From the IMG/VR virus record IMGVR_UViG_3300037458_000975: a stretch of DNA of 49,355 nt; one strand, written 5' to 3'. This document shows positions 1-49,355 of this stretch, one piece after another. The notes under the pieces are model-generated. The model worked only from the letters and a program-made list of their open reading frames with translations, searched no databases and was not told where the DNA came from. Both the position numbers and the translations under genes were made by a program. This DNA is from a virus. The first letter of the stretch is position 1; the number at the start of each line of letters is the position of its first letter.

Positions 1-127
1 GCCGGGATGTGCGGGAGATGATGCTCAAGATCCAGGCCGAACGGATCAAGGCCGCCCCGCAGGAAGCCGACGCGCCGATCGAACTGGACAACTAACCCAA
101 CCGGGGCCGGGAAACCGGCCCCACAAT
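1..127. repeat. 127-bp terminal direct repeat (left copy), identical to 49229..49355
   Basis: Read directly: bases 1-127 (gccgggatgtgcggg...ggccccacaat) recur exactly at the 3' end of the window. This fits a circular or terminally redundant genome, or an assembler overlap. Confidence 0.95.
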
Positions 128-137
128 GGAGGCGACG

Positions 138-344
138 ATGGCAAAACGGTTGAAATTGGTTAGCTATTACGGTGTGGATCTCGGCCCGCATCGGCTGCCG
201 TTCGACGCATGGCCGGACGAGGCAAAGGCGATCGCGCAGGAATTGGCGCAACTGCGGAACCGGATCTATCGAATCGAACAGGAACGACAACGGTTGCTGC
301 ACGGGGAGTCTACGGGCACGCTGGACGACCTGTTCAGGGACTAA
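138..344 (+). CDS. hypothetical early protein (68 aa)
   Basis: ORF 126..344. The in-frame ATG at 138 is preceded by GGAGG (128-132). A strong hairpin-T6 terminator follows. No family recognised. Confidence 0.6.
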   Translation: MAKRLKLVSYYGVDLGPHRLPFDAWPDEAKAIAQELAQLRNRIYRIEQERQRLLHGESTGTLDDLFRD

Positions 345-360
345 CCCCCGGCCTCGCCAG

Positions 361-388
361 AAGGCCCCCTTGCGGGGGCCTTTTTTCT
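361..388 (+). terminator. rho-independent terminator
   Basis: aaggccccc-ttgc-gggggcctt forms a 9-bp stem, with a T6 run directly after the stop of 138..344. Confidence 0.8.
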
Positions 389-540
389 GCCCCAGGCAAG
401 GCCCCAGTGGGCGCTCGCTGAGAGGGCGCTGGTTGTGGCCGGTAGGTCGATTGCCGGTTTTCCGGTTTGCCCCAAAACCCGATAGCAATGATGAGACCCT
501 CTCCCCCTGACCCATGCTCTAATTCCCCCGGGAGTATAGG

Positions 541-574
541 TCTAAGTTCTTTTTTTATTTTTTTTTCTAAGAAG
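541..574. other. AT-rich tract (T7-A-T9) flanked by tctaag direct repeats
   Basis: tctaagttc-ttttttt-a-ttttttttt-ctaagaag, in an otherwise >60% GC genome. It lies inside the largest non-coding region (389-744). Confidence 0.7.
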
Positions 575-629
575 TACATAGTACACCACCTGGCACCAAG
601 ATGGTGCGGAAGTGACCGGGGGGAATGGC

Positions 630-658
630 TTGACCCCTGAAGGGAGAATGGGTATCAT
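630..658 (+). promoter_or_regulatory. sigma70-like promoter (TTGACC-17-TATCAT)
   Basis: -35 at 630-635, a 17-bp spacer, and -10 at 653-658, about 85 nt upstream of the ATG at 745. Confidence 0.55.
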
Positions 659-744
659 GTTTGCAATCGGGTTTTGGGAAACATCGGCACACCGGCAACC
701 GGCATCCCAGCAACCGACACCCACCTCACACAAGGAGCACCATC

Positions 745-1461
745 ATGGCTGGCAAACCGCAGGATCAAGAAGTTAAGCTCAAGGGGAAGACGGAGCCGCT
801 TATCTGGGCCGTGGCGCAGGCGTTCGAAAGGCAACACGGGGAACGGCTGGAAGTGCGGGTGGCGCAGGACGAGGAGGAAGCGGTTCGGTGGAGGCTCAGG
901 TGGTACACGTTTCAGCGGCGGCTGCAGGCGAGTTATGATAGGGTGGGGAAAGGAGGACTTGGGTGGGACTATCAGCAAGCGATGCTGGCACAGGTCAGGA
1001 TCGGGCCGAGGCAGGGGTGGGTCACGCTGCTCTCGCCCTCGTCGCTCAACGATGGGATTTGGCATGAAGCGATGGCGAGCCTCGGACTCGCGGGGGACAA
1101 GCTGATGGAGCATCTCGATCCGCGAGAACTCGGACGAAGCCGCCGACAACGGGAGGATGCGATTATGGACAAGATCGACACGAAGAAGGAACAGAAGTTG
1201 CTGGATGACATGGGGATCACGAAAGTGCGGGTGGAGAAGATCGAAACGAGCGAAGGGGCGTTCGAGTTCGAGGAGCCGGACGACGGGCTCACCGCGGCGG
1301 AGCGGCTCAACATCTCGATGGGGCTGCCGAAGGACTACCAGCCAGTCACCCAGCAATCGGCAGCCGGCGAATCCGCGACCCCACCTGGCGACCCCGCAGA
1401 GGACGCGGTCGAGGCGTTCCTCGCCCGAAGCCGGCCGCAAAGCGGCGCAAAAGGGGATTGA
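745..1461 (+). CDS. hypothetical early protein (238 aa)
   Basis: In-frame ATG at 745 inside ORF 661..1461, with AAGGAG at 732-737. The C-terminal half is acidic. No family recognised. Confidence 0.65.
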   Translation: MAGKPQDQEVKLKGKTEPLIWAVAQAFERQHGERLEVRVAQDEEEAVRWRLRWYTFQRRLQASYDRVGKGGLGWDYQQAMLAQVRIGPRQGWVTLLSPSSLNDGIWHEAMASLGLAGDKLMEHLDPRELGRSRRQREDAIMDKIDTKKEQKLLDDMGITKVRVEKIETSEGAFEFEEPDDGLTAAERLNISMGLPKDYQPVTQQSAAGESATPPGDPAEDAVEAFLARSRPQSGAKGD

Positions 1462-1486
1462 CAAGGCCGCACGGCCATGCCAATAT
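1458..1486 (+). promoter_or_regulatory. sigma70-like promoter (TTGACA-17-CAATAT, TGn upstream of -10)
   Basis: Consensus -35 at 1458-1463, tgc + caatat at 1478-1486, upstream of the gene at 1542. Confidence 0.45.
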
Positions 1487-1541
1487 CCAATCGTCGCCCG
1501 CGGTGGGCGATCACTGAAAACCTCTCAATCGGAGATCAAAG

Positions 1542-2036
1542 ATGAACGACGAAGTCAAGACGAAGTTTTGCGAGAAGGACTACGACAACGGCACGGGGCT
1601 GGCCTACTTCCAGTTCGGCAACGGGACGAAGCTGGAGATCAACGTCAACGAACTGTCGGACGAGATCCGGCAGGAGCTGATGTTCCACGGGCTGATGCAG
1701 AAGGTCGGGGACTCGTATGCGGGCGCGAAGGCGAACTATGCCGAGGGCATCGCGAGCGCGCAGAAGGTGATCGACCAGCTGATCGCCGGGGAGTGGGCGG
1801 CGAAGCGGGCGGCCGGCGAGGGCAAGCCCCGCGTCGGCGAACTGGCCGAAGCCATCGCGCGCGTCAAGGGCGTGGCGATCGAGAAAGCCGCAGCGGCGGT
1901 CGCGAAGGCGACGAAGGAGCAGGTCGCGCAGTGGCGGAAGCTCGGGAAGGTCAAGGAAGCGATCCTCGCTATCCGGATGGAAAAGCTGGCGCGCAGCAAG
2001 CCGGCCGCGGACGAGGGGGAGATCAACCTCGACTAA
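1542..2036 (+). CDS. hypothetical early protein (164 aa), paralog of 48853..49323
   Basis: GGAGA RBS before the ATG. By eye it aligns with the 48853 product (F.dG...l.di...G..QK..Ds.A.a.n..E...L.aG.w, then a Lys/Ala-rich helical tail). A terminator follows. Confidence 0.7.
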   Translation: MNDEVKTKFCEKDYDNGTGLAYFQFGNGTKLEINVNELSDEIRQELMFHGLMQKVGDSYAGAKANYAEGIASAQKVIDQLIAGEWAAKRAAGEGKPRVGELAEAIARVKGVAIEKAAAAVAKATKEQVAQWRKLGKVKEAILAIRMEKLARSKPAADEGEINLD

Positions 2037-2060
2037 CCAGCTGGTCGCCCAGCGAACGCA

Positions 2061-2091
2061 GGGGGCAGTCCGAAAGGGCTGCCCCTTTTTG
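2061..2091 (+). terminator. rho-independent terminator
   Basis: ggggcagtcc-GAAA-gggctgcccc forms a 10-bp stem with a GNRA loop, followed by T5. Confidence 0.8.
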
Positions 2092-2129
2092 CTTGCGGAA
2101 AGCGGGGCGTGAAGTGGCCGGGAGAATCA

Positions 2130-2158
2130 TTGACATTGCCCCCGGGACATGGTATCGT
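2130..2158 (+). promoter_or_regulatory. sigma70-like promoter (TTGACA-17-TATCGT, extended TGn)
   Basis: Perfect -35 at 2130-2135 and tgg+tatcgt at 2150-2158. It opens the run of coupled small genes that starts at 2202. Confidence 0.6.
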
Positions 2159-2201
2159 GACGATACCGGCCCCTTGGCCGGCAACCAACGGAGCCCGAAC
2201 C

Positions 2202-2372
2202 ATGCAGCAACCGATGCGATACCACAATCCAGTCCGCGTTTGGGAGCGGAACCCAAACACGGGACTCTGGACAAGCCGCCCGTGGCACAGCGCCGCGGAG
2301 ATCCGAGAGTATTGCCGCGAAACCGGCGCGCAATACAATCAATTCAGCGACATCAACCGGAGGCAATCATGA
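2202..2372 (+). CDS. hypothetical protein (56 aa)
   Basis: In-frame ATG at 2202 inside ORF 2109..2372, downstream of the predicted TSS, with GGAG 9 nt upstream. Confidence 0.45.
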   Translation: MQQPMRYHNPVRVWERNPNTGLWTSRPWHSAAEIREYCRETGAQYNQFSDINRRQS

Positions 2373-2599
2373 CCGCCATCGTAGATCCCGCGATCAAGAC
2401 CAAGAAGCAACTGAAGGAATCCGCCCAGTCCGCGGACTTCGCCCGGCAGCTTTTCACCGAGCCAAGCCCCTGGGTAGACCGCATCCGGCCCTATGAGTCC
2501 ATGCTCGTAGGAGAGACCATCGTAGTGACCAACCACCCGAAGCGGAGCTGGTTCGCCCAGATCACCCGCAAGTCGGCCACGCAGTGGAGCGTCAAATGA
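2369..2599 (+). CDS. hypothetical protein (76 aa)
   Basis: ATGA overlap with the upstream stop and GGAGG at 2358-2362. This is the C-terminal part of the spurious long ORF 1157..2599. Confidence 0.55.
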   Translation: MTAIVDPAIKTKKQLKESAQSADFARQLFTEPSPWVDRIRPYESMLVGETIVVTNHPKRSWFAQITRKSATQWSVK

Positions 2600-3033
2600 C
2601 CACCGACATCGACGATCTGATGGCCGCGCTCGACGCGGAAGTCCCGGCGAAGGGCAGCAAGACCACCAAGCCCCCCGCAATCCAGCGGGTCGCCCAGCGA
2701 ATCCGGCCCGCAGTGGACGTGACCGAGCCGGACAGTGGATGGCACGCGACCGCCAGGGTCGTGCTCGTCCAGCACCAACGATGCACCTGCTGCGGGAACG
2801 TCGTTAGCGCGATCGCGAACCACTTCGTCCAATACGAAAGGCAACACCGCGACGCCAGCCACTCGCGGGTGCTCAAGGCCCTCACGCTCGTCAGCGAGCG
2901 CACGCTCCCCCGGCTCGTCGAGCACGCCCAGATCGAAGTGCCGGAGTGCTGGGCCTGCCTGCTGGCGGAGGAGTATGTCGCAGCCCTCGGGCTGGACGAT
3001 ATCGTAGTGCCGCAAGGGAGTCTGTTCCAATGA
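2596..3033 (+). CDS. hypothetical protein with two Cys pairs (145 aa)
   Basis: ATGA overlap at 2596. CTCC and CWAC motifs suggest a zinc-binding fold. Confidence 0.6.
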   Translation: MTTDIDDLMAALDAEVPAKGSKTTKPPAIQRVAQRIRPAVDVTEPDSGWHATARVVLVQHQRCTCCGNVVSAIANHFVQYERQHRDASHSRVLKALTLVSERTLPRLVEHAQIEVPECWACLLAEEYVAALGLDDIVVPQGSLFQ

Positions 3034-3227
3034 GCCCGAAAACCGGCTGGTTCTATCTCCTCAACTACACCCCAACCGGCTGGGTCATCACCGACCGGGA
3101 AGCGGATTGGGCTAAGTCCCGTTGGTTCGCCCGGTCGCTCAATGGGCTCTATCTACTCGTCCCGCAAGACGGCCGGGTGTTCCAGATCGGCGCCCGTGTC
3201 TCTCCTCGAATCATCCTCGGAGTCTGA
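3030..3227 (+). CDS. hypothetical protein (65 aa)
   Basis: ATGA overlap at 3030, in frame with ORF 2946..3227. Confidence 0.5.
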   Translation: MSPKTGWFYLLNYTPTGWVITDREADWAKSRWFARSLNGLYLLVPQDGRVFQIGARVSPRIILGV

Positions 3228-3231
3228 AACC

Positions 3232-3726
3232 ATGCTACCCAACCTCACTGAAAAGATCGCCTACTACCGCGACCAGATCGCCAACCACCAGCGCAACATC
3301 GAGACGCTGACCGAGCTGTCCGCCTCCGGCTTCCCGCAGATGCTCGAGGATCTCGAGCCCGGCTGGACTTGGCACACCTTCCGGGGCTACCTCGAGCGTC
3401 AGTATATCCACGGCGATCTCACCATCGCTGTCTCCAGCTACGCCGCCCACAAGCTCGTAGTCATCCTCAGCAAGATCGAGACCGACTTCGGGGTTGAGTT
3501 CGACTCCGTGACCAGCAACGACGGCGACACCAGGTCGTTCTTTGTCTACGTCGAGGTGGAGGGGCTGCCCCACGAGATCCGCCTGCAGATCAACGCCAAG
3601 CTCCTCCCGGACAGCGCCTGCGTGAAGCAGATCGCGGGCTATCGGAAGAAGACTGTCTACCAGGAGATCGAAGTGGACGAGCCGATCGTCGAGGTGCTGT
3701 GCAACGAGTCGCCGGAGGTAGCATGA
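3232..3726 (+). CDS. hypothetical protein (164 aa)
   Basis: ATG at 3232 inside ORF 3142..3726, 4 nt after the previous stop. Confidence 0.65.
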   Translation: MLPNLTEKIAYYRDQIANHQRNIETLTELSASGFPQMLEDLEPGWTWHTFRGYLERQYIHGDLTIAVSSYAAHKLVVILSKIETDFGVEFDSVTSNDGDTRSFFVYVEVEGLPHEIRLQINAKLLPDSACVKQIAGYRKKTVYQEIEVDEPIVEVLCNESPEVA

Positions 3727-3959
3727 GGTACGAGAACTTCACCCTTGTCTCCACCGTTGGCGAGAGGCACAATACGATGTATTATGCCCAGGTCGATGAG
3801 GTCTCCCGGCCATTCCCCTTCCTCCGCGAGAAGCGGATCCGGCGCGACATCTGCCGCGCCTACGGAGACAGCTGGTTCTTCCTCGATACGGGCGAGTTCA
3901 CGCCGGGCTGGGAGGTCGAACGCCTTGAGCGTGCGTGGGTAGCGCAAAGCAAGCGCTGA
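3723..3959 (+). CDS. hypothetical protein (78 aa)
   Basis: ATGA overlap at 3723, with GGAGG 5 nt upstream. Confidence 0.55.
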   Translation: MRYENFTLVSTVGERHNTMYYAQVDEVSRPFPFLREKRIRRDICRAYGDSWFFLDTGEFTPGWEVERLERAWVAQSKR

Positions 3960-4050
3960 CGGCATCAGTCCCCGGGCGTTAGCTCGTGCGCGAGCCCGAG
4001 CTAGTGTCCGAGGGCAGGGGTCGTCCCTGGTAGCAGAACGGAGAACGAAG

Positions 4051-4263
4051 ATGCACAAGACGAAGCGAAACGGGCGCTGGCAGTATCGGTATTGGCACCG
4101 CGGGCAGCCCAAGAAAAAGTTCCTCACCCTCGAGCGGGCAATCAGCCGCTCGATCCGGCGGGTTCTCGCGGGGGAGTTCAAGTCGATCGTCCTCGAGGAT
4201 CGCCGAGGGCGGGTCGAGGCGGAGATCATCGCCTTCCGCAACAAGATCGAGGTGCGGACATGA
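4051..4263 (+). CDS. small basic protein (70 aa)
   Basis: GGAGAA RBS. The sequence is Lys/Arg-rich (MHKTKRNGRWQYRYWHRGQPKKK...), so it may bind nucleic acid. Confidence 0.55.
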   Translation: MHKTKRNGRWQYRYWHRGQPKKKFLTLERAISRSIRRVLAGEFKSIVLEDRRGRVEAEIIAFRNKIEVRT

Positions 4264-4598
4264 CCACCGCAACCCAGACAATCCGCGTCACCTTCCACGG
4301 CCTCGATCTCGAGGTCGAGGGATCGCACTTCCCCTACCGCGCAGGCACCGGCTGGGGCGACCGGTGGGGACCCCAGCCGGACGAACCGGAGGAGTTCGAG
4401 ATCTCCAGCGTCCGAGCGCTCGACGACTACGCCAGGCCGGTTGGGCCGGATCTCTTCGACTTCATCGACTCCCTCGCACGCGAGGCGATCCGCGAACTCG
4501 AGCGACTGTGTCTCGACACCCTCCACATCCAAGCGGAAGCCGCGGCCGAGGCCAGGGCGGACGCCCTCTTTGACGGAAGGAACGACTATGATCTATGA
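4260..4598 (+). CDS. hypothetical acidic protein (112 aa)
   Basis: ATGA overlap at 4260, in frame with ORF 4092..4598. Confidence 0.6.
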   Translation: MTTATQTIRVTFHGLDLEVEGSHFPYRAGTGWGDRWGPQPDEPEEFEISSVRALDDYARPVGPDLFDFIDSLAREAIRELERLCLDTLHIQAEAAAEARADALFDGRNDYDL

Positions 4599-4755
4599 TC
4601 CCTACTCCGGCGAGCAACTCCGCGCACTCCGTGCGCTGCCCCGGCACCACGCAGTTGAAGTCTCGGCGAGCGCCATCCCGCGGTTCCGCTGGGCCGACAC
4701 CGCAGTCGTGTTGGCCTGCATCGCGGCCTGGCTGATTGCGCAGGTGTTCGGATGA
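4588..4755 (+). CDS. small membrane protein (55 aa)
   Basis: ATG at 4588. The C-terminal hydrophobic segment AVVLACIAAWLIAQVF looks like a transmembrane helix. Confidence 0.45.
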   Translation: MIYDPYSGEQLRALRALPRHHAVEVSASAIPRFRWADTAVVLACIAAWLIAQVFG

Positions 4756-4892
4756 GCCCACATCGACGCTGGTACGATAGCCCGGACGACAACTACCCCG
4801 CCTGGCTCGACAACGCAATGGCAGGCGCTTGTCTGCTGGCCACGATCGTGGTGCTGGTATTGCTGCCCTATTGGTTTGGAGGCCCGCAATGA
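4752..4892 (+). CDS. small membrane protein (46 aa, below the ORF-track cutoff)
   Basis: Hand-translated as MSPHRRWYDSPDDNYPAWLDNAMAGACLLATIVVLVLLPYWFGGPQ. It has ATGA overlaps at both ends and one TM-like segment. Confidence 0.45.
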   Translation: MSPHRRWYDSPDDNYPAWLDNAMAGACLLATIVVLVLLPYWFGGPQ

Positions 4893-5200
4893 CCGACTAC
4901 CGAGAGCTGATTCGCGAGGCGTGTGCGCAGGCGTGCGAATCTGACCGCAGAAGTGGCCTTGATAAGCTCATTCGACAGAAGTGCGCCGATGCCATCCGCT
5001 CCCTCGACCTCGACAAGATCGCGCCGAGGCCGGAGCCGGTTGGATATGCAAACAGAGAAGATTTAGAGGACGCATTACGACTAGGCACGTCCATCGTCTT
5101 TTGGGCAAAGCAGGAATCGTTAGTTTCCGGAGGTGTCCGAATTGACTATGACGTTCCACTCTATGCCGACCTCGAATTCTGCGCCGGGGTGAAGCGATGA
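4889..5200 (+). CDS. hypothetical protein, module X-Y paralog (103 aa)
   Basis: ATGA overlap at 4889. It shares the EPVGY...GVRIDYDVPLY module and a Cys-containing helical module with 5872..6417. Confidence 0.6.
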   Translation: MTDYRELIREACAQACESDRRSGLDKLIRQKCADAIRSLDLDKIAPRPEPVGYANREDLEDALRLGTSIVFWAKQESLVSGGVRIDYDVPLYADLEFCAGVKR

Positions 5201-5203
5201 GCG
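5174..5203 (+). repeat. 30-bp direct repeat, copy 1 (27/30 identical to 5849..5878)
   Basis: gaattctgcgccggg-gt-gaagc-g-atgagcg compared with gaattctgcgccggg-ag-gaagc-c-atgagcg. Confidence 0.85.
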
Positions 5204-5565
5204 ACGATACGATTAAGCCTGTCGCTTACATTCAGTCCGACCACTTAGACGTTCTTCGCCGCTCTGGAATGAAGCATCTTGTCCGCATGAGCGCGAACCA
5301 AGACGATCCATGCCTTACCGCGCTATACACAGAACAGGCATTGTTTGCTGCGCGCCAACAGGCACTTGATCACGTAATGACGCGCATCCCATCGAACCTT
5401 CCGCATGACGATCCGTATCGACCAGTCAATCTCGGGTGGTCGCAATGCTGCGAATACATGCGCGGCGCAGTAGATGACTTGCGGCACGTTGATCTCGAAT
5501 GGTCCTACGACAAGATCATGAGCGAGATCGAATCAATGAAGGACACGGACAAGGAGCATCCATGA
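5197..5565 (+). CDS. hypothetical protein (122 aa)
   Basis: ATGA overlap at 5197. The ORF is clean. Confidence 0.6.
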   Translation: MSDDTIKPVAYIQSDHLDVLRRSGMKHLVRMSANQDDPCLTALYTEQALFAARQQALDHVMTRIPSNLPHDDPYRPVNLGWSQCCEYMRGAVDDLRHVDLEWSYDKIMSEIESMKDTDKEHP

Positions 5566-5846
5566 GCGCGAACATGAACGAAACGACAGGCACGAGCGGA
5601 TGGATCGGCACGCAAGCCGTCAAAGTGAAGAACTGGAACGAGCAGACAGAGGACGAGAAGCTGAACGCCCTGCGCGATCATGTCGAATGGCTAACGCATC
5701 GGTTGCGCGACGCGGAGGAAACGATCCGCCTTCTTCGGTTCCATCAGCACTCCTCGAGCGGCGACATAGTCATCTTCATGCGCGGAGTTGAAAGCAAGAT
5801 TGAACCTCATGCAATGGGACTCCCGACGAACTTAAGGTGGGCGTGA
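5562..5846 (+). CDS. hypothetical protein (94 aa)
   Basis: ATGA overlap at 5562, with AAGGAG at 5551-5556. Confidence 0.6.
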   Translation: MSANMNETTGTSGWIGTQAVKVKNWNEQTEDEKLNALRDHVEWLTHRLRDAEETIRLLRFHQHSSSGDIVIFMRGVESKIEPHAMGLPTNLRWA

Positions 5847-5848
5847 TG

Positions 5849-5878
5849 GAATTCTGCGCCGGGAGGAAGCCATGAGCG
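5849..5878 (+). repeat. 30-bp direct repeat, copy 2
   Basis: See 5174..5203. A 9-codon relic ORF (MEFCAGRKP, 5846-5875) mimics the C-terminus ...EFCAGVKR of 4889..5200. Confidence 0.85.
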
Positions 5879-6417
5879 GCATCGTTGTTGAACTTCACAG
5901 CCTGCATACTCAGGCGACGCGTGAACGCTCGCATTACTACGTCGGAAAGGTTGCGTTAGCTGCTGCGTCTAGGATCGTTGAGCTAGAGCGCGAACTTGCC
6001 GAGGCCCGTGCGGAGATCGAGCGGCTGCAAAAGTACGAGGACGAATGGGCTCGTATGTCTCAGGACGAAGGAAAAGCGGAGCGGGAAATCGAGCGGCTGC
6101 GTGTGGATATCGAGAAACTCCGTTCCTGCCTCGAAGCCTTCGCGCAGGCAGGGGAGCCGGTGGGCTACGGGAACAAAGAGAACATCGCAACGTCGCGGCC
6201 TAACGGAACGCCAATTATTGCTTGGCCGCACGAAGGAGCATCCGTCGAAAACGGGGTACGGGTTGACTACGACGTGCCGCTCTACACCGCCCCGCTTCCC
6301 GCTGACCGCAACGCAATCTTGGAGGAGGCGCGGCAGGCATGTCTTAGGATTGGCGATCACGCTGCTGCGGTAGGTCTGTGTGCCGCCGCTATCGAGGCGC
6401 TGAAGGAGAAACCATGA
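5872..6417 (+). CDS. coiled-coil protein, module Y-X paralog (181 aa)
   Basis: It has EIERL repeats and the EPVGY...GVRVDYDVPLY module, followed by a Cys-containing helical module. This is the permuted order relative to 4889..5200. Confidence 0.65.
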   Translation: MSGIVVELHSLHTQATRERSHYYVGKVALAAASRIVELERELAEARAEIERLQKYEDEWARMSQDEGKAEREIERLRVDIEKLRSCLEAFAQAGEPVGYGNKENIATSRPNGTPIIAWPHEGASVENGVRVDYDVPLYTAPLPADRNAILEEARQACLRIGDHAAAVGLCAAAIEALKEKP

Positions 6418-6656
6418 CCCTGCATACCTGCTCTTACTACTGCGACAGGCCGGAGTGCATCAAGGCACAGCGGGACGAGCTACGCGACCGAGCGCACGCC
6501 GCGCAGGAAGTCTATGCCGGGTTTGAGGGCTTCATCCCGCAGACTGCGCCCGAGGGGTACTGCCTGTGGATCATCCGGAAGATGGCGCACGCGCTGATGG
6601 GCGTTAGCCAATCCCAACCGCAAACACCCTGCCATGCCGAGGAGACGCAAGCATGA
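6414..6656 (+). CDS. small Cys-rich protein (80 aa)
   Basis: ATGA overlap at 6414 after GGAGAAACC. The N-terminus reads MTLHTCSYYCDRPEC. Confidence 0.55.
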   Translation: MTLHTCSYYCDRPECIKAQRDELRDRAHAAQEVYAGFEGFIPQTAPEGYCLWIIRKMAHALMGVSQSQPQTPCHAEETQA

Positions 6657-6880
6657 TGGAGCAACATCGACTACAGCGCACGTTACGAATGGGGCGCAAC
6701 AGGGATCTGCACCGAGAGCGAAAGTCATGGCGATTCGGCGCTGGGTTCCGCACCAGCCGATTCTCCGGAGCGATATGGTTGTGTCAAGCCAACAAGGGCT
6801 GTCGATACCGCCCGATCATCAGGAGCTTCTTATGGATTACGGAAGATACCTTACGCGAGGCGAGCAAGGAGAAGCCATGA
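6653..6880 (+). CDS. possible small basic protein (75 aa)
   Basis: ATGA overlaps at both ends and a C-terminal ...KEKP like its neighbours. The alternative frame (ORF 6634..7233, ATG at 6727) is equally open, so the call is uncertain. Confidence 0.3.
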   Translation: MMEQHRLQRTLRMGRNRDLHRERKSWRFGAGFRTSRFSGAIWLCQANKGCRYRPIIRSFLWITEDTLREASKEKP

Positions 6881-7233
6881 GCCGCGCCAACGACGTAGTT
6901 CGCCTGAGCGGCGACGAATATGACCGGCTAATCCAAGAACATCATGAGCATTACCGCTACCGAAAGGAATTGGCTGACGATCTCGCAGAAGCCCGTTCTG
7001 AGATCGAGCGGCTGCGGAAGCAACTTCTTCTCGCCGGCGATGAGATTGAACGCTTAAACGTCAGGACAGACGAGCGCGACGAGGAGATCGAGCGGCTGCG
7101 CGCCGAACGAAAGTGCGGCAAGCCTTGCACTGGCGCCCACTGGATCGCAAAGCCGGACAATCCTGGGGTTGCTTCGACTACTTATTCAGCTGTGTGTTCA
7201 GGATGCGGTGCGCCCGCAGAGGAGAAGCCATGA
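6877..7233 (+). CDS. coiled-coil protein with C-terminal Cys cluster (118 aa minimum)
   Basis: GGAGAAGCCATGA junction at 6877. It carries three EIERL repeats plus CGKPC...CSGC. It may start earlier, at 6727 in the same frame. Confidence 0.6.
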   Translation: MSRANDVVRLSGDEYDRLIQEHHEHYRYRKELADDLAEARSEIERLRKQLLLAGDEIERLNVRTDERDEEIERLRAERKCGKPCTGAHWIAKPDNPGVASTTYSAVCSGCGAPAEEKP

Positions 7234-7484
7234 CCCACCCACAGTTCATCGCCCTCGAATCCCTCGGCATCCTCCGGTGGCGCTGGGATCAGTTGCTCAC
7301 CGAGCGCGAGGTCCGGCGGCGCCGCCGCCTGTTCGCCTCGTTCAGCAAGCTGCTGGTCGAACTCCGCCTGATTGAGTCCGGCCACTCCGTGGCCGCGCTC
7401 GGCGCTGGCATCAACTCCGCCGGAGAGCACGGGCTGATCGTCGTGTTCTCCCCAGAGGACATCATCCGGGAGGCATCCGCATGA
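7230..7484 (+). CDS. hypothetical protein (84 aa)
   Basis: GGAGAAGCCATGA junction at 7230. Confidence 0.55.
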   Translation: MTHPQFIALESLGILRWRWDQLLTEREVRRRRRLFASFSKLLVELRLIESGHSVAALGAGINSAGEHGLIVVFSPEDIIREASA

Positions 7485-7681
7485 CCCGCCGAGGCCGTCG
7501 CCCCAAGACCATCCCCACTCACCGAATGGAGATCTGGATGCCGGAGGATCTCATGGCACGCTTCAACCTGCTGTTCCTCGACCCCTTGACCGGCCGACTC
7601 CGCACCGGGGAGCGCTCCGCGCTCGTCGAGCAGCTCGTCCGGGACTACCTCTCCTCCCTCGCAAAGGACCCACAGCAATGA
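7481..7681 (+). CDS. putative ribbon-helix-helix DNA-binding protein (66 aa)
   Basis: A basic N-terminus is followed by a beta-strand-like HRMEIWMPEDL and two helices (MARFNLL; SALVEQLVRDYL), the pattern of Arc/MetJ/CopG folds. Confidence 0.4.
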   Translation: MTRRGRRPKTIPTHRMEIWMPEDLMARFNLLFLDPLTGRLRTGERSALVEQLVRDYLSSLAKDPQQ

Positions 7682-7920
7682 AGTACGTCCCCCTCGAAAC
7701 CCTGAACCAGCACCTCACCCGCCGTGGCTGGTCCGACGAAGACCCGATCAAGATCGAGATCCAGGCGCTTGCCGTCGATCTCCGGCAAAAGCCGAACGAG
7801 CTCCCGGACTTGCTCCGCCAGGCAGCGAAGTGGGAGATCCCCAACGGCTATGTTGAACGGCTGTTGCTTCTAACTGCCGACGCGATCGAGCTCATGCGGG
7901 AAGAGATCAACCGGAAGTAA
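7678..7920 (+). CDS. hypothetical protein (80 aa)
   Basis: ATGA overlap at 7678. This is the last gene before the terminator at 7988-8038. Confidence 0.55.
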   Translation: MKYVPLETLNQHLTRRGWSDEDPIKIEIQALAVDLRQKPNELPDLLRQAAKWEIPNGYVERLLLLTADAIELMREEINRK

Positions 7921-7923
7921 TGG

Positions 7924-7952
7924 TTGCCCCCTGAACCATGTTGTGCGATAAT
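7924..7952 (+). promoter_or_regulatory. sigma70-like promoter (TTGCCC-17-GATAAT, TGn)
   Basis: -35 at 7924-7929 and tgc+gataat at 7944-7952. It sits between the stop at 7920 and the terminator at 7988. Confidence 0.4.
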
Positions 7953-7987
7953 CAATCCACGTCGCGAGCTGTTGAGCCCGCGGTGTG

Positions 7988-8038
7988 CCGCCTCCAGCCG
8001 GGTTTCCCTCCGTTCCCCGGCTGGAGAGCGGTTTTTTT
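7988..8038 (+). terminator. strong rho-independent terminator
   Basis: ccgc-ctccagccgg ... ccggctggag-a-gcgg forms a 14-bp stem with one bulged A, followed directly by T7. Confidence 0.8.
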
Positions 8039-8058
8039 AACGGGGGAGGAGCGAAGAA

Positions 8059-8301
8059 ATGACTGTCCCTGTTGAACCGCTGTCGCCAGCGGAGATGGAA
8101 GCCTACCGTACCCGGGTGCTCGCGGGGGAGTATATCCCCCCGGAAGAGGCCGCCCGCATCATCGCCACGCTCCGGGCGGGCCGGCTGACCGCCGCCGCCG
8201 CGTCGAAGGCGAAGAAGGCAGCAAAAACCTCCGGCGCCACGACGTTTGATCAGGCGGCGGCCGAGGCCGAACTCGACGACCTGCTCGGGCCGGATCTCTG
8301 A
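8059..8301 (+). CDS. hypothetical protein (80 aa)
   Basis: GGAGGAG RBS 7 nt upstream. It is the first gene of the replication/recombination module. Confidence 0.6.
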   Translation: MTVPVEPLSPAEMEAYRTRVLAGEYIPPEEAARIIATLRAGRLTAAAASKAKKAAKTSGATTFDQAAAEAELDDLLGPDL

Positions 8302-8322
8302 CCACAACCAAGGAACCGAACC

Positions 8323-9231
8323 ATGCCCTTCCCCACCGTCATCGACAACACTATCCGCGAAGCCTTCTTCACCTGCCCAACCAAGGCCCGCTATTCCTTC
8401 ATCGACAACCTCGCCTCCCCCACGCCGTCCGTCCACCTCCACGCTGGCGGAGCGTTCGCCGCCGGGCTCGAGCGTGCCCGCCGGGCCTTCTACGCCGAGG
8501 GCAAGCCCGAAGCCGACGCGGAGAAGGAGGGGATCGAAACCCTGATCCGGGTCTACGGCGACTTCGAAGCCCCGGACTACGGCTCCGGCTCGAACAAGAC
8601 GGTCTTTCGGATGATGGAGGCGCTCGCCTCCTACTTCGCCCAATACCCCATGTCCCAGGACCGAATCAAGCCCTTCTTCGCCCCGAACGGGGAGCCCGCG
8701 GTGGAGTTCACCTTCACCTTCGAGATCCCCGGCATCGCCCATCCCGAGACGGGCGACCCCCTGCTGTACGCCGGCAGGTTCGACATGCTCGGAGTCCGGG
8801 ACGACGTGCTGTTCGTCGTCGATGAGAAAACGACCACCTCCCTCGGCGCACAGTGGACCCAACAGTGGGACCTCAATTCCCAGTTCACCGGGTACTGCGC
8901 TGCTGCCCGGGAGTATGGCTATCCCGTCGCCGGCGCTATCATCCGCGGCATCGGCATCCTCAAGACCGAGATCAAGCACCAGCAAGCCGTGATCTACCGG
9001 CCGCAGTGGATGATTGATCGCTGGTTCACCCAGCTCCGCCGAGACGTGCTGCGGATGATAGAGGCATACGAGAACGACACCTGGGACTTCGCCCTCGGCT
9101 CCGCCTGCTCCGCCTACGGCGGGTGTGGCTTCAAGCAGCTCTGCCTGTCGAACGAGCCGGAGCGGTGGATCGAGGGGAATTTCGCCCGGCGGGATTGGAA
9201 TCCTTTGGCCCGGGGAGATTCCGACTCATGA
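8323..9231 (+). CDS. PD-(D/E)XK nuclease, Cas4/RecB-like exonuclease with 4-Cys cluster
   Basis: Motifs GRFDML, VVDEKTT (D..ExK) and QFTGY (QxxxY). There is one N-terminal Cys (FFTCPTK) plus a C-terminal C-x5-C-x5-C (CSAYGGCGFKQLC). Confidence 0.7.
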   Translation: MPFPTVIDNTIREAFFTCPTKARYSFIDNLASPTPSVHLHAGGAFAAGLERARRAFYAEGKPEADAEKEGIETLIRVYGDFEAPDYGSGSNKTVFRMMEALASYFAQYPMSQDRIKPFFAPNGEPAVEFTFTFEIPGIAHPETGDPLLYAGRFDMLGVRDDVLFVVDEKTTTSLGAQWTQQWDLNSQFTGYCAAAREYGYPVAGAIIRGIGILKTEIKHQQAVIYRPQWMIDRWFTQLRRDVLRMIEAYENDTWDFALGSACSAYGGCGFKQLCLSNEPERWIEGNFARRDWNPLARGDSDS

Positions 9232-9530
9232 GAACCATCTGGTACGTCGGCTCCCACGTGATCGCGGAAGCCGACATCGAGTGGCCCTGGCTCCAGCCGG
9301 ACTCCATCGCCTACGGCTGCCCGCATTGCGGCGAGATCTGGGCCCGCAAGCACATCCTCGGGAGCGAGCGCTGGGTCTTCCCCTGCGCACCCTGTCCGAG
9401 CTGCCCCCCGTACTACGACCACTTCCCGGGCTCGCTCCTCGTGGGCGAACTCGCTTTCAGCGACAGGCTGCCGCCCGAGCTTTTCGCGTATGAACTATCC
9501 ACCTGGGCGAGAAACGGAGCAACAGAATGA
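9228..9530 (+). CDS. small zinc-finger-like protein (100 aa)
   Basis: ATGA overlap at 9228. It has CPHC and CAPCPSC motifs. Confidence 0.55.
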   Translation: MRTIWYVGSHVIAEADIEWPWLQPDSIAYGCPHCGEIWARKHILGSERWVFPCAPCPSCPPYYDHFPGSLLVGELAFSDRLPPELFAYELSTWARNGATE

Positions 9531-9931
9531 TCTGGCAAACGATCCGGGGAGTTTCTTTCCAGATCAGTCCAGAAGATCTCTCGATCGTATCCGGGGCTCG
9601 TTGGTCTCTGGACCCAAAAGGATATGTAAGGACTACTGAGTATAGGCCGAGGTTACTCCACCGGATTCTGATTCCAGAAGTTCCGGTTGGGTTCTGCGTG
9701 GACCACATCAACTGGGATAAGCTCGACAACAGGCGGGAAAATCTCCGAGTTATTTCCTTTCGGGAGAACAATCTCAACCACAAAAATCTGTTTGCCGGCG
9801 TCTCCTTTCACAAAGCCAGCGGGAAGTGGCGAGCCTACGCTTACTACTACAAGAAACAAATCTCTCTGGGACTTTTCAACACCTATCAAGAGGCTCTCCA
9901 TGCTCGCCAACAATACAGTCCCCGGACCTAA
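9527..9931 (+). CDS. HNH homing endonuclease with AP2-type DNA-binding domain
   Basis: VDHINWDKLDNRRENLRVIS...N..N is an HNH motif. GVSFHKASGKWRAYAYYYKKQISLGLFNTYQEA is AP2-like. GC is visibly lower than in the flanks. Confidence 0.8.
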   Translation: MIWQTIRGVSFQISPEDLSIVSGARWSLDPKGYVRTTEYRPRLLHRILIPEVPVGFCVDHINWDKLDNRRENLRVISFRENNLNHKNLFAGVSFHKASGKWRAYAYYYKKQISLGLFNTYQEALHARQQYSPRT

Positions 9932-10709
9932 AATTCTTCTCATCGGTCCTTCAGGAGCCGGGAAAACATATTCCATCAGAACTTTGGTGGAAGCTGGACT
10001 CGAAGTCTTTGTGATCTTCACCGAACCCGGTCAAGAGGTCCTCGCGGACCTTCCCGCGGACAAACTGCATTGGCACTACTTCCCGCCGAAGGCGCAGTCA
10101 TTCGCCGACTTCGGCAAGTCGATGGAGATGCAGCAGAAGTTGTCGTTCGAAGCCCTGACCAAGATGACCGACTCCGCCAAGGCCGACGAGTCCCAGTTCC
10201 TCGACGTGATCGGGTGCCTCGCGAACTTCACCGACCAGCGCACAGGCAAGGCCTTCGGCCCGGTCGAAGCCTTCGGGCCGGATCGCTGCATCGTGCTGGA
10301 CTCGTGGACCGGGCTCTCCTCGATGTCGATGTCCAGCGTCGTTGGCAACAAGCCTGTCCCATCCCCTGGCGAGTGGGGACTCGCGATGAAGAAGCTCGAC
10401 ACCTTCATGACGATGTTCTCGACCGGGCTGTCCTGCACCGGTGTAGTGATCGGCCACGTCGAGCGGGAGGTTGACGAGATCTCCGGCGGGATCAAGCTGA
10501 TGGTCTCCACCCTCGGCAAAAAGCTCGCCCCGATCCTTCCCCGCTACTTTTCCGAGTGCATCTACGCCAAGCGGGATGGCGCGAAGTTCCTCTGGTCCAC
10601 CGCGGACGTTGCTGTGGACACCAAGGCTCGCGCCCTCCCGATCTCGGACAAGCTCGACCCGACCTTCCGGCCGATCATCGAGCGCTGGCGTACCACCCTC
10701 AAACCATGA
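9900..10709 (+). CDS. RecA-fold P-loop ATPase (AAA_24/Sak4-like)
   Basis: Walker A is LLIGPSGAGKT and Walker B-like is CIVLDSWTGLS. The ATG at 9900 lies in frame with ORF 9687..10709 and overlaps the HNH gene by 32 nt. Confidence 0.65.
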   Translation: MLANNTVPGPKILLIGPSGAGKTYSIRTLVEAGLEVFVIFTEPGQEVLADLPADKLHWHYFPPKAQSFADFGKSMEMQQKLSFEALTKMTDSAKADESQFLDVIGCLANFTDQRTGKAFGPVEAFGPDRCIVLDSWTGLSSMSMSSVVGNKPVPSPGEWGLAMKKLDTFMTMFSTGLSCTGVVIGHVEREVDEISGGIKLMVSTLGKKLAPILPRYFSECIYAKRDGAKFLWSTADVAVDTKARALPISDKLDPTFRPIIERWRTTLKP

Positions 10710-10924
10710 CCATTGACTACTGCGACACAACGGAGGAAATCATGTCGTTCACTTCCCACGAAGCCGAGCAGCAAGGCCCATTTTACATCTACTTGGTCTC
10801 CATCCAGTGCACCGATCCCCAGGACATCCTCGATCTGGCCCGCTACCTGCGCGAGGACCCGTCCGGCCGCTTCTCCGAGCTCGCTGTCTCGCTCGAAGCC
10901 GCGGTCGGGCAAGGCCAGGACTAA
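10706..10924 (+). CDS. small acidic protein (72 aa)
   Basis: ATGA overlap at 10706. Confidence 0.5.
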   Translation: MTIDYCDTTEEIMSFTSHEAEQQGPFYIYLVSIQCTDPQDILDLARYLREDPSGRFSELAVSLEAAVGQGQD

Positions 10925-10951
10925 CCCTCAACCACAGCAAAGGACCATACC

Positions 10952-11380
10952 ATGTCTTTCGACACCGCAGCCTTCATGAACGCCTCCTTCACCGGCGCTA
11001 ACGAAACCCGCTTCCCGGTCGTCCCGGCGGGCGAGTACCTCGCCGTGGCCAAGCAGGTCGATATCCGGACCCCGAAGGAGTCCGTGATCCTCGATATCCG
11101 CTGGGCCGTGGATGACGCCGGGGTTAAGGAGGAGACCGGCCTCGATGAGCCCACCGTGCGGCAGTCCATCTTCCTCGACATGAACGAGAGCGGTGGGCTG
11201 GCTCTCGGCAAGGGGAAGAACGTCCAGCTCGGGAAGCTCCGCGAAGCCCTCGGCCTCAACGACCCGGCGAAGGCGTTCTCGTTCGCCCAGATCGTCGGCC
11301 GTCCGGCGCGGATCGCTGTCATCCACGACATGTATAACAACGAGCCGCAGGCGAAGGTCAAGGCCGTAACGAAGGCCTAA
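10952..11380 (+). CDS. putative ssDNA-binding protein (DUF669-like)
   Basis: Its size, its position right after a Sak4-like ATPase, and the N-terminal F..a.f....e.r..v.PaGeY pattern are typical of DUF669 phage proteins. This rests on memory, not a search. Confidence 0.45.
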   Translation: MSFDTAAFMNASFTGANETRFPVVPAGEYLAVAKQVDIRTPKESVILDIRWAVDDAGVKEETGLDEPTVRQSIFLDMNESGGLALGKGKNVQLGKLREALGLNDPAKAFSFAQIVGRPARIAVIHDMYNNEPQAKVKAVTKA

Positions 11381-11394
11381 CCGCAACGCAGTTC

Positions 11395-11424
11395 GGAAGC
11401 CCCGCAACTCGGGGCTTCCTTTTT
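11395..11424 (+). terminator. rho-independent terminator
   Basis: ggaagccccg-caact-cggggcttcc forms a 10-bp stem, followed by T5. Confidence 0.8.
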
Positions 11425-11441
11425 CCCATCGGAGCTACCTG

Positions 11442-12755
11442 ATGCACTCCATCGACCCCATCTCCATCCGCGTCAGCGAGGATCGCCAGCGCACTGCGAT
11501 TGACCCCGGTCGCCTGAAGGAACTCGCCGACTCCATCGCGGAGCACGGCCTGCTGCACGCGATCGTTCTCGAACCGCTACCCGACGGCCGCTCGTTCCAG
11601 TTGATCGCCGGCGAGCGCCGCCTCCGCGCGATGCAGATGTTGCTCGGCCAAGGCCACACCATCCGCTACAACGCGCACGATTTCCCTCCGGGGCAGGTCC
11701 CTGCCGTCCTGATCACCGAGCTCTCCGAGATCGCCCGGCAGGAGGTCGAGCTCGCGGAGAACACCATCCGGGTAGATCTGCCCTGGCAGGACCGAGCTGC
11801 CGCAATCGCCCGCCTCCACGCCCTCCGGCAGCGCCAGAATCCCTCCCACACCATGCGGCAGACCGCCCGCGAGATCGGGCCGAACCCCCAGGTCGAGAAC
11901 GTCGCTACCGCTCCCGTATCCGAGGCGATCATCCTCGCCCGGCACCTGGACGATCCAGACGTCGCCGCCGCGAAGTCCTCGAAGGACGCCCTGAAGATTG
12001 TCCGCCGCAAGGCCGACGCCGAGCGCCGGATTGAACTCGCCAAGACCTTCGACCTCGACCGGGTGCCTCATACCTTGATCCAAGGAGACGCCGCCAGTGT
12101 CCTTCCTACGCTCCCTGATGGCACGTTTGATGTCATCCTCACCGACCCGCCCTACGGAATCGACGCAGACTCCTTCGGCGACCAGTCCGGACTCGGCCAC
12201 CACTACGACGACTCCCTCGCCACCTGGGAGCGACTCATGGATATCCTCGCTGATGAGGGGTTCCGAGTCACCAAGCCTCACGCCCACTGCTATGTTTTCT
12301 GCGACCCGCGCCGGTTCGACTCCCTCTCCGAGCGCTTCTCCCTCGCAGGCTGGATCTGCTGGCCAACCCCCCTCATCTGGATCAAGAACACTGGAATGCT
12401 CCCTCGACCTGATTACGGTCCTCGCCGGACCTACGAGACCCTACTCTTCGCTCGAAAAGGCGACCGTCGAGTTGTCAGCGTCCAACCCGATACACTTGTG
12501 TATCCTGCTGAACGAAATCTTCAGCATGGAGCTCAAAAGCCAGTTTCTGTCTACGTTGACCTCCTCCGCCGATCGGTTTATCCGGGAGATAAAGTTCTCG
12601 ACCCCTTCTGCGGAAGTGGTACTGTATTTCCCACAGCCAATTTGTGTCGCTGTGTTGCTACAGGTATTGAACTCAACCCCGACTTCGCCGCCCTCGCCAC
12701 CCTCCGCATGAAGGAGGAGCCCGGCACCGACGACGATCTGGACATCGACCTATGA
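11442..12755 (+). CDS. ParB-like N-terminal domain fused to beta-class DNA methyltransferase (N6-A or N4-C)
   Basis: ParB box GLLHAIVLE...LIAGERRLRA. MTase motif IV is ILTDPPYGI, with motif I VLDPFCGSGT C-terminal to it (beta permutation). Confidence 0.85.
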   Translation: MHSIDPISIRVSEDRQRTAIDPGRLKELADSIAEHGLLHAIVLEPLPDGRSFQLIAGERRLRAMQMLLGQGHTIRYNAHDFPPGQVPAVLITELSEIARQEVELAENTIRVDLPWQDRAAAIARLHALRQRQNPSHTMRQTAREIGPNPQVENVATAPVSEAIILARHLDDPDVAAAKSSKDALKIVRRKADAERRIELAKTFDLDRVPHTLIQGDAASVLPTLPDGTFDVILTDPPYGIDADSFGDQSGLGHHYDDSLATWERLMDILADEGFRVTKPHAHCYVFCDPRRFDSLSERFSLAGWICWPTPLIWIKNTGMLPRPDYGPRRTYETLLFARKGDRRVVSVQPDTLVYPAERNLQHGAQKPVSVYVDLLRRSVYPGDKVLDPFCGSGTVFPTANLCRCVATGIELNPDFAALATLRMKEEPGTDDDLDIDL

Positions 12756-13090
12756 CTCCCGTCCGGCAGGGTTGGATCTACCTCCCTTGGTGGCTCGACC
12801 GGGATTCGCTGTCCGACATCCTCGAGCAGGCCGTTGTCGTGCGGCACGTCGATATCCCTCACGAGCGCCGCACCGCCTTCCTGATCGAGCACCCGGACCT
12901 CATCCTGACCGAGAGCACCTCCTACACCAAGTACAACGTCAGCCTCTCGTCCGGCGGGAAAGTCCGCTTCACCCTGTCCGGTGCGCGGGATGGCCGCTTC
13001 ACCCTTGGAGTCCGTAATGAGAAAAGTGAACAGCTCCGGCCCGACACCAGCCCGAATCCTCCTGGTCGGGGAAGCTCCGGGGGAGAATGA
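12752..13090 (+). CDS. hypothetical protein (112 aa)
   Basis: ATGA overlap at 12752. The 3' 74 nt overlap the polymerase start, so the true C-terminus or the reality of the tail is uncertain. Confidence 0.4.
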   Translation: MTPVRQGWIYLPWWLDRDSLSDILEQAVVVRHVDIPHERRTAFLIEHPDLILTESTSYTKYNVSLSSGGKVRFTLSGARDGRFTLGVRNEKSEQLRPDTSPNPPGRGSSGGE

Positions 13091-15431
13091 GGGGTCCCGC
13101 GGTGAGCCCTTCGTCGGGACCTCGGACTGGTTCCTCGACGGGATGCTGCACGACGCGGGCATCCTGCGGACGGAGTGCAGGCTGACAAACGTCGTCCGCT
13201 ATCGTCCGCCGGGCAACGACCTCACCCAATGGCTCACCCCCAAGAAGAAAGATGCACTCGAGCGCGGCCTGCCGCATTTCGCGGACGGCCTCTGGTACAA
13301 CGACATCGTCGCGGAGGGACTTAATGAACTCGCGCAGGAAATCAAGGAATGCCAGCCGAACGTCATCATCGGCTTTGGCAACACCCCGCTTTGGGCGCTC
13401 ACCGGCAAGACCGGAATCGGCAACTGGCGCGGCTCGGAGCTTGCAACGCGGCAAGGCCCGAAGGCAGTCGTCACCTACCATCCGGCAGGAGTTCTTCGTC
13501 AGTACGAGTGGCGACCCCAGGTCGTGGCCGACCTTCGGCGTGGACTACGCGAAGCAGAGCGACGAGACCTGGTGGTGCCACCTTACGACTTCCTCCTCCG
13601 TCCCACCCTCGCCACCGTTGTCGAGTGGCTCTCCCGCCTCCGCGACCGACTGGCTGTGGGACAGCTTCGACTGTCCGTGGACATCGAAACTCGCCTGGGC
13701 CATATTGCTTGTATTGGTATTGCTGACAGTCGCCACCACGCCCTCTGCATCCCCCTGCTGTGCCTAGAGGACGCCGCGGGCTACTGGTCCGCCGACGACG
13801 AGGTCGCGATCTATCCGCTGCTTCGCGAGGTCCTGACCCACCCGAACGCTCGCATCGTCGGGCAGAACTTCCTCTACGACGCCCAGTACTTCGCCCGCCA
13901 CCTCTACTACATCCCCCGCTGCACCGACGACACGATGCTGATGCAGCATCTCGCCTTTCCCGGATCGCAAAAGTCCCTTGCCTACCTCGCCTCCCTTTAC
14001 TGCGAGCACTACACCTTCTGGAAAGAGGACGGCAAGCTGTGGGACCCGCGCTACATGTCCGAAGACCAGCTCTGGCGCTATAATTGCCTAACAGGGGACA
14101 CACTTATTCTCGACGCTCTCTGCAGCTGGAAAAGGCTCGATACAGTGTCCATCGGTGACGCGCTTCTCGCCTTTGACGAAGAGCCGACAGGAGCGCGCTA
14201 CGCCAGAAAGCTTTCAATAGCATTTGTCACAAACAAGAAAGCAAGTGTTAAACCGACAGTTAAAATCACACTTCGCAATGGTACAACACTGCAAGGGACA
14301 AAAGACCATAAAGTTATGGTTCAAAAAGAGAAGAAATCCGGGCGCTTTATCGGGGTTGAGTGGAAAGAACTTGGGGAGCTTGTGGTTGGCGAGCGCGTGC
14401 TTTCAATTGGACGCCCCTGGGAAAAAGATGATACCTTTTCTGGGGGTTGGTTAGCTGGCATATACGATGGAGAAGGAACCATTGGCGCCAGTTATCAAGA
14501 CGGAAATCACCATTTTCCCAGGATAGGATTTTCACAAAAAGCCGGACGTGTACTGCAACAAGCAGTAGAAACTCTCGAAGCCGCTGGTTTCTCCCTTCGA
14601 GTAGTAGACAAGGGAACAGCGGTTTACGTAGACATCAACGGCGGGCTGGCTGAAAATCTACGTCTCCTTGGAACCTTTCCAACGGTGCGCCTGCAAAACA
14701 CCTTCCTAAAAGGAGCCATGGAACATGGTTGGAGTGGGTTTACACAGATTACTCGACAGGAAGTCCGCAGCATCGAACCTGCTGGAGAAGAAACAGTTTA
14801 CGACATTACTACAACCAGTGGAACTTTTATCGCCAATGGAGTAGTAGTACATAACTGCGAGGACGCTGTCCGCACCTACGAATGCGCGGAGGAGCTCGAT
14901 AAAATCCTTGACACCTTGCAATTCCGGGAGCATTATGTTCACCAAATGCGCCTGTGGCAGGCCACCCTCCGCACCATGCTTCGGGGAGTGCGGATCGACC
15001 AGGGCAGAAAGAACCGACTCGCGATGGAACTGATCGAGGCCGCGGACATCCGCCAGAAGCAGATCAACCTCATCGTGGGGCATGAGCTGAATTGCCGCTC
15101 CCCCCTGCAGATGCGGAAGCTCTTCTACGACGACCTCAAGCTGCCGGAGGTCCATCATCGGAAGTCCGGCAACGTCACGCTGGACGACAAGGCACTCGAG
15201 TCCCTCGCCGGAAAGCAGCCCCTGATCCGGCCGCTCGTTGAGCGCATCCAGCAGCTCCGCTCGATCGGGGTCTTCCTTTCGACCTTCGTCCAGTCCCGCC
15301 TCGACACGGACAACCGAATGCGCTGCTCGTTCAACCCGACCGGGACGGAGACCTTTCGGTTCTCCAGCTCGGAGAACGCGTTCGGGAGCGGCACGAACCT
15401 ACAAAACCTGCCGAAGGGAGATGAGGAATGA
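13017..15431 (+). CDS. DNA polymerase, family A, part 1: UDG-like domain + 3'-5' exonuclease + N-terminal polymerase region (contains intein)
   Basis: The ATG at 13017 has GGAG 6 nt upstream. UDG family-4 motifs: LVGEAPGENE, PFVG, NVVRYRPPGN, YHPAG. Exo I is VDIET and Exo II is GQNFLYDAQY. Exo III (Y-N-[intein]-C-E-D) is interrupted. The ORF ends just after the TGR.SS/NLQNLP motif. Confidence 0.9.
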   Translation: MRKVNSSGPTPARILLVGEAPGENEGSRGEPFVGTSDWFLDGMLHDAGILRTECRLTNVVRYRPPGNDLTQWLTPKKKDALERGLPHFADGLWYNDIVAEGLNELAQEIKECQPNVIIGFGNTPLWALTGKTGIGNWRGSELATRQGPKAVVTYHPAGVLRQYEWRPQVVADLRRGLREAERRDLVVPPYDFLLRPTLATVVEWLSRLRDRLAVGQLRLSVDIETRLGHIACIGIADSRHHALCIPLLCLEDAAGYWSADDEVAIYPLLREVLTHPNARIVGQNFLYDAQYFARHLYYIPRCTDDTMLMQHLAFPGSQKSLAYLASLYCEHYTFWKEDGKLWDPRYMSEDQLWRYNCLTGDTLILDALCSWKRLDTVSIGDALLAFDEEPTGARYARKLSIAFVTNKKASVKPTVKITLRNGTTLQGTKDHKVMVQKEKKSGRFIGVEWKELGELVVGERVLSIGRPWEKDDTFSGGWLAGIYDGEGTIGASYQDGNHHFPRIGFSQKAGRVLQQAVETLEAAGFSLRVVDKGTAVYVDINGGLAENLRLLGTFPTVRLQNTFLKGAMEHGWSGFTQITRQEVRSIEPAGEETVYDITTTSGTFIANGVVVHNCEDAVRTYECAEELDKILDTLQFREHYVHQMRLWQATLRTMLRGVRIDQGRKNRLAMELIEAADIRQKQINLIVGHELNCRSPLQMRKLFYDDLKLPEVHHRKSGNVTLDDKALESLAGKQPLIRPLVERIQQLRSIGVFLSTFVQSRLDTDNRMRCSFNPTGTETFRFSSSENAFGSGTNLQNLPKGDEE
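14085..14855 (+). mobile_element. intein (257 aa) with a single LAGLIDADG motif
   Basis: It begins at Cys (CLTGDTLI, block A) and has block B TKDH. The LAGLIDADG motif is WLAGIYDGEGTIG. It ends VYDITTTSGTFIANGVVVHN, followed by a +1 Cys. Sampled GC is about 37-45%, against about 62% in the flanks. Confidence 0.85.
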
Positions 15432-16186
15432 ACTCCCCCCTCGACTTCCGCCTGCCGAACATCCGCAAGATGTTCATCCCCGATCCCGGCTACACCATCC
15501 TCGACATTGACCAGCGCGGGGCGGACGCTCAGGTCGTCGCCTGGGAAGCCGACGACGCACAACTCAAGGAGGCCTTCCGTGCCGGACTCAAAATCCACGC
15601 AGTTAACGCTAAAGATCTCTTTGGGAACAACGCCGGCCCTGACGGTAAGCGTGAACCCTACTACACCCGGGCCAAGTCTGGAGTTCACCTTACCAATTAC
15701 GGGGGCAAAGCTCGGACTTTGGCAGCTACTCTTGGACTCACTGTCCACGAGGCCGAGTGGTTTCAGCGACGATGGTTCGAGCTGCACCCCGGAGTTCGGG
15801 ACTGGCACAATCGAGTTCGCGCTCAGCTCCAAGCCGAGCGTTCTGTGCGCAACGCTTTCGGTTACCGTCGCTTCTATTTCGAGCGAATCGACGACCGAAC
15901 GCTCAATCAGGCGCTTGCTTGGATTCCCCAGTCAACCGTCGCAATCGTAACCAATCGCGCCTGGACCAACATTGACGAGCAGCTCGACCCGCTGGTCCAG
16001 GTGCTGCTGCAAGTCCACGACTCCCTCGTCCTGCAGACCCCAACCTCCCGCCTCGCCGAAGCCAAGCGCAAGCTCCTCCCCCTTATCCAGATCCCCGTAC
16101 CATACCCTGATCCGTTAACCATCCCCTGGGGTATCAAGTCCTCCGGGGTCTCGTGGGGTGACTGTCAAGACGACAGTTGGGAATAA
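15428..16186 (+). CDS. DNA polymerase, family A, part 2 (palm/fingers, motifs A-C)
   Basis: ATGA overlap in the -1 frame relative to part 1. Motif A region: IRKMFIPDPGYTILDIDQRGADAQVVA. Motif B: RAKSGVHLTNYGG. Motif C: QVHDSLVLQ. Confidence 0.9.
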   Translation: MNSPLDFRLPNIRKMFIPDPGYTILDIDQRGADAQVVAWEADDAQLKEAFRAGLKIHAVNAKDLFGNNAGPDGKREPYYTRAKSGVHLTNYGGKARTLAATLGLTVHEAEWFQRRWFELHPGVRDWHNRVRAQLQAERSVRNAFGYRRFYFERIDDRTLNQALAWIPQSTVAIVTNRAWTNIDEQLDPLVQVLLQVHDSLVLQTPTSRLAEAKRKLLPLIQIPVPYPDPLTIPWGIKSSGVSWGDCQDDSWE

Positions 16187-16188
16187 CA

Positions 16189-16216
16189 ACCGGGGGAATC
16201 CTATGGGTTCCCCCCG
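16189..16216 (+). promoter_or_regulatory. GC-rich hairpin without U-tract
   Basis: ccgggggaa-tcctatggg-ttccccccgg lies between polymerase part 2 and the next gene. Its function is unknown (processing site or pause). Confidence 0.3.
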
Positions 16217-16234
16217 GGCATAACGGAGTCCACC

Positions 16235-17425
16235 TTGCGTCGTTGTCAGGACTGGCTCAAATCCTTCGTCGAGTTCGGGAGCTATGGGGAAGCTCCGCTG
16301 AAGATGATCTTTTGGACCGGGGTCAGTGCCATCGCGGGCGCCTTGCGCCGCCGGGTCTGGATCGATCAGCGGTTCTTCACTTGGGTACCGAACTTCTACA
16401 TCATCCTCGTCGCCCCTCCAGGAGTTGTCTCGAAGTCCACCACCGCGAACATCGGGATGAACCTGCTCCGGCAGATCCCCGACATCCGCTTCGGGCCGGA
16501 TGTGGTGACCTGGCAGTCGCTGGTGACCTCGTTCGCGGAGTCGGCGGAGTCCTTCCAACTGCCCTCCGGCGACTGGGAGACCATGTCCTCCCTCACCATC
16601 TCAAGCGACGAGCTCGGCACCTTCCTCAACCCGAACGACCGCGAGATGATCGACGTGCTCGTGTCGCTGTGGGATGGCAAGAAAGGCACATTCCGCAAGC
16701 AAACCAAGATGTCCGGGAATGACACCATTCAAAACCCCTGGATCAACATCATCGGCTGCACCACGCCGAGCTGGATCGCCGAGAACGTCCCGGAGTATAT
16801 GATCGGCGGGGGCTTCGTGTCCCGCTGCGTTTTCATCTACACCGACAAGAAGCGCCAATTCGTCCCCTACGTCGATGAAGCCGTCCCAGCCGAGTTTGGC
16901 GATCTCCGCTCGAGCTTGGTCCACGACCTCGAGGAAATGTCCACCCTGTGCGGGGAGTTCCAGATATCGGAGCCCGCCCGCGAGTGGGGCCGGACGTGGT
17001 ACACTGACCACTGGCAGAAAGGCCGCGAGGGGCTCGACACGGAGCAGTTCGCCAACTACCTCTCTCGCAAGCAGACCCACCTCCACAAGCTCGCGATGAT
17101 CCTCTCCGCAAGCCAGGGCAACACCCTCCTGATCGAGCCCCACCACCTCCAGCACGCCGAGGCCATGCTGTCCTCGATCGAACCGGACATGCACAAGGTG
17201 TTTGCCCGGATCGGCAAGTCCGAGGTGACGAAGGCGACCGCGGAGATCCTCGACCGGCTCGACGGCTACCCCATCCCGAAGGAGACGCTGTTCCGCCGGA
17301 TGATGCACTCCGTCACGATCCGCGAGTTCGACGAGGCCCTCGCCGGTGTATGTGCCAGCGGGATGGCCCGGATCGTCTACCGGGAGAACGAAGTCCTCGT
17401 CGTAAGGAACGTCGTCAATGGCTAA
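16235..17425 (+). CDS. P-loop NTPase, putative replicative helicase/primase-associated protein (DUF3987-like)
   Basis: TTG start with GGAG 7 nt upstream. Walker A-like LVAPPGVVSKSTT and Walker B-like MIDVLVSLWDG. Size and position fit the helicase of the replication module. The family call is from memory. Confidence 0.5.
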   Translation: MRRCQDWLKSFVEFGSYGEAPLKMIFWTGVSAIAGALRRRVWIDQRFFTWVPNFYIILVAPPGVVSKSTTANIGMNLLRQIPDIRFGPDVVTWQSLVTSFAESAESFQLPSGDWETMSSLTISSDELGTFLNPNDREMIDVLVSLWDGKKGTFRKQTKMSGNDTIQNPWINIIGCTTPSWIAENVPEYMIGGGFVSRCVFIYTDKKRQFVPYVDEAVPAEFGDLRSSLVHDLEEMSTLCGEFQISEPAREWGRTWYTDHWQKGREGLDTEQFANYLSRKQTHLHKLAMILSASQGNTLLIEPHHLQHAEAMLSSIEPDMHKVFARIGKSEVTKATAEILDRLDGYPIPKETLFRRMMHSVTIREFDEALAGVCASGMARIVYRENEVLVVRNVVNG

Positions 17426-17759
17426 GAAATGGCAACGCCTCGTATCCCGCATCCGGCTGGAGGGCTATTGCTGCCCCCACTCGTTCTTCCGGGAACACGA
17501 CCGCTGGGATTCCCGCTACATCGCGGAGGATCTCGAAATGACCAAACGCGCGGTCCAGTTCTGGCGCGCCAAGTACCGGGCCGGTGCCCTGCTGTGCGAG
17601 CGCAACACGGCCTGTACCCTCACTCCTTCGGAGCGCGGAAGGACTCCTCTACCTCCCGGTAGGTATTGCGATATTTCCGCTGTCCCGGTTGTGCCGCGGT
17701 TTCCTGTTGCATCGTCCGACGACGAGCCTCAAACGAATCCCGAAGAACCTTCGGAGTGA
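17418..17759 (+). CDS. small putative HTH protein (113 aa)
   Basis: It overlaps the previous stop by 8 nt. IAEDLEMTKRAVQFWRAKY is HTH-like. The last ~46 codons overlap the convergent giant gene and look low in complexity. Confidence 0.35.
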   Translation: MAKKWQRLVSRIRLEGYCCPHSFFREHDRWDSRYIAEDLEMTKRAVQFWRAKYRAGALLCERNTACTLTPSERGRTPLPPGRYCDISAVPVVPRFPVASSDDEPQTNPEEPSE

Positions 17760-20700
17760 TCTTGAGCCTCGCATCCGGCACCCGGCTGTTATAGCGCTCG
17801 ATCATCTTCTTCACATCCGCCTGCCCTTCTCGGTCGTCGTAGATCCTCGCCTTGAAGTAGGCCTCCGTGATCTGGCGCTGTTGCGCCATCCAGTACTCCC
17901 GCGTGACGAACTGCTCGAACCGGATCTCCCGCTCAACCGAGGGACCAACCGGCTGGAACCCAAGTCCCCGCATCAGGATCTCCGTCGGGGTTGGCTTGTA
18001 GATCACGCCCTCTCCGGGTCCGCGCACTCCTCCCTCCGCGGCCCAGCGATAGGCCGTCGCCGCACTGCCAGCGGCTCCCGGCATCCGCGAGGCGAGCTCG
18101 CGCGGGGCCATCCCCTCATTCGGCACCCCGTACATCCCAGTCCACACCGCCTTCACAAACCCTCCGAGCGGCCCCATCCAGTCCAGCACAAACGCCCCGA
18201 GATCCTGCAGGGGCTTGCCGGAGCTGAACAGCTTGTCCGTCCCTGGGATGATCCGGCCGAGGCCAATCGACCGGCTGATATCATAGCCTGGCAGGACCTT
18301 CCCATGCCCCAGTCCGTGCATCACCAGCGCCGGGTCAACCTCGAGGGTCTCCTTGACAAACTCCCTCGCGTCCTGCCGAGCGGTCTTCCCGAACATCTTC
18401 CGCCACAGGATGTCCAGCAGATCGAACAGGTTCTCCGCACCCGGCAGTCCCTCGAGCCCGGCCAGCAACAACATCAGCAGATTGATCCGCAGGGTGTAGC
18501 TCTGGTACAGCTTCGGCAGCGGGATCTGCTTCCCACCCAGCTCCGCATTCTCCTCGTTCGCGAACTTGATCTGTGCTCGCAGTCCCCGCTCATACCCTCC
18601 CCACGCGTGCCAGGCCATATGCTGGGTCCACTGCGCGAAGATGAACAGGATCGACTTGTTCCCGCGGAGCAGCTTCGGCCGGTTGACCGTCGTGTAGTCG
18701 TTCTGCAGTAGGCTGGTCTGCTGGGCCGCGTTGAGGAAGGACTCGTTGACTGATTCCCCCATCTCCCGGTGCATCCGATACTGCAACAAGAACGTCGTCA
18801 TCCTCGCCATGTTTTCGGTCCAGGCGAACGGCATCATCCCGTAGTGCATGAAGGCTTCCTTCACCCCCTGCATTGCGGTCCCGACTGCCCCCGGCATCCT
18901 CTCATACATCCGGGAGGTGCCACCTGCGTTCGCCTGGCTCGCGAGGTAGTACGCATACGACTGATCCACCACCCCCTCGCGGATCGCCCGCATCAGGGCC
19001 TCACTCTCCTCGACCGCCCGGAGCTGCGCTTCGCTCGGCTGCGTGCCGGCGGCTTCCGCCCGCTGCACCTCAAGCCTCGCCTGCATGATCTTCTCCGGGT
19101 TGAGCCAGGCCGAACGGAGTGCCGCCATTGCCTTCACCGTCTCCGCCGTCCCTCGCGCCACTCCCAGCCGGGTCGTCGCATCAACCCAAGTCGTCATCAT
19201 TCCGTTCAGATTCAGCAGCGCCGTCTTGACATTGAAGGCGAGGAACCCCGTGCTGACGATCGCCCGGAGCACGTGTAGCTCGTGCGACGGACTCATCACA
19301 TAGTCCTTCGTCTCCCGCGCGAACTCCAGCAGCCGTTCGATCTCGGTCTTCTGCGCGACCTGCTCCGGGGTGATCCCGGCGAGCTTCTCAAACGCATTGA
19401 TCTGCGAGCGGATATCGTTCAGATCCTGCTGCAACATCCAGTTATACCGAAACTTCGCGATCGCGTTCGCCTGGTGCCACGTGAAGCTTGCGATCACCCG
19501 CTGAAGGTTCTTCGACCCACCCTGGACCGAATACGATTCCTTGAACCGCGCGAGCAGCTTGTCCTTCTTCCCCGGCAACATCAAGTTCCGCAGCTTCTCC
19601 GCGTCCTCTTCCGACAGCACCATCTCCCGGACTGCGTCCTCGAAGAACTCGAGCGGCAGGTTCATCAGCACCGCGACTCGGTCGGGGACTTCCTGGAACT
19701 CAACGTTCCCGACTCCGTGCTTCCGTACCAGCTCCGGCACCCGCTTCTCGTACTCCTCCCTCGACTCGAACGCCTCCTTCCGCACGAGGGTTCGGACAAG
19801 TTCACCCTCCTGATCCGGCACCATCGCGTAGACCAGCGCAACATAGTTCCCGAACCACGCCTGCGGCAGAAACGGCACGCTCCGCAACTCCGCCATCTGC
19901 CGGTTGAGCGCGTTGTATTCGAGGACCTGGGCCTCATACTTCGAGAACCTCGCGGGGATGCGGCCGGCCAGCGCGTGCGCGGTGTGGAAGTAGTAGTCAT
20001 CGAAGAGCTGCACCGCCTCCACGAACAGCTTCGCCGTCGTCCTGCCCGCATCTGTCTCGTCCGTGATCCCGAGCCTCTCCAGAAACAGCTTCGTCTGCTC
20101 CGTCGGGATCGCGGTGCGCTGCTCGAGCCCCGCGAACCGGCTTGCCCCCTGCCGGGGCTGCCAGTCCACCATCCACTCTCCCCCGACGAAGTGCTCCGCC
20201 AGCGCCCGCTCCAGCCTCGCCGCGTGCTCCTTCGGCAGTTTCCCCATCGCCTGGAGGAAGTTCTGGGCCTGCTTGTGCAGCGGCGCCGCATGGCGCGTGT
20301 AGGACATCAGATCCGTCGTGAACGAGCTGAGCCCCGGCACCTCCGGGTGCATCCATGCCTTCTGCTGTAGCTGCAGCGTGTGATCCGCGATCTTGTCGAA
20401 CCACCGCAGCGCCTTTCGAGCGATCCCCCCATCCTTCCAGGCCCGCAGCACCGAGATCTTCGCGGAGCCATCGGCGGTTGCCTGCTCGAAATCCGGATCG
20501 GTGTTGACGTCGAGGTGCATCTTCGGGGAGTCGCTGTACGTCATGGACTTCGACGACTTGACCTGCTCCGGCCGAAAGGCAACCCACGAGATGTCGCCCT
20601 CGACCAGGTTCAGGTAGACAAGCCCGTCGTGCCCCCGCTGTTCGAGAAACTGGCGGATTGGGACGAAAATCTCATAGTTGTTAACCGGACTAGGCCCCCC

Positions 20701-23700
20701 CAGCACATAGTCGATTACGATGGTTACTTGATCATACAGGGTACTACTTTCTTGCGGCGTAATCACCCCGCGCGTCTCGAGGAACTTGATCATCCCCGCG
20801 GGGCTCTGCCACATATAGGCCTCTTCTACCCCTACCCACAGCGGATTCCGCAGGTTGAGGAACGCGGGGATGATGTTGGCTTTTAGCGAGTCGGTCGCTT
20901 CGCCGAGGTATACCAGCTTCAAGGTTATTGGGTCCACCGTAAAGGCCTGTCCTGCGGTACTCACCGTCGCCTTCTTCAGCACCTTCCCCTGCGTTTCGAA
21001 CCAGTCCTGTGCCGCCGCCAGGGTTTGAAACTGTGTCTGCGCCAGCCGATTATGCGCCGCCCGCAGCGACCCAAAGTGGAACCCGATATCTTCACTCTTC
21101 TTAAACATTTCATAGTCCGCTCGCGTCCCGTGAAACACCTGCAACGGCACGCTTCCCGAACTCAGCACAGAGATCGACCCAACCTGGGCCTCCCGCGGAA
21201 AGAGCATACCAGAGCGGACCTTGCTACTGCCCTGCGGATCGGCTTCCCAATCCCCGAACCACCCCTTGAAGAATGGGCTCTTCGTGCCCTGCTCAGCCCA
21301 CAGCCGGGTCGCATACGCCCGAACCTCCGGACGAAGCGCGTCTTCCTCGGTCAGAGTCGGGCTTGCCTGATACCCCAGAATTTTTCGCTCGGTCGCTCCC
21401 GCGTGCTCGACGTACCCCACTCCGAGCTCCGCCAGCCGATCCCGCTCCTCCGTCGACAGGTCAAAGTGCACATCCTTCCCAATCTTCTCCCCTATGTAGG
21501 CCGCAACGTCGTCCCAGTACCCGCTGTTAATCCAATCGACGAGCATCTTGAAGTCCCGATGCTTCGGCCCGAAAGTCGGATCAACCGCCTTGATCTGCGC
21601 GATCGCCCACTTCTTGTTCCGCTCCCCCTGCAGCTCCTCCCGTGTCGCCGATTCCTGCAGCGCCGCCGCGAGCTGCTCCTCCTTCGTCAGCACCGGCTCC
21701 GCCACCACCGGCTTGCCCTTCTTCGGCTTCGCCTGCGCGGGCTTCAGTTCGAGCTGCGACACGAACCCCGGGCTCTTCGCTGCGAGGTATCCCGTCAGCC
21801 ACTCCTCGAACTTCACCCCTGGCTTCAGCTTGACCACAAGGGGGTTGCCCTGCGTATCCTTGACCGGCGCCCCCATCGGCAGATAGCTCTTCGTCTGCTT
21901 GTCCCAGACCGGCATCGTGACCTGCACACCGTCCGTCTTGAGCATGACGTACATCCGGCGGAAGGCCTCGACCGCCGATCTCCAGAACCCCTGCGATCTC
22001 GGCGCTGTCTCCGGCACGTTCCGCAGGAACGCATACCGCGCGAGCTGCTCCGACATATACTCATTGATGCTGGCGATGTGCTGCTGCACCCACTCGCGGT
22101 TCTGCTCCGGGGTCGAGGCCGAGCCCTGCGCCATCTTCGCCATCATCATCAGGTACTGCAGCGCGGGCATCGCCTCTGTCGCACGGCGGGCTCCCTCCGC
22201 CTTTGCCGACTTCGTATCATACCCTTCCCGAATGAGCTGCTCCGTGATCTCCCGCGAGGCGAGGGTTTGCTGCATCGCCTTGGCCGGAGCGGCCCACTCG
22301 TTCCGGAACTCCGCGAGGGTCATCTGCCCACCCATCAGTCGGGCATAGCGCTCCTGGTACTCCAGCACAACCGCCCCGGCTTCTGGCGACATCTTGCTGA
22401 GGATTTCCGGCCCGAGCTGGTGCGCCATCAAGTGCGCTTGATTCCGCTCCATCGGGTCGGTCAGGTTTTGAAACAGCGACTCCACGAGGAACGCATGGCC
22501 GAACTCGTGCATCGCGGTGTTCTGCCACTGCAGCAGCCGGCTGAACGTCGCGTTCGAGTTGAAGTTGATCCGGAACGAGCCGTCCGGGTTCCGCGAGGTC
22601 TGCCGTTCGAACCCCGGCAGTTCCTTCGGGACAATGTAGAACGCCTGCGGGCCGAGGTTGATGTGGACCCCATTTACTCCCCGTCCGAGGCTCTGCGTCC
22701 CAATGAACACAGCCCGATCCGGCATCACCACCTTGCGGAACGCCTCGATCACGTCCACCAGCGCGGTCATCGCCAGCGGGCTTCGCCCGAACGTGTCTCC
22801 GAGAGTGCCGACAACGTGAGTGCCCGGGGTAAACTCCACACTTCCCACCGGGCGATTTACCATCTCCGGCACCGAGCTGATCGCGATCGACTGCTTCAGC
22901 GGATCAACCCCGTCGTTCGGGTTCTCCCCGACCTTCTTCGGCTGGGTCGGATGGTAGGCGTCTTGGACTCGCTGCTGCGCATCCCGCAGCTGGTCAACGA
23001 TCGGAGCCATCGACGGGGTTGCGACCTCTGGCGTTTCCTCGATCTGCTTCGCCTGCTGATGCAGCTCCGTCGGGGTGGCCGGAGTTTCGTCCACCGGGAT
23101 CGTCGCCAGGATCTCGTCCAGGCTCCGCTCCGCCCCCAGTTGCTGATCCGCGATCTCCCGTGCTCGTTGCTCCGAGACGGTCTCGGCGACTGCCTGGCCC
23201 TGCAGCACCTGCTCAACCGGCGTCTGCGGCACCGTCGCCGGCTGCCCCATCCGACGCAGTTCCCTCGCCGCATCCCGCTCTTCGAGGGCGTTCTTAACGC
23301 TGGGCGGGATCGAGTCATAGACCCGCTGGGCTGCCCGCTGCTTCGCGGTGAGGTGGCCGAGCGGGGCGTAGATCGTCCCACCAAGCGCCCCCGCAAGGCC
23401 CGCCTGCAGCGAGCTTACCAGCACATCTTCCCAAGACAGCGACGGATCATAGCTGTACTTTGCGTCCGTTGTCTGAATTGCCTGGGTAATGAATTCCTGC
23501 AGTGCCTCCGCGCCCATTACTTCCGCTGCTCGTTGTAGCAGTTTCGGTCCGGTTCGCATCATGACCTTCATCGGGAGCATCTCGAGTGCCCCCTCCGTCA
23601 CCCCAGCAAAGCCTGCCGCACGCCCCGCCGCTCGGGCATCCCCGGTCAGCCGTTCTGCCTCCCCGTAGGTCGCTCCGGCCTGCATCGCTCCGCCACCACC

Positions 23701-24174
23701 GAGACCCACCGCTAGTCCCAACGCCGGGCTCTTCGTCAGCGCAGCCACCCCTAGACCAGCAATCGTGGACGGAGCACTCTCTGCAATGCTTCCGACTACA
23801 CCACCCCAGAAGCCTTCCTGCCCCGCCGGACGTGCCGCGGCTGTCTCCGCTGCTGCCTGTTCCGCGAGCGGTTTCAGCCCCGCCGCTTCGTTCTGCTGCT
23901 TGAGGTATTCCTGCCCCGCGGGCGACTCGGGATACTTCGCCGCTTGCTCCGCCATCCCGCCTTCCTGCATCGACTGCAGTCCGGGCTCAACGAGCATCCG
24001 TTGGAAGTTGATTGCTGCCTCTTTCGCGGCCGGAACAACCCTCCCCGGCACCGAGGCTAGCGATTCCCCGAACGAGGCCTCGCGGAATTGCGTGAGGGCT
24101 TCGGAGATCTGATCATCCGTCGCATCGTCGGGGAAGGAATACAGCCGCCCCTCGGCGGATACCGTTTTCGGCAC
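17620..24174 (-). CDS. giant polyvalent virion/ejection protein (2184 aa) with HExxH metallopeptidase motif and ART-like domain
   Basis: GTG start with AAAGGAG 7 nt upstream. HEFGH at aa 556-560 (nt 22495-22509). A segment at about aa 965-1210 reads FFKGWFGDW...VFHGT...GFHFGS...VEGDISWVAFRPEQVKS. The N-terminus is Gly/Ala-rich and hydrophobic, and the C-terminal third has hydrophobic helices. It is the last gene of the virion arm. Confidence 0.85.
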   Translation of the reverse strand: MPKTVSAEGRLYSFPDDATDDQISEALTQFREASFGESLASVPGRVVPAAKEAAINFQRMLVEPGLQSMQEGGMAEQAAKYPESPAGQEYLKQQNEAAGLKPLAEQAAAETAAARPAGQEGFWGGVVGSIAESAPSTIAGLGVAALTKSPALGLAVGLGGGGAMQAGATYGEAERLTGDARAAGRAAGFAGVTEGALEMLPMKVMMRTGPKLLQRAAEVMGAEALQEFITQAIQTTDAKYSYDPSLSWEDVLVSSLQAGLAGALGGTIYAPLGHLTAKQRAAQRVYDSIPPSVKNALEERDAARELRRMGQPATVPQTPVEQVLQGQAVAETVSEQRAREIADQQLGAERSLDEILATIPVDETPATPTELHQQAKQIEETPEVATPSMAPIVDQLRDAQQRVQDAYHPTQPKKVGENPNDGVDPLKQSIAISSVPEMVNRPVGSVEFTPGTHVVGTLGDTFGRSPLAMTALVDVIEAFRKVVMPDRAVFIGTQSLGRGVNGVHINLGPQAFYIVPKELPGFERQTSRNPDGSFRINFNSNATFSRLLQWQNTAMHEFGHAFLVESLFQNLTDPMERNQAHLMAHQLGPEILSKMSPEAGAVVLEYQERYARLMGGQMTLAEFRNEWAAPAKAMQQTLASREITEQLIREGYDTKSAKAEGARRATEAMPALQYLMMMAKMAQGSASTPEQNREWVQQHIASINEYMSEQLARYAFLRNVPETAPRSQGFWRSAVEAFRRMYVMLKTDGVQVTMPVWDKQTKSYLPMGAPVKDTQGNPLVVKLKPGVKFEEWLTGYLAAKSPGFVSQLELKPAQAKPKKGKPVVAEPVLTKEEQLAAALQESATREELQGERNKKWAIAQIKAVDPTFGPKHRDFKMLVDWINSGYWDDVAAYIGEKIGKDVHFDLSTEERDRLAELGVGYVEHAGATERKILGYQASPTLTEEDALRPEVRAYATRLWAEQGTKSPFFKGWFGDWEADPQGSSKVRSGMLFPREAQVGSISVLSSGSVPLQVFHGTRADYEMFKKSEDIGFHFGSLRAAHNRLAQTQFQTLAAAQDWFETQGKVLKKATVSTAGQAFTVDPITLKLVYLGEATDSLKANIIPAFLNLRNPLWVGVEEAYMWQSPAGMIKFLETRGVITPQESSTLYDQVTIVIDYVLGGPSPVNNYEIFVPIRQFLEQRGHDGLVYLNLVEGDISWVAFRPEQVKSSKSMTYSDSPKMHLDVNTDPDFEQATADGSAKISVLRAWKDGGIARKALRWFDKIADHTLQLQQKAWMHPEVPGLSSFTTDLMSYTRHAAPLHKQAQNFLQAMGKLPKEHAARLERALAEHFVGGEWMVDWQPRQGASRFAGLEQRTAIPTEQTKLFLERLGITDETDAGRTTAKLFVEAVQLFDDYYFHTAHALAGRIPARFSKYEAQVLEYNALNRQMAELRSVPFLPQAWFGNYVALVYAMVPDQEGELVRTLVRKEAFESREEYEKRVPELVRKHGVGNVEFQEVPDRVAVLMNLPLEFFEDAVREMVLSEEDAEKLRNLMLPGKKDKLLARFKESYSVQGGSKNLQRVIASFTWHQANAIAKFRYNWMLQQDLNDIRSQINAFEKLAGITPEQVAQKTEIERLLEFARETKDYVMSPSHELHVLRAIVSTGFLAFNVKTALLNLNGMMTTWVDATTRLGVARGTAETVKAMAALRSAWLNPEKIMQARLEVQRAEAAGTQPSEAQLRAVEESEALMRAIREGVVDQSYAYYLASQANAGGTSRMYERMPGAVGTAMQGVKEAFMHYGMMPFAWTENMARMTTFLLQYRMHREMGESVNESFLNAAQQTSLLQNDYTTVNRPKLLRGNKSILFIFAQWTQHMAWHAWGGYERGLRAQIKFANEENAELGGKQIPLPKLYQSYTLRINLLMLLLAGLEGLPGAENLFDLLDILWRKMFGKTARQDAREFVKETLEVDPALVMHGLGHGKVLPGYDISRSIGLGRIIPGTDKLFSSGKPLQDLGAFVLDWMGPLGGFVKAVWTGMYGVPNEGMAPRELASRMPGAAGSAATAYRWAAEGGVRGPGEGVIYKPTPTEILMRGLGFQPVGPSVEREIRFEQFVTREYWMAQQRQITEAYFKARIYDDREGQADVKKMIERYNSRVPDARLKITPKVLRDSFEARRRTMQQETAAQPGQRKYRNTYREVEESFRAPKE

Positions 24175-24201
24175 AGTAGACTCCTTTCGGGCGTCTTGAA
24201 A

Positions 24202-25332
24202 CTACTTCGTTGGCTTCGGAACGTACTTGCGCTGCTTCGGGTCCCAGACCATTTCGACGGCGCCGGGGCTCACATCCCCGCCTTCCCCGAACCTCCGCTC
24301 GATCCGCTGGAACTCTTGCCAGGTTGCGTCGGAGTCTTCCTTCATCGTGTCGCGCAGGAAGGCCAGATACCGATCCCTCGGATTGAGCCCCTTCTTCGAG
24401 TCCATGAACTCCTGCGTCGCACGCGCTTGCCGCTGGTTGTATTGCTCCTCCGACTCCTGCGCCCCCTTCGGATTCGCAACTTTCCACTGCCTCGCGTACT
24501 CCTGCGCGCGTTGCACTTCGGCCGCGGTGCCGCCGGAAGTCGGCTTCGCAAACCGTCCGGTGCTCGTGTAGAACTCCTGCTGCGGGGTCATCGACTCTGG
24601 ATTTACCCGTAGATCGTCCGCCGTCGGAAGCCCGGCGATCGCCAGCCGTTCCTGCCTACGAGCCAGCATCGTCTCGTTCGCTGCCCCTGCTGTCGCATAC
24701 GACGACGCTGCAGACGCCTTCAAGGAGCGCTGCCGTTCCCGCTCCGTATTGATCGCCTCAAGTGCCTGCGTCATCCCGTACTTCTCCACGATGTCCGCCT
24801 CGAGTTGCCGCTTCCGCGCCTCCGCATTAGCGTTCCCAGTCATCGCCTCCAGTCGGGCAATCTCCGCTGCAGCCTTCTGCAACTCCTGCGGATGCAGCTC
24901 CTGCGCCCGCGACTCCTGCCCCCTGGTCTGATCCGTCCGTACCCGCTCGAGATCGGTCGTGGCCTGAATCCGCTCGAGCTCCGCTCCGCGCTTCGCCTGC
25001 TCCTCTTCCGCGAGTTGGCCCAGGTTGTACGCGCCGACTCCAACCCCCATCCCTTGCAGTCCCCGTCCGAGCGGTGTCTCGTTCGGCGCGAGCGGCACCC
25101 CAAGCGCCTGCCCAAAGAACATCAGCGCCCGCCCAACATTCGGATCTTGCATCTTTTGCTGGATCGCCTGCCACCCGTTCACCCTCGCCGCGAGCTCTTC
25201 CTGCGAGGCAGGAGGCTTCGGTTGGAACTCCGGCGGCAGCCCGTTTACCGCAGTGTTCGCCGCGTTGAGGTTCGTCGGCCCGGTGGCCTGGGTCTGCGGG
25301 TTGAGCCCGAGAATATCCGCGAGTCCTGCCAT
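24202..25332 (-). CDS. internal virion/ejection-type protein, coiled-coil (376 aa)
   Basis: Clean ORF with a central Glu/Arg/Gln-rich coiled-coil region. It sits between other internal-type proteins and the giant gene. Confidence 0.55.
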   Translation of the reverse strand: MAGLADILGLNPQTQATGPTNLNAANTAVNGLPPEFQPKPPASQEELAARVNGWQAIQQKMQDPNVGRALMFFGQALGVPLAPNETPLGRGLQGMGVGVGAYNLGQLAEEEQAKRGAELERIQATTDLERVRTDQTRGQESRAQELHPQELQKAAAEIARLEAMTGNANAEARKRQLEADIVEKYGMTQALEAINTERERQRSLKASAASSYATAGAANETMLARRQERLAIAGLPTADDLRVNPESMTPQQEFYTSTGRFAKPTSGGTAAEVQRAQEYARQWKVANPKGAQESEEQYNQRQARATQEFMDSKKGLNPRDRYLAFLRDTMKEDSDATWQEFQRIERRFGEGGDVSPGAVEMVWDPKQRKYVPKPTK

Positions 25333-25336
25333 GATC

Positions 25337-25786
25337 TCACCTCAGTCCAAGGATCTGCGCCAGTGTCGGAACCGCCCGCGGGTTCTGGATCACCGGCAGC
25401 GCGAGTTGCTGCATCGTCACCTGCGGCGAGCGGGTACCCGCCGCTCCCGCCCCCGGGAAGGGCATCAACGCCGGAGTCTTCGGCATCATCCCCGCGAGCG
25501 TCCGGAGGTTCTCATCCGTCAGCGGAGCGGTTGGCTTCGGCTGTGCCTGGGATTGCTGCCCCGACAGCGCACCCCCTCCCGGCGCACCGAAGATGATGTC
25601 GGCCAGCCCACCGCTCTGCGGAGGTGCATCGAGTTTCCAGTTCGCCGGATTCGACCCACCCGGCTCCTGCACCGTCGGCACCCCGAAGCCGCTCGTGAAC
25701 TGATTCTTCGCCAGCATATCCAGCAGATTCCCAAAAGGCGCCGGATCGTACTGCTGCGCGAGGGAAAGGAACATATCAGGAGTCAT
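25337..25786 (-). CDS. hypothetical virion protein, Gly/Pro/Gln-rich (149 aa)
   Basis: Clean ORF inside the coupled late operon. Confidence 0.5.
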   Translation of the reverse strand: MTPDMFLSLAQQYDPAPFGNLLDMLAKNQFTSGFGVPTVQEPGGSNPANWKLDAPPQSGGLADIIFGAPGGGALSGQQSQAQPKPTAPLTDENLRTLAGMMPKTPALMPFPGAGAAGTRSPQVTMQQLALPVIQNPRAVPTLAQILGLR

Positions 25787-27339
25787 TGCAGCACCCCGTA
25801 GTTAACGTGCTTGATTCCGTTGATCTCGACCACCGCCTCCGGCAGAACCGTCTCGACCTCCTGCGCCAGCACACCGACTTCCGGTCGGCCAAGCAGTCGA
25901 TACGAATAGATCCCGATCCCACTCGGCAGTTGCCCAAGCCGCTTGATGTCGGACTTCAGCCGCACATCCGACATGAACATCCCCGCGATCGAGGCAAGCA
26001 ACCCGATCCCCTGCATCGCGGTCTGTCCACTGGACGGCCCAGGATACTGATTTGTCGAGACCGTCATCGGGTTCGAGCCACCATACACGATGTTGGCGTA
26101 GTTCTGCAGCGGGGTCCACTCTTTGTTGAGGTCCCACACACGCTGCTGCGCCGCCGCGTTCTCCTGCGACTGCGCGAGCTGCTCGTTCTGCGATCCGATC
26201 GCCCCCAGCATAGCCGACGGATACGTCCCCGCCGCAAGCACATTCGGCAGCTGCCCCAGGGTGCTCGACATCGTGTTCAGCCCCTGATTGTACGCGTTGT
26301 TGTAGAGCCCCGCCATCTGCGCTTGCGTCCCGAGGTTCCGCAGCGCCTGTCCCTGCTGCATCGAGCCGAACTGCTGTGCGACCGAGTTCGCGGTCTGTCC
26401 AAGCCCCATCCCTAGCCCCGTATACGCCTGGCCTGCCTGCTGGCCCAGCGACCGAGTAGCATCGCCCAGGTTGTTCGCGGCTTGACCTCCGGCGAGTCCG
26501 AGTTGCTGCGCGAGGGTTTGGTTCCCGATCCCCAGATTGTTCGCGCCCGACATCCCCGCCTGCCGGACAGCGCTTGCCAGATCTTGACCAACCCTACCGG
26601 CCGCCACCCCCTCGGCGATGCCTTGACGAGTGCTGCCAAGTTGTCCGGAGTTGATGAATCCCGAGCGGATTTGCGGCATGATGACATCGCTGAAGTTCCG
26701 GCCGGCAAGCCGTGCCGCCTCCTCGACGTTGAGGTTGAGGTCCCCGAACTGCCGCTGCATCGACGAGCCAAGTCCCTGCGCTCCCGTCGCGAGCTGCGCA
26801 CCGAGGTTCCCGAACAGCTGATTCTGGCCGGCCCCGATGTTCCCGAGTCCAGTCCCGATCATGTTCCCGACTTGCTGTCCTTGGGTGGCCAGCTGGTAGG
26901 CGTTATTCGCCAGGTTCTGCTGAGCCAGTAGGTTTTCCATCTGATTCTGGCCCAGGAGCGTGGACCCAAGCGATTGCGCATAACCCTGGAGCGACGGATT
27001 GTTGTTGACATCGAGCACCCCCGAGAGACCGAAGTTCGCGGCGGACTGGCCAGTGTTGACCAGCGGCTGAGCCCCGTTCACCGCATACGAGGCAAGCATT
27101 TGCTGGGACTGCTGGGTTTCGGGGCTGAACGGAACGACCGCCGGCCCAGGGTAGCCCGCGCTCGCGAACTGATCCTTCGTCGCCCCGTAGATGCGAGCGG
27201 CCTCGTCCTGCACCTGTGTCCGACGAGCAGCCTCCTCCGGGGAGTACTGTTGCGTCGTGGTCGAGGTGGTGGACTGTCCCCCGCCTTTCCGATAAACCGG
27301 CCCGAACAGCCGGTACTTCCAGTGCAGCATCTCACGCAT
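25783..27339 (-). CDS. Gln/Asn/Gly-rich internal protein with C-terminal S74-type intramolecular chaperone autoproteolysis domain
   Basis: The last 62 aa are SDVRLKSDIKRLGQLPSGIGIYSYRLLGRPEVGVLAQEVETVLPEAVVEINGIKHVNYGVLQ (nt 25786-25971). The body is low-complexity (GQQAGQAYTGLGMGLGQ...), with a hydrophobic segment just before the Ser. Confidence 0.75.
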   Translation of the reverse strand: MREMLHWKYRLFGPVYRKGGGQSTTSTTTQQYSPEEAARRTQVQDEAARIYGATKDQFASAGYPGPAVVPFSPETQQSQQMLASYAVNGAQPLVNTGQSAANFGLSGVLDVNNNPSLQGYAQSLGSTLLGQNQMENLLAQQNLANNAYQLATQGQQVGNMIGTGLGNIGAGQNQLFGNLGAQLATGAQGLGSSMQRQFGDLNLNVEEAARLAGRNFSDVIMPQIRSGFINSGQLGSTRQGIAEGVAAGRVGQDLASAVRQAGMSGANNLGIGNQTLAQQLGLAGGQAANNLGDATRSLGQQAGQAYTGLGMGLGQTANSVAQQFGSMQQGQALRNLGTQAQMAGLYNNAYNQGLNTMSSTLGQLPNVLAAGTYPSAMLGAIGSQNEQLAQSQENAAAQQRVWDLNKEWTPLQNYANIVYGGSNPMTVSTNQYPGPSSGQTAMQGIGLLASIAGMFMSDVRLKSDIKRLGQLPSGIGIYSYRLLGRPEVGVLAQEVETVLPEAVVEINGIKHVNYGVLQ

Positions 27340-27811
27340 TGCAGTGTCCTTTCACATCGAACGCGACCATCTGGTACCGATGCTCGAATCCGAACTTCCG
27401 CACAAGTGCCCTTGCCATCCTATTGTGGCAGAGAGCCTCGATCCTCGCCACCCCATACTCGTGCATGATGGCACAAAGGTCTGACCAGAACGGCCGAGCA
27501 GCATCCAACCTGGAACCTCCGATCGCAACGATCCGGCAGGCCTTGTACTGCGGATACTGCACTGTCTCCGTGACCATTGCGAGGCGGACTTTCCCTGCTT
27601 CCCGGTACACGAAGAGCTGCATCCGCGACTCCAGCAGGAACCCGTAGACGTCGTCCGTAGTCAGCTCACCATACCCCGTATCGAGCGCCTTCCGAACCAG
27701 CTCTTCCGCCTCGGGCCAGACATACTCGACCACCTCGGGGTTGATGTACCAAACCCGATCCTTGTCAGCTTCCTCTCCACGCCAGGTGGTCGAGAGTGTC
27801 TCTTCCCTCAT
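27332..27811 (-). CDS. GNAT-like N-acetyltransferase (159 aa)
   Basis: The C-terminal ARIEALCHNRMARALVRKFGFE resembles the GNAT motif A/B region. Size is typical. The call comes from the motif only. Confidence 0.45.
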   Translation of the reverse strand: MREETLSTTWRGEEADKDRVWYINPEVVEYVWPEAEELVRKALDTGYGELTTDDVYGFLLESRMQLFVYREAGKVRLAMVTETVQYPQYKACRIVAIGGSRLDAARPFWSDLCAIMHEYGVARIEALCHNRMARALVRKFGFEHRYQMVAFDVKGHCNA

Positions 27812-28392
27812 TCCTTGATCCCTTCAGTCAACGTCCCGATGGAGTCGATCTGGTAGTGGAAATCGAGCTCGAGCAGCCGCACGTTCTCCGCGTAGTCGTC
27901 GGAGATGTCACGCTGCAACTGCCACAGCAGCATATCGGAGAACGTGACTCCAGTCATGTCGATCATGGGGAACATCGACAGGTTGTGCTTCTCCGCCGTC
28001 GCGAGATCACCAAGCACCGGATCGCCACAATCCTGCCAATCCGAGTACGCCCCAATCACAGCTCCCATCTTGACGATCGCGTACTTGAACTGCCACTTCA
28101 CCGGGTACTTGTTCGTCGCGTCCGCGACGGTTTTGGTCCAGTGAATGTGCGGATGGATCGACGAGCCCTGCTGCCACGCATGGGGCATCTGGGCGACGCC
28201 AGCAATCACATGGTTCCCGGTCGTCCCGCGGAACAGCAGCGTCCCTGGAACAGTCGTATCGTCGACTGTCGGCGGAGCCGCGCTTCCGGCCGGATTGATC
28301 CCCTGCGCAGGAAACCGCAGATCCTCCCACTGCCCCGTCTCGAAGTCGATGACGTTCGCGTGGGAAGGGTATTCGTACATCAGCTTCGGCAT
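27808..28392 (-). CDS. virion structural protein (194 aa)
   Basis: ATGA-coupled within the tail gene block. It has a HPHIHW motif. No family is securely recognised. Confidence 0.5.
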   Translation of the reverse strand: MPKLMYEYPSHANVIDFETGQWEDLRFPAQGINPAGSAAPPTVDDTTVPGTLLFRGTTGNHVIAGVAQMPHAWQQGSSIHPHIHWTKTVADATNKYPVKWQFKYAIVKMGAVIGAYSDWQDCGDPVLGDLATAEKHNLSMFPMIDMTGVTFSDMLLWQLQRDISDDYAENVRLLELDFHYQIDSIGTLTEGIKE

Positions 28393-28631
28393 TACAGTTT
28401 CTCCCAGTTTCCAGCAACCCTCACGTAGACTCCGGCGCCACTACCAGGATCCCATTCCGTCCCGTCCGCGACTGCGATCAGTCCGTCATACAGCTTCGCT
28501 GGCTCCACGTACAGCACGTCCAGCTGCCGTGCATGTCCCCGCGCAAACGCCTGCGCGATGAGCTGGAACTGTTCCTCAACATACCGCGCGAGCGCGGCAG
28601 GGTCCGTCGGTGCCTTAGTCGGAACGTACAT
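28392..28631 (-). CDS. small virion protein (79 aa)
   Basis: Coupled by 1-nt overlaps at both ends. It has an ADGTEWDPGSGAGVY motif. Confidence 0.5.
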   Translation of the reverse strand: MYVPTKAPTDPAALARYVEEQFQLIAQAFARGHARQLDVLYVEPAKLYDGLIAVADGTEWDPGSGAGVYVRVAGNWEKL

Positions 28632-30211
28632 CAGTATTTCCCGCTTTCCTCGACCTCATAGTCAAACCCATGGCACTTCCACAGGAAGGCCGAGGTCGAA
28701 CGGAACCGCAGGGCCAACAGCCGACCGGTCACGGAGAAGTCAACATGCCGATCCTGACCGATCCGGAACTGCCGAGTCTGCTTCCAGGTCACTGGCCCAT
28801 TGATCGTATCCTGCGACCCGCACATCACCTCCATCAAGTCGCCAGTCGTCCCCTCCACCCGCGGCCAGACGCGCTTCATCAGCTTGAGCGAGGTGAAGTC
28901 CGGCGGAGTCGGCTCGCGGACGGGAATGCCGAGGCCGAGTCGCTCAATGTAGCTCTCGTAGGCCGTCCCGAGCTCCGTCGCCCCGACATCCACTTTCGCC
29001 CACTGGGTGGTGCCGGGAATGGACATCAGTCCTTGCTGGAAGGCCGGATTAGCATTCGTCTGTCCCCAGACCGAGCTGTCCCCTTCCCACGGCTGGGTGT
29101 CTCCCTCCCAGACATCCACCGCTCCCGCCGCCGTCACAAAGCCAAACCCAATGTGCGAGACATTCGGCAGATCCCTCACCCCCAGCGTGTTGTTGTAGGG
29201 GCGCCAGATCAGGGCGAAGTTCGGAAGGGTCGCCCCTCCGGTCGGGATGCAGGCCCACACTTCCCGCTGCAGCGGCAGATAGTAAACGAACGACCTCGCG
29301 TAGTTGGTCGAGTCGACCGTCGCCACCAACGCCTTTACCGCTCGGTCCGTGATCAGGGACTTTACTGTCTGCCCATCGTGCAGCAACAGATCGTCCCCTG
29401 TGTAGACCACATGGCTGCCATCCGGCAGCACCGCTACGCAGTCCTGCGCGAGCGCACCGAATTGGCTGAACATCCGGTAGAACCGAAACACCTCCACTCC
29501 ACCGACATAGGCCATGCCCCAGGTGGAGTTGTTCTTGTAGACGACGTTTGTGTCGCGCTGTGGGAACTGATCCACCACCGGGTCGAGGGTCTCGCCCAAC
29601 GGGTACTCCCCCGCATCCTTCGCAGTATCCGTCGGGTCCCACGAGTCCGGCACCGACCCCGGCTCCGCGGAGTGGCTCCACTTCACCAGGTGCGGATACC
29701 GGGTCGAGGACTTCGTCACATCGAGGGCGACGAGGTAGTTCTTGTAGGGTTTGACCACTCGGGCCTTGGTCGACGCGGGCCAGTTCGGCAGTGCCATCAG
29801 CTTCGTTGCGGCCGAGGGGGGGCTCCAGTACTGCGGATCATCGACCCCGTTGTTCAGGATCATCAGCCCACCGAACACCCCACCGTTCCAGGGAGTCGAC
29901 GCACTCGCAGTGTAGTCAACATCCGTCCCTAGCGTCTGCCTCGTGATGTTCGTGTGGCTCGTCCCGTCGTAGCAGTAAACCTTCGCCAGCCCCGCATAGA
30001 CCCAATAGTTATACGACTCTGTCCGCTGGAACATCGAGAAGTACGGTGCCACACTCGGCGTTGAAACCTCCGCCGATCCCTTCGTCCGCTCAATCGAGCC
30101 CCCAACAAACCGCACATTCCGCCCGGCGCTCCAAATCCCGAGCGACAGCTCGTGCGGGGGCAGGTCAAAGTTGAGCCCCTGTCCGCCGGGGCTGTTGAAG
30201 GGGACGATCAT
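28631..30211 (-). CDS. putative tail tubular/nozzle-like protein (526 aa)
   Basis: The N-terminus PGGQGLNFDLPPHEL...GRNVRF.GGSIERTKG resembles the start of podovirus tail tubular protein B homologs. Position and size are compatible. Confidence 0.4.
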   Translation of the reverse strand: MIVPFNSPGGQGLNFDLPPHELSLGIWSAGRNVRFVGGSIERTKGSAEVSTPSVAPYFSMFQRTESYNYWVYAGLAKVYCYDGTSHTNITRQTLGTDVDYTASASTPWNGGVFGGLMILNNGVDDPQYWSPPSAATKLMALPNWPASTKARVVKPYKNYLVALDVTKSSTRYPHLVKWSHSAEPGSVPDSWDPTDTAKDAGEYPLGETLDPVVDQFPQRDTNVVYKNNSTWGMAYVGGVEVFRFYRMFSQFGALAQDCVAVLPDGSHVVYTGDDLLLHDGQTVKSLITDRAVKALVATVDSTNYARSFVYYLPLQREVWACIPTGGATLPNFALIWRPYNNTLGVRDLPNVSHIGFGFVTAAGAVDVWEGDTQPWEGDSSVWGQTNANPAFQQGLMSIPGTTQWAKVDVGATELGTAYESYIERLGLGIPVREPTPPDFTSLKLMKRVWPRVEGTTGDLMEVMCGSQDTINGPVTWKQTRQFRIGQDRHVDFSVTGRLLALRFRSTSAFLWKCHGFDYEVEESGKY

Positions 30212-31521
30212 AGCCGAAGGTAACGATTGACCATCAAGGTCGGCTGCACGTTGCCCTGGGAGCCAGCTCCCTCCGCAACAATCGTTACGGTGTGCGAGTG
30301 AGCTTGGTCTGCGGTGCCGCTCGTACCGCTGAGCGAGACCGTCGTAATGTGACTGTGGGTCGCAGTGATCGAGGCCGACATCAGCGCGGTAGTCCCCGAA
30401 ACAACGTGCTGGTGATTGGAACTTTCCGTCCCAGAGTTTCCAGAAACCGCGTGTTGATGGTTGGCTTGTTGTGCTCCGGTGCTAACAGTTCCCCCACTCG
30501 CTCCGGCAAGAGTTGAACCGGCACTGAAATTACTCGCTCCGAAGTTCGTCGGGGGAACTCCACCATGAGTATGCTCTGCGTTTTCATTCCCGGTAAGAAG
30601 ACTAATCCCATGGTAGTGCGTCGCATTCTCATTCTGCGACGTGATCGACACCCCGTGTGAGTGGTCTACACTCACACTGCTCGTGTTGAAGTTGTCGCTG
30701 GCGGCAAAGCTATGCGAGTGGGGAGTCAGGGCCGTCGCACTCGAAGCCGCGTGTGTATGGCTCATGAGGTATTCCGAACCCCCGGCTGCCAACAGCGTTC
30801 CCGGTACATACGAGACCAACCGACCCGCACCGCTATCAATCCCGGCCAGCACCCGTCCACGACCATCGGGCAGTACGAGTCGCCTTGCAATGTTCCAGTC
30901 CGTGGACCAGTCCGCACTACGAATAACTGCGCCGCCACCGGAGTTCTGCAACTCCAGTTGCGATACGGCCCACAAGAGGGAGAATAGCCGCTTATACCGG
31001 GCGCCGGTAAAGGTAGCACTAGAACTGTTCGACCCGATCGTTCCACCGTGGGCCAGGACGTACTGCTCCGCCGACAGCGAGAGCGGTGTCTCGACGAAAG
31101 TCCCCGAGGCCTCCCGCTGGTTGAGAATCTCGAATTTCCAGGCTGCCCCGTCATAGCGGACAACGGCGAAATCCCCACTAACAAACAAGGCCAGTGAGGT
31201 GCTGCCGTCCATAACCTGGACACAGCCCCCCGCTGCCACCTTGAACCCAAACTGCAACCCGTTTGTCAGCGACGAAGTCGGCAGGGTGCAAATCAAGTCC
31301 CCAGTGCACTCAAAAATGACGAAGTTCTCGGTTGTTGCGGATGGGCTGAAGGCTCCGGACTTTGAGACCGCCCGACCAAGTTGCCCCCCAACCGCCGGAA
31401 AGCAGGCCTGCAATACCGACTTCAACAGCCGGATATGGTCGTCGCCCTCTTTTTTCTCGTCCAGGTACCCCGGATACGCCGGGACCAGCGAGGCGATACT
31501 CGTTGCTGCTTCGATGGCCAT
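30208..31521 (-). CDS. tail fibre protein with phage tail-collar domain expanded by nine HxH motifs
   Basis: Collar motifs: LPDGRGRVLAG...AGGSEYLMSHTH and C-terminal NVQPTLMVNRYL. HxH motifs occur at aa 255, 268, 287, 302, 317, 355, 370, 389 and 408. Confidence 0.75.
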   Translation of the reverse strand: MAIEAATSIASLVPAYPGYLDEKKEGDDHIRLLKSVLQACFPAVGGQLGRAVSKSGAFSPSATTENFVIFECTGDLICTLPTSSLTNGLQFGFKVAAGGCVQVMDGSTSLALFVSGDFAVVRYDGAAWKFEILNQREASGTFVETPLSLSAEQYVLAHGGTIGSNSSSATFTGARYKRLFSLLWAVSQLELQNSGGGAVIRSADWSTDWNIARRLVLPDGRGRVLAGIDSGAGRLVSYVPGTLLAAGGSEYLMSHTHAASSATALTPHSHSFAASDNFNTSSVSVDHSHGVSITSQNENATHYHGISLLTGNENAEHTHGGVPPTNFGASNFSAGSTLAGASGGTVSTGAQQANHQHAVSGNSGTESSNHQHVVSGTTALMSASITATHSHITTVSLSGTSGTADQAHSHTVTIVAEGAGSQGNVQPTLMVNRYLRL

Positions 31522-32163
31522 CTAGTTCCCCTCTCCCATCGTGTTGACCTTGCCAGCTTCCCCCCGCTCGACAATCGCTACGCGCATCCGTTCGAGAGCC
31601 GCCTTCGCCCGCTCCCCGAACATCGTTGCTCGCTTTTCATCCTGCAGAAACGTTGCCAACGACTCCCCTGTGTAGCTAAGCAGCAACTCCGGCTCATACT
31701 TGAGCCAGTCGTTCTCCACTACCGACTCCACAGGAGAATCCTTCTGATAGCAAATCATCAGCAACTGATACCGCTGATCCGGGACTGGCCGGACGCGCAG
31801 GTAGTTCCCCGTCAACGTGTAGGCAGCTGGTGTGCCGAAGGTATTTTCCTCCGGGTATTTTGTCAACAATTCCACCGGGGGAAGTTTCTCCAGCCGTTTC
31901 CGCACCCCCTCAAGTACGATAAACAACCCCGAGGCCTCGGCGTCGTACTCCTTGATAAAGTCCTTGGGCAGTGGAACCCGTTCATCCTCTACAAGGGTGA
32001 GACAGGACAACTCCTCATTCACCAGGAAGTGTGGCAGGAACGAAAGTCCTTCCAGATTGTCCTGAGCCAACTGCATTTCCAATCGGAGTTGCGCCTCGAA
32101 CTCCGGATCAGTCCGATTCCCGAAGCGGCCCTTCATCAGGGAAATAGCATCAGTCAGTTTCAT
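31522..32163 (-). CDS. putative adaptor/neck-type structural protein (213 aa)
   Basis: The ATG at 32163 (M41 of ORF 31522..32283) gives a 14-nt overlap with the upstream gene. The function is guessed from position only. Confidence 0.35.
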   Translation of the reverse strand: MKLTDAISLMKGRFGNRTDPEFEAQLRLEMQLAQDNLEGLSFLPHFLVNEELSCLTLVEDERVPLPKDFIKEYDAEASGLFIVLEGVRKRLEKLPPVELLTKYPEENTFGTPAAYTLTGNYLRVRPVPDQRYQLLMICYQKDSPVESVVENDWLKYEPELLLSYTGESLATFLQDEKRATMFGERAKAALERMRVAIVERGEAGKVNTMGEGN

Positions 32164-32863
32164 TGTCCGTCCTATCCACGGGGGACTCAGAAGTCCAAGT
32201 TCCTGCAGGTTGCGCCGTCGGGGTCCACCCGCCAAAGACATCATCTGGAAGAATGTCGGGGTTCTTAACGTAGACAACAGCAAAGTCTGTACGCAAGGTT
32301 CCAGCTAGGGCAAGCGACACTGCCCCCAGTTCCCACGCAATGTAGGGTTCGCCAGCAACCGTGAGCGCCCCAGACATATCCAACGTCAGGTTACCAAGGG
32401 CAAAGGGGACAAGCAACCCTGCTTGCAGGCCAGTGTGTCCCCCGAGGGGAAGTGTCAGTGCGCCGAGATTAACCCCAATCTCGCGTCCAAGAGCACCAAC
32501 GACTCCAGAATATCCAGTTAAATCGAGTGACACCGTCCCAAGAGAAAAAAGTGCACCACCGTAGTACTCCAACGCCCCCGCAACTCCAAGATGTCCTACC
32601 AACGGAAGCTCGGCAGGCGCATCAAGGTCGAAGTCCGAAAGCGATGCGCCGGGGTCGCCTGCCATCCCCGGCGTGCCGGTCATCGCAAGCGAGAGGTTGC
32701 CGAGGGCAAACCCACTCGGGAAAGTGATGGTCCCGGTGAGCGTCGCAGAGCCCGAGAGCGCGAGCGACACGGCGCCGAGCGCGAACGCGGGCTCGCCCCA
32801 GTCGGCGTCCCAGTTGGCGCTCGACCCGCTCCACTCTTCGCCCCAGAGGGCCTCGTTCGCCAC
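32150..32863 (-). CDS. structural protein with six [FW]xLGx[VL][ST]Lx[LM][ST]G repeats (237 aa)
   Basis: GTG start with AGGAG upstream. The repeats were read directly in the translation (aa 27-192). Confidence 0.6.
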   Translation of the reverse strand: MANEALWGEEWSGSSANWDADWGEPAFALGAVSLALSGSATLTGTITFPSGFALGNLSLAMTGTPGMAGDPGASLSDFDLDAPAELPLVGHLGVAGALEYYGGALFSLGTVSLDLTGYSGVVGALGREIGVNLGALTLPLGGHTGLQAGLLVPFALGNLTLDMSGALTVAGEPYIAWELGAVSLALAGTLRTDFAVVYVKNPDILPDDVFGGWTPTAQPAGTWTSESPVDRTDNETD

Positions 32864-32876
32864 GGTGCGCGCGCTC

Positions 32877-34502
32877 CTATTCGCCGGTCAGGGTGGCCAC
32901 GCCGACGGCGGCGTTGAAGCTGTTGGCGGGGATGCCCCCGTAGGCGTGCACGACCGCCAGGCGCTGCACGTCGAGCGCGGCGGCGGTGGTGTCGTTCAGC
33001 TTGAAGTCGCCGTTCGCGTCCGCGGTAACCGCGCCCTCCTGCGCGACGGTGGCGGGGTTGGTGCCCGTGGCCATCACGATCATCCGCGCGCTGGTGCTCG
33101 GCGCGGCGTTGGCCGGCACCACCCACTTGCCGACGTAGCTCGTGCCCTGCACGTTGGCCGAGTAGCTCGAGCGGTTGCCGGCGGCGTCGTACGCGCGCAC
33201 CTTGAGGTTCACGCTGGTGCCGTCGGCGAGCCCGCTCTTGGTGTGCGAGAGCGTGTTGCCCTTGTCGATCGCCGTGCCGTCGTTCTCAGAGACTTCGTAG
33301 CCGGTGACACCTACGTTGTCGCTCGAAGCCGACCACCCCCACGTGAGCGTGCTGCGCGTGCGCGAGGAGACGGCGAGGCCGCCAGGGACGGTGGGCGCTT
33401 CGGTGTCGGAGGCGGAAGGCGCATACAGCACCATCACACCGCAGGCCATAAGCACAACGCGAGCCGACGATCCGGCATCGTCAATGCCGCCGATCTGAAG
33501 TGCGTCAATCCCGCCCGTTGTCCAAGCTGACGACGTGTTGGGATCAGTTTCCATGACATGCGTGTAATGCGCCGCAGTACCGGGGTCGCTTGCGGTTGCA
33601 GTAACGGTTGTCCCACCAGATTTAATCTGCGGCGACCAAGACGAGGCTGACGTGTCCTGACGCGCGTACCACTGCCCGAGAACAGCGGAAATCGTGCCGG
33701 ACACTCCGGCCGCCGCCGCGCTTTCCATCCCCATCAACTGCTGCGAACCTGCCGCGTTGGACGTGATGTAGTCCGCTCCGCTCCACGGCAGATCATCCAC
33801 GAGCGCATAGCGATCTGAACCCGTGCTGCACGTCCACGAACCGCTCACGTCCGAATCGGGGTTGACGTGCGCGATAGCGTAGTTTGAAGGGGCATAGGCA
33901 GAATTACTGATCACCACATCGTCAAACTGCGCGGTGTAACCAGACCCGTTGGTGTCAACGTTTTTGCCAAGGATCAAATAGCATCCGTCCGCTCCGCCCC
34001 AATTTTCCGTCCCGGTTGTGATTTCAACGGACTCGTTGATCCGCAAAGATCCAACGCCAGACGCGGACGGAACGGTGAAGTCGATTCGGTAAGTCGTGCC
34101 GGTGGAAAGCGCCGATGTAGAAGTGCCGCGTGAAGTTCCCGTACCATCGACTAATTCAAGCTTCCCGTCGCTGCGAATCCAGATGATTGCTTTGCCGACG
34201 CCACCTTGATAATCAAGCAGCCTGACAAGGCGCTCTGTCGCCGAGGGCAAGGAAACCATCTTGACCTTAAACGAAACGTAGGTCGTCGCACAGACAGGGC
34301 CGAGATACCCTTTCCACGTTCCTGACGTTTCTCCAAGAGCCCCAAACGTACAGTAGCCCGTATTCGATCCAGTAGGATTTACGAGAATGTCGCGCGTTCC
34401 GGAGATCGGCGCGGAAGTGTTGTACGAACAACTTCCGCCCAGCGTCACAAACGCAGAGGTATTAACCCCTTGCTCTGCAGTGAAAAGCGCTTTAATCGCC
34501 AT
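32877..34502 (-). CDS. fibre/receptor-binding protein with jelly-roll (LamG-like) N-terminal part and a fibronectin type III domain
   Basis: FN3 region: EAPTVPGGLAVSSRTRSTLTWGWSASSDNVGVTGYEV...VRAYDAAGNRS (nt ~33138-33407). The N-terminal pattern ...LILGKNVD...AQFDDVVISN is LamG-like. Confidence 0.6.
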   Translation of the reverse strand: MAIKALFTAEQGVNTSAFVTLGGSCSYNTSAPISGTRDILVNPTGSNTGYCTFGALGETSGTWKGYLGPVCATTYVSFKVKMVSLPSATERLVRLLDYQGGVGKAIIWIRSDGKLELVDGTGTSRGTSTSALSTGTTYRIDFTVPSASGVGSLRINESVEITTGTENWGGADGCYLILGKNVDTNGSGYTAQFDDVVISNSAYAPSNYAIAHVNPDSDVSGSWTCSTGSDRYALVDDLPWSGADYITSNAAGSQQLMGMESAAAAGVSGTISAVLGQWYARQDTSASSWSPQIKSGGTTVTATASDPGTAAHYTHVMETDPNTSSAWTTGGIDALQIGGIDDAGSSARVVLMACGVMVLYAPSASDTEAPTVPGGLAVSSRTRSTLTWGWSASSDNVGVTGYEVSENDGTAIDKGNTLSHTKSGLADGTSVNLKVRAYDAAGNRSSYSANVQGTSYVGKWVVPANAAPSTSARMIVMATGTNPATVAQEGAVTADANGDFKLNDTTAAALDVQRLAVVHAYGGIPANSFNAAVGVATLTGE

Positions 34503-34506
34503 TTTG

Positions 34507-37500
34507 TTACCTCAGTTTCACCAATCCGACCGCATCTGCGCCGCTCAGGATGTACCCGATTATTCCCGCATCATAAAATTCCGCGATCCTGTTCGAGACG
34601 CCAACCGTCACGTCCAAAGCGTCAGTCCTTGGTCTCCGCTTGCTGGTTCCGTTGGCATTGACGTAAGGCACCGCTGCATCGGCCACAGGCAGACGATCAA
34701 CGTAGAACGTGCCAGGCGCAGTGCGTTCGACGGTGTAAAACTCGCCGTCCGCCTTGAAGATGACGTACTTGTTTAGGAGGCGGGAGAAGATGATCGAAAG
34801 CCCGCTTCCACCTGACGGCGATCCAATAATGATCGGGTCTTGCAAGATCGACACATACGGTCCGGAGCAAACACCCGCTCCGGTGTGCGTCTTGACCATC
34901 GTTGTGCCGCTCACGTCGTACTCTACGAGCCCCATTGTCGTGCCGTTGATCATCCCCCAACGGACGAGCCGCTTGTTGATCGGGTCAATTGCGCACGAAC
35001 CTTGGTGGAAATCAACACCGGAAATCACCGGCTCGCCCATATCGGTCTGCGTCAGCGATGCCTGATTCCAACGAATGACGCGCTTTGAAAGCGTAGGCGC
35101 GTGCAAAATCATGTAGTAAACGTCGCCGGACAGAATGTCCTGACACGTCCACCAAGCATCAAGCGGGATGCCCTGTCCAGCATCGAGCGGTCTTGATTCG
35201 AGATCAAGCGTATACATCATCCGCCCGAACCCTTTTTTCACCCATCGCTTGTCAGCCCACGTCCACGAGTCGAAATACTGACTGTGCCCCTCGTCACCTT
35301 CCTGAAGGTTTCCACAGCCAAATCGAATGTACGTGTCTCGCGCATCGATAAACTGGTTGCACTGATAGACGTGCCCTGAGTTCGGCGTGTCTCCGAGTCC
35401 AGCGATCTGCCCGGTGTTCGGGTTGGTGCGAACAGCAGGCATGGGCGGATCGGACATCGAATTGAGAAGGTCGGTGTCCGAGAGATACCGCAACTGATTC
35501 CAGCGCCTTGTAGGATCAAGCGGGTCCATAGGGCAGCCATTTAAGCCGCCCTCCCATTGACCCGTAATCACGTTTAGCCCCGACTGAAACTCGCCGCGAT
35601 ACCAATGCCGTTTGAAACTGACCGGCGGAACGAGAACCTCCCATCTCGGAGTCTCGGCAAGCAAGCTGATCCCGATCACGTCAACGCATCGAGTTGCAAC
35701 TCCGGGAGCGCCTCCCATCGGGCCGGCGTTGCCGTGGGACATGAGCCACGCGCCCTCCTGACGCGCAGCGCCGCCGGAGAATCCGATACGGCTGTATGGG
35801 TAGCCGAATCCGTTGTGACCGCCAGTCGGACTGAGCATCCCCGCATCAATCCACGGCTGGCGATCGAGGTGGGTGATCATGTCCGAGTTTGGGATGAAGT
35901 AGTGCGTATATGTCGGCAGGTTTTCTAGCCACTGCGGACGCGCCGCCTTCTTCATCGGACCAACGCGCTGCGTCGCCACGACATAAGGCCCCATCGTTGC
36001 GCCCATTCCGGTCGGGGATCGTGGATACTCACGGCCCCCGAGGGTCGTATCGCACAAAACGCCGGACACCTTGATGTCAGGATGACCGCGCAACTTTAGT
36101 CCGGTGGCGTGCAGGCAGCGCACCCCATTGACTTCGCCCCACAACTCACCATCTGCAACAGGCACGCCGTTGCCATAGGCGTCGTAAGGCCCCGTCACCG
36201 TGTTGAGCTTGATCCCGATTTCTACGTCATACGTTTCGTCCGCTTTGAGAAGCGGGAAGCCGGACGAGTGTGACCCGAGCAGGAGAGGTGTAGTAGAGGT
36301 TGCCTCAATGTCCATCGGGTAAAGGTAAATCCCGAGCGGCCAGAGGTCTTTGTACGGTTGCGGAATCGCGTCGTAGCACCGTTTGTGCGCGATGCCGCAA
36401 TCGAAATAAGTGTCCGCCCCAACGCTCATCGTGAGCGACGGCGAGCAATTCGCCATCGCAACAACAAACTCGCCATTTGCATCTGCATTCAGATCCGGGC
36501 CGGAGTACGTGAACTGCGTCGGATTCGTGGAACCCGAGTAGTTGTTGAGCCAGAACTTATCACCCGAGCGCAACACCGAAAGCGTGTTCGGGTATGCGCG
36601 ATAGACGGTGATCGAAGCCGCTCCTGCGCTCACTCCATTTTTGACTCGCAATGGATCTGCGTACCCAGCCGCCCAGCCCGTCTTGGCGGTCAAGCGAGCG
36701 GAACCGCCCGAGAAGAACCCCCATTCGCCGTTCTTGAAGTTGACCGTACCGCCTGCGAGCAACGCCTGAAATGCGCTGCTGTAATCCTCCGGCTTGGATT
36801 CATCATGCTGCACCGGCGTTGCCGTTGTGATGTTCTCGAACAGCCCCGGCGACCACACTCCTTCTGCAATCTTGTGTTCAATGTTGGTGATAACCACTTC
36901 GCCGTTCGCGTCGGACTTGATGTGTTCCCCGCCGCGTTGCGTAGAGTCAAAACGATGTTGGCGGCGAAACGGCTCCGGGTCATACCCGAGATTCTTTGCG
37001 TTGATGTAAGCGTAATACTTCTCTCCGCCACCCTTAGAGATCAGAGTCCAGCAATTCGGCGGTGCCTTGGAAAGCACGATGCTTGTCGTGCCTGCCGGGT
37101 ACGATTGCTTCGGGCGCAACCAATTCGGCATCCAATAACCACGATTGATGTTCCCTCCGTTCCCGGTGACGGACTCAAACGATCCGTTTGCAACGCGATA
37201 GCCCGCCCGGAAATCCAGCATCGACATGAATTTGGTGTTCTGAAGCGGAACAGGTTTGTCGCGCGGGATGAGCGTCCAACGGAACCACGCTTCGTCAACC
37301 TCTGCCTTGCCCTTCAAGACAAAGCGGTTGGTCATCTCCAATCCATCACGGGAACCGTAACTGTCTACCGTATCAAGGACTGAGTCTTCTTCCTTCAGGT
37401 AGTACCACGTCAGCGACGTGCGCCCTCCGAAGGCCGGATCATTCAGCGTCCGTCCAACGGCTTTCCCTTGCCACTTCGTCCGCGTGTTTGATACACCGGC

Positions 37501-38382
37501 CGGATTCCCCGCCCAAGCGCGATCAGGCCAAGTGTATGCGGTCGATTCTGCTTTCCCGTCGAGCCCGGACCACTGCGCGCCCCACCCGTCCTCAAAAGCA
37601 GAGGCCATGTGCACCGCGCTGTCTGCGCCGATTCCAGCGTCAAGCGCCCCGTAAGAATCCACCAAGCCAGTATCGGTTGTTTCGAGTCCGACGAAATCGC
37701 TCGGCAGAACAAGCAGCCTCGGGGTGTTGACCTCGTACACGTTCAACGAGCTACCGGAGATATAGATGCCCGTGACGTTTAGGCGAATCCTCGCGTCCGT
37801 GATCGTGCCAGTAGGCAATGCCGAAAGGTCGAATTGCAGAATCGTGGAAGGGCCGGTTTCGATAGTCAGCGATTGCTGACCTAACGCAAGCGCAGGGCTT
37901 GCGTCTTGTGAAGCGGAAATGCTCCCGCTGCATGTGCACGGGCAAACTGTCGTTACCCCGCCAATTGTGACGCGCAGAGTCGGAGGCGTTGACCCTAGGC
38001 GAGAGTTGAAGCTGAAATACGTCCCGCCAGAGCGGATGAGTGCTCCGCGATTGGACGCGCGCCACCGCTCAACCAATGCAACGATCCCGGCCCCGGAGAT
38101 GTCGTACTGTCCGAGTGCCGTAGGCCCAACAGGAGAAGCAAACGCATTTGCCCCTTGTGGAGACTGGTTCGCGTCAAGCCAATCACCTGTTCCTCCGTTG
38201 GCCCACGGAATCGCGATCCCGGCATTCCATGAGTCGCCCCGCATCCCGGCGATGCCGTCGTAAAGCTGGGTGTATGAAGAGGTGGACGGCGCTGGTGCCG
38301 GACGATTGACCGACAGCGCGCCAGAGAGCGAGAGCCGCCCCACCGGCCCCACGAGCCCGCTCCGCACCCCGCGCAGCCTCAC
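34507..38382 (-). CDS. large tail spike/receptor-binding protein (1291 aa), possible carbohydrate-binding or depolymerase function
   Basis: GTG start with GAGGAGG 9 nt upstream. The N-terminal region contains ILQFDLSALPTGTITDARIRLNV (DNRLRE-like pattern). The C-terminal part looks propeller-like. GC is lower than the genome average. Confidence 0.55.
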   Translation of the reverse strand: MRLRGVRSGLVGPVGRLSLSGALSVNRPAPAPSTSSYTQLYDGIAGMRGDSWNAGIAIPWANGGTGDWLDANQSPQGANAFASPVGPTALGQYDISGAGIVALVERWRASNRGALIRSGGTYFSFNSRLGSTPPTLRVTIGGVTTVCPCTCSGSISASQDASPALALGQQSLTIETGPSTILQFDLSALPTGTITDARIRLNVTGIYISGSSLNVYEVNTPRLLVLPSDFVGLETTDTGLVDSYGALDAGIGADSAVHMASAFEDGWGAQWSGLDGKAESTAYTWPDRAWAGNPAGVSNTRTKWQGKAVGRTLNDPAFGGRTSLTWYYLKEEDSVLDTVDSYGSRDGLEMTNRFVLKGKAEVDEAWFRWTLIPRDKPVPLQNTKFMSMLDFRAGYRVANGSFESVTGNGGNINRGYWMPNWLRPKQSYPAGTTSIVLSKAPPNCWTLISKGGGEKYYAYINAKNLGYDPEPFRRQHRFDSTQRGGEHIKSDANGEVVITNIEHKIAEGVWSPGLFENITTATPVQHDESKPEDYSSAFQALLAGGTVNFKNGEWGFFSGGSARLTAKTGWAAGYADPLRVKNGVSAGAASITVYRAYPNTLSVLRSGDKFWLNNYSGSTNPTQFTYSGPDLNADANGEFVVAMANCSPSLTMSVGADTYFDCGIAHKRCYDAIPQPYKDLWPLGIYLYPMDIEATSTTPLLLGSHSSGFPLLKADETYDVEIGIKLNTVTGPYDAYGNGVPVADGELWGEVNGVRCLHATGLKLRGHPDIKVSGVLCDTTLGGREYPRSPTGMGATMGPYVVATQRVGPMKKAARPQWLENLPTYTHYFIPNSDMITHLDRQPWIDAGMLSPTGGHNGFGYPYSRIGFSGGAARQEGAWLMSHGNAGPMGGAPGVATRCVDVIGISLLAETPRWEVLVPPVSFKRHWYRGEFQSGLNVITGQWEGGLNGCPMDPLDPTRRWNQLRYLSDTDLLNSMSDPPMPAVRTNPNTGQIAGLGDTPNSGHVYQCNQFIDARDTYIRFGCGNLQEGDEGHSQYFDSWTWADKRWVKKGFGRMMYTLDLESRPLDAGQGIPLDAWWTCQDILSGDVYYMILHAPTLSKRVIRWNQASLTQTDMGEPVISGVDFHQGSCAIDPINKRLVRWGMINGTTMGLVEYDVSGTTMVKTHTGAGVCSGPYVSILQDPIIIGSPSGGSGLSIIFSRLLNKYVIFKADGEFYTVERTAPGTFYVDRLPVADAAVPYVNANGTSKRRPRTDALDVTVGVSNRIAEFYDAGIIGYILSGADAVGLVKLR

Positions 38383-38410
38383 CGCCCGCCCTCCTCTCGC
38401 CCGCGCCCGA

Positions 38411-38815
38411 TCAGTTGGTGATGTTGAGCGTCACCGTGATGCCGGAGCAGCTCACCGCCACCGCGTCGCCGGGGATGGTGACGTCGGCCACGATCATGTC
38501 GCCGCCGCCGCCCGACTCGCTGATCGAGAACGAGAGCACGGCGCTGTTCGCCCTGTCGCGCAGCTGGCCCTTGGCGATGTCGCCCGCCGTCGGCGTGGCC
38601 GAGTTGCTGATGCTGTTGCTCACCGCCTGCGCGGCGCCCGTCACGGTGGTCGCGTTCTGGAACGCGGTGGCCGAGAGGTTGAGCGTGGCGAGTGCGGCGT
38701 CGCCGCTGGTGAGGAGGTGGAAGTCGCCGCTCGCGTCGCCCGATCCGGCGTTGAGCGGCGCGAGCAGCGCGTTCAGCGCGGCGCGCTCGGCGTCGTCACG
38801 AACTGTGATGGTCAT
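38411..38815 (-). CDS. small Ser/Thr/Ala-rich structural protein (134 aa)
   Basis: The ATG at 38815 has GAAGGAGA 7 nt upstream. GC is very high. It has three N-x-S/T sequons (NLS, NAT, NIT). Confidence 0.55.
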   Translation of the reverse strand: MTITVRDDAERAALNALLAPLNAGSGDASGDFHLLTSGDAALATLNLSATAFQNATTVTGAAQAVSNSISNSATPTAGDIAKGQLRDRANSAVLSFSISESGGGGDMIVADVTIPGDAVAVSCSGITVTLNITN

Positions 38816-38984
38816 GGTCGGTCTCCTTCGTAGGCGGGGTTTCAATGCGCTTAACTGAGTCGATTCGTCCGACGAACTGGCGCGTCTCGGTACGACCGTC
38901 GGCGAAGTGGAAAGTCAGCGGAAAGTGCAGCACCACATGGCCCAGTGTCGAGGGTCCACCCGGTACAACGGGTTTCTCATCCAT
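38796..38984 (-). CDS. hypothetical small protein (62 aa)
   Basis: It overlaps the stop of the upstream glycosyltransferase by 8 nt and the next gene by 20 nt. Its coding status is uncertain. Confidence 0.35.
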   Translation of the reverse strand: MDEKPVVPGGPSTLGHVVLHFPLTFHFADGRTETRQFVGRIDSVKRIETPPTKETDHDHHSS

Positions 38985-39624
38985 CTTGAAGCTCCTTCAC
39001 ATCCTGGTGGGTGTAGGTACGATAGCCAACATGCCCGATCTCACGGGACAGGTCGTGGTCTACCCAACTGTCGTAGCCTGCAGCCTGAAGAACCTGGCTG
39101 CAGTACACATCCTCGCCGCAGTAGTTCTGAACGTCGGGAATCCAGTCCATCAGGAAGTGCGGGGGCTTGGTCTTGCGGAAGCACTCGGCCTCGATCAGGG
39201 CCACAGCCATCCCAACGTGTTGGACCTTCTGCAGGCCGGTCTTGCCGCGGGAATCCAGTCGATTCCCAGCGAGGTCATGCGCCACTGGAAGGATCGGTTC
39301 GACCCTGGTGGTGCAGTTGGCGGCCACAAAGGGCTTGCGGTGGGCCAAGAGTCGATGAAGGGTGTCTCGGGGAAAGGACATGTCGGAGTCAAGGAACAGA
39401 AAGTGGCTCGAGCCACGCTGCAACCCCTTCTTGACCATGATCTGCCGTGAGGCGCCGATCATACTTGTCTCCACCCGACAGACGGCAAGCCGCTGCGACT
39501 TCGCCCCGGGAACGCGCATCCCCTCAAAATAAGCCATCAGCATTCCCAGCGAGTATCCCATCTCGCACCGCCAATAGCCGTTGGAGGGAACACACACCTG
39601 AACATCTATGTCCCGATTCTTCAT
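38977..39624 (-). CDS. GT-A fold glycosyltransferase (GT2-like)
   Basis: VCVPSNG at the N-terminus, DxD motif FLFLDSDMSF, then GMAVALIE and GEDVYCSQVLQAAGY, all typical of GT2 enzymes. Confidence 0.75.
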   Translation of the reverse strand: MKNRDIDVQVCVPSNGYWRCEMGYSLGMLMAYFEGMRVPGAKSQRLAVCRVETSMIGASRQIMVKKGLQRGSSHFLFLDSDMSFPRDTLHRLLAHRKPFVAANCTTRVEPILPVAHDLAGNRLDSRGKTGLQKVQHVGMAVALIEAECFRKTKPPHFLMDWIPDVQNYCGEDVYCSQVLQAAGYDSWVDHDLSREIGHVGYRTYTHQDVKELQDG

Positions 39625-39836
39625 TGTAGGGCACCCTCACCGAACTTGTCAAGCCCACGCGATCGGACCTGGATCGTGTAGGCGCGCACTTCGCTCAACG
39701 GCACCATGATGCCTCGGTACCCAGAAGGGAGTGACCCGGCCATCACGACCTCCTGGACGAAGCCATCCCGGTCGTCCTCGAGGTACGCCCCTCGCCGAAA
39801 GTACGGGTTCGGATGCACAACGACGTAGAGACTCAT
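39621..39836 (-). CDS. hypothetical small protein (71 aa)
   Basis: ATGA overlaps at both ends. It is the C-terminal part of the otherwise spurious ORF 39621..40436. Confidence 0.45.
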   Translation of the reverse strand: MSLYVVVHPNPYFRRGAYLEDDRDGFVQEVVMAGSLPSGYRGIMVPLSEVRAYTIQVRSRGLDKFGEGALQ

Positions 39837-40576
39837 GACGCCTCCGCAAGGGCTTGATCCATCTCCTGCCACAGAACCGGGTGCTCGAACTGCTGCTGGC
39901 GCTTCCGGACGATCTGCAGGCAGAGCCCCTCCATTACCCCATTTTCCTGGAGACTGTGGAACAGCTCTCGATCGGCCTTCCCCGCGTCGGTCTGGGGGTT
40001 GGTGTAGTCCTCCTCCGCGAGCTCCGCGTAGGTCGCGTCCTTCTCCGCCTTCCCCACGAGCCAATGCTGATGCTCGAAGATCACATCCGCAGCATATCGC
40101 AAGCTGCCGGTGCTCAGCCCGATCTGTCGCCAGGCCACGTCGAGCCAGTTGTGCTTGAAACCAGGGACGATCATCCCTCCGACAGTGCGGGCCAGCTCTC
40201 CCCCCACGCAGAAGTGCGTGCAGAGCTGGTGGCGGTGCACGCAGTCGCTCGGGTATGAAAGGTACCACTGCTCCGCGAGGGACTCGAGCTTGCCGAGACC
40301 TCGCCGGGTGCGCAGCACAATGTCGTCCGCGATGAAGCCGAAGAAGCCGTCCGCCTTGTGCTCCGCGAACCACCACTCCAACCGCTCGCCCAGCATCTTC
40401 ACCGGCACCTCGTGCAGGGTCCAACCCTTGGGCCACTGGATCGCCCAGTAGTCCTCTTTCCGCGGATCACCTTCCCACACGAGCACCGCCAGCGGTGTAC
40501 CCTTCTCCATCATGTGCCAGCTCATCGCGAGATGCGCGAGGCGCTCCGGCCTCATATACGTCGGACAGACCCACAT
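39833..40576 (-). CDS. putative glycosyltransferase (GT-A-like)
   Basis: N-terminal CPTYMRPERL and an acidic IADDIV motif. The start is either ATG at 40576 or GTG at 40579, and it abuts the epimerase stop. Confidence 0.5.
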   Translation of the reverse strand: MWVCPTYMRPERLAHLAMSWHMMEKGTPLAVLVWEGDPRKEDYWAIQWPKGWTLHEVPVKMLGERLEWWFAEHKADGFFGFIADDIVLRTRRGLGKLESLAEQWYLSYPSDCVHRHQLCTHFCVGGELARTVGGMIVPGFKHNWLDVAWRQIGLSTGSLRYAADVIFEHQHWLVGKAEKDATYAELAEEDYTNPQTDAGKADRELFHSLQENGVMEGLCLQIVRKRQQQFEHPVLWQEMDQALAEAS

Positions 40577-41583
40577 CACATCCTCCCCTCAAGCCAGGTG
40601 CTCGGCATCCGATCGGACGGAAGCTCGATCGGAAGGTAGTAGTTAAACGGACGGGGGCCGGCAGCACGGATATACTCGACAAGCCCCATCAGGCCGGTCA
40701 GGGTCGTAGTCCGCGGATAGAACCCGAACCACTCCTTGATCTTCTTGCTTGAGCAATGCGCGTGCGCGACCTCGGTTGGGCGGGCGGGCAGGTAGATCGG
40801 GTTGTGCTCTATCCCGATGATGTCAGCGAGCGTGCGGGCGAGGCACTCGATAGTGATTTCGTTTCCGTCCGGGCCGATATTGAAGATTTCTCCCGGGCAA
40901 TTCACCGACACTGCCAACTTGCACAGCGTATCCACCACGTCGTCAACGTAGCTGAACGAACGGGTTTGCTGCCCATCGCCGTAGATGACAGGGCGCTTTC
41001 CCTGCAGCATCCGATTTGTCATGATCGCAGCGACATTCCGAAACGGGTCGTCGAACTTCTGACGAGGGCCGTAGATGTTATGCGGAACCGCAATCACCCA
41101 CTCCACCCCATGTACCTCACACAGCGTGCGGAGCACGCCCTCAGCCGCAACCTTCGCGATCCCGTAGGGGTCCTGCGGCCTCGGCTCCATCGCCTCGATG
41201 AACGGGGGTTGCCACTGCCCCACGCCGTAGCGAGCCATGCTCGAGCAGAATACGATCCGGCGCACCCCAGCCGCGATCGCGTCCGTGATGACCCTCACGC
41301 TCATCTCGAAGATGCTCCGCGTGATAGTCACCGGGCTGAACACTGACAGTCCCTCGTGCGGGTGTGCGGCGCAGTGGTAGAGCACATCCACCCCTGCGAG
41401 GTCCTGCTTGATCCCGAGCTCGAGGATGTCCTGCTTGTGCCACCACTCGACCCCGTCGGGGATGTTGCCGACCTCGCCCGCAGATAGGTTGTCACACCCC
41501 ATTACCTGATGCCCGCGAAGCATCAACGCCTCCGCGAGGTTACTGCCCAGAAACCCAGCAATTCCGGTGATGTAGATTCTCAT
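40576..41583 (-). CDS. NAD-dependent sugar-nucleotide epimerase/dehydratase (extended SDR)
   Basis: The ATG at 41583 gives MRIYITGIAGFLGSNL (GxxGxxG). Also present: catalytic CSS...YGIAK (YxxxK), PHNIYGPRQ and GDGQQTRSFSYVDD. Confidence 0.9.
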   Translation of the reverse strand: MRIYITGIAGFLGSNLAEALMLRGHQVMGCDNLSAGEVGNIPDGVEWWHKQDILELGIKQDLAGVDVLYHCAAHPHEGLSVFSPVTITRSIFEMSVRVITDAIAAGVRRIVFCSSMARYGVGQWQPPFIEAMEPRPQDPYGIAKVAAEGVLRTLCEVHGVEWVIAVPHNIYGPRQKFDDPFRNVAAIMTNRMLQGKRPVIYGDGQQTRSFSYVDDVVDTLCKLAVSVNCPGEIFNIGPDGNEITIECLARTLADIIGIEHNPIYLPARPTEVAHAHCSSKKIKEWFGFYPRTTTLTGLMGLVEYIRAAGPRPFNYYLPIELPSDRMPSTWLEGRM

Positions 41584-41601
41584 AGTTATCGTTGCACCTC
41601 G

Positions 41602-41628
41602 AAAAAATGGGGAGACCGAAGTCTCCCC
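41602..41628 (-). terminator. rho-independent terminator after the major capsid gene
   Basis: On the minus strand, ggggagac-TTCG-gtctcccc is followed by A-T6, 30 nt after the capsid stop. Confidence 0.85.
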
Positions 41629-41657
41629 CAAAGTCACCAACCAAGGAGGAGGTGGTG

Positions 41658-42896
41658 TTAGACTTGGATCGCAGCGTACATCATCGAGCGCATGTGGTGG
41701 AACTCGAATCCGCACTCCGTCAGCCACTGACCCTTCTTCTGGTCAGCATCGACGGCCTGGATGTTGTCCTGCGGAGTCGTGTCACGGCCGCGGAGCGGGC
41801 GGTACTTGATCCCGGCGGGGTTGATGAAGAACGCGCCGTTGGTGAACCTCGTGTTGACGTTCATCAGCGGGTGGGTCTTCAGGTAGAAGGTCCCCTGCGG
41901 GATCGTCCACTTGTTCAACTCCATGCCGAAGTACTTGATCGTGCCCTCGTTGTTGAGCCGGACGGAGCTGTCACCCTTCGCGATCTTGTTCAGGTAGTTC
42001 AGGAACCCGTTGCCGCACAGGACGATCCGCTCATTGCCGGCGCCGGTGTAGCCGTAGTCGAACATCTTGTAGGTCGCATCGAGGAAGTCGTCCGCCGTAA
42101 CCGCCGTCGTGGTCCAGATCTTGATCGTCGGCTTCGCCGTGGCGTCGTAGGCGCTAGTCAGGGCCCAATACAGCCCGCCCGTGTAGCGCTTCGGTAGCCC
42201 CGCCGATCCCGTCGTCTCGTACCTCGTGCCGAACAGCGCCGCCTGCTCGAGCGCGACGGAGTGGTCGAACATCCGGCGCTTCTTGTCGTTCTTCAGCGGA
42301 TCACCAGTGCGGAACCGGGTTGCCAGCGCCGTGCCGGTGTGGTTGTACGAGGTCTTGAAGATCTGCGTGTAGTTGTAGAACTTCGTCGGCGCTCGATGGA
42401 CGGACTTCGGCGACCCAGCACCTTCCTCGAACGCCGAGCCCACTTTCAGCAGATAGGCATTCGTGGCGATGGTAGCGGCGGTGGTCGAGGCCGCACCCCG
42501 AGTCACAGCGATCGCATTCGACGCGCTCGGATCGGCCGAGACCTCGACGAGTTCGAAGTTGTACCCGGTCGAGGCGACCTCCAGGGCCTCCACCATCAGC
42601 AGATCCCCGGCGACCAGATCGAGTGCGTGGGCGTCCTCGGAGGTGCCAAGGGTGAGGGACAGCTGCCCCGTCGTGGCGACTGCAGTCACCTTCACCCGAA
42701 TCGGCCGACGCTCTTCCTCGTACCAAGCGAACTCCGGATCGTCGGTCGACTCCTCCCCCATCTTCGACATCAGGGCCGTGAGCGGCGTCATCCCGTTCGG
42801 GTCACGCCAGAGGATCGTCTCACGGAAGTTCTTGGGGCGTTCGTCGGTTGCCCACTGGGTGGTCCCAGTGCCCCGAAGGCCAGCAATACCAGGCAT
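41658..42896 (-). CDS. major capsid protein (HK97-fold type)
   Basis: Its 412 aa, its position after the scaffold, and the strong terminator behind it all fit. The N-terminal pattern RPKNFRETIL..DPNGMTPLTALMSKM...DPEFAWYEEE is typical of podovirus capsid families. Confidence 0.8.
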   Translation of the reverse strand: MPGIAGLRGTGTTQWATDERPKNFRETILWRDPNGMTPLTALMSKMGEESTDDPEFAWYEEERRPIRVKVTAVATTGQLSLTLGTSEDAHALDLVAGDLLMVEALEVASTGYNFELVEVSADPSASNAIAVTRGAASTTAATIATNAYLLKVGSAFEEGAGSPKSVHRAPTKFYNYTQIFKTSYNHTGTALATRFRTGDPLKNDKKRRMFDHSVALEQAALFGTRYETTGSAGLPKRYTGGLYWALTSAYDATAKPTIKIWTTTAVTADDFLDATYKMFDYGYTGAGNERIVLCGNGFLNYLNKIAKGDSSVRLNNEGTIKYFGMELNKWTIPQGTFYLKTHPLMNVNTRFTNGAFFINPAGIKYRPLRGRDTTPQDNIQAVDADQKKGQWLTECGFEFHHMRSMMYAAIQV

Positions 42897-42907
42897 TTCG
42901 TTTCCTT

Positions 42908-43843
42908 TCAGTCCTCAGACTCTTCAGCCATTTGGACCCAGATGTTGGAAGGTTTTGCCGGAGCCGCACCGGAGCCACCAACCCCTGCCGGCCGGAAGCC
43001 GGACGGAGCGGGGACCGCAGGCTGCGGAGCCGGAGTCGTGGTTGCGGGCGGCTGGATACCCAGCAGCGTCCGCGAGAGCGTGCGAATCCCCTCGACAGCT
43101 TGCTGGGGGGTCGCGGTTGGATTCATCTGCCTCCAGAACGCACCGATCTGCAGCACTTCGGGCTCCCGCCCCTTGAGGTCGTCGGCGCCGGAGAAAAGCA
43201 TGTTCCGGGCCTCCTGCTCACGATCGCGGAGAGTCGTCATCTGCGCAAACATCTGCGGGAAGGCTTGATGCATCAGAGCCTGGACATCTGCCAGAACCGC
43301 CTCGTGCAAGGCGGCAGCAACCTCCGGCACAACGACCTCGGGCTCGGTCAGAAACTTGGCACTTTGCTCCTCGCTCAAGCGGTACTGAGCGGCGAGCGCC
43401 TGCCGGCGTTTCACCTGCTGCTCCGCGGTGTCCACGGCCTTCGGGGGCTCAGTGGACGGAGCGGGCGCAGCGGATTGGGTAGCGAACAGCGCTTTCAGCT
43501 GTTCGAGCGTAACGGGCGTCCCCACTTGCGGAGCGGCAGCCGGCTCAGCCGGAGGAGGAACGGCGGGAATGGCTACCGCGGATTCCGCAGGGGGGACATC
43601 GGGCTTGGCGGGAGCGGTTTCGGCTTCGGCCGTCGGCGCTTCAACCGCAGGAGTCTCGTCTTGCGCAGCGTCATCGGAGGGCGTATTCAGGTCGTGGGAA
43701 ATGAAATCATCCCAGCGCACGCCGGTCGCCTCGGGCGACGGCTCGCTCGGGGGTTCGGGAGCAATCGGAGCAGCAGCGCCGGGCGGAAGCAGCGGCGGGG
43801 CGCCCTCGGGAACAGCCGGAATCACATTCTCAGTTGCCATCAC
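42908..43843 (-). CDS. scaffolding protein
   Basis: Ala/Pro/Glu-rich, low-complexity and helical. It lies between the portal and capsid genes. Confidence 0.6.
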   Translation of the reverse strand: MMATENVIPAVPEGAPPLLPPGAAAPIAPEPPSEPSPEATGVRWDDFISHDLNTPSDDAAQDETPAVEAPTAEAETAPAKPDVPPAESAVAIPAVPPPAEPAAAPQVGTPVTLEQLKALFATQSAAPAPSTEPPKAVDTAEQQVKRRQALAAQYRLSEEQSAKFLTEPEVVVPEVAAALHEAVLADVQALMHQAFPQMFAQMTTLRDREQEARNMLFSGADDLKGREPEVLQIGAFWRQMNPTATPQQAVEGIRTLSRTLLGIQPPATTTPAPQPAVPAPSGFRPAGVGGSGAAPAKPSNIWVQMAEESED

Positions 43844-44126
43844 GAACCTCCAACAGTTTTAGTGTGTCCGCGAGTTCCTGCTTTGCGTCAGCAACACAGC
43901 GGCCGGGATACTCTGCGGCGATCCCGAGACCGTTGACTTCTCCCAGCATCCGAAAGTGGGCCGGAAGGTCCTCCAGTTTGGTGATCGCGTACTCGACCGA
44001 GGCCCGGCGGAGCCCGATCTGCTCGCGCAGGAACTCGAGATAGCGCTCCCACATCGGGTGGGACTGGAGCGTTTTCCACAGTTCCAGCTCCTCCCGCAGC
44101 GATTCGATGCGTTCCTCTGGCGTCAT
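43830..44126 (-). CDS. hypothetical protein (98 aa)
   Basis: The ATG at 44126 forms an ATGA overlap with the portal stop. It is the C-terminal part of ORF 43830..44372. Confidence 0.5.
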   Translation of the reverse strand: MTPEERIESLREELELWKTLQSHPMWERYLEFLREQIGLRRASVEYAITKLEDLPAHFRMLGEVNGLGIAAEYPGRCVADAKQELADTLKLLEVRDGN

Positions 44127-46051
44127 CCGGTCGGCCCCATTCCCTGCAGCTGGATTTGATTCGGCGGCTGGCCCGGCTCCCCGCGGAGCGGCACGACGTT
44201 GCCGGCCTGGGCCTGCCCCGCGAGATCCGTCCCGGGCGGCGCCACCTGCACGCGGAAGCGGTTGATGTTCTTCAGCCCCGCGAGGTTCCCGACCCAGCCA
44301 AAGATCTTCACCAGGTCGTACCCCGCGGCGAGTTGGGGGATCTGCGCCATCTGGCCCATGATGGTCTGCCACAGGTTGGCCTGGGCATAGCGATCCACGG
44401 GCAGCGTCCCGTCCACCGGCACGAAATCAAAGAACCCCGCAATTGACTCAGGCGTCACTTCCATCGTCTTGTCCTGCTCGTACATCGCTAGATCACCAAT
44501 GATCCGATATCGGCGGGCTTCTGTCAAGTTTTGTTGCGTCCGCTGGAGTGCCTTCTGAGCGAGGGGTTCGAAGCCCATCGCGCTGTAGAACTCGGATAGG
44601 GTCTTGAGACGGTTCGCCCCGAGGGTGTTCGACGCACGGACTTCGGTCGCGGTCTTGCGGCCGCCAGCGTTCACCATCCCCATGATGTTATCGTTCACGC
44701 CGGAGATCTTCTGCACCAGCTCCTCAACCAACAGCCCGTCGTTGATGTGGGACTTGGTGATATCCGCGACAGGGAGCTGGGCAATCGCTGCCCGCACGTC
44801 GCGGTTGATTCCGCCGGGCTTCAGCCGGATCAGCTTCCCCGGCGCCGGATCGCGGAGGTCGTCCATGTTGACCATCTGCGGATCGACCACGAACTGGTTG
44901 TTCAGCGATGCCCGGACGTTGTAGAAGTGGGTGTTGAACAGCCACGTCATCGTGTCCTGGAGAGGCTGGAAGATGTCGAGCCACGAACGGCTGAACAGGT
45001 TGTAGCCATGCGGCTCGACCTCGACAATATCGTAGGGGAAGCGGTTCGACAGCTCGCCGAGCGGTTCCGCCCCGAAGACGATGTTTGAGCTGGCGGTGAC
45101 GTTGAAGACCCAGATTTCCCTCATCGACGTATCTGCGAGACCCCACTCTTTCGGGTTCAGGCGGACGCAGATCTCGTAGCCCTTGATCACCCCCGGGGGA
45201 AGGGTGCTGAACGCAGTCTCCTCCCCCGGCAGGGTCTCGGTCGTGTTGCTCCCTCCGCGCTCCCAGGCGCGCTGCAACCCCTTCGAGTCCTCGATCGCGG
45301 CCTTCTCGTTGAAGTACCGGCCGGTCTCAACCCCCTGCTCGAACTCGTGGATCGGGATCTCGCAGTAGCGGCAGACGAACTCGCCCGTCTGGAACTTCCA
45401 CATCGAGACTCGCGGATCGGGGTAGAAGTCCTTCGGCCGGACGTTGAAGAGGCGGTTGCCCTCGTAGCCCACCGTGTCCGCGACCATCTCAACCTTCTTG
45501 GTCTTGCCGGGCATCGGGATGCCGAGGAAGGTGACCGGCTGCTCCTCGAACTTCCTCGCGCGGATGATCTCCTTCTCCCAGTAGTGCCCGACCACCCCGA
45601 AGCCGTACTTCATCGGATCGAGCAGCCAGATATACAGCGGGACGAGCCACTGACCCACCCGGAGCTGGTAGTCCATCACCGCTTCGACACCGAGGATCTG
45701 GTTCTCCGTCTCCCCGTGCCGGCCCATGAACTGCATGATCGGGGAGCGGCTCAGGAATACCGAAGTCAGATAGGTGTGCGCGGTCATCAGGATCGCGTAG
45801 CTGTACGGCACCACGACGGTCGTGTACTGCGGTAGGCCCTGATCCCGGAGCTCCTTCCGCTTGATGTCGAGCTCCCGCTCCGGCATGTAGGCGCAGAACT
45901 GCTCGTCGAGCTTGTCGAACTCCGAGTACCGCGAGGTCAAGGTGTTGCGGGACAGGTCGAGCCGCTCCTTGAGCTTCTGCGACAGGTCGTCGTGCGGGCG
46001 GCTGCCAAAACGGAGTCGACCGGCGAGCGGGTTTTCAGCCATTACGGGCAT
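44123..46051 (-). CDS. portal protein
   Basis: A 642-aa protein immediately downstream of and overlapping the large terminase, with a basic/Gly-rich C-terminal tail. The call rests on position and size. Confidence 0.75.
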   Translation of the reverse strand: MPVMAENPLAGRLRFGSRPHDDLSQKLKERLDLSRNTLTSRYSEFDKLDEQFCAYMPERELDIKRKELRDQGLPQYTTVVVPYSYAILMTAHTYLTSVFLSRSPIMQFMGRHGETENQILGVEAVMDYQLRVGQWLVPLYIWLLDPMKYGFGVVGHYWEKEIIRARKFEEQPVTFLGIPMPGKTKKVEMVADTVGYEGNRLFNVRPKDFYPDPRVSMWKFQTGEFVCRYCEIPIHEFEQGVETGRYFNEKAAIEDSKGLQRAWERGGSNTTETLPGEETAFSTLPPGVIKGYEICVRLNPKEWGLADTSMREIWVFNVTASSNIVFGAEPLGELSNRFPYDIVEVEPHGYNLFSRSWLDIFQPLQDTMTWLFNTHFYNVRASLNNQFVVDPQMVNMDDLRDPAPGKLIRLKPGGINRDVRAAIAQLPVADITKSHINDGLLVEELVQKISGVNDNIMGMVNAGGRKTATEVRASNTLGANRLKTLSEFYSAMGFEPLAQKALQRTQQNLTEARRYRIIGDLAMYEQDKTMEVTPESIAGFFDFVPVDGTLPVDRYAQANLWQTIMGQMAQIPQLAAGYDLVKIFGWVGNLAGLKNINRFRVQVAPPGTDLAGQAQAGNVVPLRGEPGQPPNQIQLQGMGPTG

Positions 46052-47559
46052 CCTCTGAATTCAATCTGGCGCTTCGTGTCGGAGTCGGGGAGGGTCGTGA
46101 ACTCCCCCTCGAGCGTGACGGAGCCGCGGAGTTCGGGGTTGACGCTCATGATGCCGAGCGCAATCGCATCGACGATGTCGTCTTTTTGGTCCTTGATCGT
46201 CGGGTCGTAGTCGTCCATCTGCTTGATCGCCTTCGATTGCGACGGGTGCATCACCAGGTGGCCAAAGGCCACGAGCCCGGGGATCGCCTGCATGATCCGA
46301 TCGGACTTCTTCCGGCGGTCCTGGATCTGATCCACCGCCACGAAGATCCGGCGCTTCTGCATCTCCTGCTCGATGTACCAGGCGAGGACCCGCTGGAACG
46401 AGATCGACTCCACGACCACCCGGATGGGGCTCCAGCGGAGGATCAACTCGAACAGCCGATTGACCGCCGCATCAGGCAGCACCCCGCGCTCCGCAAACAC
46501 GTCGAGCACATAAACGTCCGCCCCGAGGAAACCTAGCGCCACCATCGCAAAGTCGTCCGCGGTCTTGGCCTCGGACGATGCCGGGTCGATCGAGACGATC
46601 ACCCCCATCTGCTCCGGCAGTACGTCCCAATACCGGAGCTTGGTAACGTCGATGGCCTTGTACTCGGAGGCGACCAGCTGGCACTCCATCTCCCGCATCC
46701 AGAGGGAGTACTGCCCCCTGCGGGTAGCCGCGGTCTTTTCCGCGACCAGCGTATCTGTGCTCCAGCGATCCGGCCATGCGCTGTGACCCTTGTCGTCGAA
46801 GCACGAGACGGAGAGGCCGTTCCACTGCGGATCTTCCATACAGGCCTCGATCGCATCCTCCTTGTGGAAGGGGGTCTGGCAGAACGCGATCTTTGCGAGG
46901 GGCTGCTCGCTGGCGGGGGCGAGGGAATTGAAGAGGGCACCGAACAGGAGCTCCTCGATCTTTTCCCGCTGCTCGATTGTGGCGGTGTTTTCGTCAGTCA
47001 GCACGTCGTCCACGATGATCAGATCCGGCCGGAAGTCGTCCGGGTTGAAGCCGCGGATCTGACCGGTAATGCCCATCGCCAGGACGGTGATCGGATACTG
47101 ATCCACCCCGTGGTGGATTTCGAGGTACTCGTCGGTCCACTTGTCCCCCGGCCGAAGGCCGAAGGTGTTCGCCCAGAGCTTGTTGTAGAGGATCTGCTTC
47201 TTGAGCCAGCGGAGGCTCATCGCCGCGTGGAGCTGGGCCGACCCGACGTACATGATCGTGTGTGAGATGCCGTAGGCGATCCGCTGCGACGTGAAGACCC
47301 GGAGCATCGTGGTCTTGGCGGAGCCGCGGAACAGCTTGAACGCGTTGTAGCGCGCGGGACTGTAGAGGCGTTCCCCGACCTCGGCGTGGAAGGGGGCGAA
47401 GGGTTGCCGGAAGGTGCGGGGGAAGAAGACCTTCCCGTAGGTCAAGAGGGAGGTCGCCCCGAGCTGGACCGCTTCGGTCGGGGACAGCTTGAGGTCAGTC
47501 GGCGCGTTCATGCCCGTATTTGGCCTTGCGTTCCCACGCATCGTGCTCGCGGAAGTCAT
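46042..47559 (-). CDS. terL: terminase large subunit
   Basis: Walker A-like FRGSAKTT and Walker B LIIVDDVL. The C-terminal nuclease-type acidic motifs are VSIDPAS and DDFAMVALG. The start is uncertain (47559, 47541 or 47511). Confidence 0.85.
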   Translation of the reverse strand: MTSASTMRGNARPNTGMNAPTDLKLSPTEAVQLGATSLLTYGKVFFPRTFRQPFAPFHAEVGERLYSPARYNAFKLFRGSAKTTMLRVFTSQRIAYGISHTIMYVGSAQLHAAMSLRWLKKQILYNKLWANTFGLRPGDKWTDEYLEIHHGVDQYPITVLAMGITGQIRGFNPDDFRPDLIIVDDVLTDENTATIEQREKIEELLFGALFNSLAPASEQPLAKIAFCQTPFHKEDAIEACMEDPQWNGLSVSCFDDKGHSAWPDRWSTDTLVAEKTAATRRGQYSLWMREMECQLVASEYKAIDVTKLRYWDVLPEQMGVIVSIDPASSEAKTADDFAMVALGFLGADVYVLDVFAERGVLPDAAVNRLFELILRWSPIRVVVESISFQRVLAWYIEQEMQKRRIFVAVDQIQDRRKKSDRIMQAIPGLVAFGHLVMHPSQSKAIKQMDDYDPTIKDQKDDIVDAIALGIMSVNPELRGSVTLEGEFTTLPDSDTKRQIEFRGCP

Positions 47560-47863
47560 CGTGCAGGGCCTGCAGTCGGTGCTCCTGCGTTTCGAGGTAG
47601 TCCGCGAGCTTTTCCGCGGAGTTGATGTGCGACGGGAGAGTGTCCCACCGATCCGCCCAGGCCTTGAGGTCGAGGATCAGATCGTAGAGGCGTGGGGTGC
47701 CACCGAGGTGCCGGTGGTTCACCGCGTCGTTCGACTCCTTCGCGTTCTTGTTTGCGCGGAAGGAGAACCAGGCCGCAACACACGATGCAATCCCCCCGAC
47801 TACCGCGACAACCGCAGAGGCGTCAGCTTCTGTCAGCACCCACAGCTCCTTCCCGCCGCTCAA
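47495..47863 (-). CDS. membrane-anchored protein with coiled-coil C-terminus
   Basis: One N-terminal TM-like segment (AVVAVVGGIASCVAAWFSF). There is no ATG in the N-terminal part, so the start is TTG at 47863 or GTG at 47839. Confidence 0.4.
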   Translation of the reverse strand: MSGGKELWVLTEADASAVVAVVGGIASCVAAWFSFRANKNAKESNDAVNHRHLGGTPRLYDLILDLKAWADRWDTLPSHINSAEKLADYLETQEHRLQALHDDFREHDAWERKAKYGHERAD

Positions 47864-48038
47864 AAAACCGGCCTTCGTAGCCGCACCGGCCTTGCAGCCG
47901 AGCCATCAACCACCCGGCGTTCCGCTGCACCACCGCATAGGCCGGCCCATCGATCTCGAACGCGCCGCAGAGTTCCTTCCCCGGAGTGGTGTCCGGGTGA
48001 AGGAACCTGCAGTCCGCACATCGCGGGGGGATCAGCAC
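47823..48038 (-). CDS. small Cys-containing protein (71 aa)
   Basis: GTG start 6 nt after the upstream stop. It has CADC plus two further Cys. Coding status is moderate. Confidence 0.35.
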   Translation of the reverse strand: MLIPPRCADCRFLHPDTTPGKELCGAFEIDGPAYAVVQRNAGWLMARLQGRCGYEGRFFERREGAVGADRS

Positions 48039-48044
48039 TTCCGC

Positions 48045-48536
48045 TTACCGCCCTTGCCCTTCTTCTTCGACATTCACGACCTCCAGCGCGGGGGTGAGGG
48101 AACGGTCGATCAACGACTGCCGCGCGAGCGCGAGCGTGCCCTGATCGACCATGTAGACGTTCTGCTGATTGACGGTGACCGCGGAGGGCTCGGCCTTCGC
48201 CTTCGGCGCATACCCCAGCCGATGCATCACCTTGTCGAACGCATCCAGGACGAAGTCCGGGTCCTCGGCGGACTCGAGCTTGTCCTGGAGCTTCTCGACC
48301 GCGATGTGGCCGAGGGCGCGGAGTTTCTCCGGGATGTCGTTCGCGATCGCCACAAACACCCGCTCCTGCCGTTCCGCGAGCCGGGCCTGGAAGATGTCGG
48401 AGTGAATGACCGTGCTGAGCCACGCCTGCGACACATTAAAGGCGGCCGCGCAGTCCCGGAGCTTCCGCTCGGGATTCGCGATCATCCAGTTCATGATCTG
48501 GTCGTGTTTGTGGCTGATTCGCTTGATCTCGGCCAT
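48045..48536 (-). CDS. putative terminase small subunit / HTH DNA-binding protein
   Basis: The ATG at 48536 has GGAG 8 nt upstream. It is the first gene of the late arm, directly upstream of terL. LRDCAAAFNVSQAWLSTVIH is HTH-like. Confidence 0.5.
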   Translation of the reverse strand: MAEIKRISHKHDQIMNWMIANPERKLRDCAAAFNVSQAWLSTVIHSDIFQARLAERQERVFVAIANDIPEKLRALGHIAVEKLQDKLESAEDPDFVLDAFDKVMHRLGYAPKAKAEPSAVTVNQQNVYMVDQGTLALARQSLIDRSLTPALEVVNVEEEGQGR

Positions 48537-48560
48537 GGCTGACTCCGGTGGCTTCCCCGG

Positions 48561-48589
48561 GTTATACCTCGCCCGCGGACTTCTCGCAA
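48561..48589 (-). promoter_or_regulatory. sigma70-like promoter for the virion arm (TTGCGA-17-TATAAC)
   Basis: Read on the reverse complement. The -10 ends about 25 nt upstream of the ATG at 48536. Confidence 0.5.
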
Positions 48590-48780
48590 GCCGGGCGGCC
48601 GGGCTGGATGAACGCACCGCTGCGAGCTTGCCCGCGGCCCGGGAGGTTGGGGTGAATTCCCCCCGGGGGACTTCCAAAAATCTCTTAGCGCCGCTAGTGG
48701 CTTGCCCCAGTCGCGTCCCCAGTGTCGATGGGGGGCGGACGGGTCGGCTAACCCATTGATTCCACGGGGGAAATCAGGGG

Positions 48781-48808
48781 TTGCGAACCCCTGCCGGTCG
48801 GTTATAAT
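48781..48808 (+). promoter_or_regulatory. sigma70-like promoter for the early arm (TTGCGA-16-TATAAT)
   Basis: Perfect -10 at 48803-48808, about 45 nt upstream of the ATG at 48853. Confidence 0.6.
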
Positions 48809-48852
48809 GGGATTGTCAGCCATGTGGTTGACACAACGAACGGAGAGGCAAC

Positions 48853-49323
48853 ATGACGACGCAACGGAAGAGGTATTGCACATGGTCGCGCGGGCCGGTC
48901 GATGGCGCGCTGGTTGGGACATTCGCGGACGGGAAGGTGGTGCGGTATCCGCTCGCGGATATTCACCCGGATTGCGTTCCCCTGGTGATGGAGTTCGGCG
49001 CGAAACAGAAAATGGCCTCGGACGCGGCGGAGGCGAACAACGTGCAGGAGTTCCGCGACATCGTGACGGAAACGTGGACCAACCTCACGGCCGGCACATT
49101 CTACCGCACGACGAGCGGATTCCCGTCCCGCACTCTCGTCATCGAAGCGTTGATGCGGCTCGTCCCGAAAGACAAGGCGGCGAAAGTCACCGCGCAATCG
49201 GATGAGAAGTTGAAGATGCTCGCGAAGCGCCGGGATGTGCGGGAGATGATGCTCAAGATCCAGGCCGAACGGATCAAGGCCGCCCCGCAGGAAGCCGACG
49301 CGCCGATCGAACTGGACAACTAA
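48853..49323 (+). CDS. hypothetical early protein (156 aa), paralog of 1542..2036
   Basis: GGAGAGG RBS. It is the first gene after the early promoter, and its 3' end lies in the terminal repeat. Confidence 0.7.
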   Translation: MTTQRKRYCTWSRGPVDGALVGTFADGKVVRYPLADIHPDCVPLVMEFGAKQKMASDAAEANNVQEFRDIVTETWTNLTAGTFYRTTSGFPSRTLVIEALMRLVPKDKAAKVTAQSDEKLKMLAKRRDVREMMLKIQAERIKAAPQEADAPIELDN

Positions 49324-49355
49324 CCCAACCGGGGCCGGGAAACCGGCCCCACAAT
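49229..49355. repeat. 127-bp terminal direct repeat (right copy)
   Basis: Identical to 1..127. Confidence 0.95.
49331..49350 (+). promoter_or_regulatory. hairpin ggggccgg-GAAA-ccggcccc (also at 105..124)
   Basis: An 8-bp GC stem with a GNRA loop, 8 nt after the stop codon. There is no U-tract, so it is not a classical terminator. Confidence 0.4.

Follow-up and report, generated by a model that had tools for sequence, protein, structure and literature searches.

A compact class-1 intein with a single LAGLIDADG unit in the Exo III motif of a phage family A DNA polymerase

LAGLIDADG active sites arise at the interface of two units. In the PI-SceI, PI-PfuI and Pho/Tli VMA inteins both units are carried by the same chain of 360–540 aa, which works as a monomer, and to our knowledge every biochemically characterised intein endonuclease is such a two-motif monomer. 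The BAKA and Bethlehem inteins, which have been assayed for endonuclease activity, are likewise two-motif. Single-motif LAGLIDADG enzymes are homodimers acting on pseudo-palindromic sites (PMC2655683). Compact inteins have been catalogued in actinobacteriophages, and one of them, the intein of ScottMcG gp245, spliced in an MBP-intein-GFP reporter (PMC5050341).

Here we describe an intein at 14085–14855 of the window, that is, the whole analysed stretch of 49,355 nt (IMG/VR virus record IMGVR_UViG_3300037458_000975), a phage genome of about 49 kb. With a probability of roughly 0.85, we read it as a class-1 intein that is mobile and interrupts the proofreading domain of a family A phage polymerase; its splicing would restore the Exo III motif, and its half-enzyme endonuclease would pair for homing.

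Anatomy of the intein and its compact family

The element comprises 771 nt on the plus strand, in frame in the polymerase ORF, and the boundaries and the length of 257 aa proposed in the earlier note proved to be exact. It starts with Cys1 (TGC, 14085–14087), the first nucleophile, ends with His-Asn (CAT AAC, 14850–14855) and is followed by a +1 Cys (TGC, 14856–14858); the junctions read QLWRYN/CLTGDTLIL...GVVVHN/CEDAVRTYE. The predicted lengths of the unspliced and ligated products are 816 and 559 aa, respectively. Block A (CLTGDTLIL, 14085–14111), block B (TKDH, with Thr72 and His75, 14298–14309) and blocks F and G (ETVYDITTTSGTFIANGVVVHN, 14790–14855, with His256-Asn257 as the last residues), all listed earlier together with the terminal HN and the +1 Cys, were found on the plus strand and are conserved in an alignment of 123 family members. 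In the family alignment, Cys1, His75, His256 and Asn257 are invariant (123/123), Thr6 and Leu9 occur in 121/123, Ser or Thr occupies position 72 in 122/123, and T243, T247, A250 and G252 of blocks F/G are each present in at least 122/123. The latter blocks can also be aligned with the C-terminal ends of three other inteins (NpuDnaB, Spl DnaX and Neq Pol). The +1 residue varies across the family (C in 61, S in 54 and T in 7 members) and is Cys in the window intein.

The Pfam Intein_splicing profile matched with 42.6 bits (cut-off 35.8), while the HMM built from the 123 related inteins gave 233 bits over positions 1–251 of 251, the intein being its sole match in the six frames of the window. As a sequence match, this is far beyond chance. 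The structure was predicted, as had been suggested, with AF2 as a monomer; a 3-sequence alignment gave a pLDDT of 50, and the model based on a 37-sequence alignment (pLDDT 96.1, pTM 0.91) was used instead. Its best Foldseek matches in the PDB were inteins (PhoVMA, TliVMA, PI-PfuI, PI-SceI and mini-inteins, E down to 7e-10), and its Hint fold matched solved inteins and the hedgehog Hint domain with a probability of 1.00. The element thus has Cys1, the TxxH motif, blocks F/G with HN, the +1 Cys and the Hint fold, and is an intein of the genuine, ordinary class-1 type. Nothing argues against this assignment, and the intein is predicted to be self-splicing.

A word-indexed protein search returned 3 matches and made the intein look like an orphan, which was a sensitivity artefact, since exhaustive profile searching found thousands. 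The latter yielded 4836 matches and, at E<=1e-30, at least 757 protein clusters (a lower bound for the family at 50% identity) with matched stretches of about 200–220 aa. Full-length members span 237–286 aa (median 256, n = 123). The earlier note had regarded 257 aa with one motif as small for an endonuclease-bearing intein: small and single-unit it is, but the implied rarity did not hold, since by sequence comparison this build is the norm in a very large intein family and no oddity. Members occur in cultured Mycobacterium, Gordonia and Ralstonia phages and reside in dozens of unrelated host proteins, the inteins being only 25–50% identical. The family HMM matched Cali gp243 with 259 bits and Minos gp8 with 228 bits, and the ScottMcG gp245 intein gave the same tblastn match as these relatives. 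The best viral structure match (BFVD) covered the whole intein at a TMq of 0.87 and belonged to a 1007-aa viral protein, as long as Cali gp243. The end-to-end profile match and the same two-domain architecture place the window intein in the compact single-LAGLIDADG family that includes Pham3880-g; it adds to a family that is already catalogued and represented in well-studied actinobacteriophages. The endonuclease-active Bethlehem TerL intein was also considered as a member and was ruled out by the family HMM search.

Restoration of the Exo III motif in the host polymerase

The intein-bearing ORF extends to 15431 on the plus strand from either GTG 12981, the start of the mechanical ORF, or ATG 13017. 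The latter is the likely start codon, judged from homologue N-termini that align to MRKVNSSGP and from a GGAG located 9 nt upstream. The N-extein (13017–14084) consists of a family-4 uracil-DNA-glycosylase-like domain fused to the 3′-5′ exonuclease domain of a family A DNA polymerase (Pfam UDG, 3.5e-22; DNA_pol_A_exo1) and ends with the Tyr-Asn of Exo III (14079–14084). The C-extein (14856–15431) begins with the +1 Cys, supplies the rest of Exo III (C-E-D) and the polymerase thumb/fingers, and ends with NLQNLPKGDEE and a stop codon; it aligns to its homologues free of gaps and covers positions 10–135 of the Pfam DNA_pol_A profile. Positions 140–354 of the same profile (6e-27) are matched by a separate plus-strand ORF (15428–16186), whose start overlaps the upstream stop via ATGA and which encodes the last third of the polymerase, with motifs A to C (QVHDS). 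This ORF is part of the host enzyme and separate from the intein; the same split was seen in the syntenic relative L001. At the nucleotide level, megablast matched the polymerase region to none of 50,697 phage records.

The exonuclease motifs follow the order of family A DEDDy enzymes: Exo I (DIETR, 13680–13694, plus strand) with the metal ligands D222 and E224, Exo II (NFLYD, 13866–13880, plus strand) with N284, Y287 and D288, and Exo III (YN/CED). Their acidic, Tyr and Asn residues are invariant in 12/12 aligned homologues. We take the Tyr and Asp of Exo III to be the equivalents of Klenow Y497 and D501. Direct Klenow-type mapping found no PDB relative for the exonuclease domain alone or for its 12-sequence profile; the Exo III mapping therefore rests on the coverage of PF01612 and the motif order.

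The intein separates N from C in the Y-N-C-x-D motif, as the earlier note had claimed for a YxxxD element. Its removal joins LWRYN to CEDAV (DNA of the spliced junction: ...CTCTGGCGCTATAAT/TGCGAGGACGCTGTC...), and the product aligns without gaps to 11 intein-less homologues, with Y355, N356 and D359 invariant in 12/12 sequences and C357, the +1 Cys, present in 11/12. An alignment in which the flanks failed to rebuild Exo III had been named as grounds for rejecting the claim; the flanks did rebuild it, and the Pfam exonuclease match (PF01612) grew from profile positions 23–151 (32.5 bits) to 23–172/173 (43.5 bits) when the intein was taken out. By this profile coverage, the exonuclease domain is complete only once the intein is removed. 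The annotation of the polymerase gene should read as a UDG-exonuclease-polymerase N-part plus intein, with splicing required before proofreading. Full-text searching of the literature for PolA insertions at Exo III found nothing specific in a limited library and does not prove novelty. Caulobacter phage Kuura has an interruption near Exo III, for which a group I intron was considered; Rfam gave no match.

The earlier note had proposed to check whether the insertion site is known. Inteins of the same family occupy the identical site (YN/C...HN/C[KER]D) in at least five divergent metagenomic UDG-exo-PolA homologues (P0150, P0158, P0169, P0234 and P0245), whose exteins share 31–41% identity with those of the window. 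Four of these five are the nearest relatives of the window intein (45–50% identity), P0234 showing 31%, and family inteins from other hosts are 25–39% identical to it. By sequence, the same-site inteins and the window intein form an intein allele group. The polymerases of P0150, P0169, P0234 and P0245 are single fused ORFs, whereas that of the window is split; the five homologues are unannotated, and no publication on them was found. The Exo III coding sequence of a widespread environmental phage polymerase family appears as a recurrent homing site, where an invariant catalytic motif is combined with a native cysteine usable as +1.

Intein-less alleles, whose existence in related phages had been raised earlier, turned out to be the rule: the other 119 of the best 120 polymerase homologues lack the intein, as does L001. 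No close copies of the window intein were found in IMG/VR, where a scan for polymerase relatives with YNC[KE]D[AC]V yielded 80 intein-less loci, a number that gives no unbiased occupancy frequency because the search pattern spans the splice junction. The GC content of the intein averages 48.4% (44.5–50% in 200-nt windows) compared with 61–63% in the flanks. The drop to 37–45% reported earlier was roughly right as a drop, but overstated, since 36–37% is reached only at local minima (100-nt minimum 0.36 at 14238). The contrast is clearer in GC3, which is 0.42 within the intein and 0.78–0.84 in the exteins. Because of its low GC3 and its rarity among homologues, the sequence points to a recent horizontal arrival of the intein.

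The nested LAGLIDADG unit and its possible function

The nested homing-endonuclease domain (14418–14729, plus strand) was delimited by the AF2 secondary structure and the family profile. It is composed of helix 118–130, strands 131–137 and 143–151, helix 155–166, strands 171–175 and 180–184, and further helices 187–197 and 201–213, that is, a single alpha-beta-beta-alpha-beta-beta-alpha LAGLIDADG unit (pLDDT 96). The LAGLIDADG_3 profile likewise matched one stretch (16–18 bits for this sequence alone, which is under the cut-off of 22.5), and the earlier observation of a single motif is thus borne out by both profile and model. Across the family, 25 of 27 members matched LAGLIDADG_3 at E<=0.1, in a table that holds no repeat counts. 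In the chain, no second motif was found: about 100 residues separate the motif from block F, and they include an LRLLG helix devoid of acidic residues.

The motif GWLAGIYDGEG (14445–14477) contains the putative catalytic Glu130 (123/123) and D128 (120/123), and the putative active site further includes Gln151 (14535–14537, 122/123) and Arg202 (14688–14690, 122/123), all on the plus strand. These four residues are conserved to the same degree as the splicing residues in the 123 members, and the small-residue pattern A124/G125 on the LAGLIDADG helix is also kept across the family. In the alignment with I-AniI, E130, Q151 and R202 fall on the E of FIEAEG, the Q of IAQR and the K of PVKLL, presumably E148, Q171 and K227 of that enzyme. 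The family profile matched I-AniI, I-HjeMI, I-MsoI and PI-PfuI one half at a time, and the second half of PI-PfuI aligned to the endonuclease profile. Because the putative catalytic residues are conserved like the splicing residues, two inteins probably dimerise to form the working nuclease.

The analysis establishes the anatomy of the intein, its family, fold, conservation and foreign composition, and the rebuilding of the extein. We infer splicing of the window polymerase, endonuclease activity and dimerisation, and propose the following course. The polymerase gene and the intein would be translated as a single precursor. The Hint-fold splicing domain would then cut out 257 residues by means of Cys1, block B (Thr72/His75), blocks F/G and the final His-Asn, and would ligate Asn to the native cysteine of Exo III, which would serve as the +1 nucleophile. 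The rebuilt Y-N-C-E-D would give an intact N-terminal exonuclease-polymerase subunit. Since LAGLIDADG active sites need the interface of two units, two intein molecules would most likely pair via their LAGLIDADG helices. In a co-infected cell, such a pair may cleave the conserved Exo III coding sequence of alleles that lack the intein, and recombinational repair would copy the intein into the cut allele.

That the insert simply stays in the protein, either as a domain tolerated by the polymerase or as a disruption inactivating proofreading, is scarcely credible: every splicing residue is present and invariant in the family, an invariant catalytic motif would be split, and the family member of ScottMcG gp245 splices experimentally. 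Splicing might also be conditional, as is known for other inteins. The intein would then be a switch, for example a redox-sensitive one acting through Cys1 and Cys+1, which delays the maturation of the polymerase-exonuclease and is retained for regulation. The cysteines at both nucleophile positions agree with this, as does the insertion within a catalytic motif, because of which the precursor cannot proofread; still, with 119/120 of the closest homologues and L001 lacking the intein, the +1 residue varying among C, S and T, and no specific sign of regulation in the sequence, we consider a switch highly improbable.

A more serious competitor accepts splicing and takes the endonuclease for a non-functional remnant, the other LAGLIDADG half having been deleted in the family ancestor. 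The remaining half would then be a structural plug for the folding of the splicing domain, and the intein would spread by ordinary recombination or by nucleases in trans. This agrees with the single unit per chain and with the family HMM, which found no second LAGLIDADG protein in the six frames of the window. Four homing sites, either reconstituted or empty (window, L001, Cali and Minos), showed palindromic symmetry no better than shuffled controls (5–6 of 11 pairs) and therefore lend no support to a symmetric dimer; moreover, no published endonuclease assay of any compact-family member was found in the searchable literature. Decaying endonucleases, however, would lose precisely the catalytic residues first, whereas the metal-binding Glu (123/123), Gln151 and Arg202 (122/123 each) and DGEG are retained despite 25–50% identity in dozens of unrelated hosts. 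The sporadic distribution, the foreign codon composition and the finding that one site is occupied repeatedly in divergent polymerases also speak for ongoing homing, and we regard a dead remnant as unlikely. The stronger statement, that the entire compact family (at least 757 clusters) consists of inteins with an obligate homodimer homing endonuclease pairing via single LAGLIDADG helices, is tentative, its chances being slightly below even. Building two active sites by the pairing of two inteins or of two unspliced precursors, as this would entail, we hold to be similarly uncertain.

Comparison with known inteins and endonucleases

A very large family of about 256 aa with one LAGLIDADG unit thus keeps its presumed catalytic residues as tightly as its splicing residues. 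If these nucleases are active dimers, they would represent an intein homing mode not found described in the literature searched, and an obligate homodimer would make homing dependent on intein concentration. They would then also be bifunctional inteins that occur naturally at a very small size (about 250 aa), serving as compact splicing-plus-nuclease modules and new I-CreI-like scaffolds. The half-endonuclease architecture is apparently undescribed; the full-text search for single-motif or homodimeric intein endonucleases found nothing specific, in a limited library that does not prove novelty.

I-CreI and I-MsoI resemble the window intein in that each chain has a single LAGLIDADG unit, the terminal acidic residue is conserved and beta-2 is followed by a Gln. 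These enzymes are, however, free-standing and intron-encoded, whereas the window unit is nested in an intein, their sequence similarity to it is weak (E 0.07–0.8), and the window homing sites are not detectably palindromic. PI-SceI, PI-PfuI and the Pho/Tli VMA inteins are built like the window intein, with a LAGLIDADG endonuclease nested in the Hint splicing domain between blocks B and F, but have two units where it has one; their TMq of 0.45–0.50 is due to the half of the canonical endonuclease that has no counterpart in the window intein.

The closest described systems are the Pham3880-g inteins of cluster C1 mycobacteriophages (ScottMcG gp245 and Cali gp243) and the Gordonia portal inteins (for example Minos gp8), on whose single-motif endonuclease no comment was found in the literature searched. 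They belong to the same family and are 28–32% identical to the window intein across 100% of its length, sharing the compact size (269–275 aa), a single GYLAGxxDGEG motif and the LRFLGxxRPxRLL helix. They differ in residing at other insertion sites of other host proteins (terminase-like and portal), in phages that infect Actinobacteria, and in being followed by Ser or Thr at +1, where the window intein has Cys.

Host gene and anatomy of the intein

The window is a phage genome of 61.7% GC, which encodes a large terminase, a portal protein, a primase-like protein, a ParB-methyltransferase and a Sak4-like annealing protein. An exact 127-bp direct repeat at its ends (1–127 and 49229–49355) is consistent with a complete phage genome of ~49.2 kb, either circularly assembled or terminally redundant. 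The N-terminal part of the polymerase is encoded on the plus strand by an ORF of 816 aa (12981..15431), whose translation probably starts at the ATG at 13017 as judged from the homologue alignment. Pfam analysis of this ORF detected a family-4 UDG, a family A 3′-5′ exonuclease, an intein splicing domain that includes a Hint module, and DNA_pol_A over its N-terminal third. Two large ORFs lie further downstream: one of 2184 aa on the minus strand directly after the replication module (17620–24174), and a second of 1291 aa without PHROG match (34507–38382).

The intein boundaries proposed in the earlier note, 14085–14855, proved to be exact when checked by codon coordinates. The element (771 nt, 257 aa, plus strand) begins with Cys1 (TGC, 14085–14087), carries block B (TKDH, 14298–14309), a LAGLIDADG motif (GWLAGIYDGEG, 14445–14477) and blocks F/G (ETVYDITTTSGTFIANGVVVHN, 14790–14855), and ends with His-Asn (CAT AAC, 14850–14855), followed by the +1 Cys of the C-extein (TGC, 14856–14858). 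At the sequence level, this shows a class-1 intein with every catalytic residue present. When all six frames were scanned with the family HMM, it was the sole intein found in the window (233 bits, HMM positions 1–251 of 251).

The polymerase itself is divided between two overlapping ORFs (15400–15460). The N-part ends with NLQNLPKGDEE and a TGA stop, while the C-part, containing motifs A–C, begins in another frame at ATG 15428 through an ATGA overlap, and the KGDEE codons (AAG GGA GAT GAG GAA) also form the Shine-Dalgarno sequence of the downstream ORF. The syntenic relative (L001/L002) is broken identically in the same linker (L001 4586–4656), as are six more related loci (L005, L008, L011, L019, L035 and one other). 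Altogether, split polymerases occurred in 11 of 82 loci, three of them broken elsewhere, and fused ones in 43. Because the break recurs in the same linker in relatives, it suggests that this polymerase exists recurrently as two subunits and argues against an assembly error. In the cultured Caulobacter phage Kuura (OQ067476, 1474–4878), the homologous polymerase is interrupted some 15 residues before Exo III: gp029 stops after FKQGN, gp026 begins just before RLWAYNGLDCV, and two small ORFs of 99 and 103 aa without assigned function lie between them. No intein and no Rfam intron match was found at this break, which is another kind of interruption beside Exo III.

Insertion into the Exo III motif

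The earlier note had claimed that splicing restores the Y-x3-D motif of Exo III, and this was borne out by two lines of evidence. When the 257 residues were removed and the product was aligned with 11 intein-less homologues (48–59% identity), the junction EDQLWRYN|CEDAVRTYE matched the homologue pattern EDQLWxYNC[KE]D[AC]VxT[YF]E without a gap. Across the 12 sequences, D222 and E224 of Exo I (DIETR), N284, Y287 and D288 of Exo II (NFLYD), and Y355, N356 and D359 of Exo III were invariant, and the +1 residue, Cys357, was native in 11 of them. Moreover, the Pfam exonuclease match, which ends at profile position 151 of 173 in the precursor (32.5 bits), reached position 172 after removal of the intein (43.5 bits). 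Therefore, the intein lies between residues 2 and 3 of Y-x3-D. Its removal rebuilds an invariant catalytic motif, the motif's own cysteine serving as the +1 nucleophile. Considering the motif order and established knowledge of DEDDy exonucleases, we take the Exo III Tyr and Asp to be the equivalents of Klenow Tyr497 and Asp501.

Intein-less alleles, suggested as a check in the earlier note, were readily found. The syntenic contig L001, with the gene order ParB-methyltransferase, polymerase N-part, polymerase C-part and DUF3987 protein, has the uninterrupted allele ...TGGGCGTATAAC|TGCAAGGAT.... A word-indexed protein search gave 1769 polymerase homologues, and among the best 120 of these only the window's own protein contained intein Pfam domains. 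Out of 476 polymerase relatives in IMG/VR, 80 were retrieved and all 80 were uninterrupted, a frequency that is biased in that the junction lies within one of the two patterns used for the search.

The intein also differs in composition from its exteins: its GC content is 48.4% and its GC3 0.42, compared with a GC3 of 0.78 in the N-extein and 0.84 in the C-extein. The upstream edge is sharp, GC3 being 0.87 right up to the junction; downstream, GC3 stays at 0.63–0.67 over ~130 nt (14838–14987) before returning to 0.83–0.93. Co-conversion from the donor allele, on this side only, may account for the intermediate stretch.

A family of compact inteins with one LAGLIDADG unit

A word-indexed search with three matches had made the intein appear a near-orphan, but when HMMER was run exhaustively over 1.84 billion cluster representatives with a three-sequence profile, this picture was overturned by 4836 matches (2735 at E<=1e-10, 757 at E<=1e-30); the match stretches were ~200–220 residues long in all 150 matches listed. 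The 122 complete inteins taken from these matches measured 237–286 aa (median 256). In their alignment with the window intein (123 sequences), Cys1, His75 and the terminal His-Asn were present in all, and the +1 residue was Cys in 61, Ser in 54 and Thr in seven. Host proteins include large terminases, Mgm101 and ERF annealing proteins, UvrD-type helicases, RecA, family A polymerases, C5 methylase, RNA ligase and some sugar-modifying enzymes. CDP-glycerol glycerophosphotransferase (n = 3) and NAD-dependent epimerase/RmlD-like/GDP-mannose dehydratase (n = 1) are hosts outside DNA metabolism and unusual homes for inteins.

The insertion site recurs within the family: five metagenomic homologues of the window's own polymerase (P0150, P0158, P0169, P0234 and P0245), whose exteins are 31–41% identical to that of the window, are interrupted by family members at the same site (YN|C...HN|C[KER]D). 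Their inteins share 50, 47, 45, 31 and 45% identity with the window intein, respectively, compared with 25–39% for inteins of other host proteins. Four of the five, P0234 being the exception, are thus its nearest family members, which is the pattern expected of an intein allele group. Other family A polymerases (P0137, P0144, P0252, P0170, P0142, P0126, P0134 and P0250) carry compact-family inteins elsewhere, often two per protein, for example, after motif A (LSVDY|C), in the SGRLSS/NLQN region, in the UDG domain (GRPF|C) or near motif C (VHDSIT|C).

The structure prediction called for in the earlier note, an AF2 model built on a 37-sequence alignment (pLDDT 96.1, pTM 0.91), revealed one LAGLIDADG unit, located between blocks B and F. 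The LAGLIDADG helix (118–130) is followed by strands 131–137 and 143–151, helix 155–166, strands 171–175 and 180–184, and helices 187–197 and 201–213, which together make up a single alpha-beta-beta-alpha-beta-beta-alpha core. In the PDB, the model's fold matches were inteins, and the two-motif ones scored a TMq of only 0.45–0.50, consistent with a predicted fold lacking the counterpart of one half of a two-motif nuclease. An insert-only profile matched single halves of I-HjeMI and I-AniI (residues 133–229), each half of single-chain I-MsoI and, in PI-PfuI, the second half. Of 27 family inserts, 25 matched Pfam LAGLIDADG_3 (E<=0.1), a summary in which repeats per insert are not counted. In the family alignment, Asp128 was conserved in 120, Glu130 in 123 and Gln151 in 122 of the 123 inteins, and Arg202 in 122, the remaining one having Lys. 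Glu130, Gln151 and Arg202 align with the I-AniI segments FIEAEG, IAQR and PVKLL, where E148, Q171 and K227 of the I-AniI active site lie. Thus, the single motif and the small size, which the earlier note had regarded as unusual for an endonuclease-bearing intein, both stand, but they are the standard design across the family, and this one-motif design is constrained as strongly as the splicing residues.

Mobility and relation to known inteins

The observation is confirmed and its interpretation in the earlier note is supported: the ordinary explanation, that a selfish mobile intein occupies a conserved catalytic motif in a replication protein, is very well supported. As one family member splices and the site is essential, this intein would splice too, and the unspliced precursor would be unable to proofread. 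Residue conservation, a patchy occurrence, the repeated use of one site and a foreign composition suggest that the nuclease is active now or was so recently and that the element spreads by homing. The active enzyme would be a homodimer of two inteins, by analogy with the general rule that single-motif LAGLIDADG enzymes act as homodimers (PMC2655683). A test for palindromic symmetry gave the dimer no support, as four homing sites reached 5–6 of 11 pairs and did no better than shuffles; this is weak evidence either way, as the natural sites of homodimeric LAGLIDADG enzymes are degenerate. Literature searches, with most subscription journals outside their scope, found no paper on an intein that interrupts Exo III in a family A polymerase, nor any on in-frame inteins with a single LAGLIDADG motif or on intein nucleases acting as dimers.

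Among cultured phages, tblastn found 164 GenBank records matching the window intein, each with 100% query coverage. These inteins reside in the portal protein of Gordonia phages, in the terminase-like Pham3880 of cluster C1 mycobacteriophages (e.g., Cali gp243 and ScottMcG gp245) and in the large terminase of Ralstonia phages. The family HMM matched the Cali gp243 (269 aa, 259 bits) and Minos gp8 (Gordonia portal, 275 aa, 228 bits) inteins end to end, and the best viral predicted-structure match of the intein model was an unnamed 1007-aa viral protein of the length of Cali gp243 (TMq 0.87, rmsd 3.6 Å). Kelley et al. (2016, PMC5050341) catalogued the Pham3880-g inteins and, using an MBP-intein-GFP reporter, demonstrated splicing of the ScottMcG gp245 intein; their assays of endonuclease activity concerned the BAKA and Bethlehem TerL inteins, described with two LAGLIDADG motifs. 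Comparison with the family HMM excluded the Bethlehem intein from the compact family. No compact-family intein was found by tblastn in a polymerase among the cultured phages of the GenBank collection, and family A polymerase is absent from the hosts in a 2025 survey of actinophage inteins (10.1101/2025.01.02.630785). The main interest lies in the half-endonuclease compact architecture, which is widespread, conserved and apparently uncharacterised. The intein family is already catalogued in actinobacteriophages, while the host protein and the site are new relative to cultured phages, and the Exo III site is repeatedly occupied in metagenomic relatives.

Follow-up and report, generated by a model that had tools for sequence, protein, structure and literature searches.

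A 2184-residue cysteine-free phage protein as a probable ejected internal virion protein of the polyvalent effector type

The 2184-residue product of the gene that closes the virion arm of this phage is probably (at a rough probability of 0.7) its large internal virion, or ejection, protein with the architecture of a polyvalent effector, as judged by analogy with described systems. [quoted passage not shown] The polypeptide comprises, in this order, a Gly/Ala-rich N-terminus, a HEFGH/Glu-helix domain, an ART-PolyVal domain, a conserved linker and a tail-700 domain of ~730 residues, and thus combines at least two unrelated effector-type domains (ART-PolyVal and the HEFGH/Glu-helix domain) in one chain. 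It is an uncharacterised addition to the described polyvalent class and not a new kind of system. The initial annotation had already read the gene as encoding a polyvalent virion protein, and this reading is supported by the ART-PolyVal, HEFGH and tail-700 domains and by the virion-arm context. The features under consideration are the following (coordinates refer to the window, i.e. the whole 49,355-nt stretch of DNA that was analysed).

17620..24174, minus strand: whole gene of the putative polyvalent ejection-type protein (open reading frame call, 2184 aa)
24181..24187, minus strand: Shine-Dalgarno sequence AAAGGAG, 6 nt before the GTG
24202..27339, minus strand: three upstream cysteine-free genes (376, 149 and 518 aa), probable partner ejection proteins
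23320..23877, minus strand: conserved Gly/Ala-rich N-terminal domain, residues ~100-285, kept in relatives
21775..22857, minus strand: probable zincin-like metallopeptidase (MPTase) domain, residues ~440-800 (conservation and AlphaFold2 model)
22495..22509, minus strand: HEFGH, residues 556-560, motif of the MPTase-like domain
22045..22062, minus strand: E705 to Q710 of the Glu helix NEYMSEQ (residues 704-710, with E705 and E709; alignment)
20545..21285, minus strand: predicted ART-PolyVal ADP-ribosyltransferase domain, residues 964-1210 (Pfam match)
19873..20454, minus strand: conserved linker region between ART and tail, residues 1241-1434 (detected in 18 relatives)
17695..19872, minus strand: PLxRFG 'tail-700' domain, residues 1435-2160 (NCBIfam, PHROG, AlphaFold2, Foldseek and hhalign)

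The coordinates of the minus-strand open reading frame include the stop codon, and the frame is regarded as valid because homology supports it, not because of its length alone. A GTG start with a strong Shine-Dalgarno sequence had been proposed and was confirmed; the AAAGGAG closely follows the TAG that ends the upstream gene. All motifs named in the initial annotation were found exactly where it had placed them, with HEFGH at residues 556-560, SPFFKGWFGDW at 966-976, VFHGT at 1013-1017, GFHFGS at 1031-1036, LVEGD at 1190-1194 and LRINLLMLLLAGLEGL at 1895-1910. An identical 2184-aa protein is also encoded on a JGI metagenome contig, and megablast found no match to the gene in 50,697 phage records. 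The structural arm contains terminase (46042-47559), portal, major capsid protein and tail genes, after which the 2184-aa gene comes last, in line with its previous designation as the final gene of the virion arm. It is convergent with the replication arm, which carries primase and DNA polymerase, and no terminator was found between the two arms in the gap that follows the gene. The last-gene position is the same in two relatives, Microcystis phage Mel-JY34 and a 45-kb contig (L003).

The protein contains no cysteine, compared with ~24 expected (P ~3e-11), a trait it has in common with proteins proven to be ejected. The three upstream cysteine-free products are probably its partner ejection proteins, and the last of them (518 aa) matches the PHROG family 'DNA ejection protein'. 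Cysteine is likewise absent from T7 gp15 and gp16, from N4 gp50, gp51 and gp52, from CW02 gp39 and gp40, and from the ejected-protein block of Bcep22.

The C-terminal domain was assigned with the NCBIfam model NF032893 (tail-700), which scored 184.8 bits (cutoff 100) and aligned residues 1435-2160 with positions 3-671 of the 681-position profile. At the site of the PLxRFG motif (residues 1434-1442), the sequence reads PFLPQAWFG, with Trp for Arg, compared with PFFPQGRFG in close relatives and the canonical YFPLxRFG. PHROG matches of the tail were to C-termini of giant proteins. An AlphaFold2 model of the tail (pLDDT 81.6) opens with a small alpha/beta unit, after which the fold is a large body of helices only; the LRINLL...AGLEGL stretch belongs to the conserved motifs of this alpha-helical domain. 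When the model was searched against BFVD with Foldseek, a comparison of predicted model to predicted model, it matched C-terminal fragments of giant polyvalent phage proteins with E values of 1e-26 to 1e-9, the 'Internal virion protein D' of the Roseobacter phages CRP-5 (1.1e-6) and CRP-4 (1.6e-6), as well as ICP2 (2e-6), P12053L (4e-7) and CW02 (9.5e-4). Alignment of the tail with CW02 gp40 by hhalign gave an E value of 4.7e-4 over 306 columns (probability 33%), and tblastn reached F116-like phages (E ~5e-5). The F116/H66 and phiRIO-1/CW02 groups were placed by Hardies et al. within the extended T7 IVP-D family, the connection to T7 gp16 being an HMM-HMM match between joined sets with an E value of 8e-19 (PMC4819975). 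Via this chain of weak links between sequences and predicted models, the tail may belong to the extended T7 IVP-D family. Direct similarity to T7 gp16 was not detected by hhalign (E 0.73), nor did T7 gp16 appear among the Foldseek matches of the tail model in the PDB, the best of which were helical transporters (E 0.84, TM ~0.08). The C-terminus of N4 gp50 showed no direct similarity, with no significant profile match in N4 gp50, and a PDB sequence search with the whole 2184-aa protein returned nothing.

The C-terminal third had initially been described as ejection-type and rich in hydrophobic helices. The first part of this description is upheld by the tail-700 match above the cutoff and by the IVP-D-type predicted fold, whereas the second is not, since no segment of this third has a transmembrane-like hydrophobicity score; transmembrane helices were therefore rejected. 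The term ejection-type is thus applied because of homology and not because of hydrophobicity. Giant analogues have been seen in virions in the case of JC1 gp69 (PMC9144972) and phi24B gp47 (bioRxiv 10.64898/2026.04.10.717836). Comparisons by NCBIfam, HMM and hhalign revealed no link of the tail to Bcep22 gp75 or JC1 gp69, which are proven in virions, and phi24B gp47 was absent among the tblastn matches of the tail. Because the attempts at such a link failed, the virion evidence from Bcep22 and JC1 is used as an analogy only.

At the other end of the protein, Gly and Ala make up 46% of residues 101-200, and residues 138-156 form the sole 19-residue Kyte-Doolittle peak above 1.4, consistent with the previous description of residues ~120-270 as Gly/Ala-rich and hydrophobic. 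The N-terminal domain is present, with conserved motifs, in 126 of 136 giant relatives; among cultured phages, it was found only in Microcystis phage Mel-JY34. Matches to the N-terminal 960 aa were obtained in 137 representative clusters, and a tblastn search with the same segment against phages gave none. A word-indexed search with the N-terminal profile returned only two matches, an outcome that probably reflects a candidate list flooded with Gly/Ala-rich words. No counterpart was identified in Pfam, NCBIfam, PHROG or, by sequence search with the N-terminal profile, the PDB. As judged from these sequence comparisons, the domain is previously undescribed and common to more than 120 clusters of giant proteins. 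It is possibly a membrane-active or delivery module.

The HEFGH motif lies in a region conserved at low overall identity. HE[FL]GH is kept in 23/23 aligned sequences (the query and 22 relatives), the members being 22-27% identical to the query, and the positions invariant in this alignment are H556, E557, G559, H560, W627, E705, Y706 and Q710. By chance, 0.048 HExxH motifs are expected per protein of the same composition, and 4.6% of shuffled sequences contain one. E705 follows HExxH after ~145 residues, E709 is nearly invariant, and the Glu helix, with these two residues as candidates for the third zinc ligand, conforms to the motif EY.AEQ.AR.AY. A Pro/Glu/Gln-rich linker (residues 280-430) precedes the domain and a Lys-rich one (800-960) follows it. 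An AlphaFold2 model of the domain (pLDDT 77.9) displays a helix (42-59), three strands (64-68, 78-84 and 87-92), the HExxH helix (116-143) and the Glu helix (279-292; all in model numbering), and this predicted order of elements corresponds to that of the zincin core (a helix, a three-stranded sheet and two helices) as defined by Iyer et al. (PMC5512222). Pfam, PDB sequence search and Foldseek yielded no significant zincin match. None of the curated zincin profiles matched the query at E values up to 10, and the best Foldseek match of the model in the PDB had an E value of 0.38, the top zincin being EcxA (4l6t_A; E 0.44, probability 0.35). The only families that recurred across the 23 members were M43 (4 members, best E 0.017) and DUF4344 (3 members). 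A match of the zincin profile to designer pentatricopeptide-repeat proteins (E 6e-12) was rejected as an artefact: it arose because one pentatricopeptide-repeat-like hairpin was summed over eight identical repeats, each of which alone gave an E value of at least 9. The gluzincin-like arrangement noted initially is retained with respect to HEFGH and the downstream Glu, but a zincin fold found no significant profile or Foldseek match, an outcome that the initial annotation had named as counting against its reading. The domain is therefore classed as probable rather than confirmed zincin-like, on the basis of HE[FL]GH/Glu-helix invariance and the order of secondary structure elements in the predicted model.

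The adjacent module had been recognised as an ADP-ribosyltransferase (ART) domain of the type found in polyvalent proteins, and profile searches bear this out. Scanned alone, residues 955-1240 matched Pfam ART-PolyVal (PF18760) and no other family with 35.4 bits (E 2e-8; gathering threshold 31.2 bits), compared with 28.1 bits, under the threshold, in a scan of the whole protein. All 11 aligned ART segments matched ART-PolyVal exclusively (best E 1e-19). At 30-42% identity, these segments share the invariant residues H1015, H1033, D1183 and E1192. H1015, within PLQVFHGT, is the strand-1 His. In strand 2, H1033 (GFHFGS) replaces the defining Tyr and aligns with the Tyr/Phe of G[FV][YF][FL][TS] in canonical members; this His is invariant across the subfamily and also occurs in P0033. 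D1183 is part of GHDGLVY and presumably located in strand 5, by analogy with the PARP NEYIVY motif. The alignment suggests H1015, H1033 and D1183 as the active site. A family-specific insert of ~100 residues is found at ~1040-1165. A PDB sequence search with the ART profile identified no solved relative, and a word-indexed search in which only the ART segment served as query returned nothing at E values up to 1e-3 and missed the query protein itself.

The GC content of the ART-coding DNA is 0.573-0.586, compared with 0.632 for the whole gene, and its GC3 is 0.74, compared with 0.82-0.91 across most other parts of the gene; GC3 is also low (0.70) in the N-terminal 300 codons. The lower GC content reported in the initial annotation is real, but its interpretation as a sign of domain acquisition is weak, as the dip lies only ~1.2 SD under the window mean and deeper dips occur elsewhere (e.g. 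0.475 near position 14200). The dip was therefore not accepted as proof that the domain was acquired horizontally. Better evidence is that otherwise collinear relatives differ in whether they have the ART domain. Among proteins of at least 1500 aa, 24 contain all four modules and 15 lack the ART domain alone. In other relatives, the same N- and C-terminal ends flank an inorganic pyrophosphatase (InPase), a methyltransferase or a helicase. Seven relatives hold an ART-like remnant without the strand-1 catalytic His and the GFHFG motif, which indicates that the module can decay.

Polyvalent proteins were described by Iyer, Burroughs, Anand, de Souza and Aravind in 2017; the prediction is that they are packaged and enter the host along with the DNA (PMC5512222). 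The 2184-aa protein resembles them as a giant, multidomain product of a gene amid portal, terminase and virion genes, and in its combination of ART-PolyVal with a probable zincin-like MPTase, the domain that most often acts as a hub in this class. It differs in that its MPTase domain matches no Pfam model, those from polyvalent proteins included, in its N-terminal domain, which is not among the domains listed, and in the strand-2 His for Tyr of its ART domain. PLxRFG proteins (Klebsiella Lastavirus phages, Serratia phage Parlo, Acinetobacter prophages) share the ~700-residue domain at the extreme C-terminus of a giant protein, but identity is only 20-24%, the motif Arg is Trp here, and their cargo differs (LPD1, LPD39, InPase, ParB or methyltransferase). 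Members of the extended T7 IVP-D family (H66 gp60, CW02 gp40, phiRIO-1 gp37 and the C-terminal domain of N4 gp50) are likewise large, alpha-helical and cysteine-free, and their genes close the virion module behind those for smaller ejection proteins; H66 gp60 and N4 gp50 carry an intracellular enzyme, as predicted here. A point of difference is that the 2184-aa protein has no lytic transglycosylase domain.

The ejection model for N4 served as a further analogue (PMC13434306). Like the gene considered here, that of N4 gp50 is the last of the virion arm, convergent with replication genes and preceded by those for a ~150-aa and a mid-sized protein, both cysteine-free (the N4 partners gp51 and gp52). 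Both proteins consist of serial domains: a possibly membrane-active N-terminus, a cargo enzyme, a HExxH subdomain and, at the C-terminus, a large alpha-helical domain. The cargo of N4 gp50 is an RNA polymerase, in place of the ART domain, and its HExxH domain follows the cargo instead of preceding it. No family match to a T7-like single-subunit RNA polymerase module was found in the 2184-aa protein, and the sole sequence trace shared with N4 gp50 is the Glu-helix motif, at a non-significant hhalign E value of 0.046. T4 Alt, a virion-carried ART that is injected with the DNA and modifies host proteins at time zero, provides a functional model. It belongs to the R-S-E clade, whereas the ART domain here is of the H-Y-[EDQ] lineage, and it is a separate small myovirus protein rather than a module of an ejection-type protein.

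By analogy with T7 gp16 and N4 gp50, few copies of the 2184-aa protein would be packaged inside the capsid. At infection, the three smaller cysteine-free proteins would pass through the tail first and the 2184-aa protein would be threaded through behind them in a largely unfolded state; the N-terminal domain, the tail-700 domain or both may help form or anchor a conduit spanning the envelope. The enzymatic beads would refold on the cytoplasmic side, where the ART domain could use NAD+ to ADP-ribosylate a host target ahead of any phage gene expression. The zincin-like domain may cut the polyprotein to free its modules or cleave a host protein.

An unlikely alternative is that the protein is packaged and ejected as a structural component, with the HEFGH and ART regions persisting as inactive relics, spacers or folding units. 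Such decay would be in keeping with the replacement of the defining Tyr, the full-length ART score below the Pfam cutoff, the seven ART-like segments devoid of the catalytic His and GFHFG, and the fact that no zincin family was matched significantly. However, the invariance of the four ART positions in 11/11 segments, together with the retention of HE[FL]GH and E705 in distant relatives, argues against it, because such exact conservation of catalytic positions is unexpected of relics.

The zincin-like domain could instead serve to breach the cell wall, cutting peptidoglycan peptides or an envelope protein at penetration in the manner of the T7 gp16 lytic transglycosylase, rather than in polyprotein processing or cytoplasmic action. 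No other muralytic domain was detected among the virion genes scanned, and the domain is situated near the N-terminus, where it adjoins the possibly membrane-active domain. It has no similarity to any muralytic family, however, and the established peptidoglycan peptidases (M15, M23) are not known to use HExxH sites. Whereas the authors of the phi24B study proposed such a role for the metallopeptidase domain of gp47 (bioRxiv 10.64898/2026.04.10.717836), Iyer et al. associate polyvalent MPTases with autoprocessing, as in P1 DdrB, or with a function that begins once the protein has been transferred (PMC5512222), and a function in cell wall penetration is considered doubtful at best.

That the protein is a late-expressed, cytoplasmic 'DarB-like' anti-restriction or host-takeover factor, outside the ejection machinery and with no need to be packaged, is highly improbable: the C-terminus does resemble phrog_10089 ('DarB-like antirestriction', E 3e-9) and many phage homologues of the tail are labelled so, but the match covers the shared C-terminal tail only, the label stems from cargo domains of other family members, the methyltransferase and helicase domains of P1 DarB found no Pfam or NCBIfam match in the 2184 aa, for which reason the label was rejected, and the terminal position in the virion arm, lack of cysteine and IVP-D-type predicted fold speak against it.

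Within the preferred reading of an ejected polyvalent effector, a bolder and rather improbable proposal is that the ART domain represents a distinct H-H-D variant, characterised by the strand-2 His and the ~100-residue helical insert, which might hydrolyse NAD+ or attach ADP-ribose to something other than protein, either nucleic acid or a nucleotide that signals in host defence. It would then be delivered ahead of phage gene expression, as an enzymatic first strike against host defences, and the N-terminal and tail-700 domains would form a general delivery chassis with interchangeable cargo (ART, InPase, methyltransferase or helicase).

When a phage infects a cell, ejected polyvalent proteins are the first of its molecules to act there, and almost none has been tested biochemically. 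The 2184-aa protein offers a tractable model because it is compact, contains only two candidate enzymes and has relatives that clearly either possess or lack the ART domain. It may help to explain the passage of enzymatic cargo through a podovirus tail, the targets of ART-PolyVal domains and the role of the ubiquitous HExxH domain in giant virion proteins. The N-terminal 'bookend' domain, found in more than 120 clusters, could aid the annotation of ejected proteins in uncultured phage genomes, as could the total absence of cysteine, which marks the ejected-protein block here and in T7, N4, CW02 and Bcep22.

The finding is real, and the initial annotation of the 2184-aa product as a polyvalent ejection-type virion protein was essentially right, as judged from its domain matches and its position at the end of the virion arm. 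The genes that define this position are:

17620-24174, minus strand: giant-protein ORF, uninterrupted, 2184 codons, GTG start
25783-27339, minus strand: "DNA ejection protein"-like gene (PHROG scan)
46042-47559, minus strand: terminase (PHROG scan)

The sequence AAAGGAG lies six bases 5' of the GTG and adjoins the stop codon of the preceding gene, and every motif quoted earlier for the protein was found at the residues given. In PHROG scans, the minus-strand arm comprised terminase, portal, major capsid protein, several tail/virion proteins and the "DNA ejection protein"-like gene, with the giant ORF correctly described as its final gene, while the plus-strand replication arm heading toward it encoded an exonuclease, a Sak4-like protein, a ParB-methyltransferase, a DNA polymerase and a primase. 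This phage gene layout is typical. The same gene ends the virion arm in Microcystis phage Mel-JY34 and in a 45-kb metagenomic contig, facing a DUF3987 primase, PolA and a ParB-methyltransferase.

Two further features were observed in the replication arm. A small ORF (17418-17759, plus strand) begins at the primase stop codon and overlaps the 3' end of the opposite-strand giant gene by 140 nt; its first ~70 residues, with an invariant G.CC...C...C, are kept in equivalent 70-82-aa genes of Mel-JY34 and the metagenomic contig, and the overlapping extension is peculiar to the window. No terminator-like site was found between the convergent arms. The DNA polymerase region (12981-16186, plus strand) consists of two overlapping ORFs of 816 and 252 aa that match separate parts of one PHROG DNA-polymerase profile, and relatives carry a single gene for about 800 aa. 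It may contain an inserted element or domain; the window's deepest GC trough (0.475 at ~14200) lies inside the first of these ORFs.

The C-terminal third had been called hydrophobic and ejection-type, and the second part of this description held. Residues 1435-2160 matched NCBIfam NF032893 (PLxRFG "tail-700") with 184.8 bits (curated cutoff 100 bits). The hydrophobicity of the C-terminal third is unremarkable, a Kyte-Doolittle scan yielding no 19-residue window that reached 1.4. In PHROGs, this region matched the far C-terminal ends of phage proteins 1.7-4.6 kaa long, and by tblastn the domain was detected in 55 phage records, which belong to Microcystis, Serratia Parlo, Pseudomonas Skulduggery, Klebsiella Lastavirus and F116-like Pseudomonas phages. 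Residues 1421-2184 were modelled with AlphaFold2 from 40 sequences (pLDDT 81.6, pTM 0.71), and in the model a large all-alpha body succeeds a small alpha/beta unit. The model had no significant structural match in the PDB and 41 matches at E up to 1e-3 among predicted viral structures, the best being to C-terminal portions of giant polyvalent proteins (E from 1e-26 to 1e-9, TM 0.4-0.64). Lower-ranked matches were "Internal virion protein D" of Roseobacter phages CRP-5 and CRP-4 and ~1,400-1,500-aa proteins of Vibrio ICP2 and Celeribacter P12053L (all E about 1e-6), and a Salinivibrio CW02 protein (E 9.5e-4). In a profile-sequence comparison, the tail was collinear with CW02 gp40 over 306 columns (E 4.7e-4, probability 33%), and nothing was obtained with T7 gp16. 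The phiRIO-1/CW02/ICP2/SIO1 group, the F116/H66 group and T7 gp16 have been united in an "extended IVP-D family" (internal virion protein D; HMM-HMM E 8e-19), in which H66 gp60 and N4 gp50 are homologues with an intracellular enzyme (PMC4819975). Because the matches are to members of these groups, model and sequence place the C-terminus in the phiRIO-1/CW02 and F116/H66 branch; the step to T7 gp16 is the published link (PMC4819975).

Cysteine content provided an independent sign of ejection, by analogy with known ejection proteins. The giant protein contains no cysteine, with about 24 expected from the 1.11% rate in the window's other 24 genes (P about 3e-11). The three genes directly upstream (376, 149 and 518 aa) also lack it, giving a cysteine-free block of four consecutive genes (17620-27339, minus strand), and cysteine returns in genes further upstream. 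It was likewise absent from 21 of 22 close relatives, the equivalent gene blocks of Mel-JY34 and the metagenomic contig, T7 gp15 and gp16, CW02 gp39 and gp40, Bcep22 gp70, gp74 and gp75 (4602 aa), and N4 gp50, gp51 and gp52, the three N4 ejection proteins (PMC13434306). We infer from these parallels that the whole polyprotein, including its enzymes, would pass through tail and periplasm. A literature search for work relating cysteine to ejection or internal virion proteins was negative; in compositional terms, a total lack of cysteine may serve as a simple mark of ejected proteins.

The ADP-ribosyltransferase (ART)-like domain of polyvalent-protein type was supported at the family level. ART-PolyVal was the sole Pfam match with E below 0.1 in the whole protein, where its 28.1 bits fall under the 31.2-bit cutoff; residues 955-1240 scanned alone reached 35.4 bits (E 2e-8). 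All 11 aligned ART segments (from the giant protein, nine relatives and the ART domain of P0033) matched this family and no other (best E 1e-19), and the family profile retrieved ART domains in classical Acinetobacter-type PLxRFG proteins. A PDB search found no solved structure for the family. The ART-PolyVal site comprises His in strand 1, Tyr in strand 2 and Asp in strand 5 (Iyer et al., PMC5512222). Here, the His position is the invariant H1015, the Tyr position is occupied by H1033 within an invariant GFHFG[ST], and D1183 (in G.DG[ILVM].Y) and E1192 are both invariant; by analogy with PARP, we infer that D1183 is the strand 5 Asp. The predicted site is thus "H-H-D", intermediate between the described configurations H-Y-[EDQ] and H-H-h (bioRxiv 10.1101/2020.07.21.169896). 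An insert of ~100 residues after strand 2 is a further feature of this ART family. Seven relatives (P0036, P0041, P0045, P0055, P0077, P0087 and P0114) have a shortened ART-like segment that retains the flanking motifs FK.WFGDW, LNIRNP, G.DG.VY and F.P.QIK but from which the ~100-residue insert, GFHFG and the strand-1 catalytic His are missing. The giant protein, although it still has its catalytic residues, shares a 17-residue insert (985-1001) with most of these degenerate relatives.

The proposed zincin motif is supported by conservation and by the order of elements in the predicted structure, though not by any significant zincin match in Pfam, PDB sequences or Foldseek. When the N-terminal 960 aa were run with HMMER exhaustively against 1.84 billion representatives, 137 relatives emerged, and a local per-segment search detected the HEFGH region in 26 of them. 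In an alignment of 23 sequences, which share 22-27% identity with the query, H556, E557, G559, H560, W627, E705, Y706 and Q710 were invariant and E709 nearly so; HExxH is expected 0.048 times by chance. With E allowed up to 10, the region still matched no Pfam model, and member-by-member scans gave only M43 (four members, best E 0.017) and DUF4344 (three members) as recurring families. The 23-sequence profile reached PDB zincins at E 0.3-2.7 only, and Foldseek of the AlphaFold2 model (pLDDT 77.9, pTM 0.79) returned no significant match, with EcxA, ACE2, IRAP and snake-venom metalloproteinases among the weak ones. The model runs helix, three strands, HEFGH helix, helical insert and EYMSEQ helix, which agrees with the element order given for the zincin core (PMC5512222). 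A zinc-peptidase-like site is likely; no significant match proves it. The domain closes with a helical hairpin resembling a single pentatricopeptide repeat (PPR), L..LR.FF...K..G.IAPG..F.EW..GL, broken in the giant protein by a 32-residue insert predicted to form a beta-hairpin; strong profile matches to designer PPR proteins were spurious products of this hairpin.

~21775-21965, minus strand: PPR-like hairpin, residues ~737-800 (profile positions 285-336 of the 23-sequence alignment)
23320-23877, minus strand: N-terminal Gly/Ala-rich domain, residues ~100-285, conserved in relatives

The N-terminal domain is the most widely conserved part of the protein, detected in 126/136 relatives, mostly of 1.6-4.7 kaa, with the consensus ...SAP.T..G...GI.TRNP..AMA.AGGGG...QAG.TYGEA..KGA...LEG.GE..PL..ALK.G...E.GQE..TQ..QD... 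and nothing corresponding to it in Pfam, NCBIfam, PHROGs or PDB. It contains the sole near-transmembrane hydrophobic stretch (138-156), begins giant proteins with varied cargo in >120 clusters and occurs, among cultured phages, only in Mel-JY34.

Architectures among the collected proteins of 1500 aa or longer (local profiles)
N-domain, zincin, ART and tail: 24 proteins
N-domain, zincin and tail: 15 proteins
N-domain and tail: 16 proteins
ART and tail: 29 proteins

Three relatives with the N-domain were scanned against Pfam: P0044 carried an inorganic pyrophosphatase (InPase) and tail-700, P0050 an InPase, a methyltransferase and an SNF2-like helicase, and P0053 an InPase and a C-terminal LPD38 domain. 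Both ends thus act as constant "bookends" around an exchangeable middle. This pattern, rather than the only modest GC dip from which acquisition of the ART domain had been argued, indicates that the ART was gained or lost as a module.

N4 gp50 is organized as beads on a string, with a probably membrane-spanning N-terminal domain, a cargo polymerase, an HExxH subdomain and an alpha-helical subdomain of ~110 kDa that has no structural relatives; gp52 and gp51 are ejected before it, and it folds again in the cytoplasm, anchored at the membrane (PMC13434306). The giant protein has the same kinds of beads, but with an ART as cargo instead of a polymerase. In both phages the giant gene closes the virion arm and faces a convergent replication arm that includes polymerase, exonuclease, primase and Sak4-like genes; upstream of it lie genes for a protein of about 150 aa (149 aa in the window, 150 aa for N4 gp52) and for mid-sized cysteine-free proteins, the window partners (24202-27339) being likened by order, size and cysteine content. 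The giant protein is proposed to follow the course of gp50, being ejected after its partners and refolding in the cytoplasm while membrane-anchored; like T4 Alt, the ART would act at time zero on a target in the host, and either the polypeptide chain or a host protein would be processed by the HExxH domain. Giant polyvalent proteins of the same genomic position were found in virions of JC1 (PMC9144972) and phi24B (bioRxiv 10.64898/2026.04.10.717836); no link to the tail domain was obtained for either, so both serve as analogies.

Packaging, ejection, zinc binding, and ART and peptidase activities are predicted functions, drawn from sequence, models and analogy. The giant protein belongs to described classes, namely polyvalent proteins, PLxRFG proteins and IVP-D-type ejection proteins with enzymatic cargo; particular to it are a predicted zincin-like metallopeptidase clade outside curated models, a putative H-H-D variant of the ART site and an undescribed N-terminal domain.

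Follow-up and report, generated by a model that had tools for sequence, protein, structure and literature searches.

Gene Arrangement behind the Capsid Gene

The window, that is, the whole stretch of 49,355 nucleotides analyzed here (IMG/VR record IMGVR_UViG_3300037458_000975), comes from an uncultured tailed phage, an SU10-like podophage whose cultured relatives have Microcystis and Vibrio as hosts. All genes of the cassette region lie on the minus strand and are listed from the capsid gene onward.

41658-42896, minus strand: major capsid protein (MCP), 412 aa, SU10-type (Pfam SU10_MCP, 7.6e-41)
41602-41628 (hairpin 41628-41609), minus strand: intrinsic terminator separating the capsid gene from the cassette
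40576-41583, minus strand: SDR, 335 aa, extended-SDR nucleotide-sugar epimerase/dehydratase (PF01370, 2.7e-44)
39833-40576, minus strand: GTa, 247 aa, divergent GT-A-like glycosyltransferase (phrog_14945 "glycosyltransferase," 4.3e-19)
39621-39836, minus strand: s70, 71 aa, small soluble conserved protein
38977-39624, minus strand: GTb, 215 aa, minimal GT-A glycosyltransferase with intact catalytic signature
38796-38984, minus strand: s62, 62 aa, first gene of the next module, outside the enzyme cassette
38411-38815, minus strand: p134, 134 aa, small Ser/Thr/Ala-rich protein with 23 homologs
32877-38382, minus strand: proteins of 1291 and 541 aa, completing a mobile module common to the siphophage contig L169

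The MCP also matches the PHROG major head protein family phrog_1328 (8.7e-46) and shares 53% identity with that of Microcystis phage Mel-JY34. The protein exceeds the canonical SU10-type length of 330 aa by about 80 aa and is a candidate acceptor for the cassette. The terminator behind it (GGGGAGAC-UUCG-GUCUCCCC, then AUUUUUU) combines an 8-bp stem, six of whose pairs are G-C, with a UUCG loop and a U6 tract, and ranks first among terminator-like sites across the 15 kb scanned (32000-47000). The 77-nt spacer behind the MCP gene has an RNA fold z of -2.96, and similar post-MCP terminators were seen in two relatives (L007 and L008). The succession of capsid gene, strong terminator, and enzyme genes reported in the initial annotation is borne out by the sequence, and the terminator probably reduces transcription of the enzyme genes. 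Downstream of it, SDR, GTa, s70, and GTb form a run of four genes linked by stop/start codon overlaps, the chain noted initially being present as TGATG at the SDR/GTa junction and ATGA at the GTa/s70 and s70/GTb junctions; GTb in turn overlaps s62 by 8 nt.

Enzymes of the Cassette

SDR carries the motifs first ascribed to it, GxxGxxG as GIAGFLG and YxxxK as YGIAK, and matches phrog_540 (3.5e-54). In the PDB it matches best to the UDP-glucose 4-epimerase 4zrm (1.2e-41), and no equivalog cutoff was reached against NCBIfam. By these matches it is closest to UDP-hexose and UDP-HexNAc 4-epimerases, and it is predicted to be the variable member of the cassette, serving in tailoring or donor supply.

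GTb is the conserved core of the cassette. Its AF2 model (pLDDT 95.8) has Foldseek matches at probability 1.0 to COLGALT1, STIV A197, LH3, Mnn9, and mimivirus R699, and its family profile found A197 (4.7e-06, the best) and Mnn9 (1.8e-05) in the PDB, the profile search and Foldseek both confirming a GT-A fold. The initial label of "GT2-like" is too specific because GTb lies below every Pfam GT2 and Anp1 threshold (the weak Anp1 match, 3.4e-4, scores 20.6 bits against a gathering score of 28.8); the GT-A fold stands. Judged by sequence profiles and the model, the nearest solved relatives (STIV A197, COLGALT1/LH3, and Mnn9) include enzymes acting on proteins or viral particles. The motifs FLDSDMSF and GEDVY singled out earlier are real and contain D79, D81, E171, and D172, which, like R60, D189, and H198, do not vary across 39 aligned sequences of only 29-57% identity. 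Invariance of the DxD, ED, Asp, and His at such divergence argues for retained catalysis. It also bears on the idea that GTb is a noncatalytic structural virion protein retaining the glycosyltransferase fold, for which one could cite its fixed slot between capsid and adaptor genes in relatives (see below) and the presence among the weaker fold matches of vaccinia H3, a solved virion envelope protein with a GT fold. We consider this extremely improbable, since the catalytic residues do not vary, GTb is encoded alongside a second GT and a nucleotide-sugar enzyme, and a slot behind a terminator ill suits a protein needed in stoichiometric amounts.

GTa has no Pfam match and is recognized by an N-terminal CPTYMRPERL and a DxD-like ADD motif. 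Its family comprises 2535 representatives at E ≤ 1e-3; among 58 members R9, D85, and D180 are invariant, and the IADDIV motif proposed initially proved real, D84 being kept in at least 90% of the 58. The best PDB profile match, to the GT2 enzyme 9jma, is nonsignificant (E = 0.069), with an alignment that spans exactly the motifs of GTa. AF2 modeled GTa poorly (pLDDT 56), and the Foldseek matches of the model, at a TM of only ~0.3, are nearly all GT-A-fold nucleotide-sugar enzymes, GtrB among them as a weak, partial fold match only. GTa domains were also found fused to Maf-type PF01973 domains, Maf proteins being flagellin glycosyltransferases (10.1101/2020.06.03.131540).

In Streptomyces phages, GTa homologs lie amid DNA-metabolism and replication genes, adjoining a second GT and a nucleotidyltransferase, and one of the 58 GTa relatives has a weak match (0.0013) to TAGT, the TET-associated DNA glycosyltransferase of Pfam. 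These observations would suit GTs that glycosylate phage DNA bases to evade restriction (cf. the T4 glucosyltransferases and TET-associated glycosyltransferases). Such a role is very unlikely for the present cassette: no dCMP/dUMP hydroxymethylase, TET/JBP dioxygenase, or C5-methyltransferase was found in the window, the sole DNA methylase found in it being of the ParB-N6/N4 type; the genes follow the capsid gene within the head module and are not among replication genes; and bacterial GTb homologs adjoin flagellin and adhesin genes.

The small protein s70 matched nothing in Pfam or PHROG, and no hydrophobic segment was found in it, nor a membrane segment in any cassette protein. Homologs adjoin GTb in L006, L007, L008, L040, and L080; s70 accompanies GTb in the long-MCP sub-lineage, standing before or after it, and may be a partner or specificity factor.

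Conservation of the Post-Capsid Slot

An SU10-type MCP gene lies upstream of GTb on the same strand in 62 of 87 related loci (at a distance of ≤500 bp in 55 of the 62), counts that do not represent independent events because most of the loci surveyed, from the best 80 IMG/VR matches, belong to one large clade; in another 15 of the 87 the upstream sequence is shorter than 1.5 kb. In each of the five phage records that carry a GTb homolog, it lies just behind the MCP gene. The cultured Microcystis phage Mel-JY34 has GTb immediately after its MCP gene. Typically the MCP gene is followed by a small protein, GTb, and the SU10 adaptor, and in the canonical group the ends of GTb overlap s100 and the adaptor gene, a translational coupling to structural genes. 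Divergent SU10-type lineages, down to ~30% identity, keep GTb in the same slot, and in five loci with BPP-1-like prophage head modules it is flanked by the genes for the portal and the GP7 capsid protein. At least four loci are reversed, with GTb lying several kb ahead of the MCP gene (L041, L052, L061, and L065), and in L167 the slot is filled by a nonhomologous GT9 gene. The comparison of synteny suggested by the initial annotation thus finds the GTb slot fixed in most phage loci surveyed and in two types of head module. Because GTb holds the post-capsid slot in most of these related loci, the cassette most likely adds sugar to a virion protein; that it does so in the cytoplasm, probably at the capsid surface, is a reading to which we give about an even chance.

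GTa is missing from most GTb-bearing phages and is therefore an add-on GT. From the comparison of loci, GTa, s70, and a tailoring enzyme together form an add-on to GTb, in which the tailoring enzyme is SDR in the present phage and a methyltransferase in relatives: the order in L006-L008 is MCP, methyltransferase, GTa, s70, and GTb, with SDR replacing the methyltransferase here. The methyltransferases at the SDR-equivalent slot weakly resemble rhamnosyl O-methyltransferase. Among relatives generally, the segment from the MCP gene to the next structural gene varies, holding small basic or acidic proteins, a methyltransferase, an SDR, and one or two GTs. This variability would also be expected if the GTs acted on a nonvirion target, either a host protein (for takeover or defense evasion) or a small molecule, and the post-capsid position were merely a tolerated insertion hot-spot downstream of the terminator; a terminator-flanked slot is a classic accessory-gene site, and many bacterial homologs occur in unrelated contexts. 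We think this unlikely, as GTb itself is invariable in the slot across the divergent SU10-type lineages and, in the canonical group, shows translational coupling to structural genes.

In 11 alphaproteobacterial loci the order is GT4, an uncharacterized gene (in most), GTb, flagellin, FlbT, and FlaF, with a TPR-glycosyltransferase gene also nearby. TPR-type flagellin glycosyltransferases act in bacterial flagellin O-glycosylation. The flagellin-linked GTb homologs (31-36% identity) form one clade. One bacterial homolog adjoins an autotransporter gene and another lies behind a TpsB/TpsA pair; most have surroundings that tell little (downstream of hrpB, for example).

Comparison with Known Systems

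Virion glycosylation by phage GTs in general is already known and has so far been demonstrated only for mycobacteriophages. Reports on Che8 gp108-110, Corndog gp38, and Myrna (Freeman et al. 2023, as summarized in PMC12363180 and PMC11256854) describe glycosylated virions, with capsid and tail tube as targets (PMC12363180), and propose, much as we do here, that soluble phage-encoded GTs act in the cytoplasm to glycosylate structural proteins of the same phage. Also alike are the several small GTs (~200-250 aa) side by side and, in Corndog, a head-module GT gene that shortly precedes the genes for protease and capsid. In contrast, the Che8 GTs lie at the far right genome end and the present ones behind the capsid gene; the mycobacteriophage-type systems belong to siphoviruses and myoviruses of actinobacterial hosts; the present cassette includes a nucleotide-sugar epimerase; and the glycosylation demonstrated there is here only inferred. 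No mycobacteriophage was matched by tblastn with GTa and GTb, and hhalign of the two family profiles against Che8 gp109 and gp110 was nonsignificant. The suggestion that the system is undescribed holds in part: Che8 gp109 and gp110 show no significant similarity and our literature search found no description of such a post-capsid GT cassette arrangement, but the phenomenon itself is known from mycobacteriophages.

The archaeal virus STIV encodes the minimal GT-A protein A197 and has a glycosylated major capsid protein, B345 (PMC10551542). A197 is the second-best fold match of GTb (TM 0.62/0.69 over 210 columns) at only 14% identity; both are virus-encoded minimal GT-A proteins of ~200 aa without extra domains, and for A197 too donor and acceptor are unproven. 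STIV differs in belonging to a PRD1-like archaeal virus lineage and in gene context. COLGALT1 (GT25), the LH3 GT domain, and Mnn9/Anp1 (GT62; proteins/yeast mannan) share the GT-A fold, DxD, and metal dependence with GTb at 10-15% identity, and GTb is without their extra domains. The present virion proteins include no collagen-like acceptor; a scan of them for acceptor marks found no notable collagen-like repeat run and no Ser/Thr-rich tail.

Bacterial flagellin O-glycosylation resembles the cassette in that GTb homologs immediately precede the flagellin, FlbT, and FlaF genes, that GTa occurs in Maf-type fusions, and that the target is a cytoplasmically modified protein that later forms a surface polymer. 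However, the acceptor in the present phage cannot be flagellin, and the flagellin-linked clade is itself uncharacterized.

GtrABC-type seroconversion systems, which are membrane proteins of temperate phages, likewise comprise phage-encoded glycosyltransferases that alter a surface glycan. An alternative is that the cassette remodels a glycoconjugate of the host envelope while infection proceeds, the candidates being capsule, LPS (core or O-antigen), and other lipid-linked glycans; such remodeling could block adsorption of progeny or competing phages to infected cells and debris. An epimerase with two GT-A enzymes is a composition typical of polysaccharide gene clusters, GT-A enzymes on undecaprenyl-linked acceptors are often soluble (those working on lipid-linked glycans can be so too), 9jma (the nonsignificant match of GTa) acts on a lipid-linked oligosaccharide, and the rhamnosyl O-methyltransferase resemblance in relatives points the same way. 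We nevertheless regard envelope remodeling as possible but rather unlikely. The cassette is all soluble and lies in the head module, unlike the known seroconversion systems; the phage has its own DNA polymerase and no integrase among the ORFs scanned, from which its lifestyle is inferred; a moron-like role leaves the fixed GTb slot, both between capsid and adaptor genes and in BPP-1-like head modules, unexplained; and late expression behind the capsid gene seems ill-timed for the purpose.

Proposed Role

If a virion protein is the target, the cassette would be a late-expressed cytoplasmic protein-glycosylation unit of an SU10-like podophage. Read-through of the post-capsid terminator, presumably at a lower level, would yield small, catalytic amounts of four soluble proteins. 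SDR, by its epimerase class, would convert a host UDP-hexose or UDP-HexNAc to its 4-epimer, a donor that the host may lack. With its GT-A fold and catalytic residues, metal-dependent GTb would transfer sugar onto a co-produced virion protein, for which gene position suggests the capsid or a capsid-surface protein. GTa would attach a further sugar, so that the glycan would be longer than, or different from, that of GTb-only relatives, and s70 would serve as a conserved small partner. A glycan coat of this kind would alter the particle surface, in its stability, stickiness, or recognition.

A Separate Downstream Module

Both tiny ORFs, s70 and s62, are conserved elsewhere and are therefore real genes, but of the two that the initial annotation placed among the enzymes, s62 belongs to the next module. 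L167, L168, and L169 each have an s62 homolog (blastp 4e-12 to 6e-3) immediately ahead of a p134 homolog, which a large protein follows; in the present phage s62 and p134 overlap by 20 nt, and p134 always stands before a protein of ~1000-1450 aa. With an S+T content of 22%, p134 has exactly the three N-x-S/T sequons counted initially (residues 46, 54, and 131), which are not conserved among its homologs. Such sequons are relevant to OST- or NGT-type enzymes, and none of either type was identified in the cassette. The weak PHROG match of p134 is to phrog_3758 "virion structural protein" (0.0038), and it is probably a virion component. Its proposed partnership with the GTs fails, as the p134 module occurs without GTs, for instance in the siphophage contig L169, and the GT cassette occurs without p134. 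The virion-glycosylation reading loses this link and keeps the enzyme identities and the comparative support from synteny, solubility, and relatives.

The 1291-aa protein has no family match in Pfam or PHROG and no PDB match, and is 28-35% identical over parts to L169. The 541-aa protein has only an fn3 domain and weak tail-protein PHROG matches, and shares 91% identity with an L169 protein at its N-terminus; both may be fiber or host-recognition proteins.

Gene organization behind the capsid gene

The head genes of the window are carried on the minus strand, with large terminase, portal and scaffold-like genes lying 5' of a major capsid gene (MCP) that matches Pfam SU10_MCP (7.6e-41) and phrog_1328 (8.7e-46). 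The initial annotation had placed a sugar-nucleotide epimerase (SDR) and two glycosyltransferases (GTa and GTb) directly behind a capsid terminator, and this description is correct, since the capsid gene, the terminator and six overlap-chained genes 3' of it were all found there. The enzyme cassette occupies 41583-38977 and comprises SDR, GTa, the small gene s70 and GTb; s62 and p134 are the next two genes.

Head genes and post-capsid genes of the window
46042-47559, minus strand: large terminase gene, 5' of the capsid gene
44123-46051, minus strand: portal gene, 5' of the capsid gene
42908-43843, minus strand: scaffold-like gene, 5' of the capsid gene
41658-42896, minus strand: major capsid gene (MCP)
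41583-40576, minus strand: SDR, 335 aa, TGATG junction with GTa
40576-39833, minus strand: GTa, 247 aa, ATGA junction with s70
39836-39621, minus strand: s70, 71 aa, ATGA junction with GTb
39624-38977, minus strand: GTb, 215 aa, 8-nt overlap with s62
38984-38796, minus strand: s62, 62 aa, 20-nt overlap with p134
38815-38411, minus strand: p134, 134 aa, no overlap at the junction that follows

The capsid stop codon is followed by a 74-nt spacer containing the hairpin GGGGAGAC-UUCG-GUCUCCCC and then AUUUUUU (41628-41609, minus strand). This is the top-ranked terminator-like site across 15 kb, and the folding of the spacer (z = -2.96) was bettered by only 2 of 200 shuffles. Terminators also follow the capsid gene in two related metagenomic loci (L007 and L008), and the terminator scan returned none at this position in Microcystis phage Mel-JY34. 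A promoter-like site with 11 of 12 consensus sigma-70 matches (TTGACA-18-TACAAT; 39652-39623, minus strand) ends at the GTb start codon. It is probably a chance match because the conserved RGLDK codons with which s70 ends supply its -35 hexamer; if real, the GTb transcript would be leaderless. All six proteins from SDR to p134 have a maximum 19-residue Kyte-Doolittle mean of 1.39 or less, the usual transmembrane threshold being 1.6.

The cassette enzymes

The SDR matches Pfam PF01370 well above the gathering threshold (151.8 bits, cutoff 20.9; 2.7e-44), with residues 3-237 covering the entire profile (positions 1-240 of 240), as well as the nucleotide-sugar epimerase family phrog_540 (3.5e-54). 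Reading of the sequence located the GxxGxxG motif (GIAGFLG, residues 7-13), the YxxxK motif (YGIAK in PYGIAKVAAE) and upstream serines (FCSSMARYG) that complete a Ser/Thr...YxxxK triad, all of which align with the motifs of the epimerase 4zrm. Because its nearest solved relatives are UDP-hexose/UDP-HexNAc 4-epimerases (4zrm at 1.2e-41, then 6wjb, 7ys8 and 6dnt), the SDR likely belongs to the 4-epimerase reaction class. The match to the GalE equivalog NCBIfam TIGR01179 (73.5 bits) is below its cutoff of 262.3, and no other NCBIfam equivalog (LegB, RmlB and others) reached its cutoff.

GTb belongs to a family with 96 relatives detectable by word-seeded search. In an alignment of 39 sequences at 29-57% identity, R60, D79, D81, E171, D172, D189, H198 and G200 are invariant, and these positions coincide with the GT-A DxD motif (D79 and D81 in LDSD), the ED motif (E171-D172 in GED) and the C-terminal His. 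By analogy, the conserved residues may serve in metal and nucleotide-sugar binding and in catalysis. An AF2 model of high quality (pLDDT 95.8, pTM 0.92) has a single Rossmann-like alpha/beta/alpha domain of GT-A topology. It matched 173 PDB entries at E<=1e-3, and nearly all of the 50 listed were GT-A glycosyltransferases, the sole exception being vaccinia H3, which has a glycosyltransferase fold but is a virion protein. Matches at probability 1.0 included human COLGALT1, STIV A197, the LH3 glycosyltransferase domain, yeast Mnn9 and mimivirus R699. Among relatives of known structure STIV A197 is the nearest (TM 0.62/0.69), and the family profile also recovers it, together with Mnn9, from sequence alone (4.7e-06 and 1.8e-05, respectively). 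The STIV capsid protein is the presumed, though unproven, target of A197 (PMC10551542). That GTb might be a purely structural protein with a glycosyltransferase fold is scarcely credible, as this is contradicted by the invariance of the catalytic-motif residues across the 39 sequences.

GTa has no Pfam or NCBIfam match and is recognized as a glycosyltransferase through phrog_14945 (4.3e-19). Exhaustive profile searching recovered 2535 cluster representatives. Among 58 sequences, R9, D85 and D180 are invariant and P5, D84, D111, H142, D146 and H169 near-invariant (P5 and D84 conserved in at least 90%), giving an N-terminal PTxxRPxxL signature and a DxD-like motif. The GTa sequences CPTYMRPERL and ADD align to the same motifs of the GT2 enzyme 9jma at a non-significant E of 0.069. 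Its AF2 model, built from a 7-sequence alignment, is poor (pLDDT 56); a Foldseek search with this model retrieved almost exclusively GT-A-fold nucleotide-sugar enzymes at TM ~0.3, two only at E<=1e-3, which loosely backs a GT-A assignment. Homology of GTa to GTb was rejected, hhalign finding no relationship between them.

The initial reading of the three enzymes therefore changes mainly in one label. An extended-SDR epimerase/dehydratase is borne out by PF01370 and the GxxGxxG and YxxxK motifs, and GTa is accepted with moderate confidence as a divergent GT-A-like enzyme on the basis of invariant R9 and D85 and the phrog_14945 match. GTb, previously called GT2-like, is a GT-A glycosyltransferase by fold and DxD/ED motifs and is not assignable to GT2: the window protein has no match to Pfam GT2 (PF00535), and its score against Pfam Anp1 (PF03452, GT62) of 20.6 bits is under the 28.8 cutoff. 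Precomputed matches to PF03452 or PF00535 exist for a few members of the family, and the defensible label is GT-A fold, family unassigned.

GTa domains also occur fused in single polypeptides to GTb-like/Anp1-like or GT2(-like) domains, TPR repeats and PF01973 (proteins P0145, P0164, P0175, P0107, P0200, P0112 and P0241), the last being the Maf flagellin-glycosyltransferase domain (10.1101/2020.06.03.131540). These fusions suggest that GTa- and GTb-type modules cooperate in other systems too.

By tblastn, GTa homologs annotated as glycosyltransferases are present at 28-30% identity in 67 actinophage records (63 Streptomyces, 4 Arthrobacter). In large Streptomyces phages they form part of a triplet of glycosyltransferase, glycosyltransferase and nucleotidyltransferase, for example Kenrey genes 79-81 (L089 5369-7093), situated amid DNA-replication and nucleotide-metabolism genes, unlike the head-module setting of the window.

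This replication-gene neighborhood and a weak TAGT match in one GTa relative are weak leads toward glycosylation of phage DNA bases. Such a function is very improbable for the cassette, given that T4 alpha/beta-GT and TET-associated GTs act with a co-encoded hydroxymethylated-base route, whereas none is detectable in the window. Pfam and PHROG searches of 20 early/middle-region ORFs, 7 of them matchless, found no dNMP hydroxymethylase and no C5-methyltransferase with TET/JBP; what they did identify was a nuclease, an ATPase, a ParB-N6/N4 methylase, PolA, a primase-like protein and an HNH endonuclease.

Conserved position of GTb in phage head modules

Among GenBank phage records, five have a GTb homolog (Mel-JY34 and four Manatee Spring genomes), and in each of them it lies just 3' of the capsid gene. 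For a synteny survey of related phages, as proposed with the initial annotation, ORFs were called in the best 80 IMG/VR loci and other fetched loci and searched with capsid, adaptor and neighbor queries. A same-strand SU10-type MCP was found upstream of GTb in 62 of 87 loci, within 500 bp in 55; since the surveyed loci mostly represent one large clade, these 62 are not independent events. A further 15 loci had less than 1.5 kb of upstream sequence at hand, and in the remaining 10 no MCP was recognized despite at least 1.5 kb, 4 of these having the MCP gene several kilobases downstream of GTb. The commonest order is MCP, a conserved ~100-aa protein, GTb and the SU10 adaptor, a structural gene. 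Both capsid groups, of 330 aa and ~400 aa, belong to Pfam SU10_MCP. Five prophage loci (four Betaproteobacteria and one Rickettsiales MAG) carry GTb in a head module of another type, with the order portal, GTb, Bbp19 and GP7-type capsid. In L167 (5020-7792), the slot held by GTb in other loci is filled by a non-homologous GT9-family (heptosyltransferase-like) gene, between capsid (Phage_capsid_4) and SU10-adaptor genes.

Proteins of 90-100 aa with a strongly acidic C-terminus (e.g. ...FEKMADEDDD) recur just 3' of SU10-type capsid genes (L001 9765-10049; L007 9196-9489; L040 5694-5990; L080 5729-6001; L002 10030-10329). They were rejected as GT-linked acceptors for want of a link to the glycosyltransferases, a marginal match (E=0.039) being present in Vibrio phage VS-ABTNL-3, in which tblastn detected no GTb. 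Also rejected was s100, a small protein whose gene overlaps the GTb end in the 330-aa-MCP clade; it is confined to that clade and is not Ser/Thr-rich. A scan of virion proteins for collagen-like or Ser/Thr-rich acceptor segments gave none that was convincing.

Cassette composition and the downstream module

Three metagenomic loci with a ~400-aa SU10-type MCP (L006-L008) have the order MCP, ~175-aa methyltransferase, GTa, s70 and GTb, the SDR of the window occupying the methyltransferase slot. Two of the three methyltransferases weakly resemble rhamnosyl O-methyltransferase. Because other relatives carry GTb alone directly 3' of the MCP (Mel-JY34 and L025), or GTb then s70 (L040 and L080), we conclude from these gene orders that GTb is the core of the cassette, that s70 accompanies it in the sub-lineage of the window, and that GTa and the tailoring enzyme are add-ons.

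A separate set, beginning with s62, p134 and a ~1000-1450-aa protein followed by further genes, recurs in three unrelated backgrounds (L167-L169). The shared module consists of s62, p134 and the 1291-aa, 541-aa and 237-aa proteins, and spans 32150-38984 (minus strand) in the window, 8801-15193 in L169, 8812-15948 in L167 and 701-8394 in L168. In the siphophage contig L169, where identity to the window is 89% for p134, 91% for the N-terminus of the 541-aa protein and 60% for the 237-aa protein, the module sits between the capsid gene and head-tail connector genes, with no glycosyltransferase gene within 18 kb. This distribution suggests a recent podophage-siphophage exchange of a possible host-recognition or head-fiber module.

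The initial annotation had connected the glycosyltransferases to p134 through its three N-x-S/T sequons. That connection falls, since the sequons show no conservation among p134 homologs, the p134 module is separate and occurs without glycosyltransferases, and p134 is absent from most GTb-bearing loci; p134 was accordingly rejected as the acceptor.

Cellular homologs

The 76 loci surveyed in bacteria and archaea include 11 linked to flagellin genes and the 5 prophage head modules. The 11 are closely related alphaproteobacterial MAG loci (L092/L093-L104, e.g. L092 6029-10664) in which GT4, GTb, flagellin, FlbT and FlaF follow in that order, mostly with an unknown gene between GT4 and GTb, and the longer ones have TPR-glycosyltransferase and methyltransferase genes nearby. 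They look like an uncharacterized flagellin-glycosylation island, and the GTb homologs beside flagellin genes point to an uncharacterized family of flagellin-glycosylation enzymes. Scanned genes upstream of bacterial GTb homologs that had a Pfam match were all hrpB (5 of 5), which is functionally uninformative. The cellular associations of GTb and GTa thus point to protein acceptors, but not generally, and with these counts the bacterial contexts were rejected as a general argument. Because the broad GTb alignment has no conserved stretch, the genome-collection survey was run with a bacterial sub-alignment and is biased toward the alphaproteobacterial clade.

Two single cases were also observed. 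In Telmatospirillum siberiense (L126 6983-10630) the gene immediately 3' of a GTb homolog encodes a 960-aa autotransporter, and in Microvirga massiliensis (L143 6971-14432) another homolog follows a TpsB/TpsA two-partner-secretion pair.

Predicted function and comparison with known systems

The cassette most likely glycosylates a virion protein in the cytoplasm, with the capsid surface as the probable site; we give this reading roughly even chances. The initial suggestion of virion glycosylation is retained to this extent, GTb lying 3' of the capsid gene in most surveyed loci, and p134 is dropped from it as the acceptor.

Modification of a host envelope glycoconjugate matches the enzyme composition, but we consider it unlikely. 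It is ill-suited to soluble proteins, to a late head-module position kept across lineages, and to a replication set of PolA with intein, primase-like protein and nuclease. Gtr seroconversion by temperate phages employs a membrane-embedded flippase, a bactoprenol GT and a serotype-specific GT, whereas no cassette protein exceeds the transmembrane threshold; nor was an integrase detected among the window ORFs scanned, the small ones being covered in part.

Glycosylation of the virion by the cassette would have its closest parallel in the mycobacteriophages, the only phages for which, to our knowledge, self-glycosylation of particles has been shown, and only for a few of them. There the glycans are covalently attached to capsid and/or tail-tube subunits and shield the particles from antibodies. 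The phage of the window is known from a metagenomic contig alone. Che8 gp108-110 lie at the genome end, unlike the window cassette behind the capsid gene, and Corndog gp38 immediately precedes the protease and capsid genes. A tblastn search of 50,697 phage records found no GTa or GTb homologs in mycobacteriophages, and homology to Che8 gp109 and gp110 was rejected, hhalign of the GTa and GTb family profiles giving probabilities of 5% or less. In the literature searched we found no paper on glycosyltransferases behind SU10-type capsid genes or on Mel-JY34.

The main interest of the cassette lies in the wide spread and constant position of its core enzyme within a large uncultured phage group, with at least 493 relatives in IMG/VR (among the 600 pattern matches listed) and copies in BPP-1-like prophages. 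We tentatively raise the possibility, which we hold with less confidence than virion glycosylation by the window cassette itself, that GTb represents a widespread, undescribed capsid-glycosylating family and a near-core head-module gene of environmental SU10-like podophages. If so, aquatic and soil phages that infect Gram-negative bacteria and cyanobacteria would commonly have capsids coated in glycans, with lineage-specific add-ons (GTa, s70, and epimerase or methyltransferase) diversifying the glycan, and alphaproteobacteria would use the same enzyme family for flagellin glycosylation. A function could then be assigned to a family of small "hypothetical proteins" encoded in hundreds of viral contigs. 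Virion glycosylation by the cassette would extend the phenomenon to a very large and different group of uncultured podophages, whose glycosyltransferases are not detectably similar in sequence to the Che8 enzymes compared with them, and would suggest that capsid glycans have roles outside animal immunity, for example in particle stability, in stickiness or in avoiding non-productive binding. Mel-JY34, a cultured phage with GTb directly 3' of the capsid gene, provides a testable model.

Other features of the window

Three further loci of the window were recorded.

12981-16186, plus strand: unusual family A DNA polymerase gene
17620-24174, minus strand: 2184-aa ORF at the end of the structural region
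11442-12755, plus strand: fusion of a ParB N-terminal domain with an N6/N4 DNA methyltransferase

At the N-terminus of the 816-aa polymerase ORF is a domain of the uracil-DNA-glycosylase superfamily, and the ORF also encodes a 3'-5' exonuclease and an intein/Hint insertion. The polymerase domain is split, beginning in this ORF and continuing in a separate overlapping ORF of 252 aa.
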